Shown: positions 1-64,000 of the stretch, piece after piece
Position numbering within the stretch: position 1 is the stretch's first letter
Layout of the letters: each line of letters opens with the position of its first letter
The notes under the pieces: generated by a model
Database searches by the model: none
What the model was told of the DNA's origin: nothing
What the model saw: the letters and a program-made list of their open reading frames with translations, nothing else
NCBI GenBank assembly: GCA_963814375.1
Contig: CAWFCQ010000003.1
Span: forward strand, 191,557-255,556
Length of the DNA stretch: 64,000 bases
Direction of reading: 5' to 3'
DNA from: an uncultured Chloroflexia bacterium
Lineage (GTDB): Bacteria > Chloroflexota > Limnocylindria > QHBO01
Translations under genes and position numbers: made by a program

Positions 1-2614
1 TCGACTTGAGCTCGTCGAACATCCGATAGGCCTCGATCTTGAACTCGTTCAGCGGATCGCGCTGCGAGTACGCCCGCAGGCCGATGCCGCGGCGCATGTC
101 GTCCACCGCGGTGAGGTGCTCGACCCACAGCGAATCGATCACGCGCAGGAGCACCAGGCGCTCGAGCACGCCGATGCCGGTATCGCCGGTCGAGGTGCGC
201 TTCGACTCGTACCGCTCGCGGACGAGCTCCGTCAGCTGCTGGGTGATCGCCTCCGGATCGCGGAGCTCGTCGAGCGGCCGCAGGTCGGCGGCGGTAAGGG
301 TGGGAACCATCGTGGTGAGCTGCGTGCGCAGGCCCTCGAGATTCCAGTCGTCGGCGTGATCGGCGGCCGTGTGCTCACTGACGAGTGCCGCCACCTCGTC
401 GTCGAGCATCGCCTCGACCGTCGGACCGAGATTGGACGAGCGCAGGATGCGGTCGCGCTCGCGGTAGATCGTCTCGCGCTGCCGATTGATGACGTCGTCG
501 TACTCCACGACATGCTTGCGCGTGTCGAAGTTGTAGCCCTCGACCCGAGACTGGGCACTCTCGATGGTGCGGGTCACCATCTTCGATTCGAGCGCGACGT
601 CATCGGTGAAGCCGAGCGTGCGCATGAGCCCCTGCACCCGGTCGTTGGCGAACCGGCGCATGAGGTCATCCTCGAGGCTGAGGTAGAAGCGGGACGAGCC
701 GGGATCTCCCTGGCGACCTGCACGGCCACGCAGCTGGTTGTCGATGCGCCGAGCCTCGTGGCGCTCCGTTCCGACGATGTGCAGCCCGCCGGCGGCGACC
801 ACGCGCTCACGCTCCTCGGCAGTGATCGCCTCCGCCTCCGCCAGGGCCGCGGCGTATTCCTCGGGGCTGGCGTCGATGACCGTGGTGCCCTTCTTGTGGA
901 GCAGCTCGGCGGCCATCACGTCGGGGTTGCCCCCGAGGAGGATGTCGGTCCCGCGGCCGGCCATGTTCGTCGAGATGGTCACCGCGCCCGGGCGACCGGC
1001 CTGTGCGACGACCTCGGCCTCCTTCTCATGGAGCTTGGCGTTCAGGACGTTGTGCTTGATGCCGCGCCGCTTGAGCATCTCGCCGAGCATCTCGCTGATC
1101 TCGACGCTGACGGTGCCGACGAGGACGGGTCGGCCCCTCTCGTGCTCCTCGACGATCTCGTCGATGACGGCGTTCCACTTGCCGCTCTGCTTGGCGTACA
1201 CGAGATCGGCGAAGTCGTTGCGGATCATGTCGCGGTGGGTCGGGATGACCACGACCTCGAGGCCGTAGATCTTGTGGAATTCCTCGGCCTCGGTCTCGGC
1301 CGTGCCGGTCATCCCGGCCAGCTTGTCGTACATGCGGAAGTAGTTCTGGAAGGTGACGGTCGCGAGCGTGCGCTGCTCGTTGCGGATCGCCACCCGCTCC
1401 TTGGCCTCGACCGCCTGATGCAGGCCCTCCGACCATCGGCGTCCGGGCATGAGGCGCCCGGTGAACTCGTCCACGATCACGACCTCGCCGTCCTTGACGA
1501 CGTAGTCACGGTCGAGCTTGTAGAGGACCTCCGCCTTCAACGCCTGCTCGAGGTGACGGGCCAGGCTGAAGTCGTCGGCGAACATGTTCTCGACGCCGAG
1601 CCAGCCCTCCATCTTGTCCGTGCCGGCCTCGGTGATCGCGACCTGCTTGAACTTCTCGTCGACGATGTAGTCCTCTTCGGCCTTCAGCCGTGGGACGAGG
1701 CCGGCGAACTGGATGTACTTGTCGGCCGACTCCTCGGCATTGCCGCTGATGATCAGCGGCGTCCGCGCCTCGTCGATGAGGATGTTGTCGACCTCGTCGA
1801 CGATCGCGTAGAAATGCCCGCGCTGCGCGCGCCCGGCCAGCTCGACGACGAGGTTGTCACGCAGGAAGTCGAAGCCGAACTCGTTGTTCGTGCCGTAGGT
1901 GACGTCCGCGGCGTAGGCCTCCTGCCGCGTGACCGGGCGCAGATCGCGCAGCCGCTCATCGGTGGCGGGGAAGTCGGGGTCGAAGACGAACGCTCCCTCG
2001 TGCTGGATCGAGCCGACGCTCATCCCGAGCCGATGGAAGACGGCGCCGATCCATTGTGCGTCGCGCTTGGCGAGGTAGTCGTTGACGGTGATGACGTGGA
2101 CGCCCCTGCCCACGAGCGCGTTGAGGTAGGCGGCCAGCGGTCCGACGAACGTCTTTCCCTCGCCGGTGCGCTGCTCGGCGATCGCCCCGCGGTGCAGCAC
2201 GATCCCGCCCATCAGCTGCACGTCGTAGTGGCGCTTTCCAAGAGCGCGCACCATCGCCTCTCGGACCGATGCGAACGCCTCCGGCAGCACACCGTCCAGC
2301 GCCTCGTTGATGCGCTTCAGCTCGCGCTCGCGCTGCTGCTTCAGCTCGTCTGCCAGCTGTGCCGGATCGGCGCCGGCCAGCGCGGACTCGCTGGCGTCCT
2401 CGTCGGGGTCGGTCTCGCGCAGCTCGATCGGCGTGAGGATGTCGCCGATCTCGTCGCGCAGGCGCGCGCGCAGCGTATCGGTCCGTGCCGCCAGCTCGGC
2501 GTCGGTGAGGGCCTGGATCTCGGGTTCGAGAGCGGTGATGCGCTCGACGATCGGCTCGAGCGCGCGGACCTCGCGCTCGTTTGAGTCCCCCAGGCGGGAC
2601 AGGAACTTGAACAT
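1..2614 (-). CDS. secA: Preprotein translocase subunit SecA (3' end runs off the window)
   Basis: Manual minus-strand translation from ATG 2614: MFKFLSRLGDSNERE...HYDVQLMGG...AEQRTGEGKT...VTYGTNNEFGFDFLRDN...IVDEVDNILIDEARTPLIISG...GIGLRAYSQRDPLNEFKIEAY. Missing from the ORF track because it has no stop in the window. Confidence 0.97.
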   Translation of the reverse strand, partial: MFKFLSRLGDSNEREVRALEPIVERITALEPEIQALTDAELAARTDTLRARLRDEIGDILTPIELRETDPDEDASESALAGADPAQLADELKQQRERELKRINEALDGVLPEAFASVREAMVRALGKRHYDVQLMGGIVLHRGAIAEQRTGEGKTFVGPLAAYLNALVGRGVHVITVNDYLAKRDAQWIGAVFHRLGMSVGSIQHEGAFVFDPDFPATDERLRDLRPVTRQEAYAADVTYGTNNEFGFDFLRDNLVVELAGRAQRGHFYAIVDEVDNILIDEARTPLIISGNAEESADKYIQFAGLVPRLKAEEDYIVDEKFKQVAITEAGTDKMEGWLGVENMFADDFSLARHLEQALKAEVLYKLDRDYVVKDGEVVIVDEFTGRLMPGRRWSEGLHQAVEAKERVAIRNEQRTLATVTFQNYFRMYDKLAGMTGTAETEAEEFHKIYGLEVVVIPTHRDMIRNDFADLVYAKQSGKWNAVIDEIVEEHERGRPVLVGTVSVEISEMLGEMLKRRGIKHNVLNAKLHEKEAEVVAQAGRPGAVTISTNMAGRGTDILLGGNPDVMAAELLHKKGTTVIDASPEEYAAALAEAEAITAEERERVVAAGGLHIVGTERHEARRIDNQLRGRAGRQGDPGSSRFYLSLEDDLMRRFANDRVQGLMRTLGFTDDVALESKMVTRTIESAQSRVEGYNFDTRKHVVEYDDVINRQRETIYRERDRILRSSNLGPTVEAMLDDEVAALVSEHTAADHADDWNLEGLRTQLTTMVPTLTAADLRPLDELRDPEAITQQLTELVRERYESKRTSTGDTGIGVLERLVLLRVIDSLWVEHLTAVDDMRRGIGLRAYSQRDPLNEFKIEAYRMFDELKS

Positions 2615-2660
2615 CGGGCGGCGAGTATAGCCCGATGCGCCGCGGGCTCCCGGAGCGGCC

Positions 2661-3611
2661 CTAGCCGGCCTCCGCCATCGGCTTCACCTCGCCGATCCAG
2701 CGCTCGAGCGTCTCGTCGTCGTACGGCGCGGCCATCTCGGCCAGGAAGGTGCCAAAGCCGATCTCCTGCCGCTCGATCATCTTGGCCGCGACCTGCTCCG
2801 CCGTCCCGACCCAGAAGGTGTCGTCGTCCTCGACGTCCGCCATGGGCGTCCGGTTGTGGGACATCTGCGCCTCCCACACCCGGCGCGCCTCGTCCTCCGT
2901 GTCGCGGATGATCGGCTTGCATCCGGCGGTCCAGGTGATCTCGGCCGGGTCGCGCCCGACCTCCTCGCAGTGCCGCCGTAGCACCTCGCCCTTGTGGCGC
3001 AGCTTCTCGACGCTGCCCATCGCGTTCCACTGGTCGGCGTAGCGCGCGACGGTGCGGAGCGTCTTCTTCTCGCCCGACCCGCCGATCATGATCGGCAGGT
3101 GCTCCTGCGCCGGCGGTGGCAAGAGCCGCAGGCCCGCGAACTGGTACCGGCCGTCGGGCACGGACGTAACGGCCTCGCCATCGAAGAGGGCGCGGAGCCC
3201 GGCGACCGACTCATCGAGCCAGTCGAGGCGCTGCCCGAAACCCGTCCCGAATTCGATGCCGTGCTCGGTGTGCTCCTGCTCGAACCACGCACCGCCGATG
3301 CCGCAGATCGCCCGCCCGCCGCTGAGATGGTCGATCGTCGTGATTGTCTTGGCCACCAGCCCGGGGTTGCGGAAGGTGTTGGCGCCGACGAGAAGGCCGA
3401 GCCGAACCCGTGACGTCACCTTCGCCCACGCCGCCAGCGTCGTGTAGCCCTCGAAGATCGGCTGGTACGGGTCGCCGAAGATCGCGTAGAGATGGTCCCA
3501 GGTCCAGAGCGAGTCGTAGCCCAGCTCGTCGACCTTCACGGCCGCGCGCTCGAAGCCGTCCCAGTCGGTGGCCTGGCTCCAGAGGAGGACGCCCAGCTTC
3601 ACGTCAGCCAT
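2661..3611 (-). CDS. LLM-class (luciferase-like) oxidoreductase, probably F420-dependent
   Basis: GYDSLWTWDHL, LGLLVGANTFRNPGLVAK, DHLSGGRAICGIGGAW, PIMIGGSGEKKTLRTVARYADQWN. Confidence 0.9.
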   Translation of the reverse strand: MADVKLGVLLWSQATDWDGFERAAVKVDELGYDSLWTWDHLYAIFGDPYQPIFEGYTTLAAWAKVTSRVRLGLLVGANTFRNPGLVAKTITTIDHLSGGRAICGIGGAWFEQEHTEHGIEFGTGFGQRLDWLDESVAGLRALFDGEAVTSVPDGRYQFAGLRLLPPPAQEHLPIMIGGSGEKKTLRTVARYADQWNAMGSVEKLRHKGEVLRRHCEEVGRDPAEITWTAGCKPIIRDTEDEARRVWEAQMSHNRTPMADVEDDDTFWVGTAEQVAAKMIERQEIGFGTFLAEMAAPYDDETLERWIGEVKPMAEAG

Positions 3612-3612
3612 G

Positions 3613-4650
3613 TCAGGTGTTGGCCACGCCTACGCGAAAGGGCTCTCGCTCGGGCTCATCTTCCGCCCCTTCGTCCCAGAAGGTCATCTCCTCGACCATG
3701 CGGACCTCGGAGCTGAAGAGGGCACCGACGCTCTCGCCGCGGTGGATGCGCTTGATGGCCTCGCCGAAGAGCGGCGCCACCGAGAGGACGGTGATGCGCG
3801 GGTCGTTGGCGCCAGGCGGGAGGGGTACGGTGTCGGTGACGACGATCTCGGTGATCGGGCTCTCGGCGATCTTCTCCAGGGCCGCACCGGAGAAGACGCC
3901 GTGGGTCGCGCACGAGTAGATGTCACCCGTTCCGGCGGCCTTGAGCGCGCCCACCGCCTCGAGCAGCGATCCGGCGGTGTCGATCTCGTCGTCGATCACC
4001 ACCGCCGTCTTCCCGCCGACCTCGCCGATGATGTTCATCACCTCGGTGCGGTCGTCGTTGCCGAGACGGCGCTTCTCGACGATCGCCAGCGGCGCCTGGA
4101 GCAGCTCGGCGAAGTTGCGGGCCTTCTTGGCGAAGCCGAGCTCGCTCACGACCACGACGTCGTCGAGCTCCTTGGCCTTGATGTGCGCGCAGATGAGGTT
4201 GACCGCGGTTAGCTCGTCGACCGGGATGCTGAAGAAGCCCTGGATCTGGCCCTGGTGGAGGTCCATGGTCAGGACCCGGTCCGCTCCGGCGACCGTCAGC
4301 ATGTCCGCGATGAGGCGGGCCGTGATCGGCACCCTGGGCTGGTCCTTCTTGTCGGACCGACCGTAGCTGTAGTACGGAATGACGGCGGTGATCCGCCCGG
4401 CCGATGCCCGCTTGAAGGCGTCGATCATGATCAGCAGCTCCATGATCGACTGGTTCACCGGGCGGCTCGTCGGCTGCACGAGAAAGACGTCCTGCTCGCG
4501 GACGTTCTCCATGACCCGCACGAAGATGTTCTCGTTGGCGAACTGGAAGACCTCGACCGCGCCCAGGTCGGTCTTCAGGTACCGGCAGATGCGCTCGGCC
4601 AGGGGGCGGTTGGCGTTGCCGGCGTAGAGGCTGAACTCGTCGGCGTACAC
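3613..4650 (-). CDS. prs: Ribose-phosphate pyrophosphokinase
   Basis: VIPYYSYGRSDKK, DLHQGQIQGFF, VVIDDEIDTAGS, ATHGVFSG. Confidence 0.96.
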   Translation of the reverse strand: MYADEFSLYAGNANRPLAERICRYLKTDLGAVEVFQFANENIFVRVMENVREQDVFLVQPTSRPVNQSIMELLIMIDAFKRASAGRITAVIPYYSYGRSDKKDQPRVPITARLIADMLTVAGADRVLTMDLHQGQIQGFFSIPVDELTAVNLICAHIKAKELDDVVVVSELGFAKKARNFAELLQAPLAIVEKRRLGNDDRTEVMNIIGEVGGKTAVVIDDEIDTAGSLLEAVGALKAAGTGDIYSCATHGVFSGAALEKIAESPITEIVVTDTVPLPPGANDPRITVLSVAPLFGEAIKRIHRGESVGALFSSEVRMVEEMTFWDEGAEDEPEREPFRVGVANT

Positions 4651-4809
4651 GTCGTCTCCTGCGGCGCGGGTCAGGCCCGCCGATTCTACCGGACCCCGAT
4701 CCCGCCAATGCCAGGAACGCGCCTTAGCTCACGCCGCCATTGGCGACGCCCACCTGCGGTCACCAGAACCCACCCCAGACCCAGGAACGTGTCGGACCCG
4801 AGATGGTCC

Positions 4810-4875
4810 GTGGTTGGGCGGCGCAGCCGGTCCCGCCGGTTCCACCCGGCGGGCCGGGCGGAGCCGCCTCCCCAC
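4810..4875 (-). repeat. GTGG-headed structured repeat, copy A (just 3' of gyrA)
   Basis: GTGGGGA-GGCGGC-TCCGCCCGG-CCCGCCGG-loop-CCGGCGGG-ACCGGCTGC-GCCGCC-CAACCAC; matches 15724-15788 with compensatory changes. Confidence 0.75.
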
Positions 4876-4879
4876 ATAC

Positions 4880-7390
4880 TTACTCGCCCTCGACAAGCTC
4901 CTCGGGCGGCCGATTGTCGACGAAGACGGTGATCGAGACGATCCGATCGTCGTCCTGCGGCTTCATGACGGTGACCCCGCGCGAGGCGCGGCGATAGCGA
5001 TTGATGCCGCCGACCTCGGTCCGCAGGATGGTGCCGAGCTCGGTGATGAGCATGAGCTCCTCCTCCTCGCGCCCGACGATCCGGATCGCGGCGACGGGGC
5101 CCGTGTCGGCGTTCAGCGAGTTGGCGATCACACCCCCGGTGGCGCGGTGCTTCACGGGGAAGTCGGAGACGTCGGTCCGCTTGCCAAATCCCTGCTCGGT
5201 GACCACGAGGAGCTGCTGCTCGAGGTGCTCGACGACCTCCATGCCGATGACCTCGTCGTCGCCCTTGAGCCGGATTGCGGCCACGCCCTGGGTCCCGCGC
5301 CCGAGCGGCCGGACCTCGGTCTCCCGGAACCGCGCCGCCTGGCCGTTCTTCGTGGCAACGATGATGTCGTTCTGGCCGTCGCTGAGGCCGACCCACTGAA
5401 GCTCGTCGCCGTCGGTGAGGTTGATGGCGATCAGGCCGTTGGCCCTGATCTTCGCGTACTCGGCCAGCGAGGTCTTCTTGATCTTTCCCTGTCGCGTGGC
5501 CATGACCAGGTATATGTCGGGCTCGAACTGCGGCAGGCTGATGATTGCGCTGACGTACTCCCGCTGCTCCACCTGGACGCCGGGCAGGTTGATGATGGGC
5601 AGGCCCTTCGCCTGGCGTGATGCATCGGGCAGCGTGTGGACCTTGGTGATGAAGACGCGCCCGCGGTTGGTGAAGAAGAGGATGTTGTCGTGGGTGTTCG
5701 CGACCACGAGGTGGCGAACCGCGTCCTCCTCGCGGGTGAGCATGGCGAGCTTGCCGCGGCCGCCGCGCCGCTGGGACCGGAAGGTGCCGATCGGCTGGCG
5801 CTTGATGTAGCCACGCTGGCTGAGGGTGACCACGACGTCCTCTGCGAGGACGAGGTCCTCCGCCGTCAGCTCGCGGTTCGCATCGGCCTGGATGCGCGTC
5901 TTGCGCTCGTCGCCGTAGCGCTTGACGAGGTCGCCCAGCTCGTCCTTGATGACGAGCAGGATCTTGCGCGGATTGCCGAGGAGGTCCTCCAGCTCGCTGA
6001 TCAGCTGGATGATCGCCTTGTACTCGTCCTCGATCTTCTTGCGCTCGAGGGCGGCCAGGCGACGGAGCTGCATCTCCAGGATCGCGTTGGCCTGCACCTC
6101 GGTGAGCTCGAAGCGCTTCATGAGCGCCGATCGCGCGGCCTCGACGTCCGCCGCGGCACGGATGGTGGCGATGACCTCGTCGAGGTTGTCGAGCGCGATC
6201 TTCAGGCCCTCGAGGATGTGGGCGCGCTCCTGGGCACGAGCGAGGTCGAACTCGGTGCGTCGACGCACCACGTCGCGTCGGTAGCTGATGTAGTGCTCCA
6301 GCATCTTCTTGAGGCCGAGCGTCTGGGGCTGACCGTCGACCAGCGCCAGCATGTTTGCGCTGAAGCTCGTCTGGAGCGCCGTGTGCTTGAAGAGCTGCTG
6401 CATGACGGTGTGCGGCGAGCCGTCGCGCTTGACCTCCACAACGATCCGCATGCCGTCCCTGTCGCTTTCGTCGCGAATGTCGCGAACATCGGTGATTTTC
6501 TTGGAGGCGACGAGGTCTGCCATCTTCTCGATGAGCGTGGACTTGTTGACCTGGTAGGGCAGCTCGGTGACCACGACCGCCATGCCCCCGCGAATCTCCT
6601 CGAAGGCGACCTGCCCGCGTACGACGATGCGGCCCCTGCCCGTGGCGTACAGGTGCCGGATCGCATCGATCCGCTCCTTCTCCCCACTGAGCGGGTTCCG
6701 CTGCTCCTCGAATCGGAAGATCGTGCCGCCCGTCGGGAAGTCCGGGCCGGTCACGATCTCGCAGAGGTCGTCCACGCTCATCTCCGGGTTGTCGATGAGC
6801 GCGTTGATCGCGTCGCAGATCTCGTTGAGGTGGTGGGGCGGGATGTTGGTGGCCATCCCGACCGCGATGCCGGACGAGCCGTTGACGAGAAGGTTGGGCA
6901 GCTTCGAGGGCAGGACGGTGGGCTGGCGCAGCCGGCCGTCGTAGTTATCGACGAAGTCGACCGTCTCCTTCTCGATATCGGCCAGCATCTCGTCGGTGAT
7001 CGAGGCCATCCGCGCCTCGGTGTAGCGCATCGCGGCGGGCGGGTCGCCGTCGACCGATCCGAAGTTGCCCTGACCGTCGACGAGGGGATAGCGCAGGCTG
7101 AAGTCCTGGGCCATGCGGACCAGCGTCTCGTACAGGGCGAGGTCTCCGTGGGGGTGGTACTTGGCCATCGCCTCGCCCACGACCCCGGCGCACTTCCGGT
7201 AGGCGGCGGTCGAGCGCAGCCCCATCTCGTGCATCGTGTACAGGATTCGCCGATGGACCGGCTTCAGGCCGTCGCGCACGTCCGGCAGCGCGCGAGCCAC
7301 GATGACGCTCATCGCGTAGTCGATGTACGCGGTGCGCATCTCGTCCTCGATCGCGACGGCTCGGACGTTACCGATGCGGTCCATCTCCAT
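4880..7390 (-). CDS. gyrA: DNA gyrase subunit A
   Basis: [22 protein letters not shown], catalytic AAMRYTE, GyrA-box QRRGGRG, beta-pinwheel repeats. Confidence 0.98.
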
Positions 7391-7452
7391 GTCCGGCTAG
7401 GTCCTCGTCACTGTTCTTGGTGTCGCGTTCGTCGCGTGCGTCGCATGTGCCG

Positions 7453-7968
7453 TCATTCGCCTGCCGTTCCCGGCGCCAGGCCGTATCGGTCCTTGAGCTC
7501 GGACTTCTGGGAGGGCGTCGCTCCGAGGTACCGTCCGTGGCCCTCGGCGATGAGCCGCCCGTCGGCACCTCGGACTTCGCCGGCGACCTCGTAGATGCGG
7601 CGACGGCGCTCAGTGACGTGCCCGGTCGCGGTGAGCAGCTCGCCGGGATTGGCCGGGGATCGATAGCGGACCGTCATCTCCGCCGTGACCGCCCACGAGT
7701 CGAAGCTGGAGGGCGCCCACGCCATCACCTCGTCGAGCATGGTGGCGATGATGCCGCCGTGGACCTTGTCGCTCCAGCCGACGTAGTCGTCACCGGCCTG
7801 CCACGACGTTCGCGCCGTGCCCTCGCCCAGCTCGATGTGGAGGCGCATCCCGATCGGGTTGTCCCCACCGCAGGCAAAGCAATTGTGATCGGCGAACGCG
7901 TAGCGCCGGCCTTCGTTGTCGACGATGGCCTCGCTGTTGCCGATGCTCCGGCCGCGCTTGGCATCCAT
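7453..7968 (-). CDS. PaaI-family thioesterase (hotdog fold)
   Basis: CFACGGDNPIGM, VHGGIIATMLDEVM, VTAEMTVRYRSP. Confidence 0.88.
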   Translation of the reverse strand: MDAKRGRSIGNSEAIVDNEGRRYAFADHNCFACGGDNPIGMRLHIELGEGTARTSWQAGDDYVGWSDKVHGGIIATMLDEVMAWAPSSFDSWAVTAEMTVRYRSPANPGELLTATGHVTERRRRIYEVAGEVRGADGRLIAEGHGRYLGATPSQKSELKDRYGLAPGTAGE

Positions 7969-7970
7969 GG

Positions 7971-8222
7971 TTACCAGGGGTTGTCTCCCTCTTCGGCGTC
8001 GTACTCGTCCGATCCCCACTCATCGTCATCCGACCGCCGCAGGCATTCGTTGGCGATGGCCAGCGCGAATGCGTGGCTGACCGCGTACGAGTCGCGGAGC
8101 ATGTTGACCGCCTCGCGGCGATCGCCGACACCGTTGGCCTCGAGGAGCTCGCACCATTCATCCAGGCTGCGGCCCGTCTTCTGGGCCACCTGCCGAATGT
8201 CGGCGGCGTGTCGTGATGGCAT
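7971..8222 (-). CDS. Small DUF4287-like protein with acidic tail
   Basis: QKTGRSLDEW...AVNMLRDSYAVSHAFALAI resembles the DUF4287 pattern; fits the operon spacing. Confidence 0.6.
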   Translation of the reverse strand: MPSRHAADIRQVAQKTGRSLDEWCELLEANGVGDRREAVNMLRDSYAVSHAFALAIANECLRRSDDDEWGSDEYDAEEGDNPW

Positions 8223-8255
8223 CGCTGCTGTCGCCTCTCTCGTGTCGGTTCCGAC

Positions 8256-11165
<2,910 letters not shown>

Positions 11166-11173
<8 letters not shown>

Positions 11174-11927
11174 GGGCCATGACCTCCCCCGCGAGCGCCG
11201 AGTAGGCGTGCGCGCCGCGCGACTTCGGGTCGTAAAGGGCGATCGGCAGTCCATGGCTCGGTGCCTCGGAGAGGCGGATCGAGCGTGGGACGACCGTCTC
11301 GTAGACGGTCCCATTCATGTGCCGTCGCACCTCGGATGCGACCTGGGCCGAGAGATTGGTGCGTGCGTCGTACATCGTCAGGACGACGCCCTCGATCTCG
11401 AGGCGGGGATTGAGGCCCTCTCGGACCCGTCGAATCGTGTTCACCAGCTGGCTCAGGCCCTCCAGGGCGTAATACTCGGTCTGGATCGGGATCAGCACGC
11501 CGTCCGCCGCCGTCAGCGCGTTGAGCGTCAGCAGCCCGAGCGACGGGGGACAGTCGATGAGGATTCGTTCGTATTGGCCATTCAGCTCGGCCAGGCCCGC
11601 CGCCAGGCGGCGTTCCCGGGCCGATGCGCCCACGAGCTCAACTTCCGCTCCCGACAGCGCCGTAGTCGATGGAACGAGGTGGAGGCCTTCGACCGGGGTC
11701 TCGACCACCAGCCCGCTCAACGGGACGCGGTCGACGAGAGCATCGTACGAGGACCGATCGACCGTGCGTCGGTCAACGCCGAGGCCGCTCGTGGCATTGC
11801 CCTGCGGGTCGAGATCGATGACGAGTGTTCGCGTGCCGGAGAGAGCGAGGTAGGCCGCCAGGTTGATGACCGTGGTCGTCTTGCCGACTCCGCCCTTCTG
11901 GTTCGTACAGGCCGTGACCCGGACCAC
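11166..11927 (-). CDS. parA: ParA/Soj ATPase
   Basis: NQKGGVGKTTT, DLDPQGNATSG, IDCPPSLG, EYYALEG. Confidence 0.96.
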
Positions 11928-11977
11928 GAGCGCTCCGCTGTGAGTTCAGATGGGCACGTTCATTCTACCAGTTGCGG

Positions 11978-12007
11978 CGCTTACCGTTCGCTTATTGCGC
12001 GCTTACG
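11978..12007 (-). promoter_or_regulatory. Three direct repeats (G/A)TAAGCG at 11-bp period upstream of the parA -10 (TAGAAT)
   Basis: CGCTTAC 11978, CGCTTAT 11989 and CGCTTAC 12000 on the + strand. Confidence 0.55.
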
Positions 12008-12026
12008 GGCCGGCTTCGACGGGAAG

Positions 12027-12035
12027 TTATCCACA
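12027..12035 (+). promoter_or_regulatory. DnaA box
   Basis: Perfect TTATCCACA in the parA/mreD intergenic region. Confidence 0.75.
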
Positions 12036-12043
12036 ATCGCGGA

Positions 12044-12059
12044 TGTTTCACGTGCTACA
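12044..12059. promoter_or_regulatory. parS centromere-like site
   Basis: TGTTTCACGTGCTACA, 14/16 match to TGTTTCACGTGAAACA, next to parAB. Confidence 0.8.
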
Positions 12060-12141
12060 GCGGACATGGGCGCTGCGGCACCCGTCGCTCGACCTATACT
12101 GAGCCGCGCCGATCAGCACCAGAGCATCCCGGGGGCGCGAC

Positions 12142-12642
12142 ATCTCCTCCTATCTCAGCCCACTCCTCGCGGTCGTCCTCGGGATCGTCCACGCGGCGCT
12201 CGCTCCGGTCATCGTGATCGGCGGCGTGAAGCCGAACATCGTGCTCATCGGCGTCGTGTTCGTCACCTGCTTCGCCGGCTTCCTGCCCGGCATCACGTGG
12301 GCCTTCGTCGCCGGGCTCACCGCCAACCTGCTCGTTGGCGACCCGCTCGGCTCGATTCCCCTCGCGATGCTCATCGTTGCGGCAATGGTGGCCGGCGGGG
12401 CGCGGATCCTGGGCCGGATGGTGTGGATCTACCCGGTGGTCGCGACGATGCTCGGATCGGTCGTGGCGGACCTCGTCATCCTGTTCATCGGCCAGTTGGT
12501 CGGCGACGTTGCGATCGGGGCGGTCCCGCTCGATCGGATCCTGGCGGCCGCGCTCCTCAACGGTGCCATAGCTGCGCTCGTCATCATTCCGATCCGGATC
12601 CTCACCGCGCGCTACGGTGCGGACGAGGCGGCCGCGTGGTGA
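12142..12642 (+). CDS. mreD: Rod shape-determining protein MreD (start uncertain: ATC 12142 or GTG 12214)
   Basis: Hydrophobic protein with GVKPNIVLI and WAFVAGL, directly upstream of the PBP2 gene. Confidence 0.8.
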   Translation: MSSYLSPLLAVVLGIVHAALAPVIVIGGVKPNIVLIGVVFVTCFAGFLPGITWAFVAGLTANLLVGDPLGSIPLAMLIVAAMVAGGARILGRMVWIYPVVATMLGSVVADLVILFIGQLVGDVAIGAVPLDRILAAALLNGAIAALVIIPIRILTARYGADEAAAW

Positions 12643-12654
12643 AGAGGCGCTGAT

Positions 12655-14568
12655 ATGGCAGATGTGAATGACGGACAGGTCGACCTGCATCGGTCCGGTG
12701 TCCGCTTCGCCGCCTTCGGCCTGGCGGCGATCGTCCTGCTGACCGCGCTTGGCGGTCGTCTCTTCCAGCTCCAGGTCGTCCAGGGCGAGGAGCTCGCCCG
12801 ACGCGCCGTGGCGGATCGAACGGCGGAGGTCCCGGTGGCGGCGCCTCGGGGCCTGATTTTCGACCGCGACGGCAGTCCGCTCGCCGTCAACACGCCGTCG
12901 TGGACGGTCAAGGTGCGACCGGCCGACCTCCCCGAGGGGCGCCGCGCGGCGATCCTGGCGCGCGTGGCCCGCGTCACCGGCGCCGATGCCGCTCAGCTCC
13001 GCTCGCGGCTCGATGCCTTCTCCGGCTCACCCTATGACCTCGTCCCCATCCAGCGAGGAGTCTCTCGCCAGGCGGCACTGATCCTCGCCGAGGAGTCTGA
13101 AGCGCTTCCCGGAGTCGTTGCCGAGGTCGAGCCGGTGCGCAGCTACCTCGACGAGACCGGTGCTGCCAACGGGTTGCTGCTTTCGCACGTGCTCGGATAC
13201 ACCGGCCCCGTCGCACGCGACGACCTCGAGGAGCTGATGGCCCGCGGCTACCTCCGCGACGACGTCATCGGCAAGTCCGGCATCGAGGCGTCGTTCGAGG
13301 AGGAGCTGCGCGGGGAGCTCGGCTCCCAGCTGGTAGAGCGCGACGCCTCCGGGAGGCTGGTCAAGGTGATCGACACCCTCCGCGAGCCGGTTCCCGGCAC
13401 GAACCTGATGCTGACGATCGACACCGACATGCAGCGGCTGGCGACGAAGGCGCTCGAATGGGGCATGCAGACCGCCGACGTCAGCCAGGGCGTCACGGTG
13501 GTCATGAACCCTCAGAACGGCGAGATCCTGGCCATGGTCTCGCTGCCGGCCTACGACAACAACAAGTTCGCCGGCGGCATCAGCGTCGACGACTTCAACG
13601 TCTACCTGAGCGATCCGGACCGTCCGCTGCGCAACCACGCCATCAGCGACATCTTCCCGCCGGGCTCGACCTACAAGCTCGTGACCGCCATCGCCGCGAT
13701 GGAGGAGGGCGTCACCACCGCCGCGCGGCAATGGCCGACCTACGGCTGCTACCAGATTCCCGGCGCGCCCGACGGCCAGTGCCTCTTCGACTGGAACCGC
13801 CAGGGGTTCGGTCCGCTCGCCATGGTCGACGCGTTCGCCAAGAGCTCGGACACCTTCTTCTATCAGATGGCGATCCATACCGGTGTCGATCGGCTTGCTC
13901 GCTGGGCGAACGAGCTCGGGTTCGGCGAGCTGTCCGGAATCCGGCTGCCCGGCGAGGAGGAGGGGATCATCGCCAGCACTCAGTGGGCCCGGCAGCAGGG
14001 CCGGGCCGGGGTGTTCACCGGCGAGGTCGCGCAGGCCGGTATCGGCCAGAACGTCATCGCGGTCACGCCGCTCCAGGTGCTGAATGCCTATGCCGCGGTC
14101 GCCAACGGCGGTCGCCTCATGCGGCCGATGATCGTTCGCGGCGAGACCGATGCGGACGGCGCGCTCACGCGCGCCTACGAGCCCGAGCTCATCCGCAACC
14201 TGGCGGCCGATCCGGACACGCTGCGCACGATGCGGATCGGCTCGCGCGAGGTGATCACGTCCGGCCATGCGTACAACATCCGGGACCTGGACCTGCCGGG
14301 CGCGCTGTCCGGGAAGACCGGAACCGCCGAGTTCGGCGAGCTGACCGAGGAGGGAACTCTTCCCTTCCACTCGTGGTTCGTCGCCTACCTGCCCAGCAGC
14401 GCCGGCGCCACCGATGCCGATCTCGCCGTGGTCAGCTTCAACTACTCGGCGGAGGTTCCCGGCAACGTGTCTGCCGAGGTCGTGAAGTACTTCCTCCAGC
14501 TCTACTACGGGCTTGACCAGGACCTGCGCCTCGATCCGAACGACTTCAGCCTGGTGACGGCGAACTGA
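12655..14568 (+). CDS. mrdA: Penicillin-binding protein 2
   Basis: N-terminal TM, APRGLIFDRDG, SxxK (STYK), SSD, KTG. Confidence 0.93.
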   Translation: MADVNDGQVDLHRSGVRFAAFGLAAIVLLTALGGRLFQLQVVQGEELARRAVADRTAEVPVAAPRGLIFDRDGSPLAVNTPSWTVKVRPADLPEGRRAAILARVARVTGADAAQLRSRLDAFSGSPYDLVPIQRGVSRQAALILAEESEALPGVVAEVEPVRSYLDETGAANGLLLSHVLGYTGPVARDDLEELMARGYLRDDVIGKSGIEASFEEELRGELGSQLVERDASGRLVKVIDTLREPVPGTNLMLTIDTDMQRLATKALEWGMQTADVSQGVTVVMNPQNGEILAMVSLPAYDNNKFAGGISVDDFNVYLSDPDRPLRNHAISDIFPPGSTYKLVTAIAAMEEGVTTAARQWPTYGCYQIPGAPDGQCLFDWNRQGFGPLAMVDAFAKSSDTFFYQMAIHTGVDRLARWANELGFGELSGIRLPGEEEGIIASTQWARQQGRAGVFTGEVAQAGIGQNVIAVTPLQVLNAYAAVANGGRLMRPMIVRGETDADGALTRAYEPELIRNLAADPDTLRTMRIGSREVITSGHAYNIRDLDLPGALSGKTGTAEFGELTEEGTLPFHSWFVAYLPSSAGATDADLAVVSFNYSAEVPGNVSAEVVKYFLQLYYGLDQDLRLDPNDFSLVTAN

Positions 14569-15701
14569 TGGGCGTCGCAACTGCAACATTTGTTGATAGC
14601 TTCAGGGCGCGCGACTGGCGCCACTTCGACGTGCAGCTGCTGCTCTACGTCGTGCTCCTCATCGGCCTCGGCGTGGTGATGGGCTACTCGGCCGGGTTCA
14701 ACGACGGCGGCACGGCCGGGATGTCCCAGACGGTCAAGACGCTGATCTGGGCCACGATCGGCCTGACCCTCTTCTTCGTCGCCGCCAGCGTGGACTATCA
14801 CTGGCTGCGCACCCTGGCAGCGCCGCTCTACCTCGTGGTGCTGGCGCTGCTCACCATCACGATGCTCGTCGGCACAAACCTGTTCGGCGCGCAGATGTCG
14901 GTCACTGTCGCAGGGCTCGACTTCCAGTTCAGCGAGGTCAGCAAGGTGCTCATGATCTCGGTGCTGGCCGCGTACCTCGCCGGTCGCCGAGCGCGCATCG
15001 GCCGCCTCTCGACGATCCTCGTGGCCGGCGCACTGATGGCAGTGCCGACCCTGCTCGTCTTCCGGCAGCCGGACCTGGGTACCGCGCTCGTGTTCGTGGC
15101 AATCCTCGTCGGGATGCTCTTCATGAGCGGAGCGAGCCTCGGGTGGATGGGCTTGATGGCGGCCGGCATCATCGCTGCCGCGCCGGTGGCGCTCAGCCTG
15201 CTCCAGGACTACCAGCGCACCCGCCTCTTCTGCTTCCTCGACCCGTACGCCGATGCGCAGGGCGCCTGCTTCCAGCTGGTCCAGGCACTGAACGCGGTGG
15301 GCTCCGGCGGCTGGCTGGGCCGCGGCCTCACCGTGGGCGGAGAGGGGCAGCGAGGCTACATTCCGGTCCAGTCGACCGACTTCATCTTCACGGTCGTGGC
15401 CGAGGATCTCGGCTTCGTCGGCGGGATCGTGATGCTGATCCTGTTCGGCCTGCTGGTGTGGAGGATCCTCCTCATCGGCTGGCAGGCGCGCGACGCCTTC
15501 GGCATGCTGATCGCGGTCGGGCTTGCCTCGATGATCCTCTTCCAGCTGTGGATCAACGTCGGCATGGTGATCGGGGTGATGCCGGTCACCGGCATCCCGC
15601 TGCCGTTCGTCACCTATGGTGGCTCGAGCCTCATCAGCCTGCTCTTCGGGCTGGGGATCCTCCAGTCGGTCCGGATGCGGAGCCACAAACCGACGCTCTG
15701 A
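14568..15701 (+). CDS. rodA: SEDS protein RodA
   Basis: FQFSEVSK, QPDLGT, TDFIFTVVAEDLGF, GIPLPFVTYGGSS. Confidence 0.93.
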   Translation: MGVATATFVDSFRARDWRHFDVQLLLYVVLLIGLGVVMGYSAGFNDGGTAGMSQTVKTLIWATIGLTLFFVAASVDYHWLRTLAAPLYLVVLALLTITMLVGTNLFGAQMSVTVAGLDFQFSEVSKVLMISVLAAYLAGRRARIGRLSTILVAGALMAVPTLLVFRQPDLGTALVFVAILVGMLFMSGASLGWMGLMAAGIIAAAPVALSLLQDYQRTRLFCFLDPYADAQGACFQLVQALNAVGSGGWLGRGLTVGGEGQRGYIPVQSTDFIFTVVAEDLGFVGGIVMLILFGLLVWRILLIGWQARDAFGMLIAVGLASMILFQLWINVGMVIGVMPVTGIPLPFVTYGGSSLISLLFGLGILQSVRMRSHKPTL

Positions 15702-15723
15702 CCGGCCATGCGCCGATGCGGGC

Positions 15724-15788
15724 GTGGGGAGGCTCGTCCGCCCAGCCCGCCCGGCAGGCGGGCGGGACCGGCTGCCGAGCCCAACCTC
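15724..15788 (+). repeat. GTGG-headed structured repeat, copy B (3' of rodA)
   Basis: GTGGGGA-GGCTCG-TCCGCCCAG-CCCGCCCG-loop-CGGGCGGG-ACCGGCTGC-CGAGCC-CAACCTC. Confidence 0.75.
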
Positions 15789-15829
15789 GACCCGCCTCGA
15801 CACTGGACGGGCAGAGGGGCCTTGGGGTT

Positions 15830-16007
15830 CGCGATGGATCGCGGCGGGTTCACCTGAACGCGATTTCGGGCTGCGTTCTCGCGATCTATCGCGGACTCGC
15901 CCGCATAAGGGTCACCTGCTGGCGCGGCTCGTGCGTGTCAGGCCGCGATCGATCGTGGGAACAGCACCTGGCGGTGGGCTCTGGGGCATCGGTCTTGAAA
16001 GATCGCG
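15830..16007. repeat. 178-bp imperfect palindromic dispersed element, copy 1
   Basis: Arm CGATGGATCGCGGCG..TTCACC...GTTCTCGCGA..TATCGCGG shared with 21357-21535 and 34688-34865. Confidence 0.75.
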
Positions 16008-16011
16008 AGCT

Positions 16012-16130
16012 GTCCGATCTATCGGTCGGGAAATCGCATGCGCCCGCCATCCGGTGCATTGCCGTCCGCTTCATCGGACAGCTCTTCACCGGAAGGCGCC
16101 TCGTGTGAAGTTCTGACCGATATGTCGGAC
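16012..16130. repeat. About 120-bp imperfect palindrome next to repeat copy 1
   Basis: GTCCGA..ATCGGTCGGGA...TCCGGTG / CACCGGA...TTCTGACCGAT..TCGGAC. Confidence 0.65.
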
Positions 16131-16139
16131 GGCGCGAGG

Positions 16140-17354
16140 CTACTCCGCGGGCTCGGACAGCGGAGGCGCATCGGCGGGCATGGTTGGCGTCGGCGGCGGT
16201 TCGGGCGGTGACTCCTCCTCCTTCGGCAGCCGCGCCCCGTGCTGGGCGAGGTCGTAGGCGAAGTCGGGCGGCTGGCCGCCGAAGCGGAGGAAGCCGTATC
16301 GGTACAGGTCGCGCCCGGCGGCGACCGTGGGAGCCGCGAGGATGGCGCCGCCGATCCCGAACAGCGAGGCGCCGATGACGAGCGACATGATCATGACCGC
16401 CGGATGGAGGTCGACGGCGTCGCCCATCACCTTCGGGACGAGGATGTGGTTCTCGAGCTGCTGGATGGCGGTGTAGAGGACGGCCGCGGCGAGCGCGGCG
16501 GGAACGCTGATCGAGAGGCCGATGAGGATGGCGGGAATGGCGGCCACGATCGGTCCGATGATCGGCAGCCACTCGAGGACGCCGGCGATGAGCGCGAGGA
16601 CGAGGGTGAACTGGCCGAACTCGCCGAAGCCGATGAGCGTGAGGATCGTCAGGCCGATCGCCGTGGCCAGGAACACCGAGAGACCCAGGAGGAGCTGGCC
16701 GCGAACCCATCGGCCTCCGACGGCGCCGAGCAGGCCGAGCAGGTTCTGGGTATCGGCGCGCCATGAGGGGGGCATGGCGCCGGCGACGCTGCGCGTGAAT
16801 CCCTCGCGGTCCTTGAGGACGAAGAAGAGCCAGACCGGCACGACGATGAGGCCGAGGATGAAGGTCGCCGCCCGCACGATGGCGTTCACCGTCGGTGCGA
16901 CGATGGCGCGCACGAGGTCCGCGATGACCTGTCCGCTCGCGGCGAGCTGCTCGTCGATCAGCTCGCGCAGCTCGGCGGGCAGCGGAAGGCCGGCGTACCA
17001 GTCCGCCAGGCTCTGCTCGAGGCCGCTCACCGCCTCGCTGAGCTCGGGGATCTGGTCGATGAATTCGCGCGCCTGGGCGCTGATCGGCGGCAATGCGAAG
17101 GCGACGATGCCCCAGATCGTCGCGACCGCGGCGATGTACATGACGACGATCGCCGCCCACCGCGGCAGGCCGCGGCGCGCGAGGAAGGTGACCGCCGGAT
17201 CGAGGACAAAGGCAAGAGCCAGTCCGATGAAGAACGCCGGCAGCGCGCCGCGGGCGACCCACAGCAGCGTCAGGACGACCGCGATCATGAAGAGCGCGAA
17301 GATCGCCTGGCGGTTGCGGTGAATCGATCCGAGCAGCTCGGCCATCGCGCTCAT
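16140..17354 (-). CDS. AI-2E family transporter
   Basis: LAFVLDPAV, GQLL, PIIGPIVAAIPA, QQLENHILVPKVMG, LHPAV. Confidence 0.92.
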   Translation of the reverse strand: MSAMAELLGSIHRNRQAIFALFMIAVVLTLLWVARGALPAFFIGLALAFVLDPAVTFLARRGLPRWAAIVVMYIAAVATIWGIVAFALPPISAQAREFIDQIPELSEAVSGLEQSLADWYAGLPLPAELRELIDEQLAASGQVIADLVRAIVAPTVNAIVRAATFILGLIVVPVWLFFVLKDREGFTRSVAGAMPPSWRADTQNLLGLLGAVGGRWVRGQLLLGLSVFLATAIGLTILTLIGFGEFGQFTLVLALIAGVLEWLPIIGPIVAAIPAILIGLSISVPAALAAAVLYTAIQQLENHILVPKVMGDAVDLHPAVMIMSLVIGASLFGIGGAILAAPTVAAGRDLYRYGFLRFGGQPPDFAYDLAQHGARLPKEEESPPEPPPTPTMPADAPPLSEPAE

Positions 17355-17407
17355 CGTAGCGGCCCACCTCTGGCCGGTGGACCCGATCGCCGGTACGATG
17401 CCACCCG

Positions 17408-18122
17408 ATGACCGCACGAACGGACGCGCCACCGCGTCAGCGCTGGCAGCTCCTCTTCAGCCGCGACCGATCCGGCCCTGCGCATGCGCCAGGCCGAGCT
17501 GGTCGACGAGCTCGAGCGCGCGTTCCGCGAGGCGGGGCTGCCATTGGCCTACACCGGGGCCACGAAGCCTCGTCCGCGGATCAAGCTCGCCGCGAACCTG
17601 CCGGTCGGCCTCGAGCTGCGCGGCGAGGTGGTCGAGGCCTACTTCGACGATCTGGTGCCGATGGAGCGCATCCAGGCCGCCGCCGAGCTCTTCCCGGAGG
17701 GAATCGCGCTCCGCGATGCGAAGGAGGTGTGGCACGGCTTCCCGTCCGCCGCGTCGCAGCTGCGCGGCGCGGAGTACGAGATCGATGTCTCCGGCGACGA
17801 GTCGCTCACGTCGGACGCACTGCGCGGCGCCGTCGTCAGGCTGCTCAACGCCAAGGAGCTCCAGGGGAAACGTCGGCGGGGCGAGAGCGAGCGTCGCAGT
17901 GACGCCGGCGACCGCGACCTGCGACCGCTGATCGAGGACGTCGAGGTCGTCGAGGTGAACGACGCGAAGCACACCGCGCAGCTGCGCACCGTCCTCCAGC
18001 TCGACGCCAGTGGCGCCGGGCGACCGGAGGACGTGGTGCACGCGCTCGACCTGCCGTTGCGGGTGGTGCGGGCGGTCCGGTCGCGCCTCCTCTTCGTTGA
18101 CACTCCCCCGATCGCTCGATAA
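17408..18122 (+). CDS. Radical SAM-linked protein (DUF2344/TIGR03936-like); apparent frameshift near 17475
   Basis: RQRWQLLFSR joined to LERAFREAGLPLAY..PRPRIKLAANLPVG and GRPEDV. Confidence 0.75.
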
Positions 18123-18213
18123 ACTTCGACCTCCCGCGGGCTGACCACTCGGCCCGTTTTCGCGTGCGCCGGTTCTATCGGTGCAGCTCATGAGCAGACC
18201 CAGGAGATCGAGC

Positions 18214-18735
18214 ATGTACGCCGTGGTGACGACCGGCGGAAAGCAATACCGCGTCGAGGCCGGCAGCGAGCTCGTTGTCGAGCGCCTCGGAGCGGATGCC
18301 GGTGAGGCGATCACCTTCGACCGCGTGCTGCTCGTCGCGGATGGCGAGACGGTCACCGTCGGCACGCCGACCGTCGACGGGGCCAGCGTCAGCGGCACCG
18401 TCATCGGCGAGGCGCTCGGGCCGAAGATCGTGGTCTTCAAGTTCAAGCAGAAGGTCAAGTACCGCCGCACGGCCGGCCATCGGCAGCACATGACCCGCGT
18501 CCGGATCGACGAGATCAACACGCCCGGCCGCAAGGCGAAGGCAGAGCCCGCCAAGGCGGAGGCCGCAGAAGCCGATACCGCCGAGGCGAAGCCGAAGCGC
18601 ACGCGCAAGCCGGCCGCCGCAAAGGCGGACGCCCCGAAGGCCGATAGCGCCAAGGCCGATACGGCCGACGCGAAGCCGAAGCGCACGCGCAAGCCGGCCG
18701 CCGCCAAGGCGGAAGCCCCGAAGGCGGAGGAGTAA
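18214..18735 (+). CDS. rplU: 50S ribosomal protein L21 with Ala/Lys-rich repeated tail
   Basis: [18 protein letters not shown]; [14 protein letters not shown] occurs twice. Confidence 0.96.
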
Positions 18736-18738
18736 CCG

Positions 18739-19008
18739 ATGGCACACAAGAAGGCTGGCTCGTCCAGCAAGAACGGGCGCGACAGCGCCGGCAAGCGGCT
18801 CGGCGTCAAGCGCGGTGACGGCCAGTCCGTCCTCGCCGGGACGATCATCGTCCGGCAGCGCGGCAGCACCTTCCACCCCGGTGACAACGTCGGGATGGGT
18901 CGGGACTACACGCTCTTCGCCACCGCCGACGGCAAGGTCCGCTTCACCCACGAGACCCGCAGCAAGAAGCGCGTCAGCATCGAGCTCGGCGACGTCGCCA
19001 GCGCCTGA
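18739..19008 (+). CDS. rpmA: 50S ribosomal protein L27
   Basis: [23 protein letters not shown]. Confidence 0.98.
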
Positions 19009-19027
19009 CGCATCGGAGCACCCCGCC

Positions 19028-19237
19028 ATGAAGGCTGACATCCATCCCACCTACCACCAGGCGCAGGTTCGCTGCGTCGGGTGCGGCACCACCTTCGAGG
19101 TCGGGTCGACCGCAGAGTCGATCCAGGTCGAGGTCTGCAGCAAGTGCCACCCGTTCTTCACCGGCACGCAGAACATCGTCGACACCGCCGGCCAGGTCGA
19201 GCGCTTCCAGAAGCGCCTCGAGCGCTCGCTCCGCTGA
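19028..19237 (+). CDS. rpmE: 50S ribosomal protein L31 (Cys-containing, Zn-binding type)
   Basis: [24 protein letters not shown]. Confidence 0.96.
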
Positions 19238-19386
19238 GGAGCCGATCGCGCTCGGCGGCCCGGGAGGGTCGTTGGCCGGCGCACCTCGCGCCGCATCTCT
19301 TCTTCCTCATCCCCGAGCTGCTGATGGCGGCCGGGCCGCTCGTCATTGCATCGGTGACCGATGGCGCCGGGCGCCGGGCGTTCCGG

Positions 19387-20286
19387 ATGCCCGACTTCTT
19401 CTACGGCGGCCAGGCATTGATCGAGGGCGTCATGATGCGCGGCCGCACGACCGTGGCCATGAGCGTCCGCCCGCCGTCGGGCGAGATCGTCACGATGTCC
19501 GAGCCGCTCCCCGCGGCGCTGTCCGCCGATCGGCGGCTCATCAAGATCCCGTTCCTGCGCGGGATGTTCCTCCTGTACGAGACGCTCGTCATCGGCACGC
19601 GCATGCTGATGCGCTCCGCGTCGCTGGCGGCCGAGGGCGAGGACATCGAGCTCGGCAAGGGCACGATCGCGATCACGATGGTCGTCAGCCTCGGCTTCGC
19701 GGTGGGACTCTTCTTCCTCCTGCCACTGTTCCTCTCGACCTTCGCCGAGGATGCGACCAACAACGACTTCGCGGCGAACGCGGTCGAGGGCGTCATCCGG
19801 CTGGGGATCTTCATCGCCTACATCGCCGCCATCGGGCTCATGAACGACATCCGCCGCGTCTTCGCCTATCACGGCGCCGAGCACAAGGCGATCAGCGCCT
19901 ACGAGGCCGACAAGCCACTGACGCCGGAGGAGGTCGATGCCTTCGGCACCGCCCACACGCGGTGCGGGACGACCTTCCTGCTCATCGTGGTCGTCATCAG
20001 CATCTTCTTCTTCAGCCTCATTCCCCGGGCCGGCGTCCCGCTTCCGCTGCTGTTCCTGTCGCGGATCGTGCTCGTGCCGTTCATCGCCGCGTTCGCCTAC
20101 GAGCTCGTCCGCTTCGGTGCGCGCCATTACGGCAATCGGCTCGTCCGAGCGATCTACACCCCCGGTCTCTGGCTTCAGTCGCTGACCACGCGGCCGCCGG
20201 ATCGGTCGATGCTCGAGGTCAGCATCGCCTCGCTCGAGTCGTGCCTTGCCTCCGACCGCGAGGCGGCCACAGCCGCGAAGGCATGA
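19387..20286 (+). CDS. DUF1385 (YqhQ-like) membrane protein
   Basis: [27 protein letters not shown]; usual rpmE-prfA context. Confidence 0.9.
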
Positions 20287-21338
20287 TCGACCGGCTCGCC
20301 GAGCTCGAGGCGCGCTACGAGGAGATCAGCCGGCAGCTGTCGACGCCCGAGGTGGCCAAGGATCCCTCGCGACTGGCCGACCTCGGCCGCGAGATGGCGC
20401 GGCTGGAGCCGGTCGTCGCCGGCCTGCGCACCTGGCGGTCGGTGCAGACCCAGCTCGACCAGGCGCGCGCCATGGGCGAGGACCCCGACGAGGAGATGCG
20501 GTCGATGGCGCGCGAGGAGGTCGACCGCCTCAGTAGGCAGTCGGCGGATCTCGAAGCCGACCTTCGTGCTCGACTCGTGTCACGCGATCCGAACGACGAC
20601 CGCGACGTCATCGTCGAGGTCCGCGCCGGCACCGGCGGCGAGGAAGCGTCGCTGTTCGCCGCCGACCTGTTCCGCATGTACGCCCGATACGCCGAGCGAC
20701 GGCGCTGGAAGGTCGATGTGATGTCGACATCTGAGTCTGAGTCCGGCGGATTCAAGGAGGTCATCGCCGAGGTCCGCGGCGACGGCGCGTACTCGCGCCT
20801 GAAGTTCGAGTCGGGCGTTCATCGTGTCCAGCGCGTCCCATCGACGGAGGCCCAGGGCCGCATTCACACTTCGACCGCGACCGTATCGGTCCTGCCCGAG
20901 GCGGACGACGTGGAGGTCCAGATCGATGAGAAGGACCTGCGCGTCGACGTGTATCGATCCTCCGGCCCCGGCGGCCAGAGCGTCAACACCACCGACTCAG
21001 CCGTGCGGATCACCCACCTGCCGACCGGGCTCGTGGTCGCGATCCAGGACGAGAAGAGCCAGCACAAGAACCGGGCCAAGGCGATGAGCGTGCTGCGAGC
21101 CCGCCTGCTCGAGGCGGAGCAGGAGCGCCAGGCCGCGGAGCGCGGCGATGAGCGGCGTTCCCAGGTGGGCTCGGGCGAGCGCAGCGAGAAGATCCGGACC
21201 TACAACTTCCCCGACGACCGCGTTACCGATCACCGCGCCGGGATCACCGTCCACAACCTTCCAGGGCTGCTCGAGGGCGATCTCGACCGCGTCATCGACC
21301 CGCTGCTGGAGGCCGACCAGGCAGCGGCGGCTCGATGA
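20283..21338 (+). CDS. prfA: Peptide chain release factor 1
   Basis: [20 protein letters not shown] (PxT), GGQ, IRTYNFP. Confidence 0.97.
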
Positions 21339-21356
21339 GCTTGGGGAGTGAGGCGA

Positions 21357-21535
21357 CTCGACAGATCGCGGCGATTTCACAGGAGGTGCGATCGGGGTGT
21401 CGTTCTCGCGACTTATCGCGGTGCGTGCGTGCCTGAGGCGCACCCCGAGGTGCTTCTCGTGCGGCTGAGGTCGCGATCGATCGCGATCCCGACACCTCCA
21501 GGACGCCTCCGGTGATTTCGTCGCGATCCATCGAG
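21357..21535. repeat. 179-bp imperfect palindromic dispersed element, copy 2 (prfA-prmC junction)
   Basis: About 65-bp imperfect inverted arms; the central 32 nt are a close reverse complement of the centre of copy 3. Confidence 0.8.
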
Positions 21536-22418
21536 CCACAGGTCTCCGTGGCCGATGCGCTGTCGCACGCAACCCACCTTCTCCGAGACTCCGGATCCCC
21601 GAGCGCCCGCCTCGATGCGGAAGTCCTCCTCGCCCACGTCATCGGCCGTGACCGCAGCTGGCTGCTCGCCCACCCTGAGGCCGCGGTCGACAAGGCCGAT
21701 GCCTTCGCCGCCGCAGTCGAGCGCCGCGCATCGGGTGAGCCGGTCGCTTACATCCGAGGATTCAAGGAGTGGCATGGCCTCCGCATCCAGACCGATGCGC
21801 GCGCCCTCATTCCCCGCCCGGAGACCGAGCTCCTTGCCGATGCCGCGATCGGCGAGATCGACGTGCGCCTGCGGGCGGGCTCGGTCGTGGCGTGGGAGGT
21901 CGCGACCGGATCGGGTGCCGTCGCCCTCGCGATCGCTCTTCGATTCCGCGATCAGGTCGAAAACGGCGCGGCTTCGTCTCCTCGCGAGCGATTTATCGCC
22001 CGACGCGCTCGCCCTCGCCGCCGAGAACCTCGGCACACATGGCGCGGCCGCGCTGGTCGAGCTCATCCACGCCGATCTGCTCGCCCCGGCCGGCGACGCC
22101 GTTCCGCGCCCGGACGTCATCGTCGCCAACCTGCCGTACGTCGCGAGCGCCGAGGTGGACGAGCGGCGCGGATCGCTCGGGTTCGAGCCCCGGATCGCCC
22201 TCGACGGTGGCCCGGATGGCCTGGACCTTCTGCGCAGGCTGATGGGCGAGCTGCCGGCCGCGGCCGCCCCATCGGCGACGGTGCTGCTCGAGCTCGGCGT
22301 CGGCCAGGTCGAGGCGGTTCGCGCGCTCGCGCCGAAGGCCGCATCGGTCAGTGTCGTTCCTGACCTCGCCGGGCTGGACAGGGTTGTCAGGCTGGAGATG
22401 CCAGACTGGGTGGCGTGA
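21512..22418 (+). CDS. prmC: Release factor glutamine methyltransferase (frameshift near 21968)
   Basis: GEPVAYI, LIPRPETE, TGSGAV, then in the next frame SDLSPDAL, NLPY, ALDGGPDGL. Confidence 0.9.
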
Positions 22419-23017
22419 CCGATCGGCTGCCTCCGACCGCTGACGGGATTGCCACGGCGGCGGAGCTCCTCCTCGCCGGTGAGCTGGTTGCCTTCCCGAC
22501 CGACACGGTTTACGGCGTCGGTGTGGCGGCGACCCGTCCCGACCGGATCGCCGGACTGTTCGACCTGAAGGCGCGCCCGGCCGAGAAGGCGATCCCGCTG
22601 CTGGTCGTCGATCTTGCCCAGGCGACCGATGCGGGCGCATCGGCCGACGTTCGTGCGTCGCAGCTGGCCAGCCGATTCTGGCCAGGACCGCTCACGTTGG
22701 TCCTCGCGACCGATCACGGGACCCAGGCCTACCGCGCACCGGACCACGCCGTGGCCCTCGACCTGATCCGGGGCGCCGGCCCGATCTACGCGACCAGTGC
22801 GAACCGGTCGGGTGAGCCCGACACGCTGGGCGCCGACGACGTGCTGATCGCATTCGCGACGCAGCAGGACGAGCTGGCGGCGGTCGTCGACGGCGGCGCG
22901 GTTCCTGGCGGGATCGCCTCGACCGTTATCGACCTTTCGGTGACCCCCGCCCGGCTGCTTCGCGAGGGCCCGATCAGCCGCGACCAGCTCGCCGAGGTCA
23001 TCGAGCTCGCGCCTTGA
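22415..23017 (+). CDS. tsaC: L-threonylcarbamoyladenylate synthase (YrdC/TsaC)
   Basis: VAFPTDTVYG, KARP, FWPGPLTLV, TSANRSG, ASTVID. Confidence 0.92.
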   Translation: MTDRLPPTADGIATAAELLLAGELVAFPTDTVYGVGVAATRPDRIAGLFDLKARPAEKAIPLLVVDLAQATDAGASADVRASQLASRFWPGPLTLVLATDHGTQAYRAPDHAVALDLIRGAGPIYATSANRSGEPDTLGADDVLIAFATQQDELAAVVDGGAVPGGIASTVIDLSVTPARLLREGPISRDQLAEVIELAP

Positions 23018-23066
23018 CGCGCGACGTACGCTGATCCCAGAGGCGCGACCCGCGCCCAACCCCGAT

Positions 23067-23169
23067 CCCGGCGCTCACGCCGCCGGCCCGTGGGGCAAAG
23101 GGGAACTCGCTTCCTCGGGCCGAGATCGTCTCGCCTTCGAGCGCGGGACGCGCAGAGCGTGAGTCTGGG
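23067..23169 (+). ncRNA. Candidate three-way-junction cis-regulatory RNA leader
   Basis: Three nested or adjacent stems paired by eye (see findings); no family assigned. Confidence 0.5.
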
Positions 23170-23201
23170 CGCTCCGTGCCGAGCGAAGGATGACGACACG
23201 A

Positions 23202-23867
23202 ATGACGACCCAGAAGACCCTCAAGCGACGTGTTCGCGCGCGCGCCTCAAAGACCGGCGAGTCGTACACCGCCGCCCGGGCGCAGGTGCTCCGCAAGGCG
23301 GAGGCAGCGACCCCATCGGCCGAGGAGCTCACCGGGATGAGCGACGAGGCGATGATCCGCGGCTCGGGCAAGCCCGTTGCCGAGTGGCTCGACATCCTCG
23401 ACGCCTGGCCGGCGACCGGTCACAGCCACACCGAGATCGCGCGATGGCTCGTTGCCGAGCATGGCATCGGCGGCTGGTGGTCCCAATCCGTGACCGTGGC
23501 CTACGAGCGAGCCCGCGGCCTGCGCGCCGTGAATGAGCGGCCGGACGGCTTCTCCGTCAGCGCGAGCCGCACCATCAAGGCGCCGGCCGAGAGCATCTCG
23601 GATGCATTCACCGACGCGGCCCTCAGACAGCGATGGCTCCCCGATGCGCCCGTCGCGGTACGCACAGCCAACCGCGGCCGCTCCGCCCGCTTCAACTGGG
23701 ACGAGCCGCCGTCGCTCTTCGGCTTCAACCTGTTCGCCAAGGGCGAGGGGAAGACGCAGATCGGCCTGGCACATGAGAAGCTGCCGGACGCCGCGACGGC
23801 CGATCGCCTCAAGCTCATGTGGCGCGACCGCCTCGGCGCGCTGAAGGAGCTGCTGGAGGCGGGCTGA
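23202..23867 (+). CDS. Hypothetical protein: basic N-terminal helix, DUF4287-like domain and SRPBCC-like C-terminus
   Basis: KRRVRARASKTGESYTAAR; EWLDILD..HTEIARWLVAEHGIGGWW; VSASRTI..AFTD..RWL..HEKL..W. Confidence 0.75.
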   Translation: MTTQKTLKRRVRARASKTGESYTAARAQVLRKAEAATPSAEELTGMSDEAMIRGSGKPVAEWLDILDAWPATGHSHTEIARWLVAEHGIGGWWSQSVTVAYERARGLRAVNERPDGFSVSASRTIKAPAESISDAFTDAALRQRWLPDAPVAVRTANRGRSARFNWDEPPSLFGFNLFAKGEGKTQIGLAHEKLPDAATADRLKLMWRDRLGALKELLEAG

Positions 23868-23905
23868 GCACCTTCGGAGCCGATGCGCCGCGTACACTCC
23901 GCGGC

Positions 23906-24359
23906 ATGCGCGTCGCGATCGGCTCCGACCACGCGGGGTTCGAGCTCAAGAGCGAGCTCTGCTCGCTGCTCGACGAGCTTCGGGTCGAATATCGCGACTT
24001 CGGCACCTTCGGGCGCGAGCCGGTCGACTACCCCGACCTGATCGCGCCGGTGGCGCGAGCCGTGGCGAAGGGTGACTTCGAGCTCGGCATCGTGCTCGGC
24101 GGCAGCGGTACCGGCGAGGCGATCGTCGCGAACAAGGTGCGCGGCATTCGCTGCGTGGAGGCCGCCGACCCGGTCACCGCGCGCCTTGGGCCGCGAGCAC
24201 AACGACGCCAACGTCCTCTCGCTCGGGGCGAGGATCGTCGGCACGGAGATCGCGCGCGCCTGCGTCCGTGCCTTCCTCGAGGCCGATTTCGGCGGCGGCC
24301 GCCACGTCGCGCGCGTCGAGAAGATCAGCCGCATCGAGGCCGAGGAGGCGCGAGGCTGA
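23906..24359 (+). CDS. rpiB: Ribose-5-phosphate isomerase B (frameshift near 24188)
   Basis: IGSDHAG, DYPD, GGSGTGE (Glu-type as in mycobacterial RpiB), REHNDANVL, GGRH. Confidence 0.92.
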
Positions 24360-25635
24360 GCCTGGCGCTGAGCCCGATCGCGACCGCGAGCTCCTCGATG
24401 GCGCGCACGGCTCCGGTGCCGCCTTCGCGATGCGCCTCGTCGTCCGCGCCGCGGAGGTGACGGGCGCCGAGCGACTCATCGACATCTCGGGCGCGCATAT
24501 CGACTCCTGCCTCTACCACGGCGAGGCATCGATCGATTTCGTCGAACGCCTGGCCGAAGGCGGCGCCCGCGTCTCGGTGCCGACCACGCTCAACGTCGGC
24601 GGCCTCGACCTGCTCCATCCCGAGCTCGTCCGGACCGATCCCGCGCTCGCCGATCGCGCCCGCCTGCTGATGGAGCGCTACCGCAGCCTCGGGGCGCGAC
24701 CCAGCTTCACCTGCGCTCCCTACCAGCTGGCCGATGCCCGGCCGGCGCTGGGGGACCAGGTTGCGTGGGGTGAGTCGAACGCGATCGCGTTCTGCAACAG
24801 CGTTCTCGGAGCGCGTACCAACCGCTACGGCGACTTCATCGACGTCGCGGCCGCAATCACCGGACGGGTGCCGCGAATCGGGCCTGCATCTCTCCGATGC
24901 GCGCCGCGCAACCCTCGTGCTGCGGCTCGGCGCCGACGTGCCCGCCGCGCTGCGCGATGCGGACGAGCTCTACCCGGTGCTCGGCATCGTGCTCGGCCGC
25001 CGCGCAGGGGCCGCTGTCACCGTCATCGACGGCCTGCCCGCAGGCCAGTCCGAGGACCGGCTCAAGGCGCTCGGCGCGGCAGCCGCGTCGTCGGGATCCG
25101 TCGCGCTGTTCCACGTCGCCGGCTCGACGCCCGAGGCTCCCACCCTCGAGGCGGCGCTCCACGGTCGGCCGCCCGAGGCCGAGGAGGAGATCTCGCTCGC
25201 GGAGCTGCGCAGCACCCGCGACGAGCTGTCGACCCATGCCGGCGAGCGCCTCGCCGCCGTCTCGATCGGAACGCCCCACGCATCGCTCGCCGAGCTCGAC
25301 CGGTACGCGCGCCTTCTGGACGGTGACCGCGTCCACCCCGACGTCGAGTGCCTCGTCTCGACCGGGCGCGACGTGCTGGAGCAGGCCGGCGAGCGGGGCA
25401 TCGTCGACCGGCTCCGCGGGGCGGGCGTCGAGCTGCTCGTCGACACGTGCAGCTACGTCGTGCCGGTCCTGCGCCATCCGGCCGGGCCGGTCATGACCGA
25501 CTCGGGCAAGTGGGCCTACTACGCCCCCGGCAACATCGGCGCGGAGGTGGTGTTCGCCTCCACCGAGGACTGTCTGCGCTCAGCCGTGGCCGGCAGAGTC
25601 GTCCGCGACGATGCGTGTGGGGAGCCTCCCCGTGA
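24356..25635 (+). CDS. Aconitase X catalytic (large) subunit, DUF521; several frameshifts
   Basis: HIDSCLYHG, PTTLN, FTCAPY, AWGESNA, NSVLGARTNR, GTPHAS, DTC, MTDSGKWAYY. Confidence 0.85.
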
Positions 25636-26007
25636 CGGCTCGCGCCCTCGTGCTCGACGAGCCGCTCAGCCTGTGGGGCGGGATGGATCCGGCGACGGGG
25701 GAGGTCATCGACGCGCGGCACCCGCAGCGCGGGGCGAGCCTCGCGGGACGCGCCGTCGTGATGCCTGCCGCTCGCGGGTCGTCCTCGTCGGCATCGGTGC
25801 TGGCCGAGGCCGTCCGGGCCGGGGTGGCGCCGGCGGCCATCTACCTCGGCGAGCCCGACCTCATCCTCGCCATCGGTGCCGCCGTCGCCGAGGAGCTGTA
25901 CGGGATCAAGGTGCCGATCGTGGTGCTGCCGCGGTCCGAGCTCGACGGCGATCGTCGACGGCCAGCCGGTCGAGGTCAGCGCAGCTCCGCGAGGTTCTGC
26001 CAGATGA
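25632..26007 (+). CDS. Aconitase X swivel (small) subunit, DUF126
   Basis: PLSLWGGMDPATGEVID..HPQRG, RGSSSS; GTGA overlap with the large subunit; 3' frameshift. Confidence 0.85.
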
Positions 26008-27793
26008 CGAAGAGGCCGGCCACGACGGCGACGACGACCAGCGTCTGCGACCAGAACGTGATGCCGAGGATCAGCATGGTCACCAACGCCAGGGTGAAGG
26101 TGGTGATCGAGACGACCTCGGCCACGGTTCCGCGCAGAACGGCATCGATGAAGAGGAAGACGCCGATCACCACGATCGCGGCGATCACGCCGAGCTCCGG
26201 GAAGAAGACGAGCACCAGGATCATGCCGATGAGCAGGAGGCCGATGCTCGCCGCCGCCCAGATCTCGAGCAGCCTGCCGAAGCGCTGAGCCTGGGGTGGG
26301 GTCGGCTTCGGGATATGGCGCAGATGTGCGCTTGGCCCCTCCCGTTCCCCGGCCGTGAGGGCGGCGAGACGTGCCGTGATGGCGGCGAGGCGCGAGTCGT
26401 CGGCCGCCCTCTCGGCACGCAGCGCATCCAGCTCCGCCTGGTCGGTCGTGAGGAGGGCAAGTGACGCGCTCGGCGACTCGGGGTCGCCTACCGCGACGGT
26501 CAGCGCTCGCTGCTCGGCGCCCGTGACAGCCACCCGCTCCGCAAGGTCGGTGATCTTCTGCTCGAGGTCCGGCCGGCGCGCCTCGATCTCGGCGGCGCGT
26601 CGCGCGAGCACGTGCGGCTCCACCGATGAAGGCGGCACGAGGTCGAGCTCCGCGAACCCGAGCGGATCCTGCCACGAGGACCGCACCGTGCCATCGCGCC
26701 CGTACATCGGCCCCGCCGGCGCATCCTCGCCCTCGAATGGGTCGCGAACATGGGCTCCCCAGAGGCCGCGATACGCGGTCAGCCAGCCCTGGTCACGCAG
26801 CAGGACCGCGTCCCAGGTCCGCTCCTCTCCGGGACCGATGGCGACGCCGTCGCCTCGCGCGTAGTCGACGAAGGCGATCGGCAGGACTCGTTCACGCCGG
26901 CCCTGCTGCCCCTGGCTGCCGAAGAGGCGGGAGATCGCGCCGGCGATGGCCTTGATGGGGGTCGGGAGCGCGAGCTCGTGCTCGGTGAGGTATTCGCCTC
27001 CCAGGAAGTACGACGCGTGCGATCCGGCGCCGGCGTAGACGACCGGATGGCCGTCCACCAGCTCGAGCTGGTCGCGATCGTCCCACCTGCGTCTGAGGTC
27101 CGCCCCGTTGTAGTCGTGCTGGGCGTAGACCGCCCATGACGCCGGCTGCTCGTCGGCCTCCCCATCGAGGACGACCATCATCATCTCCCAGTCGGCCTCG
27201 TGGTCGTTTGCGCCGTGGAAGCCGCTGCGCCAGTCGTTGTACGCGTAGAAGAACCAGTACTGGAGGACGATCCAGCCCGCCTCGCGCACCACGCGGCCGT
27301 AGTACACGTGGGTCGATTGGCCCTCGGCCATCGCCCGGTACTCGTTCACCGCGTCGCGCGCGAGAGCTCCGGGGACGCGGCCGCGGAGGAGCAGCGCAAG
27401 CGAGAAGAGCGCGTCGACCAGCCGCGACAGGTAGCCGACGCGGGTCAGCCGGCCCGGACCTCGCCGGAATCCGCGAGCCTGCTCGGTCCGATCGCGGAGG
27501 AGGCGACCCGCGCCCAGCTCTGCGGCGGTCCACTCCCGGGCGACGCGCAGGAAGTAGCGACCGGGAACCGCCTCGGCCTGGATGGTTCCGAGCCGCTGGA
27601 GGTCGAGCTTTCCGGCCGGCACGACCTCCCTGGCGGTCCCGTCGTCGAGCCTGACGTTGAGGCTCGCCCGCGCCGCGTACGAACCGACGTCCATCGGGAA
27701 GAAGCTCTCGCCGTGCGTGTAGCGGACGATCGGCTCGTGCCGGCGCAGAAGCTCGAGGTCGTCGGCCGGCGTCCCGGCGGCCGCGTCGGTCAC
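25976..27793 (-). CDS. Membrane-anchored protein with Vps62/NPP1-like core, coiled coil and C-terminal TM helices
   Basis: [53 protein letters not shown]. Confidence 0.7.
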
Positions 27794-28221
27794 GGGCGAT
27801 CGAGCTCGCGATCGCGATACGAGATCCTCATCTCGGGCGTGAGGAGGAGAAATGCGAGCACCGCCGCCGCCAGCATCGCGACGTACGGCTCGTCCTCCGA
27901 TGCCCAACGCACGATGAGGTAGACGAGCGCCCACCCAATCTGCCAGATGGCGAGGATCCAGCCGAAGCGCCCGGCAACGATCATGAGTGGCGCCGTAACC
28001 AGGCTCAGAACACCGAGGATGAGCGGAGCGAGCCACGGATCACCGCGCCCGCCGGTCGCCGTACCGGCGTCCCGCAGCATCACCGCGCCGACGAAGATGA
28101 GCAGCGCGAGCACCGGCAGAAGGACGATCAGGTCCGGCCGGTCGTCCTTGGCGCTGAGCACGCTGGCGGGTCCGACCGGCGCTTCGGGGGCGTCGGACAG
28201 CTCGGTGGCCGGCTCGGTCAT
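27790..28221 (-). CDS. Hypothetical membrane protein (about 4 TM)
   Basis: Hydrophobic ORF with GTGA overlap to the downstream gene. Confidence 0.6.
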
Positions 28222-28317
28222 CGGTATCGGCGCTCCATCCGTCGGTGGCCCCCGATTGTACCGGCGAGGAAGCCGCAACCCCCGTTGATTCTCGTGGTCG
28301 CCGATTACACTGCCCGC

Positions 28318-29598
<1,281 letters not shown>

Positions 29599-29599
29599 G

Positions 29600-29629
29600 C
29601 GTCGGGGTTCACCGCGGTGGAACCTGACG
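29600..29629. terminator. Hairpin between convergent glyA and the SRPBCC gene
   Basis: CGTCGGGGTTCACCGCGGTGGAACCTGACG imperfect palindrome. Confidence 0.45.
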
Positions 29630-29661
29630 ACCGCGCTCCTGGTGTGCGTTAGCCGGCAGCC

Positions 29662-30150
29662 TCACGCTGCGGAGGCGACACCCCTGCGAACCGTGGGCAT
29701 GGCCGCGGCGACGTGGTCGCGGGCGTATCGGTCCAGGAGGGTGAGCTCCTCTCGGTAGACCTTGGCGAGCATGCGCGGTGCGACGAGGCGCTCGACGAGA
29801 CCGGAAACGCCGTCGGTGAACCAGCGGGTATGGATTTGGACCCGGCTGCCGCCGCCGGGGCCGCGGTCGACGGTGAAGGTCGTCAGCATGCGACGGCTCG
29901 GGTCGGACTCGACGAGCACGCGCCCCGGCTCGGGCTCACCGACGCGCACCCGGTAGGCCGTGGTACGTCCGCCGAGGGTCATCGTGAACCGATGGACGGT
30001 CCCGGCTCCGACGCCCCCGCACTCGATCTCGAAGTCGTTGAACTGGGGCGGGAGGAAGCGCGGGTGATGCTCGCGGAAGTCGCGGATGAGGTGATAGACG
30101 CGGCCGGGAGGCGCATCGATGAGGCGCTCGGCCGAAACGGAGATCTGCAC
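29662..30150 (-). CDS. SRPBCC/polyketide-cyclase family protein
   Basis: VSAERLIDAPP..VY..HHPRFLPP, GGVGAGT, EPEPGRVLVE. Confidence 0.82.
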   Translation of the reverse strand: MQISVSAERLIDAPPGRVYHLIRDFREHHPRFLPPQFNDFEIECGGVGAGTVHRFTMTLGGRTTAYRVRVGEPEPGRVLVESDPSRRMLTTFTVDRGPGGGSRVQIHTRWFTDGVSGLVERLVAPRMLAKVYREELTLLDRYARDHVAAAMPTVRRGVASAA

Positions 30151-30306
30151 AGAGCCATAGTGAGCGCCGGGCGGGCTCGTATCCATCGGTCGATAGTCTG
30201 CTCACGGTTACGTCATTGCGCCGAAGGGCCTATCAGGGCTGGGTGTTCGCGCCTGCGGGGACCCTCGGCTATACTCGCGGCGTCCGACCGCTGTGAGTCG
30301 AACTGA

Positions 30307-30564
30307 ATGGCACAGCTGACGCCTTTGGGGCTCATCAAGATCCTCGGCCAGGTGACCGCGATCATGGTGATTCCCATGGTGGGAGGCACGGTCGCCGGCC
30401 TCGTCATCGACGGGATCCTGGAGACCTCGCCGACCGGTGTGCTGCTCGGCCTGGCGATCGGGACGCTGATCTCGGCCATCGGCATCTGGCTCCTCATTCG
30501 CGCCGGCGTGCGCGATGTCGCTGACGGGGGCAATGCCGATGGGGGCCATCGCGATGACGCATGA
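30307..30564 (+). CDS. AtpZ/AtpI-like (ATPase gene 1) protein, copy 1
   Basis: Two TM helices, G..ID..L.TSP..GL.IG pattern; first gene of the atp operon. Confidence 0.7.
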   Translation: MAQLTPLGLIKILGQVTAIMVIPMVGGTVAGLVIDGILETSPTGVLLGLAIGTLISAIGIWLLIRAGVRDVADGGNADGGHRDDA

Positions 30565-30793
30565 CAACGGCCCCACCGAGGGACCACCCCCGACGCGACC
30601 ACCCAACTGGGGGCTCGGGCTGGACCTCGGCATCCGCCTCGGCGTCTCCGTGGCGATCGGTCTGGGCGGCGGGCTGCTGCTCGACAACTGGCTGGGCACC
30701 CGACCGCTCTTCACGCTGATCGGGATGGTGCTGGGCATCGGTGCGGCCATGATCACGATCTGGAACGTGGCGCGCGATGCGATGAGGAGATAG
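30557..30793 (+). CDS. AtpZ/AtpI-like (ATPase gene 1) protein, copy 2
   Basis: GLLLDNWLGTRPLFTLIGMVLG. Confidence 0.82.
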   Translation, partial: THDNGPTEGPPPTRPPNWGLGLDLGIRLGVSVAIGLGGGLLLDNWLGTRPLFTLIGMVLGIGAAMITIWNVARDAMRR

Positions 30794-31639
30794 ATGCCCG
30801 AAGAAGCGGCCTCAGAGGCGCCGATTCACGTATCGATCGCGGCCGAGGAGCTGTTCAAGATCGGCCCGCTCTCGTTCACCAACTCGATGGTGGGCGCGCT
30901 GCTTGCTTCCCTGGTGCTGCTGCTCGCGGCGTCGTACATCACCCGCCGCTCGGCGCTCATCCCCGGACGGATGCAGAGCGCGCTGGAGCTGCCGATCGAG
31001 CTCATGAGCGGCATCGTGAGCGCCTCCAGCAGCCGATGGCGCGGCTACGTAGCGCTCATCCTCTGCTTCTTCCTGACGATCCTGGTCGCCAACTGGATCG
31101 GCCTGCTGCCCGGCGTCGGCACGATCGGGATCATGCACGTGGAGGAGGGGCACGAGACCCTCGTGCCGCTGGTCCGGCCCGCCAGCGCTGACCTGAACTT
31201 CACCCTCGGCCTGGCGATCGTGGCCTTCGTCATGTTCGTGTACTGGGGCATCCGCGCCAATGGCGGGCTCGGCTACCTGAAGGAGCTGCTCGGCGAGCCT
31301 CGCTACATGGCCCCGCTCATGTTCCCCATCAACCTGATCAGCGAGCTCAGCCGCCTCATCAGCCTCTCCATGCGACTCTTCGGCAACGTCTTCGCCGGCG
31401 AGGTCCTGATCGCGACGATGATCGCGCTGGCCCCCATATTCATCCCGGCCGTCTTCCTCGGGCTCGAGGGCCTCTTCGGCCTGGTCCAGGCGCTCGTCTT
31501 CGCCCTGCTGGCCATGACTTACATCAGCGTCGCCATCGCCGAGCACCACGCGGGTGCCGGACACGACGACGAGCATGGCGAGGCCGATGCCGGCCACGCC
31601 GAGCGCCATCCACCCGCGGCCGAGGCCGCATCCGCATAG
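30794..31639 (+). CDS. atpB: F0 subunit a
   Basis: NWIGLLPG, SLSMRLFGNVFAGE, VQALVF. Confidence 0.96.
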   Translation: MPEEAASEAPIHVSIAAEELFKIGPLSFTNSMVGALLASLVLLLAASYITRRSALIPGRMQSALELPIELMSGIVSASSSRWRGYVALILCFFLTILVANWIGLLPGVGTIGIMHVEEGHETLVPLVRPASADLNFTLGLAIVAFVMFVYWGIRANGGLGYLKELLGEPRYMAPLMFPINLISELSRLISLSMRLFGNVFAGEVLIATMIALAPIFIPAVFLGLEGLFGLVQALVFALLAMTYISVAIAEHHAGAGHDDEHGEADAGHAERHPPAAEAASA

Positions 31640-31646
31640 GGCGTGA

Positions 31647-31916
<270 letters not shown>

Positions 31917-31946
31917 TACCCGTCCACCGGACGAAGGAGTCAGCGC

Positions 31947-32471
31947 ATGGGCGCATTCTTCGAGGCCTTCGCGGTTGATGGCTGGAAGCTCGCCTTCCAG
32001 GTCATCAACTTCCTGATCCTCCTGTTCCTCCTGAACCGATTCCTGTTCAAGCCGGTGCTCGCTCGGCTCGACGAGCGCGGCGCCAAGATCGGGAAGGGGC
32101 TGGAGGACGCGGAAGTTGCGGCGCGCGACCGTGAGCTCGCCCGCGCCGAGCGCGAGGCGGCCGTGGCCGAGGCGCGCAAGGAGGCGGCCGAGATGCTCGC
32201 CCGCTCGAACAAGATCGCCGACGACACGCGCAACGAGATCCTCAACGACGCCCGGACCGAGGCCGAGAAGGTCACGGCGCGGGCCCGCGAGGAGATCACC
32301 GCCGAGAAGGAGAAGGCGATGGCCGAGCTCCGCGCCCAGGTCGCCGACCTGGCGCTCGAGGCGGCCGGCAAGCTCGTGCGCTCGGACATGAACGCCACCA
32401 CGCAGCGGCGGCTCGTCGAGGAGTTCCTCGCCGAGACCCCGGCGCGAGCCGACCCGAAGGCGCGGAACTAG
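31947..32471 (+). CDS. atpF: F0 subunit b
   Basis: QVINFLIL..FKPV..LDER followed by a coiled coil. Confidence 0.95.
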   Translation: MGAFFEAFAVDGWKLAFQVINFLILLFLLNRFLFKPVLARLDERGAKIGKGLEDAEVAARDRELARAEREAAVAEARKEAAEMLARSNKIADDTRNEILNDARTEAEKVTARAREEITAEKEKAMAELRAQVADLALEAAGKLVRSDMNATTQRRLVEEFLAETPARADPKARN

Positions 32472-32475
32472 ACCG

Positions 32476-33012
32476 ATGGCCCGACGGGACACCGCAGCGC
32501 GACGCTACGCGGAGGCGGCCTTCGAGATCGGCCGCTCCGACCGCTCGCTCGACACGTGGGAGCGGGACCTCGACCGGCTGCGCAGCGCGCTGGCCGACGA
32601 GGAGCTGCGCGCGCTGGTCGAGCATCCCGCCGTGGCGTTCGCCGACAAGGAGCGCGTCGTGCGGCGGGTGGTCAGTGATGTCTCGCCGGAGGCGCTGAAC
32701 CTGGTGCTCCTCATGGTCCGTCGCGGGCGTCCCGGGGCGATCGGCCCCATGGTCGACCACTTCGCGACCCTGGTCCGGCGCCACCGCGGCGTCGCGCTGG
32801 CCGAGGTCCGCACCGCCCTGCCGCTGGAGGATGAGCAGCGAACTGCCGTCGTGGAACGGCTGCACGAGCTCACCGGCGACGAGATCGAGATCAACGAGGT
32901 GGTCGACGAGTCGCTGATCGGCGGGATCACCGTCCGCATCGGCGACCGGCTCTACGACGCCAGCGTGCGCAACCGCCTCGAGCGGCTGCGGGCGCGGCTG
33001 ACCGCCGTCTAG
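32476..33012 (+). CDS. atpH: F1 subunit delta
   Basis: [23 protein letters not shown]. Confidence 0.95.
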
Positions 33013-33031
33013 GCGATACGAAAGGAAACAG

Positions 33032-34687
<1,656 letters not shown>

Positions 34688-34865
34688 CTCGATGGATCGC
34701 GGCGTCTTCACCGGAACGGCCCGCCAGGTGTCGTTCTCACGACATATCGCGGCCATCCACGCACGAAGCGCACCTCCGGGTGCCGCTCAGGCGTGTCGGC
34801 CCGCGATTGATCGCGAGAACCGCACCTCAAACCGTGCTCCGGTGAAGATCTCGCGATTTATCGCG
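34688..34865. repeat. 178-bp imperfect palindromic dispersed element, copy 3 (atpA-atpG junction)
   Basis: Begins immediately after the atpA stop; same arms as copies 1 and 2. Confidence 0.8.
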
Positions 34866-34889
34866 ACGGGCCACGGAGCGCGCGCGTAG

Positions 34890-35777
34890 ATGCCAAGCCT
34901 GAAGGACATCCGCGGCCGGATCGGATCGGTCCGGAACATCGCCCAGATCACCAGGGCGATGGAGATGGTGGCTGCCTCGCGCATGAAGCGCGCCCAGGAC
35001 GCCATCCTCGCCGCGCGTCCGTACTCGGACGAGCTGCGCGACGTCCTGAGCCGAGTGGCGGCCGTCGTCGGCGAGGAGGTCGACCCGCTCCTCGCCCGCC
35101 GGCCGGTGAAGCGAGTCGCGCTGATCATGATCACCACCGACCGCGGCCTGGCAGGATCCATCAACGCCAACGCGATCCGCGCCGTGCTGCGCTGGACGCA
35201 GGAGCGGATCAGCTCCGGCAACGGCCAGGGGCCGGTCGAGATCGAGGCGATCACCATCGGCCGTAAGGGCCGCGACGGGCTGCGCCGCGCCGGCATCCCG
35301 ATCGCCGCGCACTTCAATCAGCTCGGCGACCGCCCCGCTTACACCGATGTCACGCCGATTGCGCGGCTCGTCACCGACGACTTCCTCGAGGAGAAGTACG
35401 ACGAGATCCACGTCGCCTACAGCACCTTCATCAGCACGCTGACGCAGCGGCCGGAGATCACGCAGCTGCTGCCGATCACCAACCCGCAGCAGGCGGCAGG
35501 CGCCGAGATCGAGAACGACGAGTACATCTTCGAGCCGTCGGCGGCATCGGTGCTCCGCAGGCTGCTCCCGCACTTCGTGGCCATCGACCTGTATCGGGCC
35601 GTGCTCGAGAACCAGGCGTCCGAGCAGAGCGCCCGGATGATCGCGATGCGCAACTCGACCGACAATGCCAACGAGCTCATCGAGGACCTGACCCTCGTCT
35701 ACAACAAGACGCGGCAGGCCACCATCACCCGCGAGATGATCGAGATCGCCTCCGGGGCCGAAGCCCTGGGCGGCTGA
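34890..35777 (+). CDS. atpG: F1 subunit gamma
   Basis: QITRAMEMVAAS, DRGLAG, ASEQSARMIAM, RQATITRE. Confidence 0.97.
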   Translation: MPSLKDIRGRIGSVRNIAQITRAMEMVAASRMKRAQDAILAARPYSDELRDVLSRVAAVVGEEVDPLLARRPVKRVALIMITTDRGLAGSINANAIRAVLRWTQERISSGNGQGPVEIEAITIGRKGRDGLRRAGIPIAAHFNQLGDRPAYTDVTPIARLVTDDFLEEKYDEIHVAYSTFISTLTQRPEITQLLPITNPQQAAGAEIENDEYIFEPSAASVLRRLLPHFVAIDLYRAVLENQASEQSARMIAMRNSTDNANELIEDLTLVYNKTRQATITREMIEIASGAEALGG

Positions 35778-37199
<1,422 letters not shown>

Positions 37200-37611
37200 A
37201 TGCCGCTGAAGCTCGAGATCGTCTCGCCGGAGCGCCGGGTCTACGACGACGAGGTGGACATGGTCATCGTGCCGGGCCGCAACGGGCAGCTCGGCATCCT
37301 GCCGCACCACACGCGGCTCATCAGCTCACTCGGCGTGGGTGAGCTCCGGATCAAGAAGGGCGGCAACGAGGAGTCACTCCTCATCAGCGGTGGGTTCGTC
37401 GAGGTCCGTCCCGACAAGGTCATCGTCATGGCCGACCTGGCCGAGCACTCCGACGAGATCGACGAGGCGCGAGCGGTCGAGGCACGAAAGGCCGCCGAGG
37501 CCGAGCTCGAGTCCAGCAAGGATCCGGTCGATGTCGCCCGCGTCCGCGCCGCGCTCCAGACCGCGCTCATGCGCGAGCGGATCGCCACCCGCCGCCGCTC
37601 CCGGGGTGTAG
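37200..37611 (+). CDS. atpC: F1 subunit epsilon (as read, the ORF continues to 37865)
   Basis: LEIVSPER, GQLGILPHH, ISGGFVEV; likely true stop TAG 37609-37611 after a G4 run. Confidence 0.9.
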
Positions 37612-37619
37612 GGGCCGCC

Positions 37620-37865
37620 GTGGGCGACGACGTACCGATGACGCCCGAGGAGGCCGAGAAGGCGCATCTGCGTGGGCCGGAGGGCGCGCCCGATCCCGGA
37701 CATCGGCGTATGCAGGAGCTCCGCAAGATCGGCCGCGACTATCCGTTCATCTGCCCGGTCGATTTCAAGCCGCACAGGGGCTCGCCGCCGGGCGAGGACC
37801 CGAACCTGGACCCGCAGTTCGTCGCGAACCACCGCGAGGATGACGGCGCCCACTACCTCGGCTGA
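37620..37865 (+). CDS. Hypothetical 81-aa protein (in frame with atpC as read)
   Basis: GTG preceded by GGGG; GC3-rich codons. Confidence 0.5.
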   Translation: MGDDVPMTPEEAEKAHLRGPEGAPDPGHRRMQELRKIGRDYPFICPVDFKPHRGSPPGEDPNLDPQFVANHREDDGAHYLG

Positions 37866-37880
37866 TCAGGGACCAGCCCG

Positions 37881-38207
37881 ATGATGACCTGCGAGCAGTG
37901 CGGCACCCGCATGGCGCAGCTGCCGGTGAAGATCGAGGTGGTGCGCGAGACAGGCCCCATCGGCCTGCCGACGAGCCCGGCGCATGGCGAGACCGTGAAC
38001 TTCACGCGGCCGTATCGGTTCTGCTCGTCCGACCACCTCTACACGTGGGCGCGCGAGGCGCGGATGATGATCTGCAACCGGATGCCGACGCCATTCGAGG
38101 CGGGGATGCAGCCCTACCTGCCGTCGCGCCACATGGGCGGCCGGCTGGCGCTGTGCGATGGCCACCACACCGGCACCCACGAGTGGAAGGAAGCCTTCCC
38201 CGGCTAG
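37881..38207 (+). CDS. Small Cys/His-rich putative zinc-binding protein
   Basis: CEQC...FCSSDH...C...CDGHHTGTH; fills the gap before murA. Confidence 0.65.
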   Translation: MMTCEQCGTRMAQLPVKIEVVRETGPIGLPTSPAHGETVNFTRPYRFCSSDHLYTWAREARMMICNRMPTPFEAGMQPYLPSRHMGGRLALCDGHHTGTHEWKEAFPG

Positions 38208-38220
38208 ACTGCATCGGTCC

Positions 38221-39495
38221 ATGCAGAAGTTCGTGATCACCGGCGGGCTGCCGCTGTCGGGATCGGTCCGCATCGCCGGCGCGAAGAACGCGGTCCTCAA
38301 GCAGATGGCGGCCGCGGTCCTGACCGATGAGCTCGTCACCCTCCGCAACGTCCCCAAGATCAGCGACGTCGCGATCCTGCGCGAGGTGATGACCGATATC
38401 GGCTTCGCCGTCCATCGTCGCAACGGCGACGCGCTGGAGCTCCAGGCGGTCGAGGCGCGATGGCCGTTCGTGCCGCTCGAGGCCGCGAGGAAGATGCGGG
38501 CCAGCTTCATCCTCCTCGGGCCGATGCTCGCCCGCTTCGGGCGCGTCATCCTGCCGAACCCCGGTGGCGACCGGATCGGGCGGCGGCCGGTCGACTTGCA
38601 CGTGATGGCGATGGAGCGGCTCGGCGCGACGATCGACTACCGCAACGGCTACTACTACGCCGCCGCTCCTGCCGATGGGCTGCGTGGCGCCAGGATCGAC
38701 TTCCCGACGGTCACCGTGATGGGCACCGAGAACGTGATGCTGGCCGCCACCCTGGCGCGCGGCACGACGGTGATCGACAACGCGGCGCGCGAGCCGGAGG
38801 TGGACGACCTCGTCGCCATGCTGTGCTCGATGGGCGCGCGCATCGAGCGCACCGCCGAGCGCCGGATCGAGATCGAGGGCGTCGAGCGTCTCTCGGGCAC
38901 CGAGCACGTCGTCATCGGCGATCGGCTCGAGGCCGAGACCTTTGCCATCGCCGCCGCCATCACCCGCGGCGACGTGGTGCTCAGCGGCATCCGACCCGAG
39001 TATCTCGGCGCCTTCTTCGAGGTATGCGACCGGATCGGAGTCGCCTACGAAACCGATGCCGCCGCCTCCAGCCTGCGCGTGCTCCCTGCCGCCGATGGCC
39101 TGCGGGCGGTGGACGTCCGCACCGATCCGTATCCGGGCTTCGCCACCGACTTCCAGGCGCCACTGTCCGTGCTGCTGACCCAGGCCGACGGCGTCTCGAC
39201 GATCCACGAGACGATCTTCGAGGACCGCATGGATCACACCGGCGAGCTCGTGAAGATGGGCGCCGACATCGAGCTGCTCGACGAGCGTCGCGCGCGCATC
39301 ACCGGCCCGACTCCGCTGCGCGGCGCCGAGGTGCACATCACCGACCTCCGCGCCGGCGCCACGCTCATCCTCGCGGCCCTCGTCGCGGATGGGACCTCGG
39401 TGATCTCCGGCATCGAGCACGTCGACCGCGGCTACGAGCAGATCGAGGCCAAGCTCCTCGCCATCGGCGCCCGCATCAACCGCATCGAGGCCTGA
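38221..39495 (+). CDS. murA: UDP-N-acetylglucosamine 1-carboxyvinyltransferase (Asp-type)
   Basis: GAKNA, MRAS, PGGDRIGRRPVDLH, PYPGFATDFQ, DLRAGA, DRGYE. Confidence 0.96.
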   Translation: MQKFVITGGLPLSGSVRIAGAKNAVLKQMAAAVLTDELVTLRNVPKISDVAILREVMTDIGFAVHRRNGDALELQAVEARWPFVPLEAARKMRASFILLGPMLARFGRVILPNPGGDRIGRRPVDLHVMAMERLGATIDYRNGYYYAAAPADGLRGARIDFPTVTVMGTENVMLAATLARGTTVIDNAAREPEVDDLVAMLCSMGARIERTAERRIEIEGVERLSGTEHVVIGDRLEAETFAIAAAITRGDVVLSGIRPEYLGAFFEVCDRIGVAYETDAAASSLRVLPAADGLRAVDVRTDPYPGFATDFQAPLSVLLTQADGVSTIHETIFEDRMDHTGELVKMGADIELLDERRARITGPTPLRGAEVHITDLRAGATLILAALVADGTSVISGIEHVDRGYEQIEAKLLAIGARINRIEA

Positions 39496-39496
39496 C

Positions 39497-40300
39497 TCAG
39501 CCGGCTTGGCACCGCGGACACCAGTAGGTCACCCGCGCCAGCTCACCCTGGCGTCCGCTCCGGATCAGGCTTCCGCATCGCCGACATGGCCGCCCGGCCC
39601 GTCCGTAGACCCAGAGCGTCGAACCCGGCCTCGGATTCCCCGTCGTCACGCGCGCGCCGCCACCGGTGTTTGCCTGGAGCACGCGCCGCGCCGTTTTCAG
39701 CGCCGCCATCAGCTCCGCCTCCGAGAACCCATTCACCGGTGCCCACGGATCCATCCGCTCGATGAAGGCGACCTCGTTCTTCACGACGTTGCCGATGCCG
39801 GCCACCGCCCGCTGGTCGAGCAGCGCGCTCCCGAGCTCCTCCGCGCCCAGCGCGCGCAGCCGCCGCACCGCCTCGTCGAAGTCGACCTCGCGCGAGAGCA
39901 GATCGGGTCCGAGCTCGCGCAGGGGGCGGGAGCGTCGCAGGTCGGCATCGGTCAGGAGCTCGACGACCGGCGCGTCGAAGGCGACCGCGACGGCCTCCGC
40001 CGTCTCGAGCACCGCCGTGGCCCGGCGTGCCGGCAGCCGCCATCGCTCGCCCGGCCGATACCGATGCCACGACCCCCTCATCCGCATGTGACTTCGCAGG
40101 GTCAGCCCGCTGTCGAAGCCGATGAGCAGGTGCTTGCCCCTCGACTCGACGCTCGTCACCGTCGCGCCCACCAGCCGCGACAGGTCGGGGACCCGTCGCA
40201 AACCCGGCCCTGGTTGGGCACGCGCGGCGGTGATGCGGCGACCGAGCAGCGCGGCGCGCAGCACCTCGGCCGTGCGAAAGATCGTGTCGCCTTCAGGCAT
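39497..40300 (-). CDS. Fpg/Nei-family DNA glycosylase (Nei-like)
   Basis: MPEGD, RGKHLL, LLDQRAVAGIGN, C-terminal CxxC..CxxC finger. Confidence 0.92.
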   Translation of the reverse strand: MPEGDTIFRTAEVLRAALLGRRITAARAQPGPGLRRVPDLSRLVGATVTSVESRGKHLLIGFDSGLTLRSHMRMRGSWHRYRPGERWRLPARRATAVLETAEAVAVAFDAPVVELLTDADLRRSRPLRELGPDLLSREVDFDEAVRRLRALGAEELGSALLDQRAVAGIGNVVKNEVAFIERMDPWAPVNGFSEAELMAALKTARRVLQANTGGGARVTTGNPRPGSTLWVYGRAGRPCRRCGSLIRSGRQGELARVTYWCPRCQAG

Positions 40301-40301
40301 G

Positions 40302-40320
40302 GGTAAGCGAACGGTAACCG
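40302..40320 (+). promoter_or_regulatory. Direct repeat GGTAAGCG-N3-GGTAACCG in the nei/mreB divergent region
   Basis: Shares 14 identical nt (TAAGCGAACGGTAA) with the parA-upstream repeats. Confidence 0.5.
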
Positions 40321-40426
40321 ACGATCAATGACCATCGTCCCCTCCGAGGTCCCGACGCCGGATCGGTATACTCGCGGCGTCCCGAATCGCCCTCAGAGGA
40401 TCGATAGCGCACGCAATGAAGCACGC

Positions 40427-41419
40427 ATGAAGATCGGCATCGACCTCGGCACCGCCAACATCCTGGTGTACGTGAAGGGGAAGGGCGTCGTCCTCAACGA
40501 GCCGAGCGTGGTGGCCATCTCCGACGACGATAACCGCCTCGTGGCCGTGGGCGAGGAGGCGCGCGAGATGATCGGCCGCACCCCCGGCAACGTGCGCGCC
40601 ATCAGGCCGATGCGGGACGGCGTGATCGCCGACTACCTGATCACCGAGGCGATGCTCCGCTACGTCATCAACAAGGTGGCCCGCGTCCGCATCTTCAAGC
40701 CCGACGTGATGATCTCGGTCCCATCAGGAGTTACGTCAGTCGAGAAGCGCGCCGTCCGCGACGCAGCGCTCAAGGCCGGCGCCAAGGACGCTTATCTGAT
40801 CGAGGAGCCGCTGGCGGCGGCCATCGGCGCCAATGTGCCCATCGGCGGACCGAGCGGCAACCTGGTGATCGACATCGGCGGTGGAACGAGCGAGATCGCG
40901 GTCATCGCGCTGGGTGGGATCGTGGTCAGCGACTCCCTCAGGGTAGGCGGCAACCGGTTCGACGAGGCCATCGCGAACTACATACGGCGTAAGTACAACC
41001 TCATGATCGGCGACCGGACGGCCGAGGACGTGAAGATCCAGATCGGCTCGGCGTTGCCGCTCGAGGAGCCGCTGCGGATGGAGGTGAAGGGGCGCGACAT
41101 GATCGCCGGCCTTCCCCGCACGATCCCGATCACGAGCACCGAGATCACCGAGGCGATCGAGCAGCCGCTCCAGCAGATCATCACCGCCGTCCGCAACGTC
41201 CTCGAGCAGACGCCCCCAGAGCTGTCCTCCGACATCATCGACAAGGGCATGGTCATGACCGGCGGCGGGGCGCTGCTGCGCAACCTCGACAAGCTGCTGA
41301 CCCAGGTCACCGGCATCCCGTGCCACGTCGCCGAGAACGCGCTCAACTCGGTGGCCGTGGGCACCGGCATGGCGCTCGAGCACTTCGGAACGTTCCGCAA
41401 GAGCCTCGTCAGCCACTGA
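40427..41419 (+). CDS. mreB: Rod shape-determining actin homolog MreB/Mbl
   Basis: [30 protein letters not shown]. Confidence 0.96.
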
Positions 41420-41429
41420 TGGGGCGGAG

Positions 41430-42311
41430 ATGACCATCGCGGCATCGGCGTCTGAGCTGCGGACGTCGCTGAAGGAGGAGCGCGAGGCCACCGGCCGGCC
41501 GCCCACGCAGCGCGCCTTCGTCGACTTCCACATCCACACCCGCTTCAGCCGCGACTCGATCCTGACCGAGGAGAAGTTCATCGCCAAGGCGATCGAGCGC
41601 GGTCTGACCCACGTCGTCGTCACCAACCACAACAACGTTGAGGGCGCGGTCGCCGTCCGCGACAAGGTCGCCGAGCTCGGCCTGACGGACAAGCTCACCG
41701 TCATCCTGGGCGAGGAGGTGAGCACCACCGACGGCGAGGTGGTCGGCGTCTTTCTGGAGAAGACGATCCCGCGCGGCCTCTCCGCCAACGAGACGGCCGA
41801 CGAGATCCGCCGCCAGGGTGGCCTGGTGAGCATCCCGCACCCGTTCGACCCGTTCCGCGGTTCACACATCAAGGAAGGACCGCTGCGCAACCTGGCCGAG
41901 ACGGGGAAGATCGACATGATCGAGGTCTTCAACTGCCGGGTGACGCTCCAGCGCCACAACCAGGAGGCCGCGGACCTCGCGCACCAGTACGGCATCCCCG
42001 GGATCGCGGCCAGCGACAGCCACTCCAGCTTCGAGGTGGCGATGGCGTTCAACGCGCTGCCGCCGTTCGAGACTGCGGCTGACCTGAAAGCCCTGCTCCC
42101 GCAGAACGAATGGCACGCCAGCCGCTCGACGGTCTTCATCCACGCCACCACGCGCTGGGCGGTGTGGCGCAACATGTTCGACTCCTGGCGCGGCAAGCGC
42201 ACCGCGGCCGGCCCGATCCTGGGCCCGGCGACGCCGGAGCAGGTCCGTCAGGAGCCAGTCCAGCGCCCGACCGAGGCTGAGCTTCCGCCCAAGGAGAAGG
42301 CGGACGAATGA
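41430..42311 (+). CDS. PHP-domain metallophosphoesterase
   Basis: DFHIHT, TNHN, GEEVST, PHPF, SDSH. Confidence 0.88.
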   Translation: MTIAASASELRTSLKEEREATGRPPTQRAFVDFHIHTRFSRDSILTEEKFIAKAIERGLTHVVVTNHNNVEGAVAVRDKVAELGLTDKLTVILGEEVSTTDGEVVGVFLEKTIPRGLSANETADEIRRQGGLVSIPHPFDPFRGSHIKEGPLRNLAETGKIDMIEVFNCRVTLQRHNQEAADLAHQYGIPGIAASDSHSSFEVAMAFNALPPFETAADLKALLPQNEWHASRSTVFIHATTRWAVWRNMFDSWRGKRTAAGPILGPATPEQVRQEPVQRPTEAELPPKEKADE

Positions 42312-43471
42312 CCGATACGCCTCCCGAGAGCCAGCCATCTGACGAAGAGCTCGACCCGCGCGAGGAGTTCCACGAGGACGCAATCTACGAGGCGGGGACG
42401 TATCTCGACGCTCCGCTCGACGAGCCGATCCCCGAGCGGGAGGTCAGCCTCACCCGCCGCGTCCTGAACTGGAAGACGATCGGATCGGTCATCTTCGCCA
42501 TCGCCCTGCTGGCGCTCGCCTTCCGGACGATGGGCGCCAACCTCGGCCGCACCCTGGAGCTCATCGGCAACGCCGACCTCCGGCTGCTGGCGCTCGCCTT
42601 CTTCGCGTACTACCTGACCTTCCCGATCCGCGGCTGGCGCTGGCGTTACGTCCTCTCGAAGGTCGGCACCCACATCGGCTTCAAGGACGCGACCGAGATC
42701 CTGTACCTGTCGTGGTTCGTGAACTGCCTGGTGCCGGCCAAGCTCGGCGACCTGTATCGGGCGTACCTGCTCAAGGGCAACTACGGCGCATCGGCCTCGC
42801 GCACGGTCGGCACGATCTTCATCGAGCGCATCGCCGACATCATCGTCATCTTCTTCCTGGCGCTGGCGGCCGGCTTCTGGAGCTTCCGTAACACCGAGCG
42901 CCTGCCAATCGTGAACCTGCTCTTCCTCATCGGCCTCATCGCCGCCGCGGTGCTCGTCGTCTTCCTCGTCGTGCTGCGCGGCTGGGGCGCGAAGCTGGCC
43001 CCGAGGCTTCCCGCTCGCCTCGCCAACCTCTGGGAACGCTTCCACGAGGGCAGCACCGGGACGCTGACCCTGCGCAGGCTGCCCTTCCTGCTCGTGGCCA
43101 CCGTGGCGATCTGGCTGCTCGAGGGGGCGCGCCTCTACTTCGTGATCCAGGCGCTCGGCCTGCCGGGCGTGGACCTCGGCATCAGCGCGTCGATCTTCGT
43201 CGCCCTGGCCGCCGCGCTCCTCACCGCCATCCCGCTGACGCCCGCCGGGGTCGGGTTCGTCGAGGCGGGCATCGCCGGCGCGCTGCTCATCTACGGGGTC
43301 TCCGGCGACCAGGCCGCGGCGGTGGCGCTGACCGACCGAGGCATCAGCATCCTCACCGTGATCGTGTTCGGCGGGATCCTCTATCTCTTCAGTGACAAGG
43401 TGCGTCGCGCCCACGGCGGCGGCACGCCGCAGACCCCAGCCGATCTCCAGGAGCGCCCGCTGCAAGGCTGA
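42308..43471 (+). CDS. Lysylphosphatidylglycerol-synthase-TM / flippase-like membrane protein
   Basis: RGWRW, NCLVPAKLGDLYR, ERIAD, PLTPAGVGFVEA, DR. Confidence 0.88.
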   Translation: MTDTPPESQPSDEELDPREEFHEDAIYEAGTYLDAPLDEPIPEREVSLTRRVLNWKTIGSVIFAIALLALAFRTMGANLGRTLELIGNADLRLLALAFFAYYLTFPIRGWRWRYVLSKVGTHIGFKDATEILYLSWFVNCLVPAKLGDLYRAYLLKGNYGASASRTVGTIFIERIADIIVIFFLALAAGFWSFRNTERLPIVNLLFLIGLIAAAVLVVFLVVLRGWGAKLAPRLPARLANLWERFHEGSTGTLTLRRLPFLLVATVAIWLLEGARLYFVIQALGLPGVDLGISASIFVALAAALLTAIPLTPAGVGFVEAGIAGALLIYGVSGDQAAAVALTDRGISILTVIVFGGILYLFSDKVRRAHGGGTPQTPADLQERPLQG

Positions 43472-43494
43472 CGGCAAGGCGCCCGCGGTACCTT
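43462..43494 (+). promoter_or_regulatory. Promoter GCAAGG-N6-GCAAGG-N9-TACCTT upstream of the XRE gene
   Basis: Same spacing as 53592-53624 and 56700-56732. Confidence 0.65.
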
Positions 43495-43595
43495 CCTCCT
43501 ATTGAGGCACCTGCTGCCCCGCGGGATGCTCCGGTTGCTCGCACGCACCGGCACATGCAATGCATCGGTAGCGGTGAGCGTACATAAGGTCGCAG

Positions 43596-44000
43596 ATGAC
43601 CCTGCAGACACCGCAATCCTTCAACGCCTGGCTGCGCGGCCAGCTGAAGGAGAAGAAGATGAGCCAGCGCCAGCTGGCGCTCCAGTCGGGGGTGGATCAC
43701 TCCACTATCAGCCGGCTGATCAAGGGTGACCGCATGCCGTCGCTCGGCACCGCCACGAAGCTGGCGCGCGGGCTGCGCGAGATCCACGACGAGGCCGAGG
43801 GGCCGGCCTACTTCGCATCCCTCAACTCGCGCACGATGATGCCCACCACTCGCGTCGAGTACGCACTGCGCGGAGACGACTCGCTGACGGAGGCGGACGT
43901 CCGCGAGCTGATGCAGGCGTACATCGCCCTCCGCGCCCGACGCACCCGCGCCGGCGGCAACGGCCAGTCCGGGCCGAACGGGTTCACCGCGAGCCGCTGA
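43596..44000 (+). CDS. XRE-family HTH transcriptional regulator
   Basis: MSQRQLALQSGVDHSTISRLIKGDRMPSL. Confidence 0.9.
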   Translation: MTLQTPQSFNAWLRGQLKEKKMSQRQLALQSGVDHSTISRLIKGDRMPSLGTATKLARGLREIHDEAEGPAYFASLNSRTMMPTTRVEYALRGDDSLTEADVRELMQAYIALRARRTRAGGNGQSGPNGFTASR

Positions 44001-44914
44001 CCCCCTCCCGGCGAACGACACGCGTCGAGCGCCGATTCGTTCGAAACGCCTTCGGCGGCAGCACCGGCAGATCGTCCGCGCCGTTCCACAGCATCCACGC
44101 ACGCCGCATGTTGACCGCGTCCCAGCCCTCGTCCGTCGTCCGGGCGTTTCCATGACGAAGGTGGTGGCCGACAGCCGCGGCATCCCGCAGCAGCGCACCA
44201 AGCCCAACCGGACCGATGCGGCCCGCGCCGACATGCTCGTGACGATCGGCGCGCGAGCCGAGGACCGAGCGCGAGTCGTTGAGGTGGACGAGGGCCAGCC
44301 GCTCCATCCCGATCAGCTCCTCGAACCGATCCACCACGGCGACCATCCCTTCCGTCGAGGAGATGTCGTAGCCGGCGCCCCAGAGATGGGCGGTGTCGAG
44401 GCAGAAGCCGAACCGATCCGGCGGCGCCGCGACACCGTCGAGGATGCGAGCCAGCTCCTCGATCCGGGAGCCGAGCATGTCGCCGCCGCCCGATGAGTTC
44501 TCGAGGACGAGGCGCACACCCGCCGGCGACTGCGCCGAGGACGGCGCGGACGTTCTCCACGATGCGCCTGAGGCCGGCCTCGGCGCCCACGCCACGGTGC
44601 GAGCCGATGTGGGTGTTCACGATGGTCGCCCCGTACGACGGCGCGCGCTGCATCTCGATCACCAACCCCTCGCGCGACCGCGAGGCGAAGGGCTCCGCGG
44701 TTCCGGCGAGGTTGATGAGGTACGAGGCGTGGATGGCGATCACGTCGAGCCCCTCCCGCGCCGCGTAGTCGACGAACTCCGGCGCCTTGAGCGGTGGCTC
44801 GGGACGACGGCGCCAGGCGGTCGGGTTGTCGGTGAAGATCTGGAGCGCCCGTGCTCCGATCTGGCGCGACCGACGGGCCGCGCGCAGCAGCCCGGTCATG
44901 ACGCCGAGGTGCAT
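43984..44914 (-). CDS. nfo: Endonuclease IV (frameshifted; start uncertain)
   Basis: QIFTDNP, HASYLINL, HIGSH, LENS, CLDTAH, HLNDS, DRHEH across frames. Confidence 0.88.
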
Positions 44915-44984
44915 CCCGACCGTCGGCGCACCGTCGGGCCAGGTGAGACGCCGCCGCGGCTCGGGCCGTGCTACGGTGCGGGCC

Positions 44985-45128
44985 ATGGCCGACGAGCCGA
45001 CTGCTCCCGAGTCCGAAGGCGATCCAGCGCCGCGCGATCCCGACCTCCTGTCGATCGGGCTGGCGGTCTTCTTCGTCTCGCTGATCGGGATCGTGGCGCT
45101 GCTGCTGATCGTGCCCGCGCTGTTCTGA
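44985..45128 (+). CDS. 47-aa single-TM hypothetical protein
   Basis: MADEPT...LLSIGLAVFFVSLIGIVALLLIVPALF; TACGGT 7 nt upstream. Confidence 0.55.
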   Translation: MADEPTAPESEGDPAPRDPDLLSIGLAVFFVSLIGIVALLLIVPALF

Positions 45129-45143
45129 GCGCGTACCCCGAGC

Positions 45144-45743
45144 TCAGCGGGATCCTCCGGCACGGCGCTCGATGACGGGCTGGATGACCCCGTAGTTGCC
45201 GTCGGCGCGCCGATAGACGACCGCCACCTCGGACGTCTCGGCGTCGAGGAACACGAAGAAGGCGTGGCCGAGCTCCTCCATCTGGGCGATGGCGTCCTCC
45301 TCGAACATCGGCAGCATGTCGAAGCGCTTCGTCTTCACGACCGTCGGACCCTCGCCGTCCCCTCGGCCGGCCTTACCGGTGTCGAGCGTGCCGAGGGCCT
45401 CGCGCGCCAGGACGGAGGTAACCTCGTCGCTGTGGCGCTCGCGTACGCTGCGCGGGCGCTGCTTCGTGCGCACGACCTGGCGCTCCAGCTTGTCGAGCAC
45501 GATGTCGAGCGCGGCGATCGGGGTCGCGCCCGATGCCGTCGAGCGCAGCACGTCCCCGCGGTTGCGCAGCGTGATCTCGGCCACCTGGGCGCTGTCGGTC
45601 GCATGCGACGCGTTGGCGATGAGCTCGACATCGGCCTCGGCGAGGTCGTGCGTGATGCGGTCGAGCCTCTTCAGCTTGCGCTCGATCTGCGATCTGAGCT
45701 GATCGTCGAGCTCGAGGTTGCGGGCCGTCAGGTTGGTCTTCAC
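45144..45743 (-). CDS. hpf: Ribosome hibernation promoting factor (long HPF)
   Basis: KLERQV, EEDAIAQMEELGHAFFVF, VVYRRADGNYG. Confidence 0.92.
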   Translation of the reverse strand: MKTNLTARNLELDDQLRSQIERKLKRLDRITHDLAEADVELIANASHATDSAQVAEITLRNRGDVLRSTASGATPIAALDIVLDKLERQVVRTKQRPRSVRERHSDEVTSVLAREALGTLDTGKAGRGDGEGPTVVKTKRFDMLPMFEEDAIAQMEELGHAFFVFLDAETSEVAVVYRRADGNYGVIQPVIERRAGGSR

Positions 45744-45800
45744 TCTTCCGTGCCCTCCGCTGCGCGCCGTGCGAGTCGGTGCCCTTACCCTAGCACCGCC

Positions 45801-46455
45801 CTATACCTCGCGGGCAACCGCGAACCCGTAGACCTCGTCGGCGCCAGCCGCGCGGAGGACCGATGCGCACGCGTCGAGGGTCGCAGAGGTGGTGACGATG
45901 TCGTCGACCACGATCACCGTCGGCGGAAGCTCGATCCCGGGCCGCACGGCGATCGCATCGCGCAGGTTTCGCAGCCGCGCTGCCCGATCGAGCCGGTGCT
46001 GCCGCTCGGTCGCGTGGCGGCGCTCGAGCAGCGTCGATCACCCGTAGCCGCCGTGCTCGAGCCAGCGCCTCGGCGATCAGCGCCGCCTGGTTGTAGCCAC
46101 GCGTCCGGCGGCGCTCGAGATGGACCGGCACCGGGACCAGCGACGCAGGACCGCTGATCGCCAGCAGCCGGTCGAACGCCGGCAGCGCCGCGGTCGCCAG
46201 CGGACCCGCCACCCGTGCCGCCCCGGCGTACTTCAGGCGTCCCAGCGCGCGGCGGACCGGACCCTCGTAGGCCAGGGCGCTGATCGCCAGCGTCAGCGTC
46301 TCCGCGATGACGACCCCGGCGTCCGGCGCCACGAACGCGTCCGCAGGCCGAGACGGCGGCGGCATGGCGCTCAGGCATCGGTCGCAGAGCAGCGCGCCCG
46401 AACGTCCGCAGGCCGCGCAGGCCGGCGGCAGGACGAGGTCCAGCAGCGAGGCCAC
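45801..46455 (-). CDS. comF: ComF-family protein (frameshift near 46030)
   Basis: CAAC..LCDRC, VPVPVH..RGYNQA, VVDDIVTTSATL; located upstream of hpf. Confidence 0.88.
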
Positions 46456-46657
46456 GCCGTCCAGTTGTGGGTCGCCGCGGCGTACCCGAGCCCTTACCAG
46501 CGGCTTACCGCCGCCTCGTTGCCGGACCGCAACACGTAACCGGTACCGGAGTACTCGCCCGCAGCCCACCCCTGGTCAACCGACCCCACCGGAGTCGCCA
46601 CGCGGCCGCGCCGGAGGTACTTGCCGCCGCTGGTACCGCTGCCGTACAAGCGCAGTC

Positions 46658-46946
46658 ATGAACCCGAGGCGCATCCCGAGCAACCGGCCGGCGCGTCCTC
46701 GTCCTGGGTCGCGCGCTGTCCCTGCTCGCGATCGCGTCGCTGGCGACGTCGTTCGTCACGTTCCGCGCCGCGCCGGTCGCGGCGACGGAACCAGCCGGCA
46801 TCGTGTCGGTCGAAATCGCCATGGCGGCTGCCGAAGGCGAGTCGTGGCTGAGCGTGCCGATCGCGATCCTGCTGACGCTCTTCCTCGGGGCGCTGGTCGC
46901 GATCGCCTTCGTGACCGCGAAGGTGAGGATCGACCGCCGGAGCTGA
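46658..46946 (+). CDS. Hypothetical small membrane or secreted protein (probable frameshift)
   Basis: Hydrophobic frame LSLLAIASLATSF...WLSVPIAILLTLFLGALVAIAF. Confidence 0.4.
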
Positions 46947-47004
46947 TGGCACCGCGCGGGCCCGGTGGGGGAAGCCGGGCCTGCGCACCAACTCCCGAGC
47001 AGTG

Positions 47005-47032
47005 GCGGGACGGAGGGCTACCTCCGTCCCGC
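47005..47032. terminator. Hairpin between convergent genes (end of Tad cassette 3)
   Basis: GCGGGACGGAGG-GCTA-CCTCCGTCCCGC followed by TTCTTC. Confidence 0.7.
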
Positions 47033-47048
47033 TTCTTCGTGCCTCCGG

Positions 47049-49162
47049 CTACGGAACCACGAGGCGGACCGGGTTGCCCCGGATGGTGACCTCCCAGGTC
47101 GTGGTGTCGTTGCCGTCGTTGACCGTGTAGTGGATCTTCCACCAGCCCTCCTCGGTCTCGCCCGAGGGCAGGAGGCCGGCCGAGCCGTAGTTGGCCGTCA
47201 GCGGCACGTTGATCGTGATCCACGAGTTCTGGTACAGGCTGCCGCCGGAGGTGATGTTCGTGCAGCCCGCCGGCGCGGCAGGGCCCCCGCCGCCGAAGGT
47301 CTGGATGCAGGTCACGTTCGTGCCGCTGCGTCCGTTGTCGGCGGTGTAGTCGAACGTCACCGGGTCGTACGAGTTGCCGTCGGGGCTGTAGATCTGCATC
47401 CATGCCTTCTGGCCCACGTCACCGGGGTCGAAGAGCCGGATCTCGACCGTCTTGCCGGCGCCCTGCTGGCGATCGATCTGGGCGAGGTAGAAGGTCTGGC
47501 CGCCGCCGGTGATGTTCGCGTAGGACACCATCCGACCCGATCCGTAGATCTTCCCGTCGGCGCCGTCGGCCAGGATCGACCACATGTTCTCGAACGACTC
47601 GGTGCTGTTGCGCGTCCCATCGGACGGCGAGGTCGTCGTCACCTGGAGCCGATACGTCCCGGCCGACACCGTCGCCATCGGCCACCACTTGTTGTGCCAG
47701 TAGCCTCCCGACGCCGGGGTTGGTGATCGCGCCCTCGCTGCAGTTGGTCGGGTTGGTCGGCTCGCCGCCGTCGCTGAAGCTGCCGACGCCGGTCACGATG
47801 TCGGCGTCGTACTCATCCTGGAACAGCGTCCGGACTCGGTCATGAGCGTGTGCGCCGACGTCAGCGGCGACCCGTTCGTGTTCCACAGCCGGTAGTAGGT
47901 GGACACCGTCTCGGCGTCGCCGAGCCAGTGGTCGCCGGTGCCGTAGTGGCCGCCGATCGGCGCGCTGGCTGTCGCGCAGAAGGTCGGATCGAAGAGATAG
48001 ATGACGCCGCCGCTCGGCATCTCGATGGTGTAGTCGTAGCCGTCGGGGTCGTAGTCGGCGTTGGCGCCGGCGCCGTTGCGTCCGGTGGCGTAGGCGTCAC
48101 CGGTCGAGCGGTTGCTGCCCTGGCCCTCGATGGCGCCCCAGAAGCCCTGGCTGCAGTTCGCGGCGCCGCACAGCGGGCCGACCCGTCCGCCGCCGGGATC
48201 TGGCGCGGCTGCTCGGTGGCGGGACCGGTGTAGAACACCCTGACCGTGACGTAGTCGAGATCGGTGCGTGCGGTGTCGACGCAGTTCGTGCCGGGGTCGA
48301 CATCGGTCACGCGCAGGACGAACCTGCCGTTCGCGACCTCCGCCGGGACCCACGTGTGGCCCCAGTTGTCTGCGGCGCCGCCCAGCGTCGGGTACGGCGA
48401 CGTCGGGAAGGTGCCGGTGATGCTCCGCGTCTTCTGGCTCGTCCAGGTCACGCCGTCATCCCAGGACAGCTGAACGCCGATGGAGCAGCCGCTCGTGTCG
48501 GTCGAGCGTGCCTTGAGGCGCACCTCGACCCCGGCGATCGAGCGACCCGGCCGGGATCGTCATCCCGAAGTTCCCGTATCCCTGCTGCGCGCCGGTCGCG
48601 TTGTTGGCATGGGTGCTGCCGCCGTCGAGCGAGCGCCCCGTTCGGAGTCGTCCACCCGTTCGGCGCGTGGGTCGCGGACGGCGTGAACTCGCCGGTGTTG
48701 GTTGGCGAGCTCGGCACCATCGTGCGGAAGTCGCCGACGCCGTAGTAGTTCAGCGGGCTGCCCATCGGCACCGGAAGCACGAAGTCGGCCTTCGCGGTCC
48801 GCGTGACGGTGAGCTCGTCGAAGCCGAACAGCCCCATGAAGAAGGTGTCGACCGGGGCGGACACCGTGACGAGCATGCGTCGCGGGTTGTCCGGGTCCTG
48901 GCGCGGGGTCGACCACCACGCCCATCGACGCCGTTGCGGTACCCGTTCTTGCGGGTCTCGTCGAACGCGTCGGTCCTGGCGCTGACGACCTGCCCGGGAA
49001 GGTTGACCACGCCGGCCAGCGCGCCGCGTCGGCAGCGCGCTGCACGCGCAGCTCGTTCGCCCAGATCCACGCCACGTCGACGACGAAGGCGGAGAAGCCG
49101 ATGAGGATCGTGAGCAGGAACGCGAAGATGACGAGGATCTGTCCGCGGCTCGGCGGACTCAC
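47049..49162 (-). CDS. Large TadG-like minor pilin / tip adhesin (cassette 3; multiple frameshifts)
   Basis: RG|QILVIFAFLL..VVDVAW..QRAADAAALAG followed by a long Thr/Gly/Asn/Cys-rich extracellular region. Confidence 0.8.
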
Positions 49163-49205
49163 GGGGCTCCGTGGCTGGGCGGCTCGTGGGGCGTCATCGT
49201 CGGCC

Positions 49206-49800
49206 TCAGAACTCGGTCGGCGAGAGCGGCATGACCGTCCGGTCGTGCATCTCGATCGTGTCGATGCCGATCAGGCCGGTGAACGGCGTGCGGAAGCGGT
49301 AGGTGTAGGTCAGGCTCACACCCAGCGAGTCGGGCACCGGGTCGGCGACGCGCGTGCAGGCGGCCCAGCCGACCGATGCCTGCACGTAGTCGATGCGTTC
49401 GCCGTCGACGAGCGGGCCCGGCGTTCGGCGCTGTACGTCCAGCGATTCACCGGCCCCAGCTCCTGGCCGTCCGGCGCCCGCCTTGTAGATGCGGATCTCG
49501 GGCACCTCGGCAAGGTCGATGTCCGACCCCGGGCTGGTCAGGACGCGCTCGACGGCGGCGATGATCTGGGCGTCGATCGTGTCGCACACCGCGGTGTCGC
49601 CCTCGCCGTCCGACAGGCCGGCGCCGGTGCGCGCGCCCTCGCGGCTCGCGTACTCGAGGGTCAGGTGGTGGTCGAAGGCGAAGCCGAACTCGAGCGTGCC
49701 CAGCGTGATCAGCAGCAGGACGGGGAGGATGAGGGCCAGCTCGATCATCGACTGACCGCGCGATCGCTCGGCGCGCCAGCGCGCGAAGCCGCGAGCTCAC
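49206..49800 (-). CDS. TadE-family minor pilin (cassette 3)
   Basis: G|QSMIELALILP..EFG..ASREGAR; YTYRFRTP. Confidence 0.85.
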
Positions 49801-50441
49801 AGCGACGGCTCCATCCGCATCGCGTTCGAGTGCGTGAACTGGAAGCCGCTTCCGCCGAGCGAGATCAGGTTGGCCAGTGGCGTGACCCACGAGTGCGAGT
49901 AGGTGATCGAGACGCCGATCGTGTCGACGCTGTCGTGCGCCGCCACCGCAGCCGGCCAGGACGTCGCAGCGATCGGACTCGGGGTACCCGGCTGCCCCGA
50001 CCATGCGTGTACGGGACGGTGATGCTCGTGCCGTCCGGCATGCTGCAGGTGGTGCTGCCCGTGCGCCGATAGAGGTTGACGGGGTTGCCCGGCATGACGG
50101 CACCGGTATCGGTCGCCCAGTAGACGCGGACCTCGTCGATCCGCGCGTTGCTCGCGGGGGCGCTGATGTCGGACTCGACGCTCTGGAGAATGATGCAGTC
50201 GGACCCGGCGTCGGCCGCGGCCTCGGCGGCGAGCAGTGCGGCGTCACGGCTGGCGAAGTTCACGGCCAGGAGCGCGTTGAAGCGACGTCCCGAACTCGAG
50301 CATCCCGATGACGATCAGGATGAAGATCGGGAAGATGAGCATGAACTCGACCATCGACTGGCCCCGCTCGGCTGCGGCGCACGATCGTGCGCGGCCGACG
50401 CCGCGGATTCGAGTCTTCTGCCCCCGTGTCGTGAACAGCAT
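49797..50441 (-). CDS. TadE-family minor pilin (cassette 3; frameshifted)
   Basis: ERG|QSMVEFMLIFP..LEFG; ASRDAAL; MRMEP. Confidence 0.82.
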
Positions 50442-50785
50442 TCGGGTCTCACCTAAGGACGGAGCGAGATGACCAGGACGCTACGGGCGCTTGCTTGCTC
50501 GGCGACTGACAAATCTGAGCGCAGGCTAGGCAAGCCGTACCAAGTCGGCCATGAGCCTTTCGGCGACCGCGGGCGCCAACCGTCCTGTGCGGAGAAGGTG
50601 GGCTGGATGCTCGCTGGTGCGAGCCGATCGCGTTAGGGGTGGACGCGGATCGGCGCCCTGGACGCCGCCCGCGGCGAGGATGCTGTTGCTTCCGGGCAGC
50701 GAAGCCCTAACGCCGATGCGGCGAGGGCCGCAGGACCGCGCGCTGACGAGAGCAGACGCCGCATCGGTGCTGCGATGATGCCGGC

Positions 50786-51205
50786 ATGAGCGACAGCCCA
50801 GGCCTGATGCGCGTCGAGAACGTGACCCGCGGAACGGTCGTCGGCTCGCGCATCCGCGTCGCCAGCTCGCTCATCGACCGCAGCGTCGGCCTGCTGTCGC
50901 GAGCCGGCCTCGCCGAGGGCGAAGGGCTGTGGATCGAGCGGTCGCCGTCGATCCACATGTTCTTCATGCGCTTCGCCATCGACGCGGTCTTCATCGCCGA
51001 TGACGGCCGGGTGACGAAGGTCGTGCCGAACCTGAAGCCGTGGCGCGTCGTGTGGTGGGCGCGTGGCGCCCGCGACTGCCTCGAGCTTCCGTCAGGCGCG
51101 GCAGCAGCGAGCCAGACGGAGGTCGGGGACAACGCTTCGCCTTGTCCCGAACAGCGACGAGGCGACCGCCGAGCCTTCCGACTCGGCGGCCGCCTCCTGA
51201 GGTAG
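50786..51205 (+). CDS. DUF192 domain protein (3' end probably frameshifted)
   Basis: GLL..L..GEGLWI, IHMFFMRFAIDAVF, LELPSG. Confidence 0.88.
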   Translation: MSDSPGLMRVENVTRGTVVGSRIRVASSLIDRSVGLLSRAGLAEGEGLWIERSPSIHMFFMRFAIDAVFIADDGRVTKVVPNLKPWRVVWWARGARDCLELPSGAAAASQTEVGDNASPCPEQRRGDRRAFRLGGRLLR

Positions 51206-51234
51206 CCGCGCGCGGCAGTCCTGGCCGCCGCCCG

Positions 51235-52206
51235 TCAGTCGACGAGCTTCAGCACATACGTTCCGAGGAACCGTGGGCAGTCGTTGAGCGAGCAGTTCGT
51301 CACGCTCAACCGCTGGTGGACGAAGGGGCTGACGAAGTAGCCGACGACATCCTTGGCACTTCCCCCTGCCGCGGAGACGACATGGAAGGTAGCCCAGCCC
51401 TGGAAGTTTCCGTTGTCGTCGACAACCGGCACCACGACATCCAGGCCGCGAAGGCCTGGCGGATTGTCCGTCGGAAGGGCGTTCACGTCACTGAATAGGG
51501 CCGTGTGGTTGCCGTTGTTGTGCTGGCCGATGTACTCGCCGAACTCGAGCGTCTTGTTGATCACCAGCTCGCCCTGGATGATCTTGCGCACCTGCGTTCG
51601 TGTTGACGTTGCCCGTGCCGTAGTTCGTCCAGGCGAGGTCGCCCGGACCCGGTCGGCACGTCTCCGTTCGTCTCTCCGAAGTGGAATGGCGCACCCGGAT
51701 TGCCGTAGGCGGCCTTGGGCGTGCCATTCGTGTTGAAGGCATCGATGCTGAAGATCATCGGTGCAGCACCCTCGGCGGTGTCCGGGAATCCGGCGAGCGC
51801 CGTCGCGGTGGTCGCCACATCCATCGTGTCGATTCCGACGATCGAGCCGAAGTTGTTGTGGTGGGGCGCACCGACAAGGACCGTGACCTCGGCCCCGTTG
51901 GTCGTATCGATGGTGACGTCGACCGTGACGTCGTCTGAGCCGTCCGTCCATCCGTTGCCGGCCGCCGACGCCTTGGCCGCATTGACCGCTGTGGCGCTGT
52001 CGTTGGTGAGCATGTAGGCGTTGGCACCTGCCATCGCGGCGAGGTCGGACGCGTTCTGCTGGGACCGCCGCTGGGCGAAGGCCGAGCCGCCATCCAGGAT
52101 GAGGCCGACCATCGCGACGATCACGACGAGCGCCACGCCGAAGATGACGAGGATCTGGCCCACGTTCGTCGCGCGAAGCGCGATCTCTGAAGTCGAATCT
52201 GAACAC
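51235..52206 (-). CDS. TadG-like minor pilin (cassette 2; frameshifted)
   Basis: G|QILVIFGVAL..LDGG..QNASDLAAMAGA; C-terminal VVPVVD..GWATFH..LKLVD. Confidence 0.82.
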   Translation of the reverse strand: MFRFDFRDRASRDERGPDPRHLRRGARRDRRDGRPHPGWRLGLRPAAVPAERVRPRRDGRCQRLHAHQRQRHSGQCGQGVGGRQRMDGRLRRRHGRRHHRYDQRGRGHGPCRCAPPQQLRLDRRNRHDGCGDHRDGARRIPGHRRGCCTDDLQHRCLQHEWHAQGRLRQSGCAIPLRRDERRRADRVRATSPGRTTARATSTRTQVRKIIQGELVINKTLEFGEYIGQHNNGNHTALFSDVNALPTDNPPGLRGLDVVVPVVDDNGNFQGWATFHVVSAAGGSAKDVVGYFVSPFVHQRLSVTNCSLNDCPRFLGTYVLKLVD

Positions 52207-52227
52207 CTTGATTACCTCAACGGATGA

Positions 52228-52667
52228 TTACGGGATCTGGACAGTGCTGCTGGAGGTGAGCTCCAGCGACATGAGGTTGAAGATCGGGGTGACTGGGCTG
52301 TACTGGGCCGTCGTCTCGACCTGGACCCAGTTTCCGGGAAGGCACACACCAGCCCCGAGAGCGGAACGCTGTCGCCCTCGATGTCGACGCACGAGAAGTC
52401 GGGCGCCTCGAGCTCGAAGATGAGGTCCCGCTGGCCGTCGACGACGTCCGTGGTCTCCGAGCTCGCTCCGAGCGGAGTCCCCGGATGAACGCTCGTCACC
52501 CGCGCGATCTCGCGCGCCGCCTGCGACACGCCGTTGTACATGAAGATCGCGCGGCCGAAGTCCAGCACGCCCAGCATCAGCGCGAGGAAGACCAGCAGGG
52601 TGAGCGCGAACTCGACCATCGCCTGCCCGCGGCGGGCATCGGTGGCCGGCTCAGTTGTTCGTGACAA
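52228..52667 (-). CDS. TadE-family minor pilin (cassette 2)
   Basis: RRG|QAMVEFAL..LDFGRA..AAREIAR. Confidence 0.85.
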
Positions 52668-53535
52668 CGATCACCCTCTGCTCTGTATCCGTGCCCATCG
52701 TGTTGGAGACCGAGAGGACGACGGTGTAGTCGCCCTTCTTGGTGTAGATGTGCGACGCGTTCTGCCCGGACGACAGAGCCGCTACCGTCGCCGAAGTTCC
52801 ACGAGAAGATCGGGTTGCAGGCGGGGTTGGACATGTTCGTCGACGTGTTGGTGAACTGGAAGTTCGTCTGATCCTTCACTGCCGGAGCGTCGGGCTCACG
52901 GTGAAGTTCGCGGTCGGCACGGCACACGGCGGCGGAGCCGGCGTCGGTGTTGGCGTCGGCGTCGGGCTGACGCTTACCGATGGCGTCGGCGTCGGGGTTG
53001 CGAATGGCGTCGGCGGTCGGTGAAGGCGTCGGCGTCGGGGTGCTCACCGCGCCTCCGGTCGGCGTCATCGCGATCGTCGCGATGGCCTCAGCGCTCAGGG
53101 TCAAGTCCGTCCCGCCGGTGAAGAGCGCCATCAGCGGCGTGAGCAGCGAGAATTCGCCCTCGACCTCGCACCGCGACCTTGTGCGGGGACGCGGTCGTTC
53201 CGGGGGTGCACGAAGGCGTGCACGTCACCGAGATGTCGTCGGGGGTAGCGGCGACGTCGGATCCGTCGAGCTCGGTGAGCACGCGGCACGTGATCCGGTT
53301 GTCGACTGGATCGCAGTCATCGCCCGGCCGAGAACGAGGTCGGCTTGAACATCCCCTCCATCGCGCCTTCGCGAGCGGCGTTCTCGATCGTGATCTGGGA
53401 CTGCCAGACACGGCCGAGGTCGATCGCTCCGACGAGGAGAAGCGAGAGAACCGGAGCGATGAGCGCGAGCTCGACGAGGGCCTGTCCGCGCGGCACGCGC
53501 CGCAGGTGCCGGCTCAGACGGCGTGGGGTGACCAT
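52651..53535 (-). CDS. TadE-family minor pilin with Pro/Thr linker and PKD domain (cassette 2; frameshifted)
   Basis: RG|QALVELAL..IDLGR..AAREGA; PTPTP linker; FTNTS..FSWNFGDGSG..HIY. Confidence 0.8.
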
Positions 53536-53591
53536 GTTTCCCTCAGGTAACGGGCAGCAGGTAGTCCCTGAGTGGGAAGCTATCTGGGGAC

Positions 53592-53624
53592 ACCCTAACG
53601 TCCCATCCTTGCAACCAACCTTGC
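53592..53624 (-). promoter_or_regulatory. Promoter GCAAGG-N6-GCAAGG-N9-TAGGGT of Tad cassette 2
   Basis: Reverse complement of ACCCTA-ACGTCCCAT-CCTTGC-AACCAA-CCTTGC. Confidence 0.65.
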
Positions 53625-53722
53625 GTGCAGCGGTACTGGTGGTGCGTGGACGCACCAGCCCCTAACAAGCGGGTCTTCTGTGCGTTGTGGGGACGATGCG
53701 GCGACGGGAGCGCTGAATGGAA

Positions 53723-53749
53723 GCACCCCGGCGATGCGCGCCGGGGTGC
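53723..53749 (-). terminator. Hairpin ending Tad cassette 1
   Basis: GCACCCCGGCG-ATGCG-CGCCGGGGTGC. Confidence 0.7.
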
Positions 53750-53774
53750 GTCGTCGACTCGAGAGTCCGATCCG

Positions 53775-55022
53775 TTAGCTCAGTGGATGAGCTGAACTCC
53801 AATCAGACCGCGTGTTCGCGTTCGCCCCGACGTTTCCCGTGATCGTCGTGTTCGTGATGAAGTCGACGAACCGACCGACCAGGCAGCTGGTGGCACCGTT
53901 GCCGGTGTCACAGGTGGACTTGTTGTTGCCCTGGATGTAGTGGCCGTGGTCGTAGCCCGTGCACCAGTTGGGCGTACCGCCACAGAACTGGAAGGCGGCG
54001 AACTGCGGCAGGTGATACCACTGGTTCTGCCCATGCCCACCGACATTCGCCGGCGGACATCCACCGAGGCCGGTGCCAGGTGTGTCGTTGCAGGTACCGT
54101 CGAACTGCGGGATGAGCACGGTCTTGCCATCCCAGAAGCGCAGAGCATCCTCGATCGAGTTCGTATTACCGGGCTCGGTCACCTCATTCCAGGAGGGCAG
54201 GTCGATCGGCGGATTATTCGGGTTCAAGATCGATGCGCGCTGCTCACTAGCTCCACCACCGGGCGGTGTCCAATCGATCCAGCCGACATTCCCAGGGCTG
54301 TGCTTGCAGAGGGGAACCACATAAGGATCCGCAGTGTTCAAGACCCATTCGTCGGTTGTCGGAGCTGCATTCCCATTCGACGAACAGGACTGGATCGTCA
54401 CAGGGAATGTGACCGGAAGCACGTTGCAACCCGACTCTGCTGAGCACACATCCTCGAGATAGCCCGCCACTGCCGTGGCATTGGCATTGGTTGTGAGCTC
54501 ATCGAAGCCGAGGATGCCCGCGAAGAACGTGCCGAACGCCTTCTCACCGACAGCGCGGACGCCATAAGTGCCAGTCGGAATCACCCCGTCGCCCAACTGA
54601 GCGGCCTGCGCTGTGTCGGCGGTAACGCCTCCTCCGGGGGTCAGCATGCTCCCGCTGAGGTCGGTGTAGTACCCGGTGGCCGCATCGATGGCATTCGCGT
54701 CCACGACCGCGTTGAACTTGGCCAGGACATCTCCGTCATTGGGCGCCGGCGACACGCCGGCCATCCGTTGAGCCAAGACGACCGCTCCGGCCTCAGCGGC
54801 GGCATCGGACGCGTTCTGAGCGTCTCGTTGCTGTGCCCAGGCGTACCCGCCGTCGACGACTAGGGCGACCATGCCGATGAGAGCGATGAGTGCCACCGCC
54901 ACGATGACGAGGACTTGGCCCCGCTCGTCGCGGCGGTGCCAATCTCGGGAATACATGTTCGGGATGCCTCCATGGCTGGGAAGGGGCGCCCTGCGGCAAC
55001 CCTGGGGGGTGTCGTGACTCAT
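53775..55022 (-). CDS. TadG-like minor pilin (cassette 1)
   Basis: ERG|QVLVIVAVAL..VVDGG..QNASDAAAEAGA; PGNVGWIDW; Cys-rich C-terminus. Confidence 0.87.
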   Translation of the reverse strand: MSHDTPQGCRRAPLPSHGGIPNMYSRDWHRRDERGQVLVIVAVALIALIGMVALVVDGGYAWAQQRDAQNASDAAAEAGAVVLAQRMAGVSPAPNDGDVLAKFNAVVDANAIDAATGYYTDLSGSMLTPGGGVTADTAQAAQLGDGVIPTGTYGVRAVGEKAFGTFFAGILGFDELTTNANATAVAGYLEDVCSAESGCNVLPVTFPVTIQSCSSNGNAAPTTDEWVLNTADPYVVPLCKHSPGNVGWIDWTPPGGGASEQRASILNPNNPPIDLPSWNEVTEPGNTNSIEDALRFWDGKTVLIPQFDGTCNDTPGTGLGGCPPANVGGHGQNQWYHLPQFAAFQFCGGTPNWCTGYDHGHYIQGNNKSTCDTGNGATSCLVGRFVDFITNTTITGNVGANANTRSDWSSAHPLS

Positions 55023-55486
55023 GGCGAGACGCGCTCAATCGGCAGCATTGCCGTGGATGACATCTCAATGGTTCCGACGAGGTTGCCGATTAACGGCGTG
55101 GCGGCCGTGTAGTCGTAAGGGACGGTCACCACGGCAACGCAGTTGATCTCGCGGGGATTGCAGGTGTTCGACGGGTCATTCGGATCGTCTGGCCGGCGGA
55201 AGGCGACTTCAACGTCGTCGGGCGCGATCCCGAGGTTGGCCGCGTGCTCCGCCGCCTCACACTCGACGGTCTGGATGGCGCAGTTCACACCCTGGGTCTG
55301 ATCGACGATCGCGAGGCGCGCAGCCTCCCGCGCGGAGTTGGAGATCGTCGAGTAGGCGTAGACGGCACGGCCGAGATCCAGGATCCCCAGCATCATGAGC
55401 ATGAGCACCGGGAGCACGAGGGCGAATTCGACCAGGCTCTGTCCCGCGGAGGCGGGCTTCGGTGCAGCGCGCAGGGGCACCCTCAT
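55019..55486 (-). CDS. TadE-family minor pilin (cassette 1)
   Basis: AG|QSLVEFALVLP..LDLGR..SAREAAR; YDYTAATP. Confidence 0.88.
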   Translation of the reverse strand: MRVPLRAAPKPASAGQSLVEFALVLPVLMLMMLGILDLGRAVYAYSTISNSAREAARLAIVDQTQGVNCAIQTVECEAAEHAANLGIAPDDVEVAFRRPDDPNDPSNTCNPREINCVAVVTVPYDYTAATPLIGNLVGTIEMSSTAMLPIERVSP

Positions 55487-56631
55487 GGCACTACCGGGCT
55501 CAGGGTGATCACCGAGTTGCACGGCTGCTGGCTCCCGCCCACCAGGCTCTGGAAGCCGATCCGCCAGTTGCCGCTCGGATTCGGATTGAAGACCACCGTG
55601 GTGGTAAAGCCGTGTTGCGGAGACGACCAGGTCGACTGCGCGTCGTTCTTCCTTGTGTTGAAGAACTCCGGGACCGGGCAGTTCGGAGACGGCGGTGCGA
55701 CGTGCGTCACAGTCACGGTCGCCGTTTCCTCGATGCACTGTCCGGGTGTGCTGGCGGGCGTGGTGGTCTGCGTGTCCACGATCCGGGTGTCGCTGCCGGC
55801 CGCCGGGCTGAACGCGCCGGTGAATCCATTCGAGGTCCAAGCCGAGCGAGCGGCAGCGACGGTCAGGCCGACCATGCTCGGCACGGTCGCGCAGCCCGGG
55901 ATCGGGCGGCTCATGGGTCAGGGAAACAGTAGCGGTCGGGGTGATGCAGGCGCCGGGGGTCGAGCTTGGATTGGTCGTCTGCCCGGTGACGAGATCGGTG
56001 TCGTCTCCGGCCGCGGGAGTCACCGCTCCGGTGAATCCCGCACCTGTCCATTGCGTCCGTGCGACAGCCAGTGTCAAACCGGTGAGGTCCGGCACTGTCT
56101 TGCATGTCGGGGGAGGCGGCGGGATCGCGCCGCCGACCGGCACGCCGGAATCGTCCCGGCGCGAACCGGGAAGCTGGAGGAGGCGGCGATCTCGAAGGGG
56201 GCAAGCGGAACGATCGTTCGGAACGTGCACTCGATCGTGACGGTGGCGATATCTTCGAACTCAGGGTCGACAACCGGAGCTCCGGCCTGGTCGGTGAACG
56301 TCGGCGGGTCCACGTCGAGCGGTGAGGGCTGACAGTTCAGATTCGCCGCGTCGTTCTGGACCATCTCGACGTAGTCGACGACAGCAGGGTCGGTCGGCAC
56401 GGTCCACGCTGCATCCGCATGGGTCGCCGCGAAGTTCGCGGCCACGCGTGACGCGTTGTGGACACCGACCCATCCGAAGAAGACGCGACCGAAATCAACC
56501 GCGATGACCAGCAGCACAGCGAGCAGCCCGACGATCATCGCGAACTCGACCATCGCCTGGCCACGTCCGTGACTTCTTGACTGCTCGGCATCGACGGGAA
56601 GTTGCGGCCCGCGTCGCTTGCTCAAGGGCAT
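55483..56631 (-). CDS. TadE-family minor pilin fused to three PASTA-like domains (cassette 1; frameshifted)
   Basis: RG|QAMVEF..VDFGR; then CKTVPDLTGLTLAVAR..W..GF, CATVPSMVGLTVAAAR..W..GF, CPVPEFFN..A..W..GF. Confidence 0.78.
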
Positions 56632-56699
56632 GGGGTGCCACCTGTGGTCGGGGCACCGGGGCAGCGGTGATGCCGAAATCTATCCGCTAAGTAGTCCGG

Positions 56700-56732
56700 A
56701 CCTTAGGCGATCGACCTTGCAAGGGACCTTGC
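56700..56732 (-). promoter_or_regulatory. Promoter GCAAGG-N6-GCAAGG-N9-TAAGGT of Tad cassette 1
   Basis: Reverse complement of ACCTTA-GGCGATCGA-CCTTGC-AAGGGA-CCTTGC. Confidence 0.65.
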
Positions 56733-56768
56733 ATGGCCCGATGGGTGTCGGACGAATGTCCGGAAGTC

Positions 56769-57040
56769 CTACTCGAGCGGCCCCGCTGGGTTCGGCAGGC
56801 ACGCTGATCGCGACGGTGGTCCCCGAGCCGAGCTGGCTGGCGACGTCGATCGAACCCCCCATGGCGCTCATGATGCCGCGCGCCGCATACAGACCGACAC
56901 CACTGCCATCCGGTGCGAGCTTGCGTGCCTGGCCGGACCGATAGAACTGGTCGAAGGCGCGTTTCAGAGTCTCCCCATCCATTCCCGTCCCATGGTCTTC
57001 GATGCAGTTCTCGAGTGACTCGTGAGCCGATGAAATGGCG
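56769..57040 (-). pseudogene. 3' fragment of a sensor histidine kinase (HATPase_c), cut at the junction
   Basis: IEDHGTGM, AFDQFYR, GSGVGL, GSGTT; no H or N box upstream. Confidence 0.75.
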
Positions 57041-57047
57041 GCCGAGA

Positions 57048-57645
57048 CGCCTATCCCGACCTCTTCCGGTCGCGGCGGTTCTGGGGCGATTCGCTGACGG
57101 CGGCCTCGGCCTCGGGCGCCTTCTTCGCCTTTCTCGGCGGCGGTCCCTGGGTGGCGGCGAGCTGCTCGGGATGAGGCCGTCGTCGCTCGGCCTGCACTTC
57201 GGCTTCGTCGCCGTGGGCTACATGCTCGGCAACTTCCTCTCCGGGCGCTACGCGACGGCGGTGGGCATGAACCGGATGATGCTGGCGGGCGGATTCGTCT
57301 CGACGGCGGGCATCGCGCTTGCGCAAGGGCTCTTCGCGCTCGGGCTGGCGACGCCGTTGAGCTTCTTCGCGGCGATCATGGTCGTCGGGCTCGGCAACGG
57401 CCTGATGATGCCGAACGCCAACGCCGGGGTGGTCTCGGTCCGGCCGCCACCTCGCGGGCTCCGCGTCCGGGCTCGGCGGCGCGATGATGATCGGCGGCGG
57501 CGCGCTTCTGTCGGTGCTGGCCGGGGCGGCGCTCGGGCCGGGGCGCGGCGCCTGGCCGCTCCTCGCGATCATGTTCGCGAACTCGAGCCTCAGCATCGTC
57601 ACGACGCTCGACGTGATCCGGACGGCGAGGCGCCGCGGCCTCTAA
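57048..57645 (+). pseudogene. 3' half of a Bcr/CflA-family MFS exporter, cut at the junction
   Basis: YPDLFRSRRFWG..SGAFFAFLGG, GYMLGNFLSGRY, GNGLMMPNANAG; no 5' half. Confidence 0.8.
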
Positions 57646-57666
57646 TATGAGGCAATGGCCGAGGCC

Positions 57667-58921
57667 TAGTGGCCTGAATCACCTAAAGCGAGGGGTACAG
57701 GCTCTTGAGCTTGATCCGCGCGTCCTCTGTGGTAAAGCGCCAGTTGGCCTTGGCGTGGCAGGCGTTGCGTCGTGCGAGCCAAGCGTCGACCTCGCGCGTC
57801 GAGCGTCGCGGCGTCCTCGATGCGCCGGTCGAGGCATTGGCTGGCGAGGACGGCGAGTTCGGACTCGGCCAGATTGAGCCAGCTGCCGTGCTTGGGCGTG
57901 TAGTGCCACTCGAAGCGCTCGACGATGCGGCGCGCCTCGGCGGGCTCGAACGCCTCGTAGAGCGACGCAGGGCGCGTGCGTGTTGAGGTTGTCCTGCACC
58001 AGCACGATCTTCGGCGGCCCGGGCGAAGTGGATGTCGCTGAGATCGCGCAGGACGTGGGCGAAGTCGATGGCGGTGCGCCGCTCGGTGACCTTGACGTGG
58101 CGCCAGCCTTCGAGCGGCGCGAACAGCATGAACAGGTTGGCGGTGCCGTTGCGCTTGTACTCGTAGTCGTAGCGCGCGGGCTGGCCCGGCCGCATCGGCA
58201 ACGGCTGTCTCGTCTCGGCGACGAGTTGCTTGCGAGGTCTCGTCGAGGCAGACGAGCGGCCGCGTCGGGATCGTGCGGTCGGTGGTAGACCTCGAGCACG
58301 TCCTCCATCGCGGCGACGAAGGCGGCGTTGGCTTTGGGCGGGATCACCCAGTAGTGCTTCAGGTGCGGCTTGAGCTCGTTTTTTTAAGCGCGCGGCCGAC
58401 AGTGTTGAAGTGCGCGGCCGGGACGATCTCGCGCTCGACGACCTTGTCGGCCAGCAGCCGGATGCGACCAGCGCGCGTGGCCCTCGGGCGGCGTCGGAGC
58501 AGGCCAGCGCGGTGAGCTGGGCCTGAGCCTCGCCGTCGAAGATCGGCTTGATCGGCGGCGTTACGCGCTTCTTGCGGGAGAGCACCGCATCGAGCCCCTC
58601 GGTGACGAGCTTCTCGCGCACGCGCGTCACCATCGGAGATGTTGGTGTCGAGCGCCTCGCAAATCTGCTCGTCCTTCCAGCCCTCGCCGCGCCTCGCCCT
58701 GATCTGCCTTCAGCAGGATGCGCGCCTTCAGGATCGCCTTCGCCGAGGCCTTGCCCTTGGAGATCAGCGCCTTCAGCCGCGTCGCGCTCCGCCTGCGCTC
58801 AGCTCGACGATGAATTTCTTGTTGGCCACGACGAGCCCCCTTGTCGGTTGTCTGCCGACAAGGCAAGAATCAGTGTTCGTGGCAGAAAGCAACAGCTCGA
58901 TTTAGGTGGTGCGATCCACTA
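57667..58921. mobile_element. IS630-family insertion sequence
   Basis: Imperfect TIRs TAGTGG-N7-CACCTAAA at both ends, TA duplication in a CTAG context, internal transposase. Confidence 0.9.
57683..58829 (-). CDS. IS630 transposase (A7 slippery site 58379-58385 plus other frameshifts)
   Basis: KARILLKAD, FVAAMEDVLEVY, DYEYKRNGTANLF, LVQDNLNTH, WRFTTEDARIKLKSLYP. Confidence 0.9.
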
Positions 58922-58940
58922 GCTTCTTACGTCGTCCGGC

Positions 58941-59429
58941 ATGGGGGAGATAATTGAACAGACCAGCCTCGGCTTCCTGCTGCTCGACGCGGCCCGCGTG
59001 CTCCGGCGTCGGTTCGAGCGCGAGAGCCGCGACATTCCGATGACCACGGCGCAGCTCCAGATCGTGGTCCGGCTGAAGCATCACGACGGCATGACGCAGA
59101 CCGAGCTCGCGTCGCTGCTCGACATCGAGCCGATGACGCTCAGCCGCCACGTCGACCGGATGGAGACCGCCGGGCTCGTCGAGCGCCGGGCCTGCCCGAG
59201 CGACCGCCGCGCCCGCCGCATCTACGTCACCGACAAGGCCCGCGCCCTGATCGAGCCGATGCGCGCCCGCGCCGTCGCGGTCTACGAGGAGGCCCAGACC
59301 GGCCTCACCCCCGAGGAGCGCGCGGCGCTGATCGCCGGCCTCAACACCGTCATCGCCAATCTCTCCGCGGACCACGCGGAAGAGGCCGAACCCGTTCGCC
59401 GCCGCGCCCGCACAGGAGCCAGACGATGA
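58941..59429 (+). CDS. MarR-family regulator
   Basis: MTQTELASLLDIEPMTLSRHVDRME..DRRA. Confidence 0.92.
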   Translation: MGEIIEQTSLGFLLLDAARVLRRRFERESRDIPMTTAQLQIVVRLKHHDGMTQTELASLLDIEPMTLSRHVDRMETAGLVERRACPSDRRARRIYVTDKARALIEPMRARAVAVYEEAQTGLTPEERAALIAGLNTVIANLSADHAEEAEPVRRRARTGARR

Positions 59430-60505
59430 ACTCCGAGAAGAAGCCCACGCCGCGCCTCGTCACCGGCGCCGACGATACAGCCGTTGCCGACCTGCCGCCG
59501 GCTCGCAAGGGCAACCGGCGCCGGCTGCTGATCATCGCCCTGCCGCTCGCGCTCATGCTCGGCGGCAGCTATGCCTGGATGACCGGCGGCCGCTACATCG
59601 AGACCGAGGACGCCTGGACGTCCAGCAGAACCGCGTCAACGTCGTGCCGCAGGTCAGCGGCCAGATTCGCCAGCACCGCGGTCGCCGAGAACGAGACCGT
59701 CGCCGCCGGACAGACGCTCTTCACACTCGACGACGCCACCTACCGCAGCGCGGTCGAGGCGGCGAAGGCCCGCCTCGCCTCGGCCCGGCTCGAGGTCGAG
59801 CGGCTGAAGGCGGCCTACGCCCAGGCCGTCGCCGAGGCCGCCACCGCCCGCGAGTTGCTCGCCACCACCCGGACCCAGGACGACCGCCAGCAGGCCGTCG
59901 AAGTCCGGCGTGGTCAGCCAGTCCGCCGCCGACGACAGCGCGCTGAAGCTGCAGGTCGCCAAGGGCGCCGGGGTCAAGGCCGAGAGCGCGGTCGCCTCCG
60001 CCCGCGCGGCGCTCGCCGGCGATCCTGACATCGCTATCGATCAGCACCCGCAGGTGCTGCAGGCGCTCGCCAAGCTCGCCAAGGCGCGGCTCGACCTCGA
60101 GCACACCACGATCGTCGCCCCGGCCGATGGCGTTATCAGCCAGACCGACCGGCTGCAGATCGGCGAGTACGTCAACACGAACGCGCCCGTCCTGACCCTT
60201 GTCGAGACGGACAACAGCTGGATCGAGGCGAACTTCAAGGAGACCGAACTGCCACCATGCAGCCGGGCAGCCGGTGACGATCGACGTCGACACCTATCCG
60301 GCGCGAATTCGAGGGCAGGGTCGGCGTCGGGCCGGCACCGGGTCCGGAGTTCGCGCTACTGCCGGCCCAGAACGCGACCGGCAACTGGGTCAAGGTCGTC
60401 CAGCGCGTCCCGGTCCGCATCGACCTCGACGCGGCCCCGGACATGCCGCCGTTCCGTGCCGGGATGAGCGCCCAGGTCAGGTCGATACCGGCCACGGCGG
60501 CCTGA
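59426..60505 (+). CDS. EmrA/HlyD-family membrane fusion protein (frameshifted)
   Basis: ETEDA, PQVSG, IVAPADG, WIEANFKETEL, NATGNWVKVVQRVPVRI. Confidence 0.85.
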
Positions 60506-60539
60506 CGCACTTCGGGACCGCTGCGCGTCGGCGCACTGC

Positions 60540-62122
60540 CTCGGCGGCACCGCCGACGCCGCCACCGAGTGCGGGTCCGGCGCATAGCGCGACAACGGCC
60601 GCCGGGCCGTCCCCGGCGGTCTCGAACCAGTGGCTCATCACCGTCTCCATCATGCTCGCGACGGTGATGCAGGTGCTCGACACGACCATCGCCAATGTCG
60701 CGCATCCCGCACATGCAGTGGAGCCTCGGCGCGACGCCGGGACCGATCACGCTGGGTACTGACGAGCTACATCGTCGCCGGCGGCGATCGCGATGCCGAT
60801 CACCGGCTGGCTCGCCGACCGCATCGGGCGGCGCGAGGTGTTCCTCACCTCGGTGGCCGGCTTCATCGCCGCCTCGATGCTGTGCGGCCTCGCCACGAAC
60901 CTCGAGCAGATGGTGTTCTTCCGCGTCCTGCAGGGGCGTCGGCGCGGCGCTCGTGCCCGCTCAGCCAGACTGTCGCTGCTCGACATCAACCCGCGCGAGC
61001 CGCACAGGCCGCGTCATGGCACTGTGGGGCATGGGCATCATGGTCGGGCCGATCCTCGGCCCGGTGCTCGGCGGCTGGCTGACCGAGACGTTCAACTGGC
61101 GCTGGGTGTTCTATCGTCAACCTGCCGGTCGGGGCGCTGCGCCTCGGCATGCTGCTCTACCTGCCGAAGTCGCAGCGCCGCCAGCGCGGCTTCGACCTGT
61201 TCGGCTTTGCCATGCTCGCCTCGCGCGTCGGCGCGCTACAAATGATGCTCGACCGCGGCGACCAGCTCGACTGGTTCGCCTCCGCCGAGATCTGGCTCGA
61301 ACTCGGGCTCGCAGTGTCCGGCGCGTGGGTTTTCGTCGTTCACATCGCGACGGCGGGGCTCCGTTTTCGATCCACCGATGTTGCGCGACCGCAACCTCGA
61401 CGACCGCACTGGTGTCTGATCTTCATGGTGGGCGTGATCCTGCTCGCCGGCCTCGCGCTGATGCCGCCGATGCTGCAGAACATCCTCGGCTACCCGGTGA
61501 TCAGCACCGGGATGGTGCTCGCACCGCGCGGCGTCGGGACGATGATCTCGATGATCCTGGTCGGTCGACTGGTGCGGCAAGGTCGATGCGCGCGGCTCAT
61601 CTTCTTCGGCCTCTCGGTCGACCGTCTACTCGCTCTACGCAGATGACCGGCTGGTCAGCCCGCAGATGGGCAGGCGCCGATCATCGTCAGCGGCATCGTC
61701 CAGGGGCTTGGCCTCGGCTTCGTCTTCGTGCCGCTCAGCACGCTCGCCTTCGCCACTCTCGAGCCGCGCTTCCGCACCGACGCGGCGAGCCTGCTTCAGC
61801 CTGGTGCGCAATATCGGCTCGTCGGTCGGCATCTCGATCGTCACGACGTGCTGCGCGCACAATCTTGCGGTCAACCGCACCGAGCTCGTCTCGGCGCTGA
61901 CGCCGTCGAACCAGAATCTCGACGCCATCACCCGCATCGGAAGCAACCAGCTGGTGCTATCCATGCTCGACAACGAGGTGACGAAGCAGTCGCTGATGAT
62001 CGGCTACATCGACGATTTCAAGCTGATGATGCTGATCACGCTGGCGGTCATTCCGCTGGTGTTCTTCCTGAGGAAGCCGGCGCCCCGCCGCCAACGGCCA
62101 CCCGGCCGCGGCGATGGAGTAA
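60540..62122 (+). CDS. EmrB/DHA2 MFS efflux permease (frameshifted; start approximate)
   Basis: MQVLDTTIANVA, WVLTSYIVA, GPILGPVLGGWL, LQMMLDRG, RNIGSSVGIS. Confidence 0.85.
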
Positions 62123-62190
62123 ACGGCCGCACGGTCGGAACAGCGGCTCCGGGGGGTGCGCCGGCGCCCGGCCCGCGTTAAGGTCGCTCC

Positions 62191-63524
62191 ATGGCCGACC
62201 TCTTCGACCCCCGCCCGGCCGACCCCGCGCCCGCCGCGGCAGGCGCTCCGCGCCCGCTCGCCGACCGGTTGCGGCCGCAGCGGCTCGATGAGGTCGTCGG
62301 CCAGGACCACCTGCTCGGGCCGGAAGGGCCGCTTGGCGCGATGCTGGCGCGGGGCGGCCTCGGCTCGGTCATCTTCTGGGGGCCGCCCGGGGTCGGCAAG
62401 ACGACGATCGCGCGGCTGCTCGCCGACGAGACCGACATGACCTTCGTCCAGGTCAGCGCGATCTTCACCGGCGTCGCCGACCTCGGAAGGTGTTCGAGGC
62501 GCGCGCGCTCCGCCGCCAGGGGCGCGGCACGCTGCTCTTCGTCGACGAGATCCACCGCTTCAACAAGGCGCAGCAGGACGGGTTCCTGCCGCATATGGAG
62601 GACGGCACGATCCTCCTCGTCGGCGCGACGACCGAGAACCCGTCCTTCGAGCTCAACGCGGCGCTGCTCTCAGCCGCGCCCAGGTGCTGGTGCTGCGCGG
62701 CTGCGGCCGAGGATGCGCTCGAGCCGCCTCGTCGAGCGCGCCGAGGCCGACGCTGCGGGCTGAGCCTGCCGCTCACGCCGCGACGCCCGCGCGGGCGCTG
62801 ATCGAGATGGCCGACGGCGACGGCCGCGCGCGTGCTGAACCTGGTCGAGCAGATCGCCGGCTGGGGCGTCGACGGCCCGCTCGACACCGCGGCGCTCACC
62901 CAGCGCCTCACCCGGCGCGCGGCCCAGTACGACAAGTCGGGCGACGCGCACTACAACCTGATCTCGGCGCTGCACAAGTCGGTCCGCGGCTCCGACCCCG
63001 ACGCGGCGCTCTACTGGCTGGCGCGGATGCTGCACGGCGGCGAGGACCCGCGCTACCTCGCCCGCCGGATCACCCGGATGGCGATCGAGGACATCGGCCT
63101 CGCCGACCCGCCGGCGCACCGGCTCTGCCTCGACGCCTGGGCGACCTACGAGCGGCTGCGGCAGCCCGGAGGGCGAGCTCGCGCTGGCCGAGGCGGTGGT
63201 CTACCTCGCGCTGCGCCCAAGTCGAACGCGGTCTACACCGCCTTCGGCGCGGCGATGGCGGCCGCCCGCGACACCGGGTCCGAGCCGCCGCCCAAGCACA
63301 TCCTGAACGCGCCGACCCGGCTGATGAAGGCGGAGGGCTACGGCAAGGGCTACGAGTACGACCACGACGCCGAGGCGGCCTTCTCGGGCCAGGACTACTT
63401 CCCGCGACGGCATGCAGCGCGAGCGTCTACTACGCCCCGCGCGGCCGCGGCTTCGAGGCGCGAGCTGCGCGAAAGGCTTTTGTCTTTCGCCGCCGCGCGG
63501 GCTAGGAAGGGCGAGCCCGACTGA
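62191..63524 (+). CDS. rarA: Replication-associated recombination protein A (frameshifted)
   Basis: [60 protein letters not shown]. Confidence 0.93.
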
Positions 63525-63580
63525 CCGCCCCTCCGGGAGACCGTCCCATCGCCGCGACCGCCAAGCCCGAGCGCGACCTG

Positions 63581-63935
63581 GTGCAGCTCGTCTACGTCAG
63601 CTCCGCCGCGCCCGGCCTGACGCCCTACGACCTCGAGGCGATCGCCGCCTCCGCTCGCGCCCGCAACGCCGCCGCCGGGCTGACCGGCCTGCTGCTCCAC
63701 CAGGGCGGCTCGTTCTACGGCGTGCTCGAGGGGCCGAGGAGCCGGGTCTTCCAACGGATGGAGGCGATCATCATCGACCGCCGCCACGCCGGCCTCCGCA
63801 TCCTCCGCGAGGAGCGGGTCGCCGCCCGCCGCTTCGCGAACTGGGAGCTTCGGCGCCTTGCCGGTCGCCGCGCGCCCTGACGACAGGGACAGGCCCGAGG
63901 ACTTCATCCGGAGCCTCGCCAAGCGCCTCGGCTGA
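63581..63935 (+). CDS. BLUF-domain protein (3' frameshift)
   Basis: LVYVS, ARN..GLTGLL, LEG, I..DRRH, RRF..W. Confidence 0.85.
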
Positions 63936-64000
63936 TCGGACGTGGGATTTTTGTCGCTCGCGGCGCGATTTACCTACAACCTCCGTTGACACCCGCGCCG

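Follow-up and report, generated by a model that had tools for sequence, protein, structure and literature searches.

A direct-repeat promoter motif ahead of Tad pilus tip cassettes in Limnocylindria and its candidate response regulator

Tip cassettes, XRE gene and contig end

The window, the whole stretch of 64,000 nucleotides analysed here, belongs to a genome of uncultured Chloroflexota, class Limnocylindria, labelled G000. It contains the following features:

43462..43494, +: direct-repeat box (43462-43467, 43474-43479) and -10 TACCTT (43489-43494), upstream promoter of the XRE gene; exact match, lineage-limited
43488..43499, +: GTAC-N4-CTCC, 'box C'-like element and candidate XRE operator, conserved ahead of XRE in both families that have the gene
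43502..43530, +: TTGAGG-N17-GATGCT, putative housekeeping-type XRE promoter, conserved in orthologue leaders
43534..43549, +: palindrome GTTGC-N6-GCACC ('palB'), overlapping the start predicted for the housekeeping XRE promoter
43596..44000, +: XRE (HTH_3) regulator, 134 aa, found in Limnocylindria families f1 and f3
47049..50441, -: Tad tip cassette 3 (TadE, TadE, large TadG-like), frameshifted in this assembly
50478..50510, -: degenerate dyad GTCAGT-N6-GCAAGC-N9-TAGCGT, cassette 3 promoter
51235..53535, -: Tad tip cassette 2 (TadE, TadE, TadG-like), frameshifted in this assembly
53592..53624, -: full motif, exact match, cassette 2 promoter; -10 TAGGGT at 53597-53592, predicted start near 53585
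53641..53656, no strand: palB GGTGC-N6-GCACC, placed 16 bp ahead of the cassette-2 repeat
53775..56631, -: Tad tip cassette 1 (TadE, TadE, TadG-like), first gene frameshifted
56700..56732, -: full motif, exact match, cassette 1 promoter; -10 TAAGGT at 56705-56700, predicted start near 56693
56750..56761, no strand: box C GGAC-N4-GTCC, placed 17 bp ahead of the cassette-1 repeat
56770..57015, -: tad-locus histidine kinase, last ~80 codons (62-64% identity with intact relatives), upstream of which the response regulator gene is expected
57040..64000, no strand: foreign-looking contig end (MFS half, IS630-like, marR-emrAB, second rarA, BLUF-like ORF), probable assembly chimera

The preliminary description had reported three copies of GCAAGG-N6-GCAAGG-N9-TAnnnT with equal spacing, ahead of XRE and of cassettes 2 and 1, and all three are exact matches in the window, whereas 100 shuffles gave a mean of 0.00 and a largest count of 0. 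A fourth copy in the genome, on contig C1 (67283-67315), precedes a protein of 154-167 aa with an N-terminal hydrophobic segment. Scored with a weight matrix trained on 23 sites from outside G000, the four G000 sites reach 28-33 bits and the next match 17.9. The half version described ahead of cassette 3 does exist, at 50498-50478, but a degenerate full dyad is the better reading because GTCAGT stands at 50510-50505, exactly 12 bp upstream of the GCAAGC half-site, and because the orthologue of this cassette in G009 has the full motif.

The kinase had been taken for a truncated gene. Biological truncation is less likely than an assembly chimera, the kinase fragment being followed by Amaricoccus-like DNA; tetranucleotide composition did not flag the contig tail (z 0.29). 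In this assembly the contig end occupies the place of the regulator and the tad core; the apparent loss of that core is probably an artefact, and so is the 'truncated kinase'.

Distribution and architecture of the motif

The motif is real and not a product of chance: among 145 genomes belonging to the same Limnocylindria family, 88 carry it, against 0 for the reversed control, and 40 of 57 distinct sites precede TadE/TadG genes, which bears out its conservation ahead of orthologues. The other sites precede the secreted-type protein (6), XRE (4) or other genes (7). A relaxed form occurs in 53/69 genomes of f1, 20/62 of f3, 0/61 of f2, 0/7 of f4 and 0/1 of f5 (control matches, 2); outside the class, the motif was found in 6 of 265 genomes vs 5 for the control. 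A first comparison (0/16 outside f1) had pointed to restriction to a single family, yet f3 has the same repeat. The first -10 base of the f3 version is degenerate, which explains why a de novo dyad search of f3 leaders that required TA...T returned no match. TadE cassettes are present in 5/5 f2 genomes, from which the motif is absent.

Across 32 loci, chosen by the position of the regulator or of XRE, the repeat has a period of 12 in 25 cases and any other period in at most 3, and nAnnnT follows at spacer 9 in 18 of the 25 dyads and at spacer 10 in 3. Period and spacing are the sole conserved features, and the motif behaves as a promoter: among 101 promoters, an A occupies the 7th base after the -10 in 39, and an ATG starts at the 7th to 9th base in 14, which would be leaderless. 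Tandem half-sites at a fixed period, at a set distance from the -10 and covering the -35 position, are features of OmpR/PhoB-family activator promoters that this motif displays. The proposal that one factor binds repeats of 12-bp period spanning the -35/spacer region at the tip-cassette promoters is supported. Spacer-10 sites in G098, G099 and G101 accompany an altered loop before the recognition helix of the regulator described below; we do not claim co-evolution because in G048 sites with spacers of 10 and of 9 go with an unaltered loop.

That the motif works instead as RNA, as a c-di-GMP-I-like riboswitch remnant or a site for an RNA-binding protein in the leaders, is extremely improbable. 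GCAAGG-N9-TAA with a downstream GCTGCC loosely resembles the c-di-GMP-I consensus. However, a Rfam scan of 40000-60000 gave no riboswitch match down to E 5, just a chance-level match to Atu_C10, the variable positions of the 57 sites show no pairing covariation, and the leaderless ATGs place the motif upstream of the transcript. The c-di-GMP-I riboswitch, which calls for a Rfam match and covarying stems, was rejected.

The tad-locus response regulator and competing candidate binders

In relatives, the tad locus reads flp-cpaB-cpaE-tadA-tadB-tadC-response regulator-kinase, so that regulator and kinase sit between tadC and cassette 1. The regulator combines Response_reg (PF00072) and Trans_reg_C (PF00486) domains, as in the OmpR/PhoB family. 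The motif is most likely the site at which this two-component regulator, whose gene lies within the same pilus locus, binds, for several reasons drawn from comparative genomics: (i), orthologues (at least 47% identity) occur in about 51/69 f1 and 56/62 f3 genomes, f2 having only paralogue-level matches of 39-44%. (ii), the core of the recognition helix, SY[VL]WV[TSN][VMI]RRLR, shows almost no variation in f1 and f3, and differs from those of the six other OmpR proteins of G000. (iii), in rearranged loci (G103, G105, G107 and the second copy in genus g11) the motif-bearing cassette adjoins the regulator, not the kinase. (iv), site and regulator are lost together in two genomes, G165 and G278, which keep XRE and TadE genes. 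G165 has an unbroken contig running from flp to tadC, two TadE genes and XRE, with regulator, kinase and motif all absent; in G278, tadA-tadC is followed directly by DUF192, and regulator and motif are absent. The completeness of these two genomes is 90-92%. The G165 cassette, which comes directly after tadC, may just have become part of that operon. In G216, G252 and G130 the regulator had been overlooked solely through frameshifts, and motifs with 1-2 mismatches lie upstream of their TadE cassettes; in the regulator tree, the frameshifted rows L178 and L183 sit on long branches.

A cognate receiver and Trans_reg_C regulator tracks the site, though it was not found in the G000 assembly, which has four strong sites. 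A chimeric contig end would explain its absence, and these four sites fit the favoured model only if that end is chimeric. The motif without a detected regulator is also seen in several fragmented f1 genomes, e.g. G141, G145, G153 and G160; tadC was likewise not found in G141. Of the three candidate binders put forward at the outset (this response regulator, XRE and an alternative sigma factor), the regulator of the adjacent kinase is favoured by linkage, helix conservation and the co-loss in G165 and G278. Only these two genomes separate it from XRE and from a BldC-like protein, because all three share a family-level profile.

The latter, a 61-aa HTH_17 protein (G000 C8:138843-139025), exemplifies another f1/f3-restricted factor that might bind the repeats head-to-tail, alone or with the regulator. 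BldC-type proteins are direct-repeat binders, and this one occurs in 7/7 f1/f3 genomes and 0/7 others, which is the regulator's own family-level profile. We nevertheless consider such a factor improbable: the protein is kept in G165 (90% identity) and G278 (74%), neither of which has the motif, and in G000 its gene and the tad cassettes lie on different contigs.

Binding and autoregulation by the XRE protein is still less probable. The motif does precede XRE in G000 and a few relatives, as well as an XRE paralogue in G080; XRE is usually close to the tad locus, and its distribution by family (f1 66/69, f3 61/62, f2 0/61) matches that of the regulator. However, the site is not conserved ahead of XRE's own gene, as an autoregulon would have it: it is present in the leaders of 4/80 orthologues and 0/8 f3 loci, the remaining 76 orthologues (78-89% identity) having none upstream, and G165 and G278 keep XRE without the motif. 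What both families do conserve at their XRE promoters is another element, based on GTAC. XRE so appears to be a lineage-limited target, because the motif stands at only these 4 orthologues, and neither the binder nor a core member of the regulon, contrary to the initial proposal. The ACC(T)GCTGCCC words noted in the three leaders are present in the sequence (cores 43509-43519, 53562-53552, 56668-56659) but hold no conserved position. ACCTGCTGCCC was rejected as a conserved shared element: it varies among XRE orthologues, and its position is not common to the promoters. With at most 2 mismatches it lies downstream of 8/101 promoters, G000's included, vs 2.4+-1.4 in shuffles (max 6), and in the XRE leader it forms the 17-bp spacer of the separate TTGAGG-N17-GATGCT promoter.

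An alternative sigma factor that recognises both the -10 and, as its upstream element, GCAAGG, the third candidate, we hold to be slightly more improbable again. The rigid spacing to the -10 would suit it, and G000 has 24 Sigma70_r2 matches. Two identical half-sites 12 bp apart, however, would better fit a tandem dimer than sigma regions 3/4; the -10 has the housekeeping form TAnnnT/nAnnnT, like those of the flp and XRE promoters with TTGACA/TTGAGG; and the motif is lost along with the regulator in G165 and G278.

Proposed switch and known systems

We thus propose, with good though not full confidence, that the motif is an activator-dependent promoter driven by the OmpR/PhoB-family response regulator of the tad locus. 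The membrane kinase would phosphorylate the regulator, whose phosphorylated dimer would bind two (T)GCAAGGT half-sites in head-to-tail orientation. Set 12 bp apart, these half-sites would cover roughly -39 to -33 and -27 to -21. The bound regulator would substitute for the missing -35 and recruit polymerase with the housekeeping sigma factor to the TAnnnT -10, acting in activation rather than repression, and RNA would start ~7 nt downstream of the -10. The TadE/TadE/TadG tip cassettes would be switched on in this way, together with a few satellite targets: the ~160-aa secreted-type protein and, in some lineages, XRE, an adenylate-cyclase-like gene and others.

A more elaborate possibility, which we regard as doubtful, is that these promoters are multi-input gates for pilus-tip choice, combining the regulator box with palB and box C at fixed phase so that tip sets are switched separately. 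Two to four alternative TadE/TadG tip sets would then serve one constitutive pilin, and a regulator-to-XRE feed-forward loop would have been gained in G000's lineage. The palindrome GGTGC-N6-GCACC (palB) lies 13-15 bp upstream of 35/101 promoters and the box G(T/G)AC-N4-GT(A/C)C (box C) 30-32 bp upstream of 21/101. Genome-wide in G000, neither is clearly enriched (palB, 5/17 intergenic vs 2-4 for other spacers; box C, 18/73 intergenic vs 13-22). Candidate binders are a CRP-like protein for palB, patchily distributed (neither G002 nor G278 gave a match, and that in G270 was weak), and XRE for box C.

The activator-dependent promoter proposed above is a well-known kind of gene switch. CiaR of the streptococcal CiaRH system belongs to the OmpR family, and PhoB takes over the role of the -35 at the pho box. 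CiaR promoters have TTTAAG-N5-TTTAAG ten bases before the -10 and a start about 7 nt after it (PMC3091779); the E. coli pho box has two 7-bp repeats (CTGTCAT) with a 4-bp spacer (PMC3333781). With CiaR promoters the present motif shares a pair of direct hexamer repeats that end in AAG, of which the proximal (read here as TGCAAG) lies ten bases before the -10, and a predicted start about 7 nt past the -10; with the pho box it shares tandem direct repeats and, if the proposed binding holds, a REC-wHTH regulator. It differs from the former in its half-site (TGCAAGGT, not TTTAAG) and from the latter in its sequence (GCAAGGT), and from both in its period of 12 rather than 11; unlike those of CiaR, the targets are Tad tip cassettes, and the regulator is of a separate subfamily. 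Half-site sequence, period and the cut-off of a named equivalog all place the system outside the pho box and CiaR types: the regulator scores 162 bits against the TIGR02154 PhoB model (cut-off 296) and falls below the cut-off of the best 25 of 98 matched NCBIfam models, the nearest being MtrA (180 vs 300). A 12-bp period would widen the known range of OmpR/PhoB sites.

The literature searched, subscription papers being outside its scope, contained no account of the motif or of how tad genes are regulated in this class, and as far as that search goes the use of such a switch in this lineage is previously undescribed. For Ca. Limnocylindria the analysis yields a predicted set of regulator, site and targets, with a precisely defined site of 33 bp and, as candidate binder, a named protein; these could be tested in vitro without culture. 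Two-component control of Tad genes has precedents: in Pseudomonas aeruginosa, PprB of the PprAB system, a NarL/LuxR-type regulator, reportedly controls Tad/Flp pili, and CtrA, a global cell-cycle regulator, acts at pilA in Caulobacter. DVU2114 of Desulfovibrio, which controls Tad genes, is placed among sigma54-type regulators. Unlike PprB, DVU2114 and CtrA, the regulator proposed here would govern a small OmpR-family regulon, at the tip cassettes and not at the major pilin promoter. This suggests that the tip pseudopilins are under control separate from that of the major pilin, flp, whose gene has a TTGACA-type promoter to itself.

A conserved promoter element upstream of Tad pilus-tip genes

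The repeat GCAAGG-N6-GCAAGG-N9-TAnnnT, the last part of which is the -10, is a real and conserved promoter element. The window contains three exact matches, at 43462-43494 (+), 53624-53592 (-) and 56732-56700 (-), exactly where the preliminary description had placed them, and none was found in 100 shuffles. One further copy is present in the whole genome (G000; 2.52 Mb, 8 contigs, 89% complete), on contig C1. When a weight matrix trained on 23 motif sites from other genomes was applied to G000, these four sites scored 28-33 bits vs 17.9 for the next-ranked, and the matrix lengthened the half-site to (T)GCAAGGT. Cassette 3 had been credited with a half version of the motif: the site stands, as a degenerate full dyad and not as a half, and its orthologue in G009 carries the full motif. 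The fourth site is as follows:

C1:67283-67800 of G000 (5284-5815 of fetched locus L001): motif site 5' of a ~160-aa secreted-type protein

This protein has no match in Pfam or NCBIfam; the same motif occurs at its orthologues in L002, L006, L008, L017 and L133, some of them leaderless. Pfam domains in the window correspond to an HTH_3 protein (XRE), three TadE/TadE/TadG cassettes and a HATPase_c fragment. Frameshifts are numerous at 44000-57000, in the tad cassettes and their neighbours (comF-like and AP-endonuclease-like genes), and are probably sequencing indels, not decay.

The exact motif was found in 17/24 genomes of the same genus and in 88 of the 145 same-family genomes that are at least 70% complete, with none for the reversed control. 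With the first -10 base left free, it occurs in 53/69 genomes of family f1, 20/62 of f3, 0/61 of f2, 0/7 of f4 and 0/1 of f5 (control, 2 matches). Within f1 and f3 the motif is conserved before TadE/TadG genes and is not background, a possibility that had been raised against it; the remaining phylum is at background (6/265 genomes vs 5 for the control). The same-family and free-base tallies, like those for the regulator, XRE and rarA below, each take in at most three genomes that carry an unpublished flag (flagged are G076, G114, G115, G166 and G239; site L135 is from G076), and no conclusion depends on these alone. Among the 57 distinct sites with flanking sequence, which are a part of all matches, the targets are TadE/TadG (40), the ~160-aa protein (6), XRE (4) and others (7).

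To curb pattern selection, 32 loci were chosen by regulator or XRE position (4/32 from known-match regions). There, period 12 was seen 25 times and no other period more than 3 times; nAnnnT stood at spacer 9 in 18/25 dyads and at spacer 10 in 3/25. Past the -10, an ATG begins at base 7-9 in 14 of the 101 distinct promoters and the 7th base is A in 39, positions which would, as expected, fit a transcription start; we infer the start sites from sequence. The spacer bases are largely free and without pairwise covariation, and Rfam returned nothing relevant. Fixed period and spacing, start-like positions, a free spacer and the lack of a relevant Rfam match thus identify a promoter element acting as DNA.

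The tad-locus response regulator as candidate reader

In intact relatives the order is flp (major pilin), cpaB, cpaE, tadA, tadB, tadC, response regulator, kinase, motif, TadE cassette, and f3 loci have a matching regulator-kinase-promoter-TadE block. The regulator combines Response_reg and Trans_reg_C domains, scores under the cut-offs of all 25 NCBIfam models (best 25 listed) and has MtrA as its closest solved relative. Its 36 aligned copies form one clade (100/100), separate from the OmpR proteins of G000. The recognition helix is nearly unchanged between f1 and f3, although overall identity is ~50% (a few frameshifted or truncated rows are unreadable at that region). Among the matches listed, which are all but five, orthologue-level ones occur in ~51/69 f1 and 56/62 f3 genomes, and f2 has matches of 39-44% only; TadE genes are present in 5/5 f2 genomes tested and the repeat is absent from their upstream regions. 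Where the kinase has moved off (G103, G105, G107 and genus g11), the regulator remains beside the motif.

The preliminary description counted the response regulator of the adjacent kinase among several candidates. Linkage, helix conservation and co-loss favour it, and this OmpR-family protein is, in our view, most likely the reader of the motif. Against it count the 12-bp period and those genomes, G000 among them, that have the motif but in which no regulator was detected. The small regulon has probably not been described so far.

XRE and a BldC-like protein share the family-level profile of the regulator, and genomes that separate them were therefore sought. Five apparent regulator-negative genomes were examined. 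In G216, G252 and G130 the regulator is frameshifted and motifs are present upstream of cassettes. G165 and G278 have no regulator and no motif even at up to 2 mismatches, and retain TadE genes, XRE and the BldC-like protein; this co-absence comprises two cases only, in genomes 90-92% complete. In G165, a single contig carries tadC with the TadE cassette immediately after it; in G278, DUF192 directly follows tadC. Fragmentation prevents a judgement on most of the remaining regulator-negative genomes, and in four of these that were tested tadC was also not found. The regulator is duplicated in L198, L211 and L214 of genus g11, with the second copy directly upstream of a TadE cassette whose distal half-site has drifted.

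The motif had also been regarded as a promoter feature of the XRE gene, whose named relatives are mostly Candidatus Limnocylindria or Chloroflexota. This holds for few lineages: the motif occurs in only 4/80 orthologue leaders (78-89% identity) and in 0/8 f3 loci. The f1-type XRE leaders conserve a box built on GTAC, a promoter of the form TTGAGG-N17-GATGCT and the palindrome GTTGC/GGTGC-N6-GCACC. Where the repeat does precede XRE, in a few lineages, TACCTT of the GTAC box doubles as -10, and XRE therefore seems a late recruit to the regulon. The proposed shared leader element, ACCTGCTGCCC, forms the spacer of the XRE housekeeping promoter; elsewhere its position is not conserved.

The contig end

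G000 has no regulator orthologue (best match 42%) and neither a match to T2SSF nor one to T2SSE above cut-off; only the last ~80 codons of its kinase precede the following segment:

57040-64000 of the window: foreign-looking contig end, joined exactly at the kinase break

Its genes, mostly frameshifted, we take to be an MFS half, an IS630-like gene, marR-emrAB, a second rarA and a BLUF-like ORF. The named relatives of this marR are mostly Amaricoccus and other Alphaproteobacteria; this rarA shares 60-65% identity with copies from Alphaproteobacteria and 37-42% with the native rarA, which is single-copy in 39/40 family genomes. The segment thus resembles Amaricoccus/Rhodobacteraceae DNA, and an assembly chimera is the simplest and probable reading. 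Sequence composition does not set the tail apart, and G000 may instead have undergone a true replacement of its tad core. The probable chimera would account for the failure to find tadA/B/C and the regulator in G000.

Additional promoter elements and known systems

Two elements are phased with the repeat: a palindrome (palB, GGTGC-N6-GCACC type) 13-15 bp upstream, in 35/101 promoters within 100 bp vs 1.8+-1.2 shuffled, and box C, G(T/G)AC-N4-GT(A/C)C, 30-32 bp upstream, in 21/101 vs 0.8+-0.7, counts in which related promoters are not independent. From their shapes, we would guess a CRP-like binder for the palindrome and XRE for box C. The G165 cassette retains both upstream. In the window they are found at:

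43534-43549, 53641-53656, 56750-56761 and 46543-46554: palB / box C

Control of Tad pili by regulators is already known: CtrA controls them, and PprB reportedly does. DVU2114 is another such regulator, according to the available part of its description. CiaR promoters (PMC3091779) and the pho box (PMC3333781), as presented in the available text, have the same layout as the motif; the sequence differs, and the motif has a period of 12 bp. The accessible portions of the literature searched yielded no description of the repeat, and the main text of a 2026 Limnocylindria comparative genomics paper, as available, leaves pili, tad and two-component systems unmentioned, though its supplements may list such genes (PMC13212565).

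A comF-like gene borders the tad cassette locus of G000, and one box C lies upstream of it; Tad/Flp pili are used for natural transformation in Micrococcus luteus (PMC8467076, available part). The flp promoter is TTGACA-type and lacks the repeat: in the upstream regions compared (L184, L192, L195, L246-L248, L251-L255), TTGACA-N17/18-cAnngT is followed by a conserved GGACC-N3-GGKC-CAT box resembling an element upstream of XRE. A conserved non-coding element, a candidate small RNA, lies 150-300 bp upstream of flp (L184, L195, L236, L247, L248, L251, L252, L253, L178); it has an anti-Shine-Dalgarno-like stretch, CTCCTCCTCC, and, immediately ahead of the flp promoter, a hairpin resembling a terminator. 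In L258 (G200), a tandem array of seven flp-like pilin genes lies upstream of the tad core. In L011 a class III adenylate-cyclase-like gene lies downstream of the motif, a possible link to cAMP signalling, and L003 has a similar leader.
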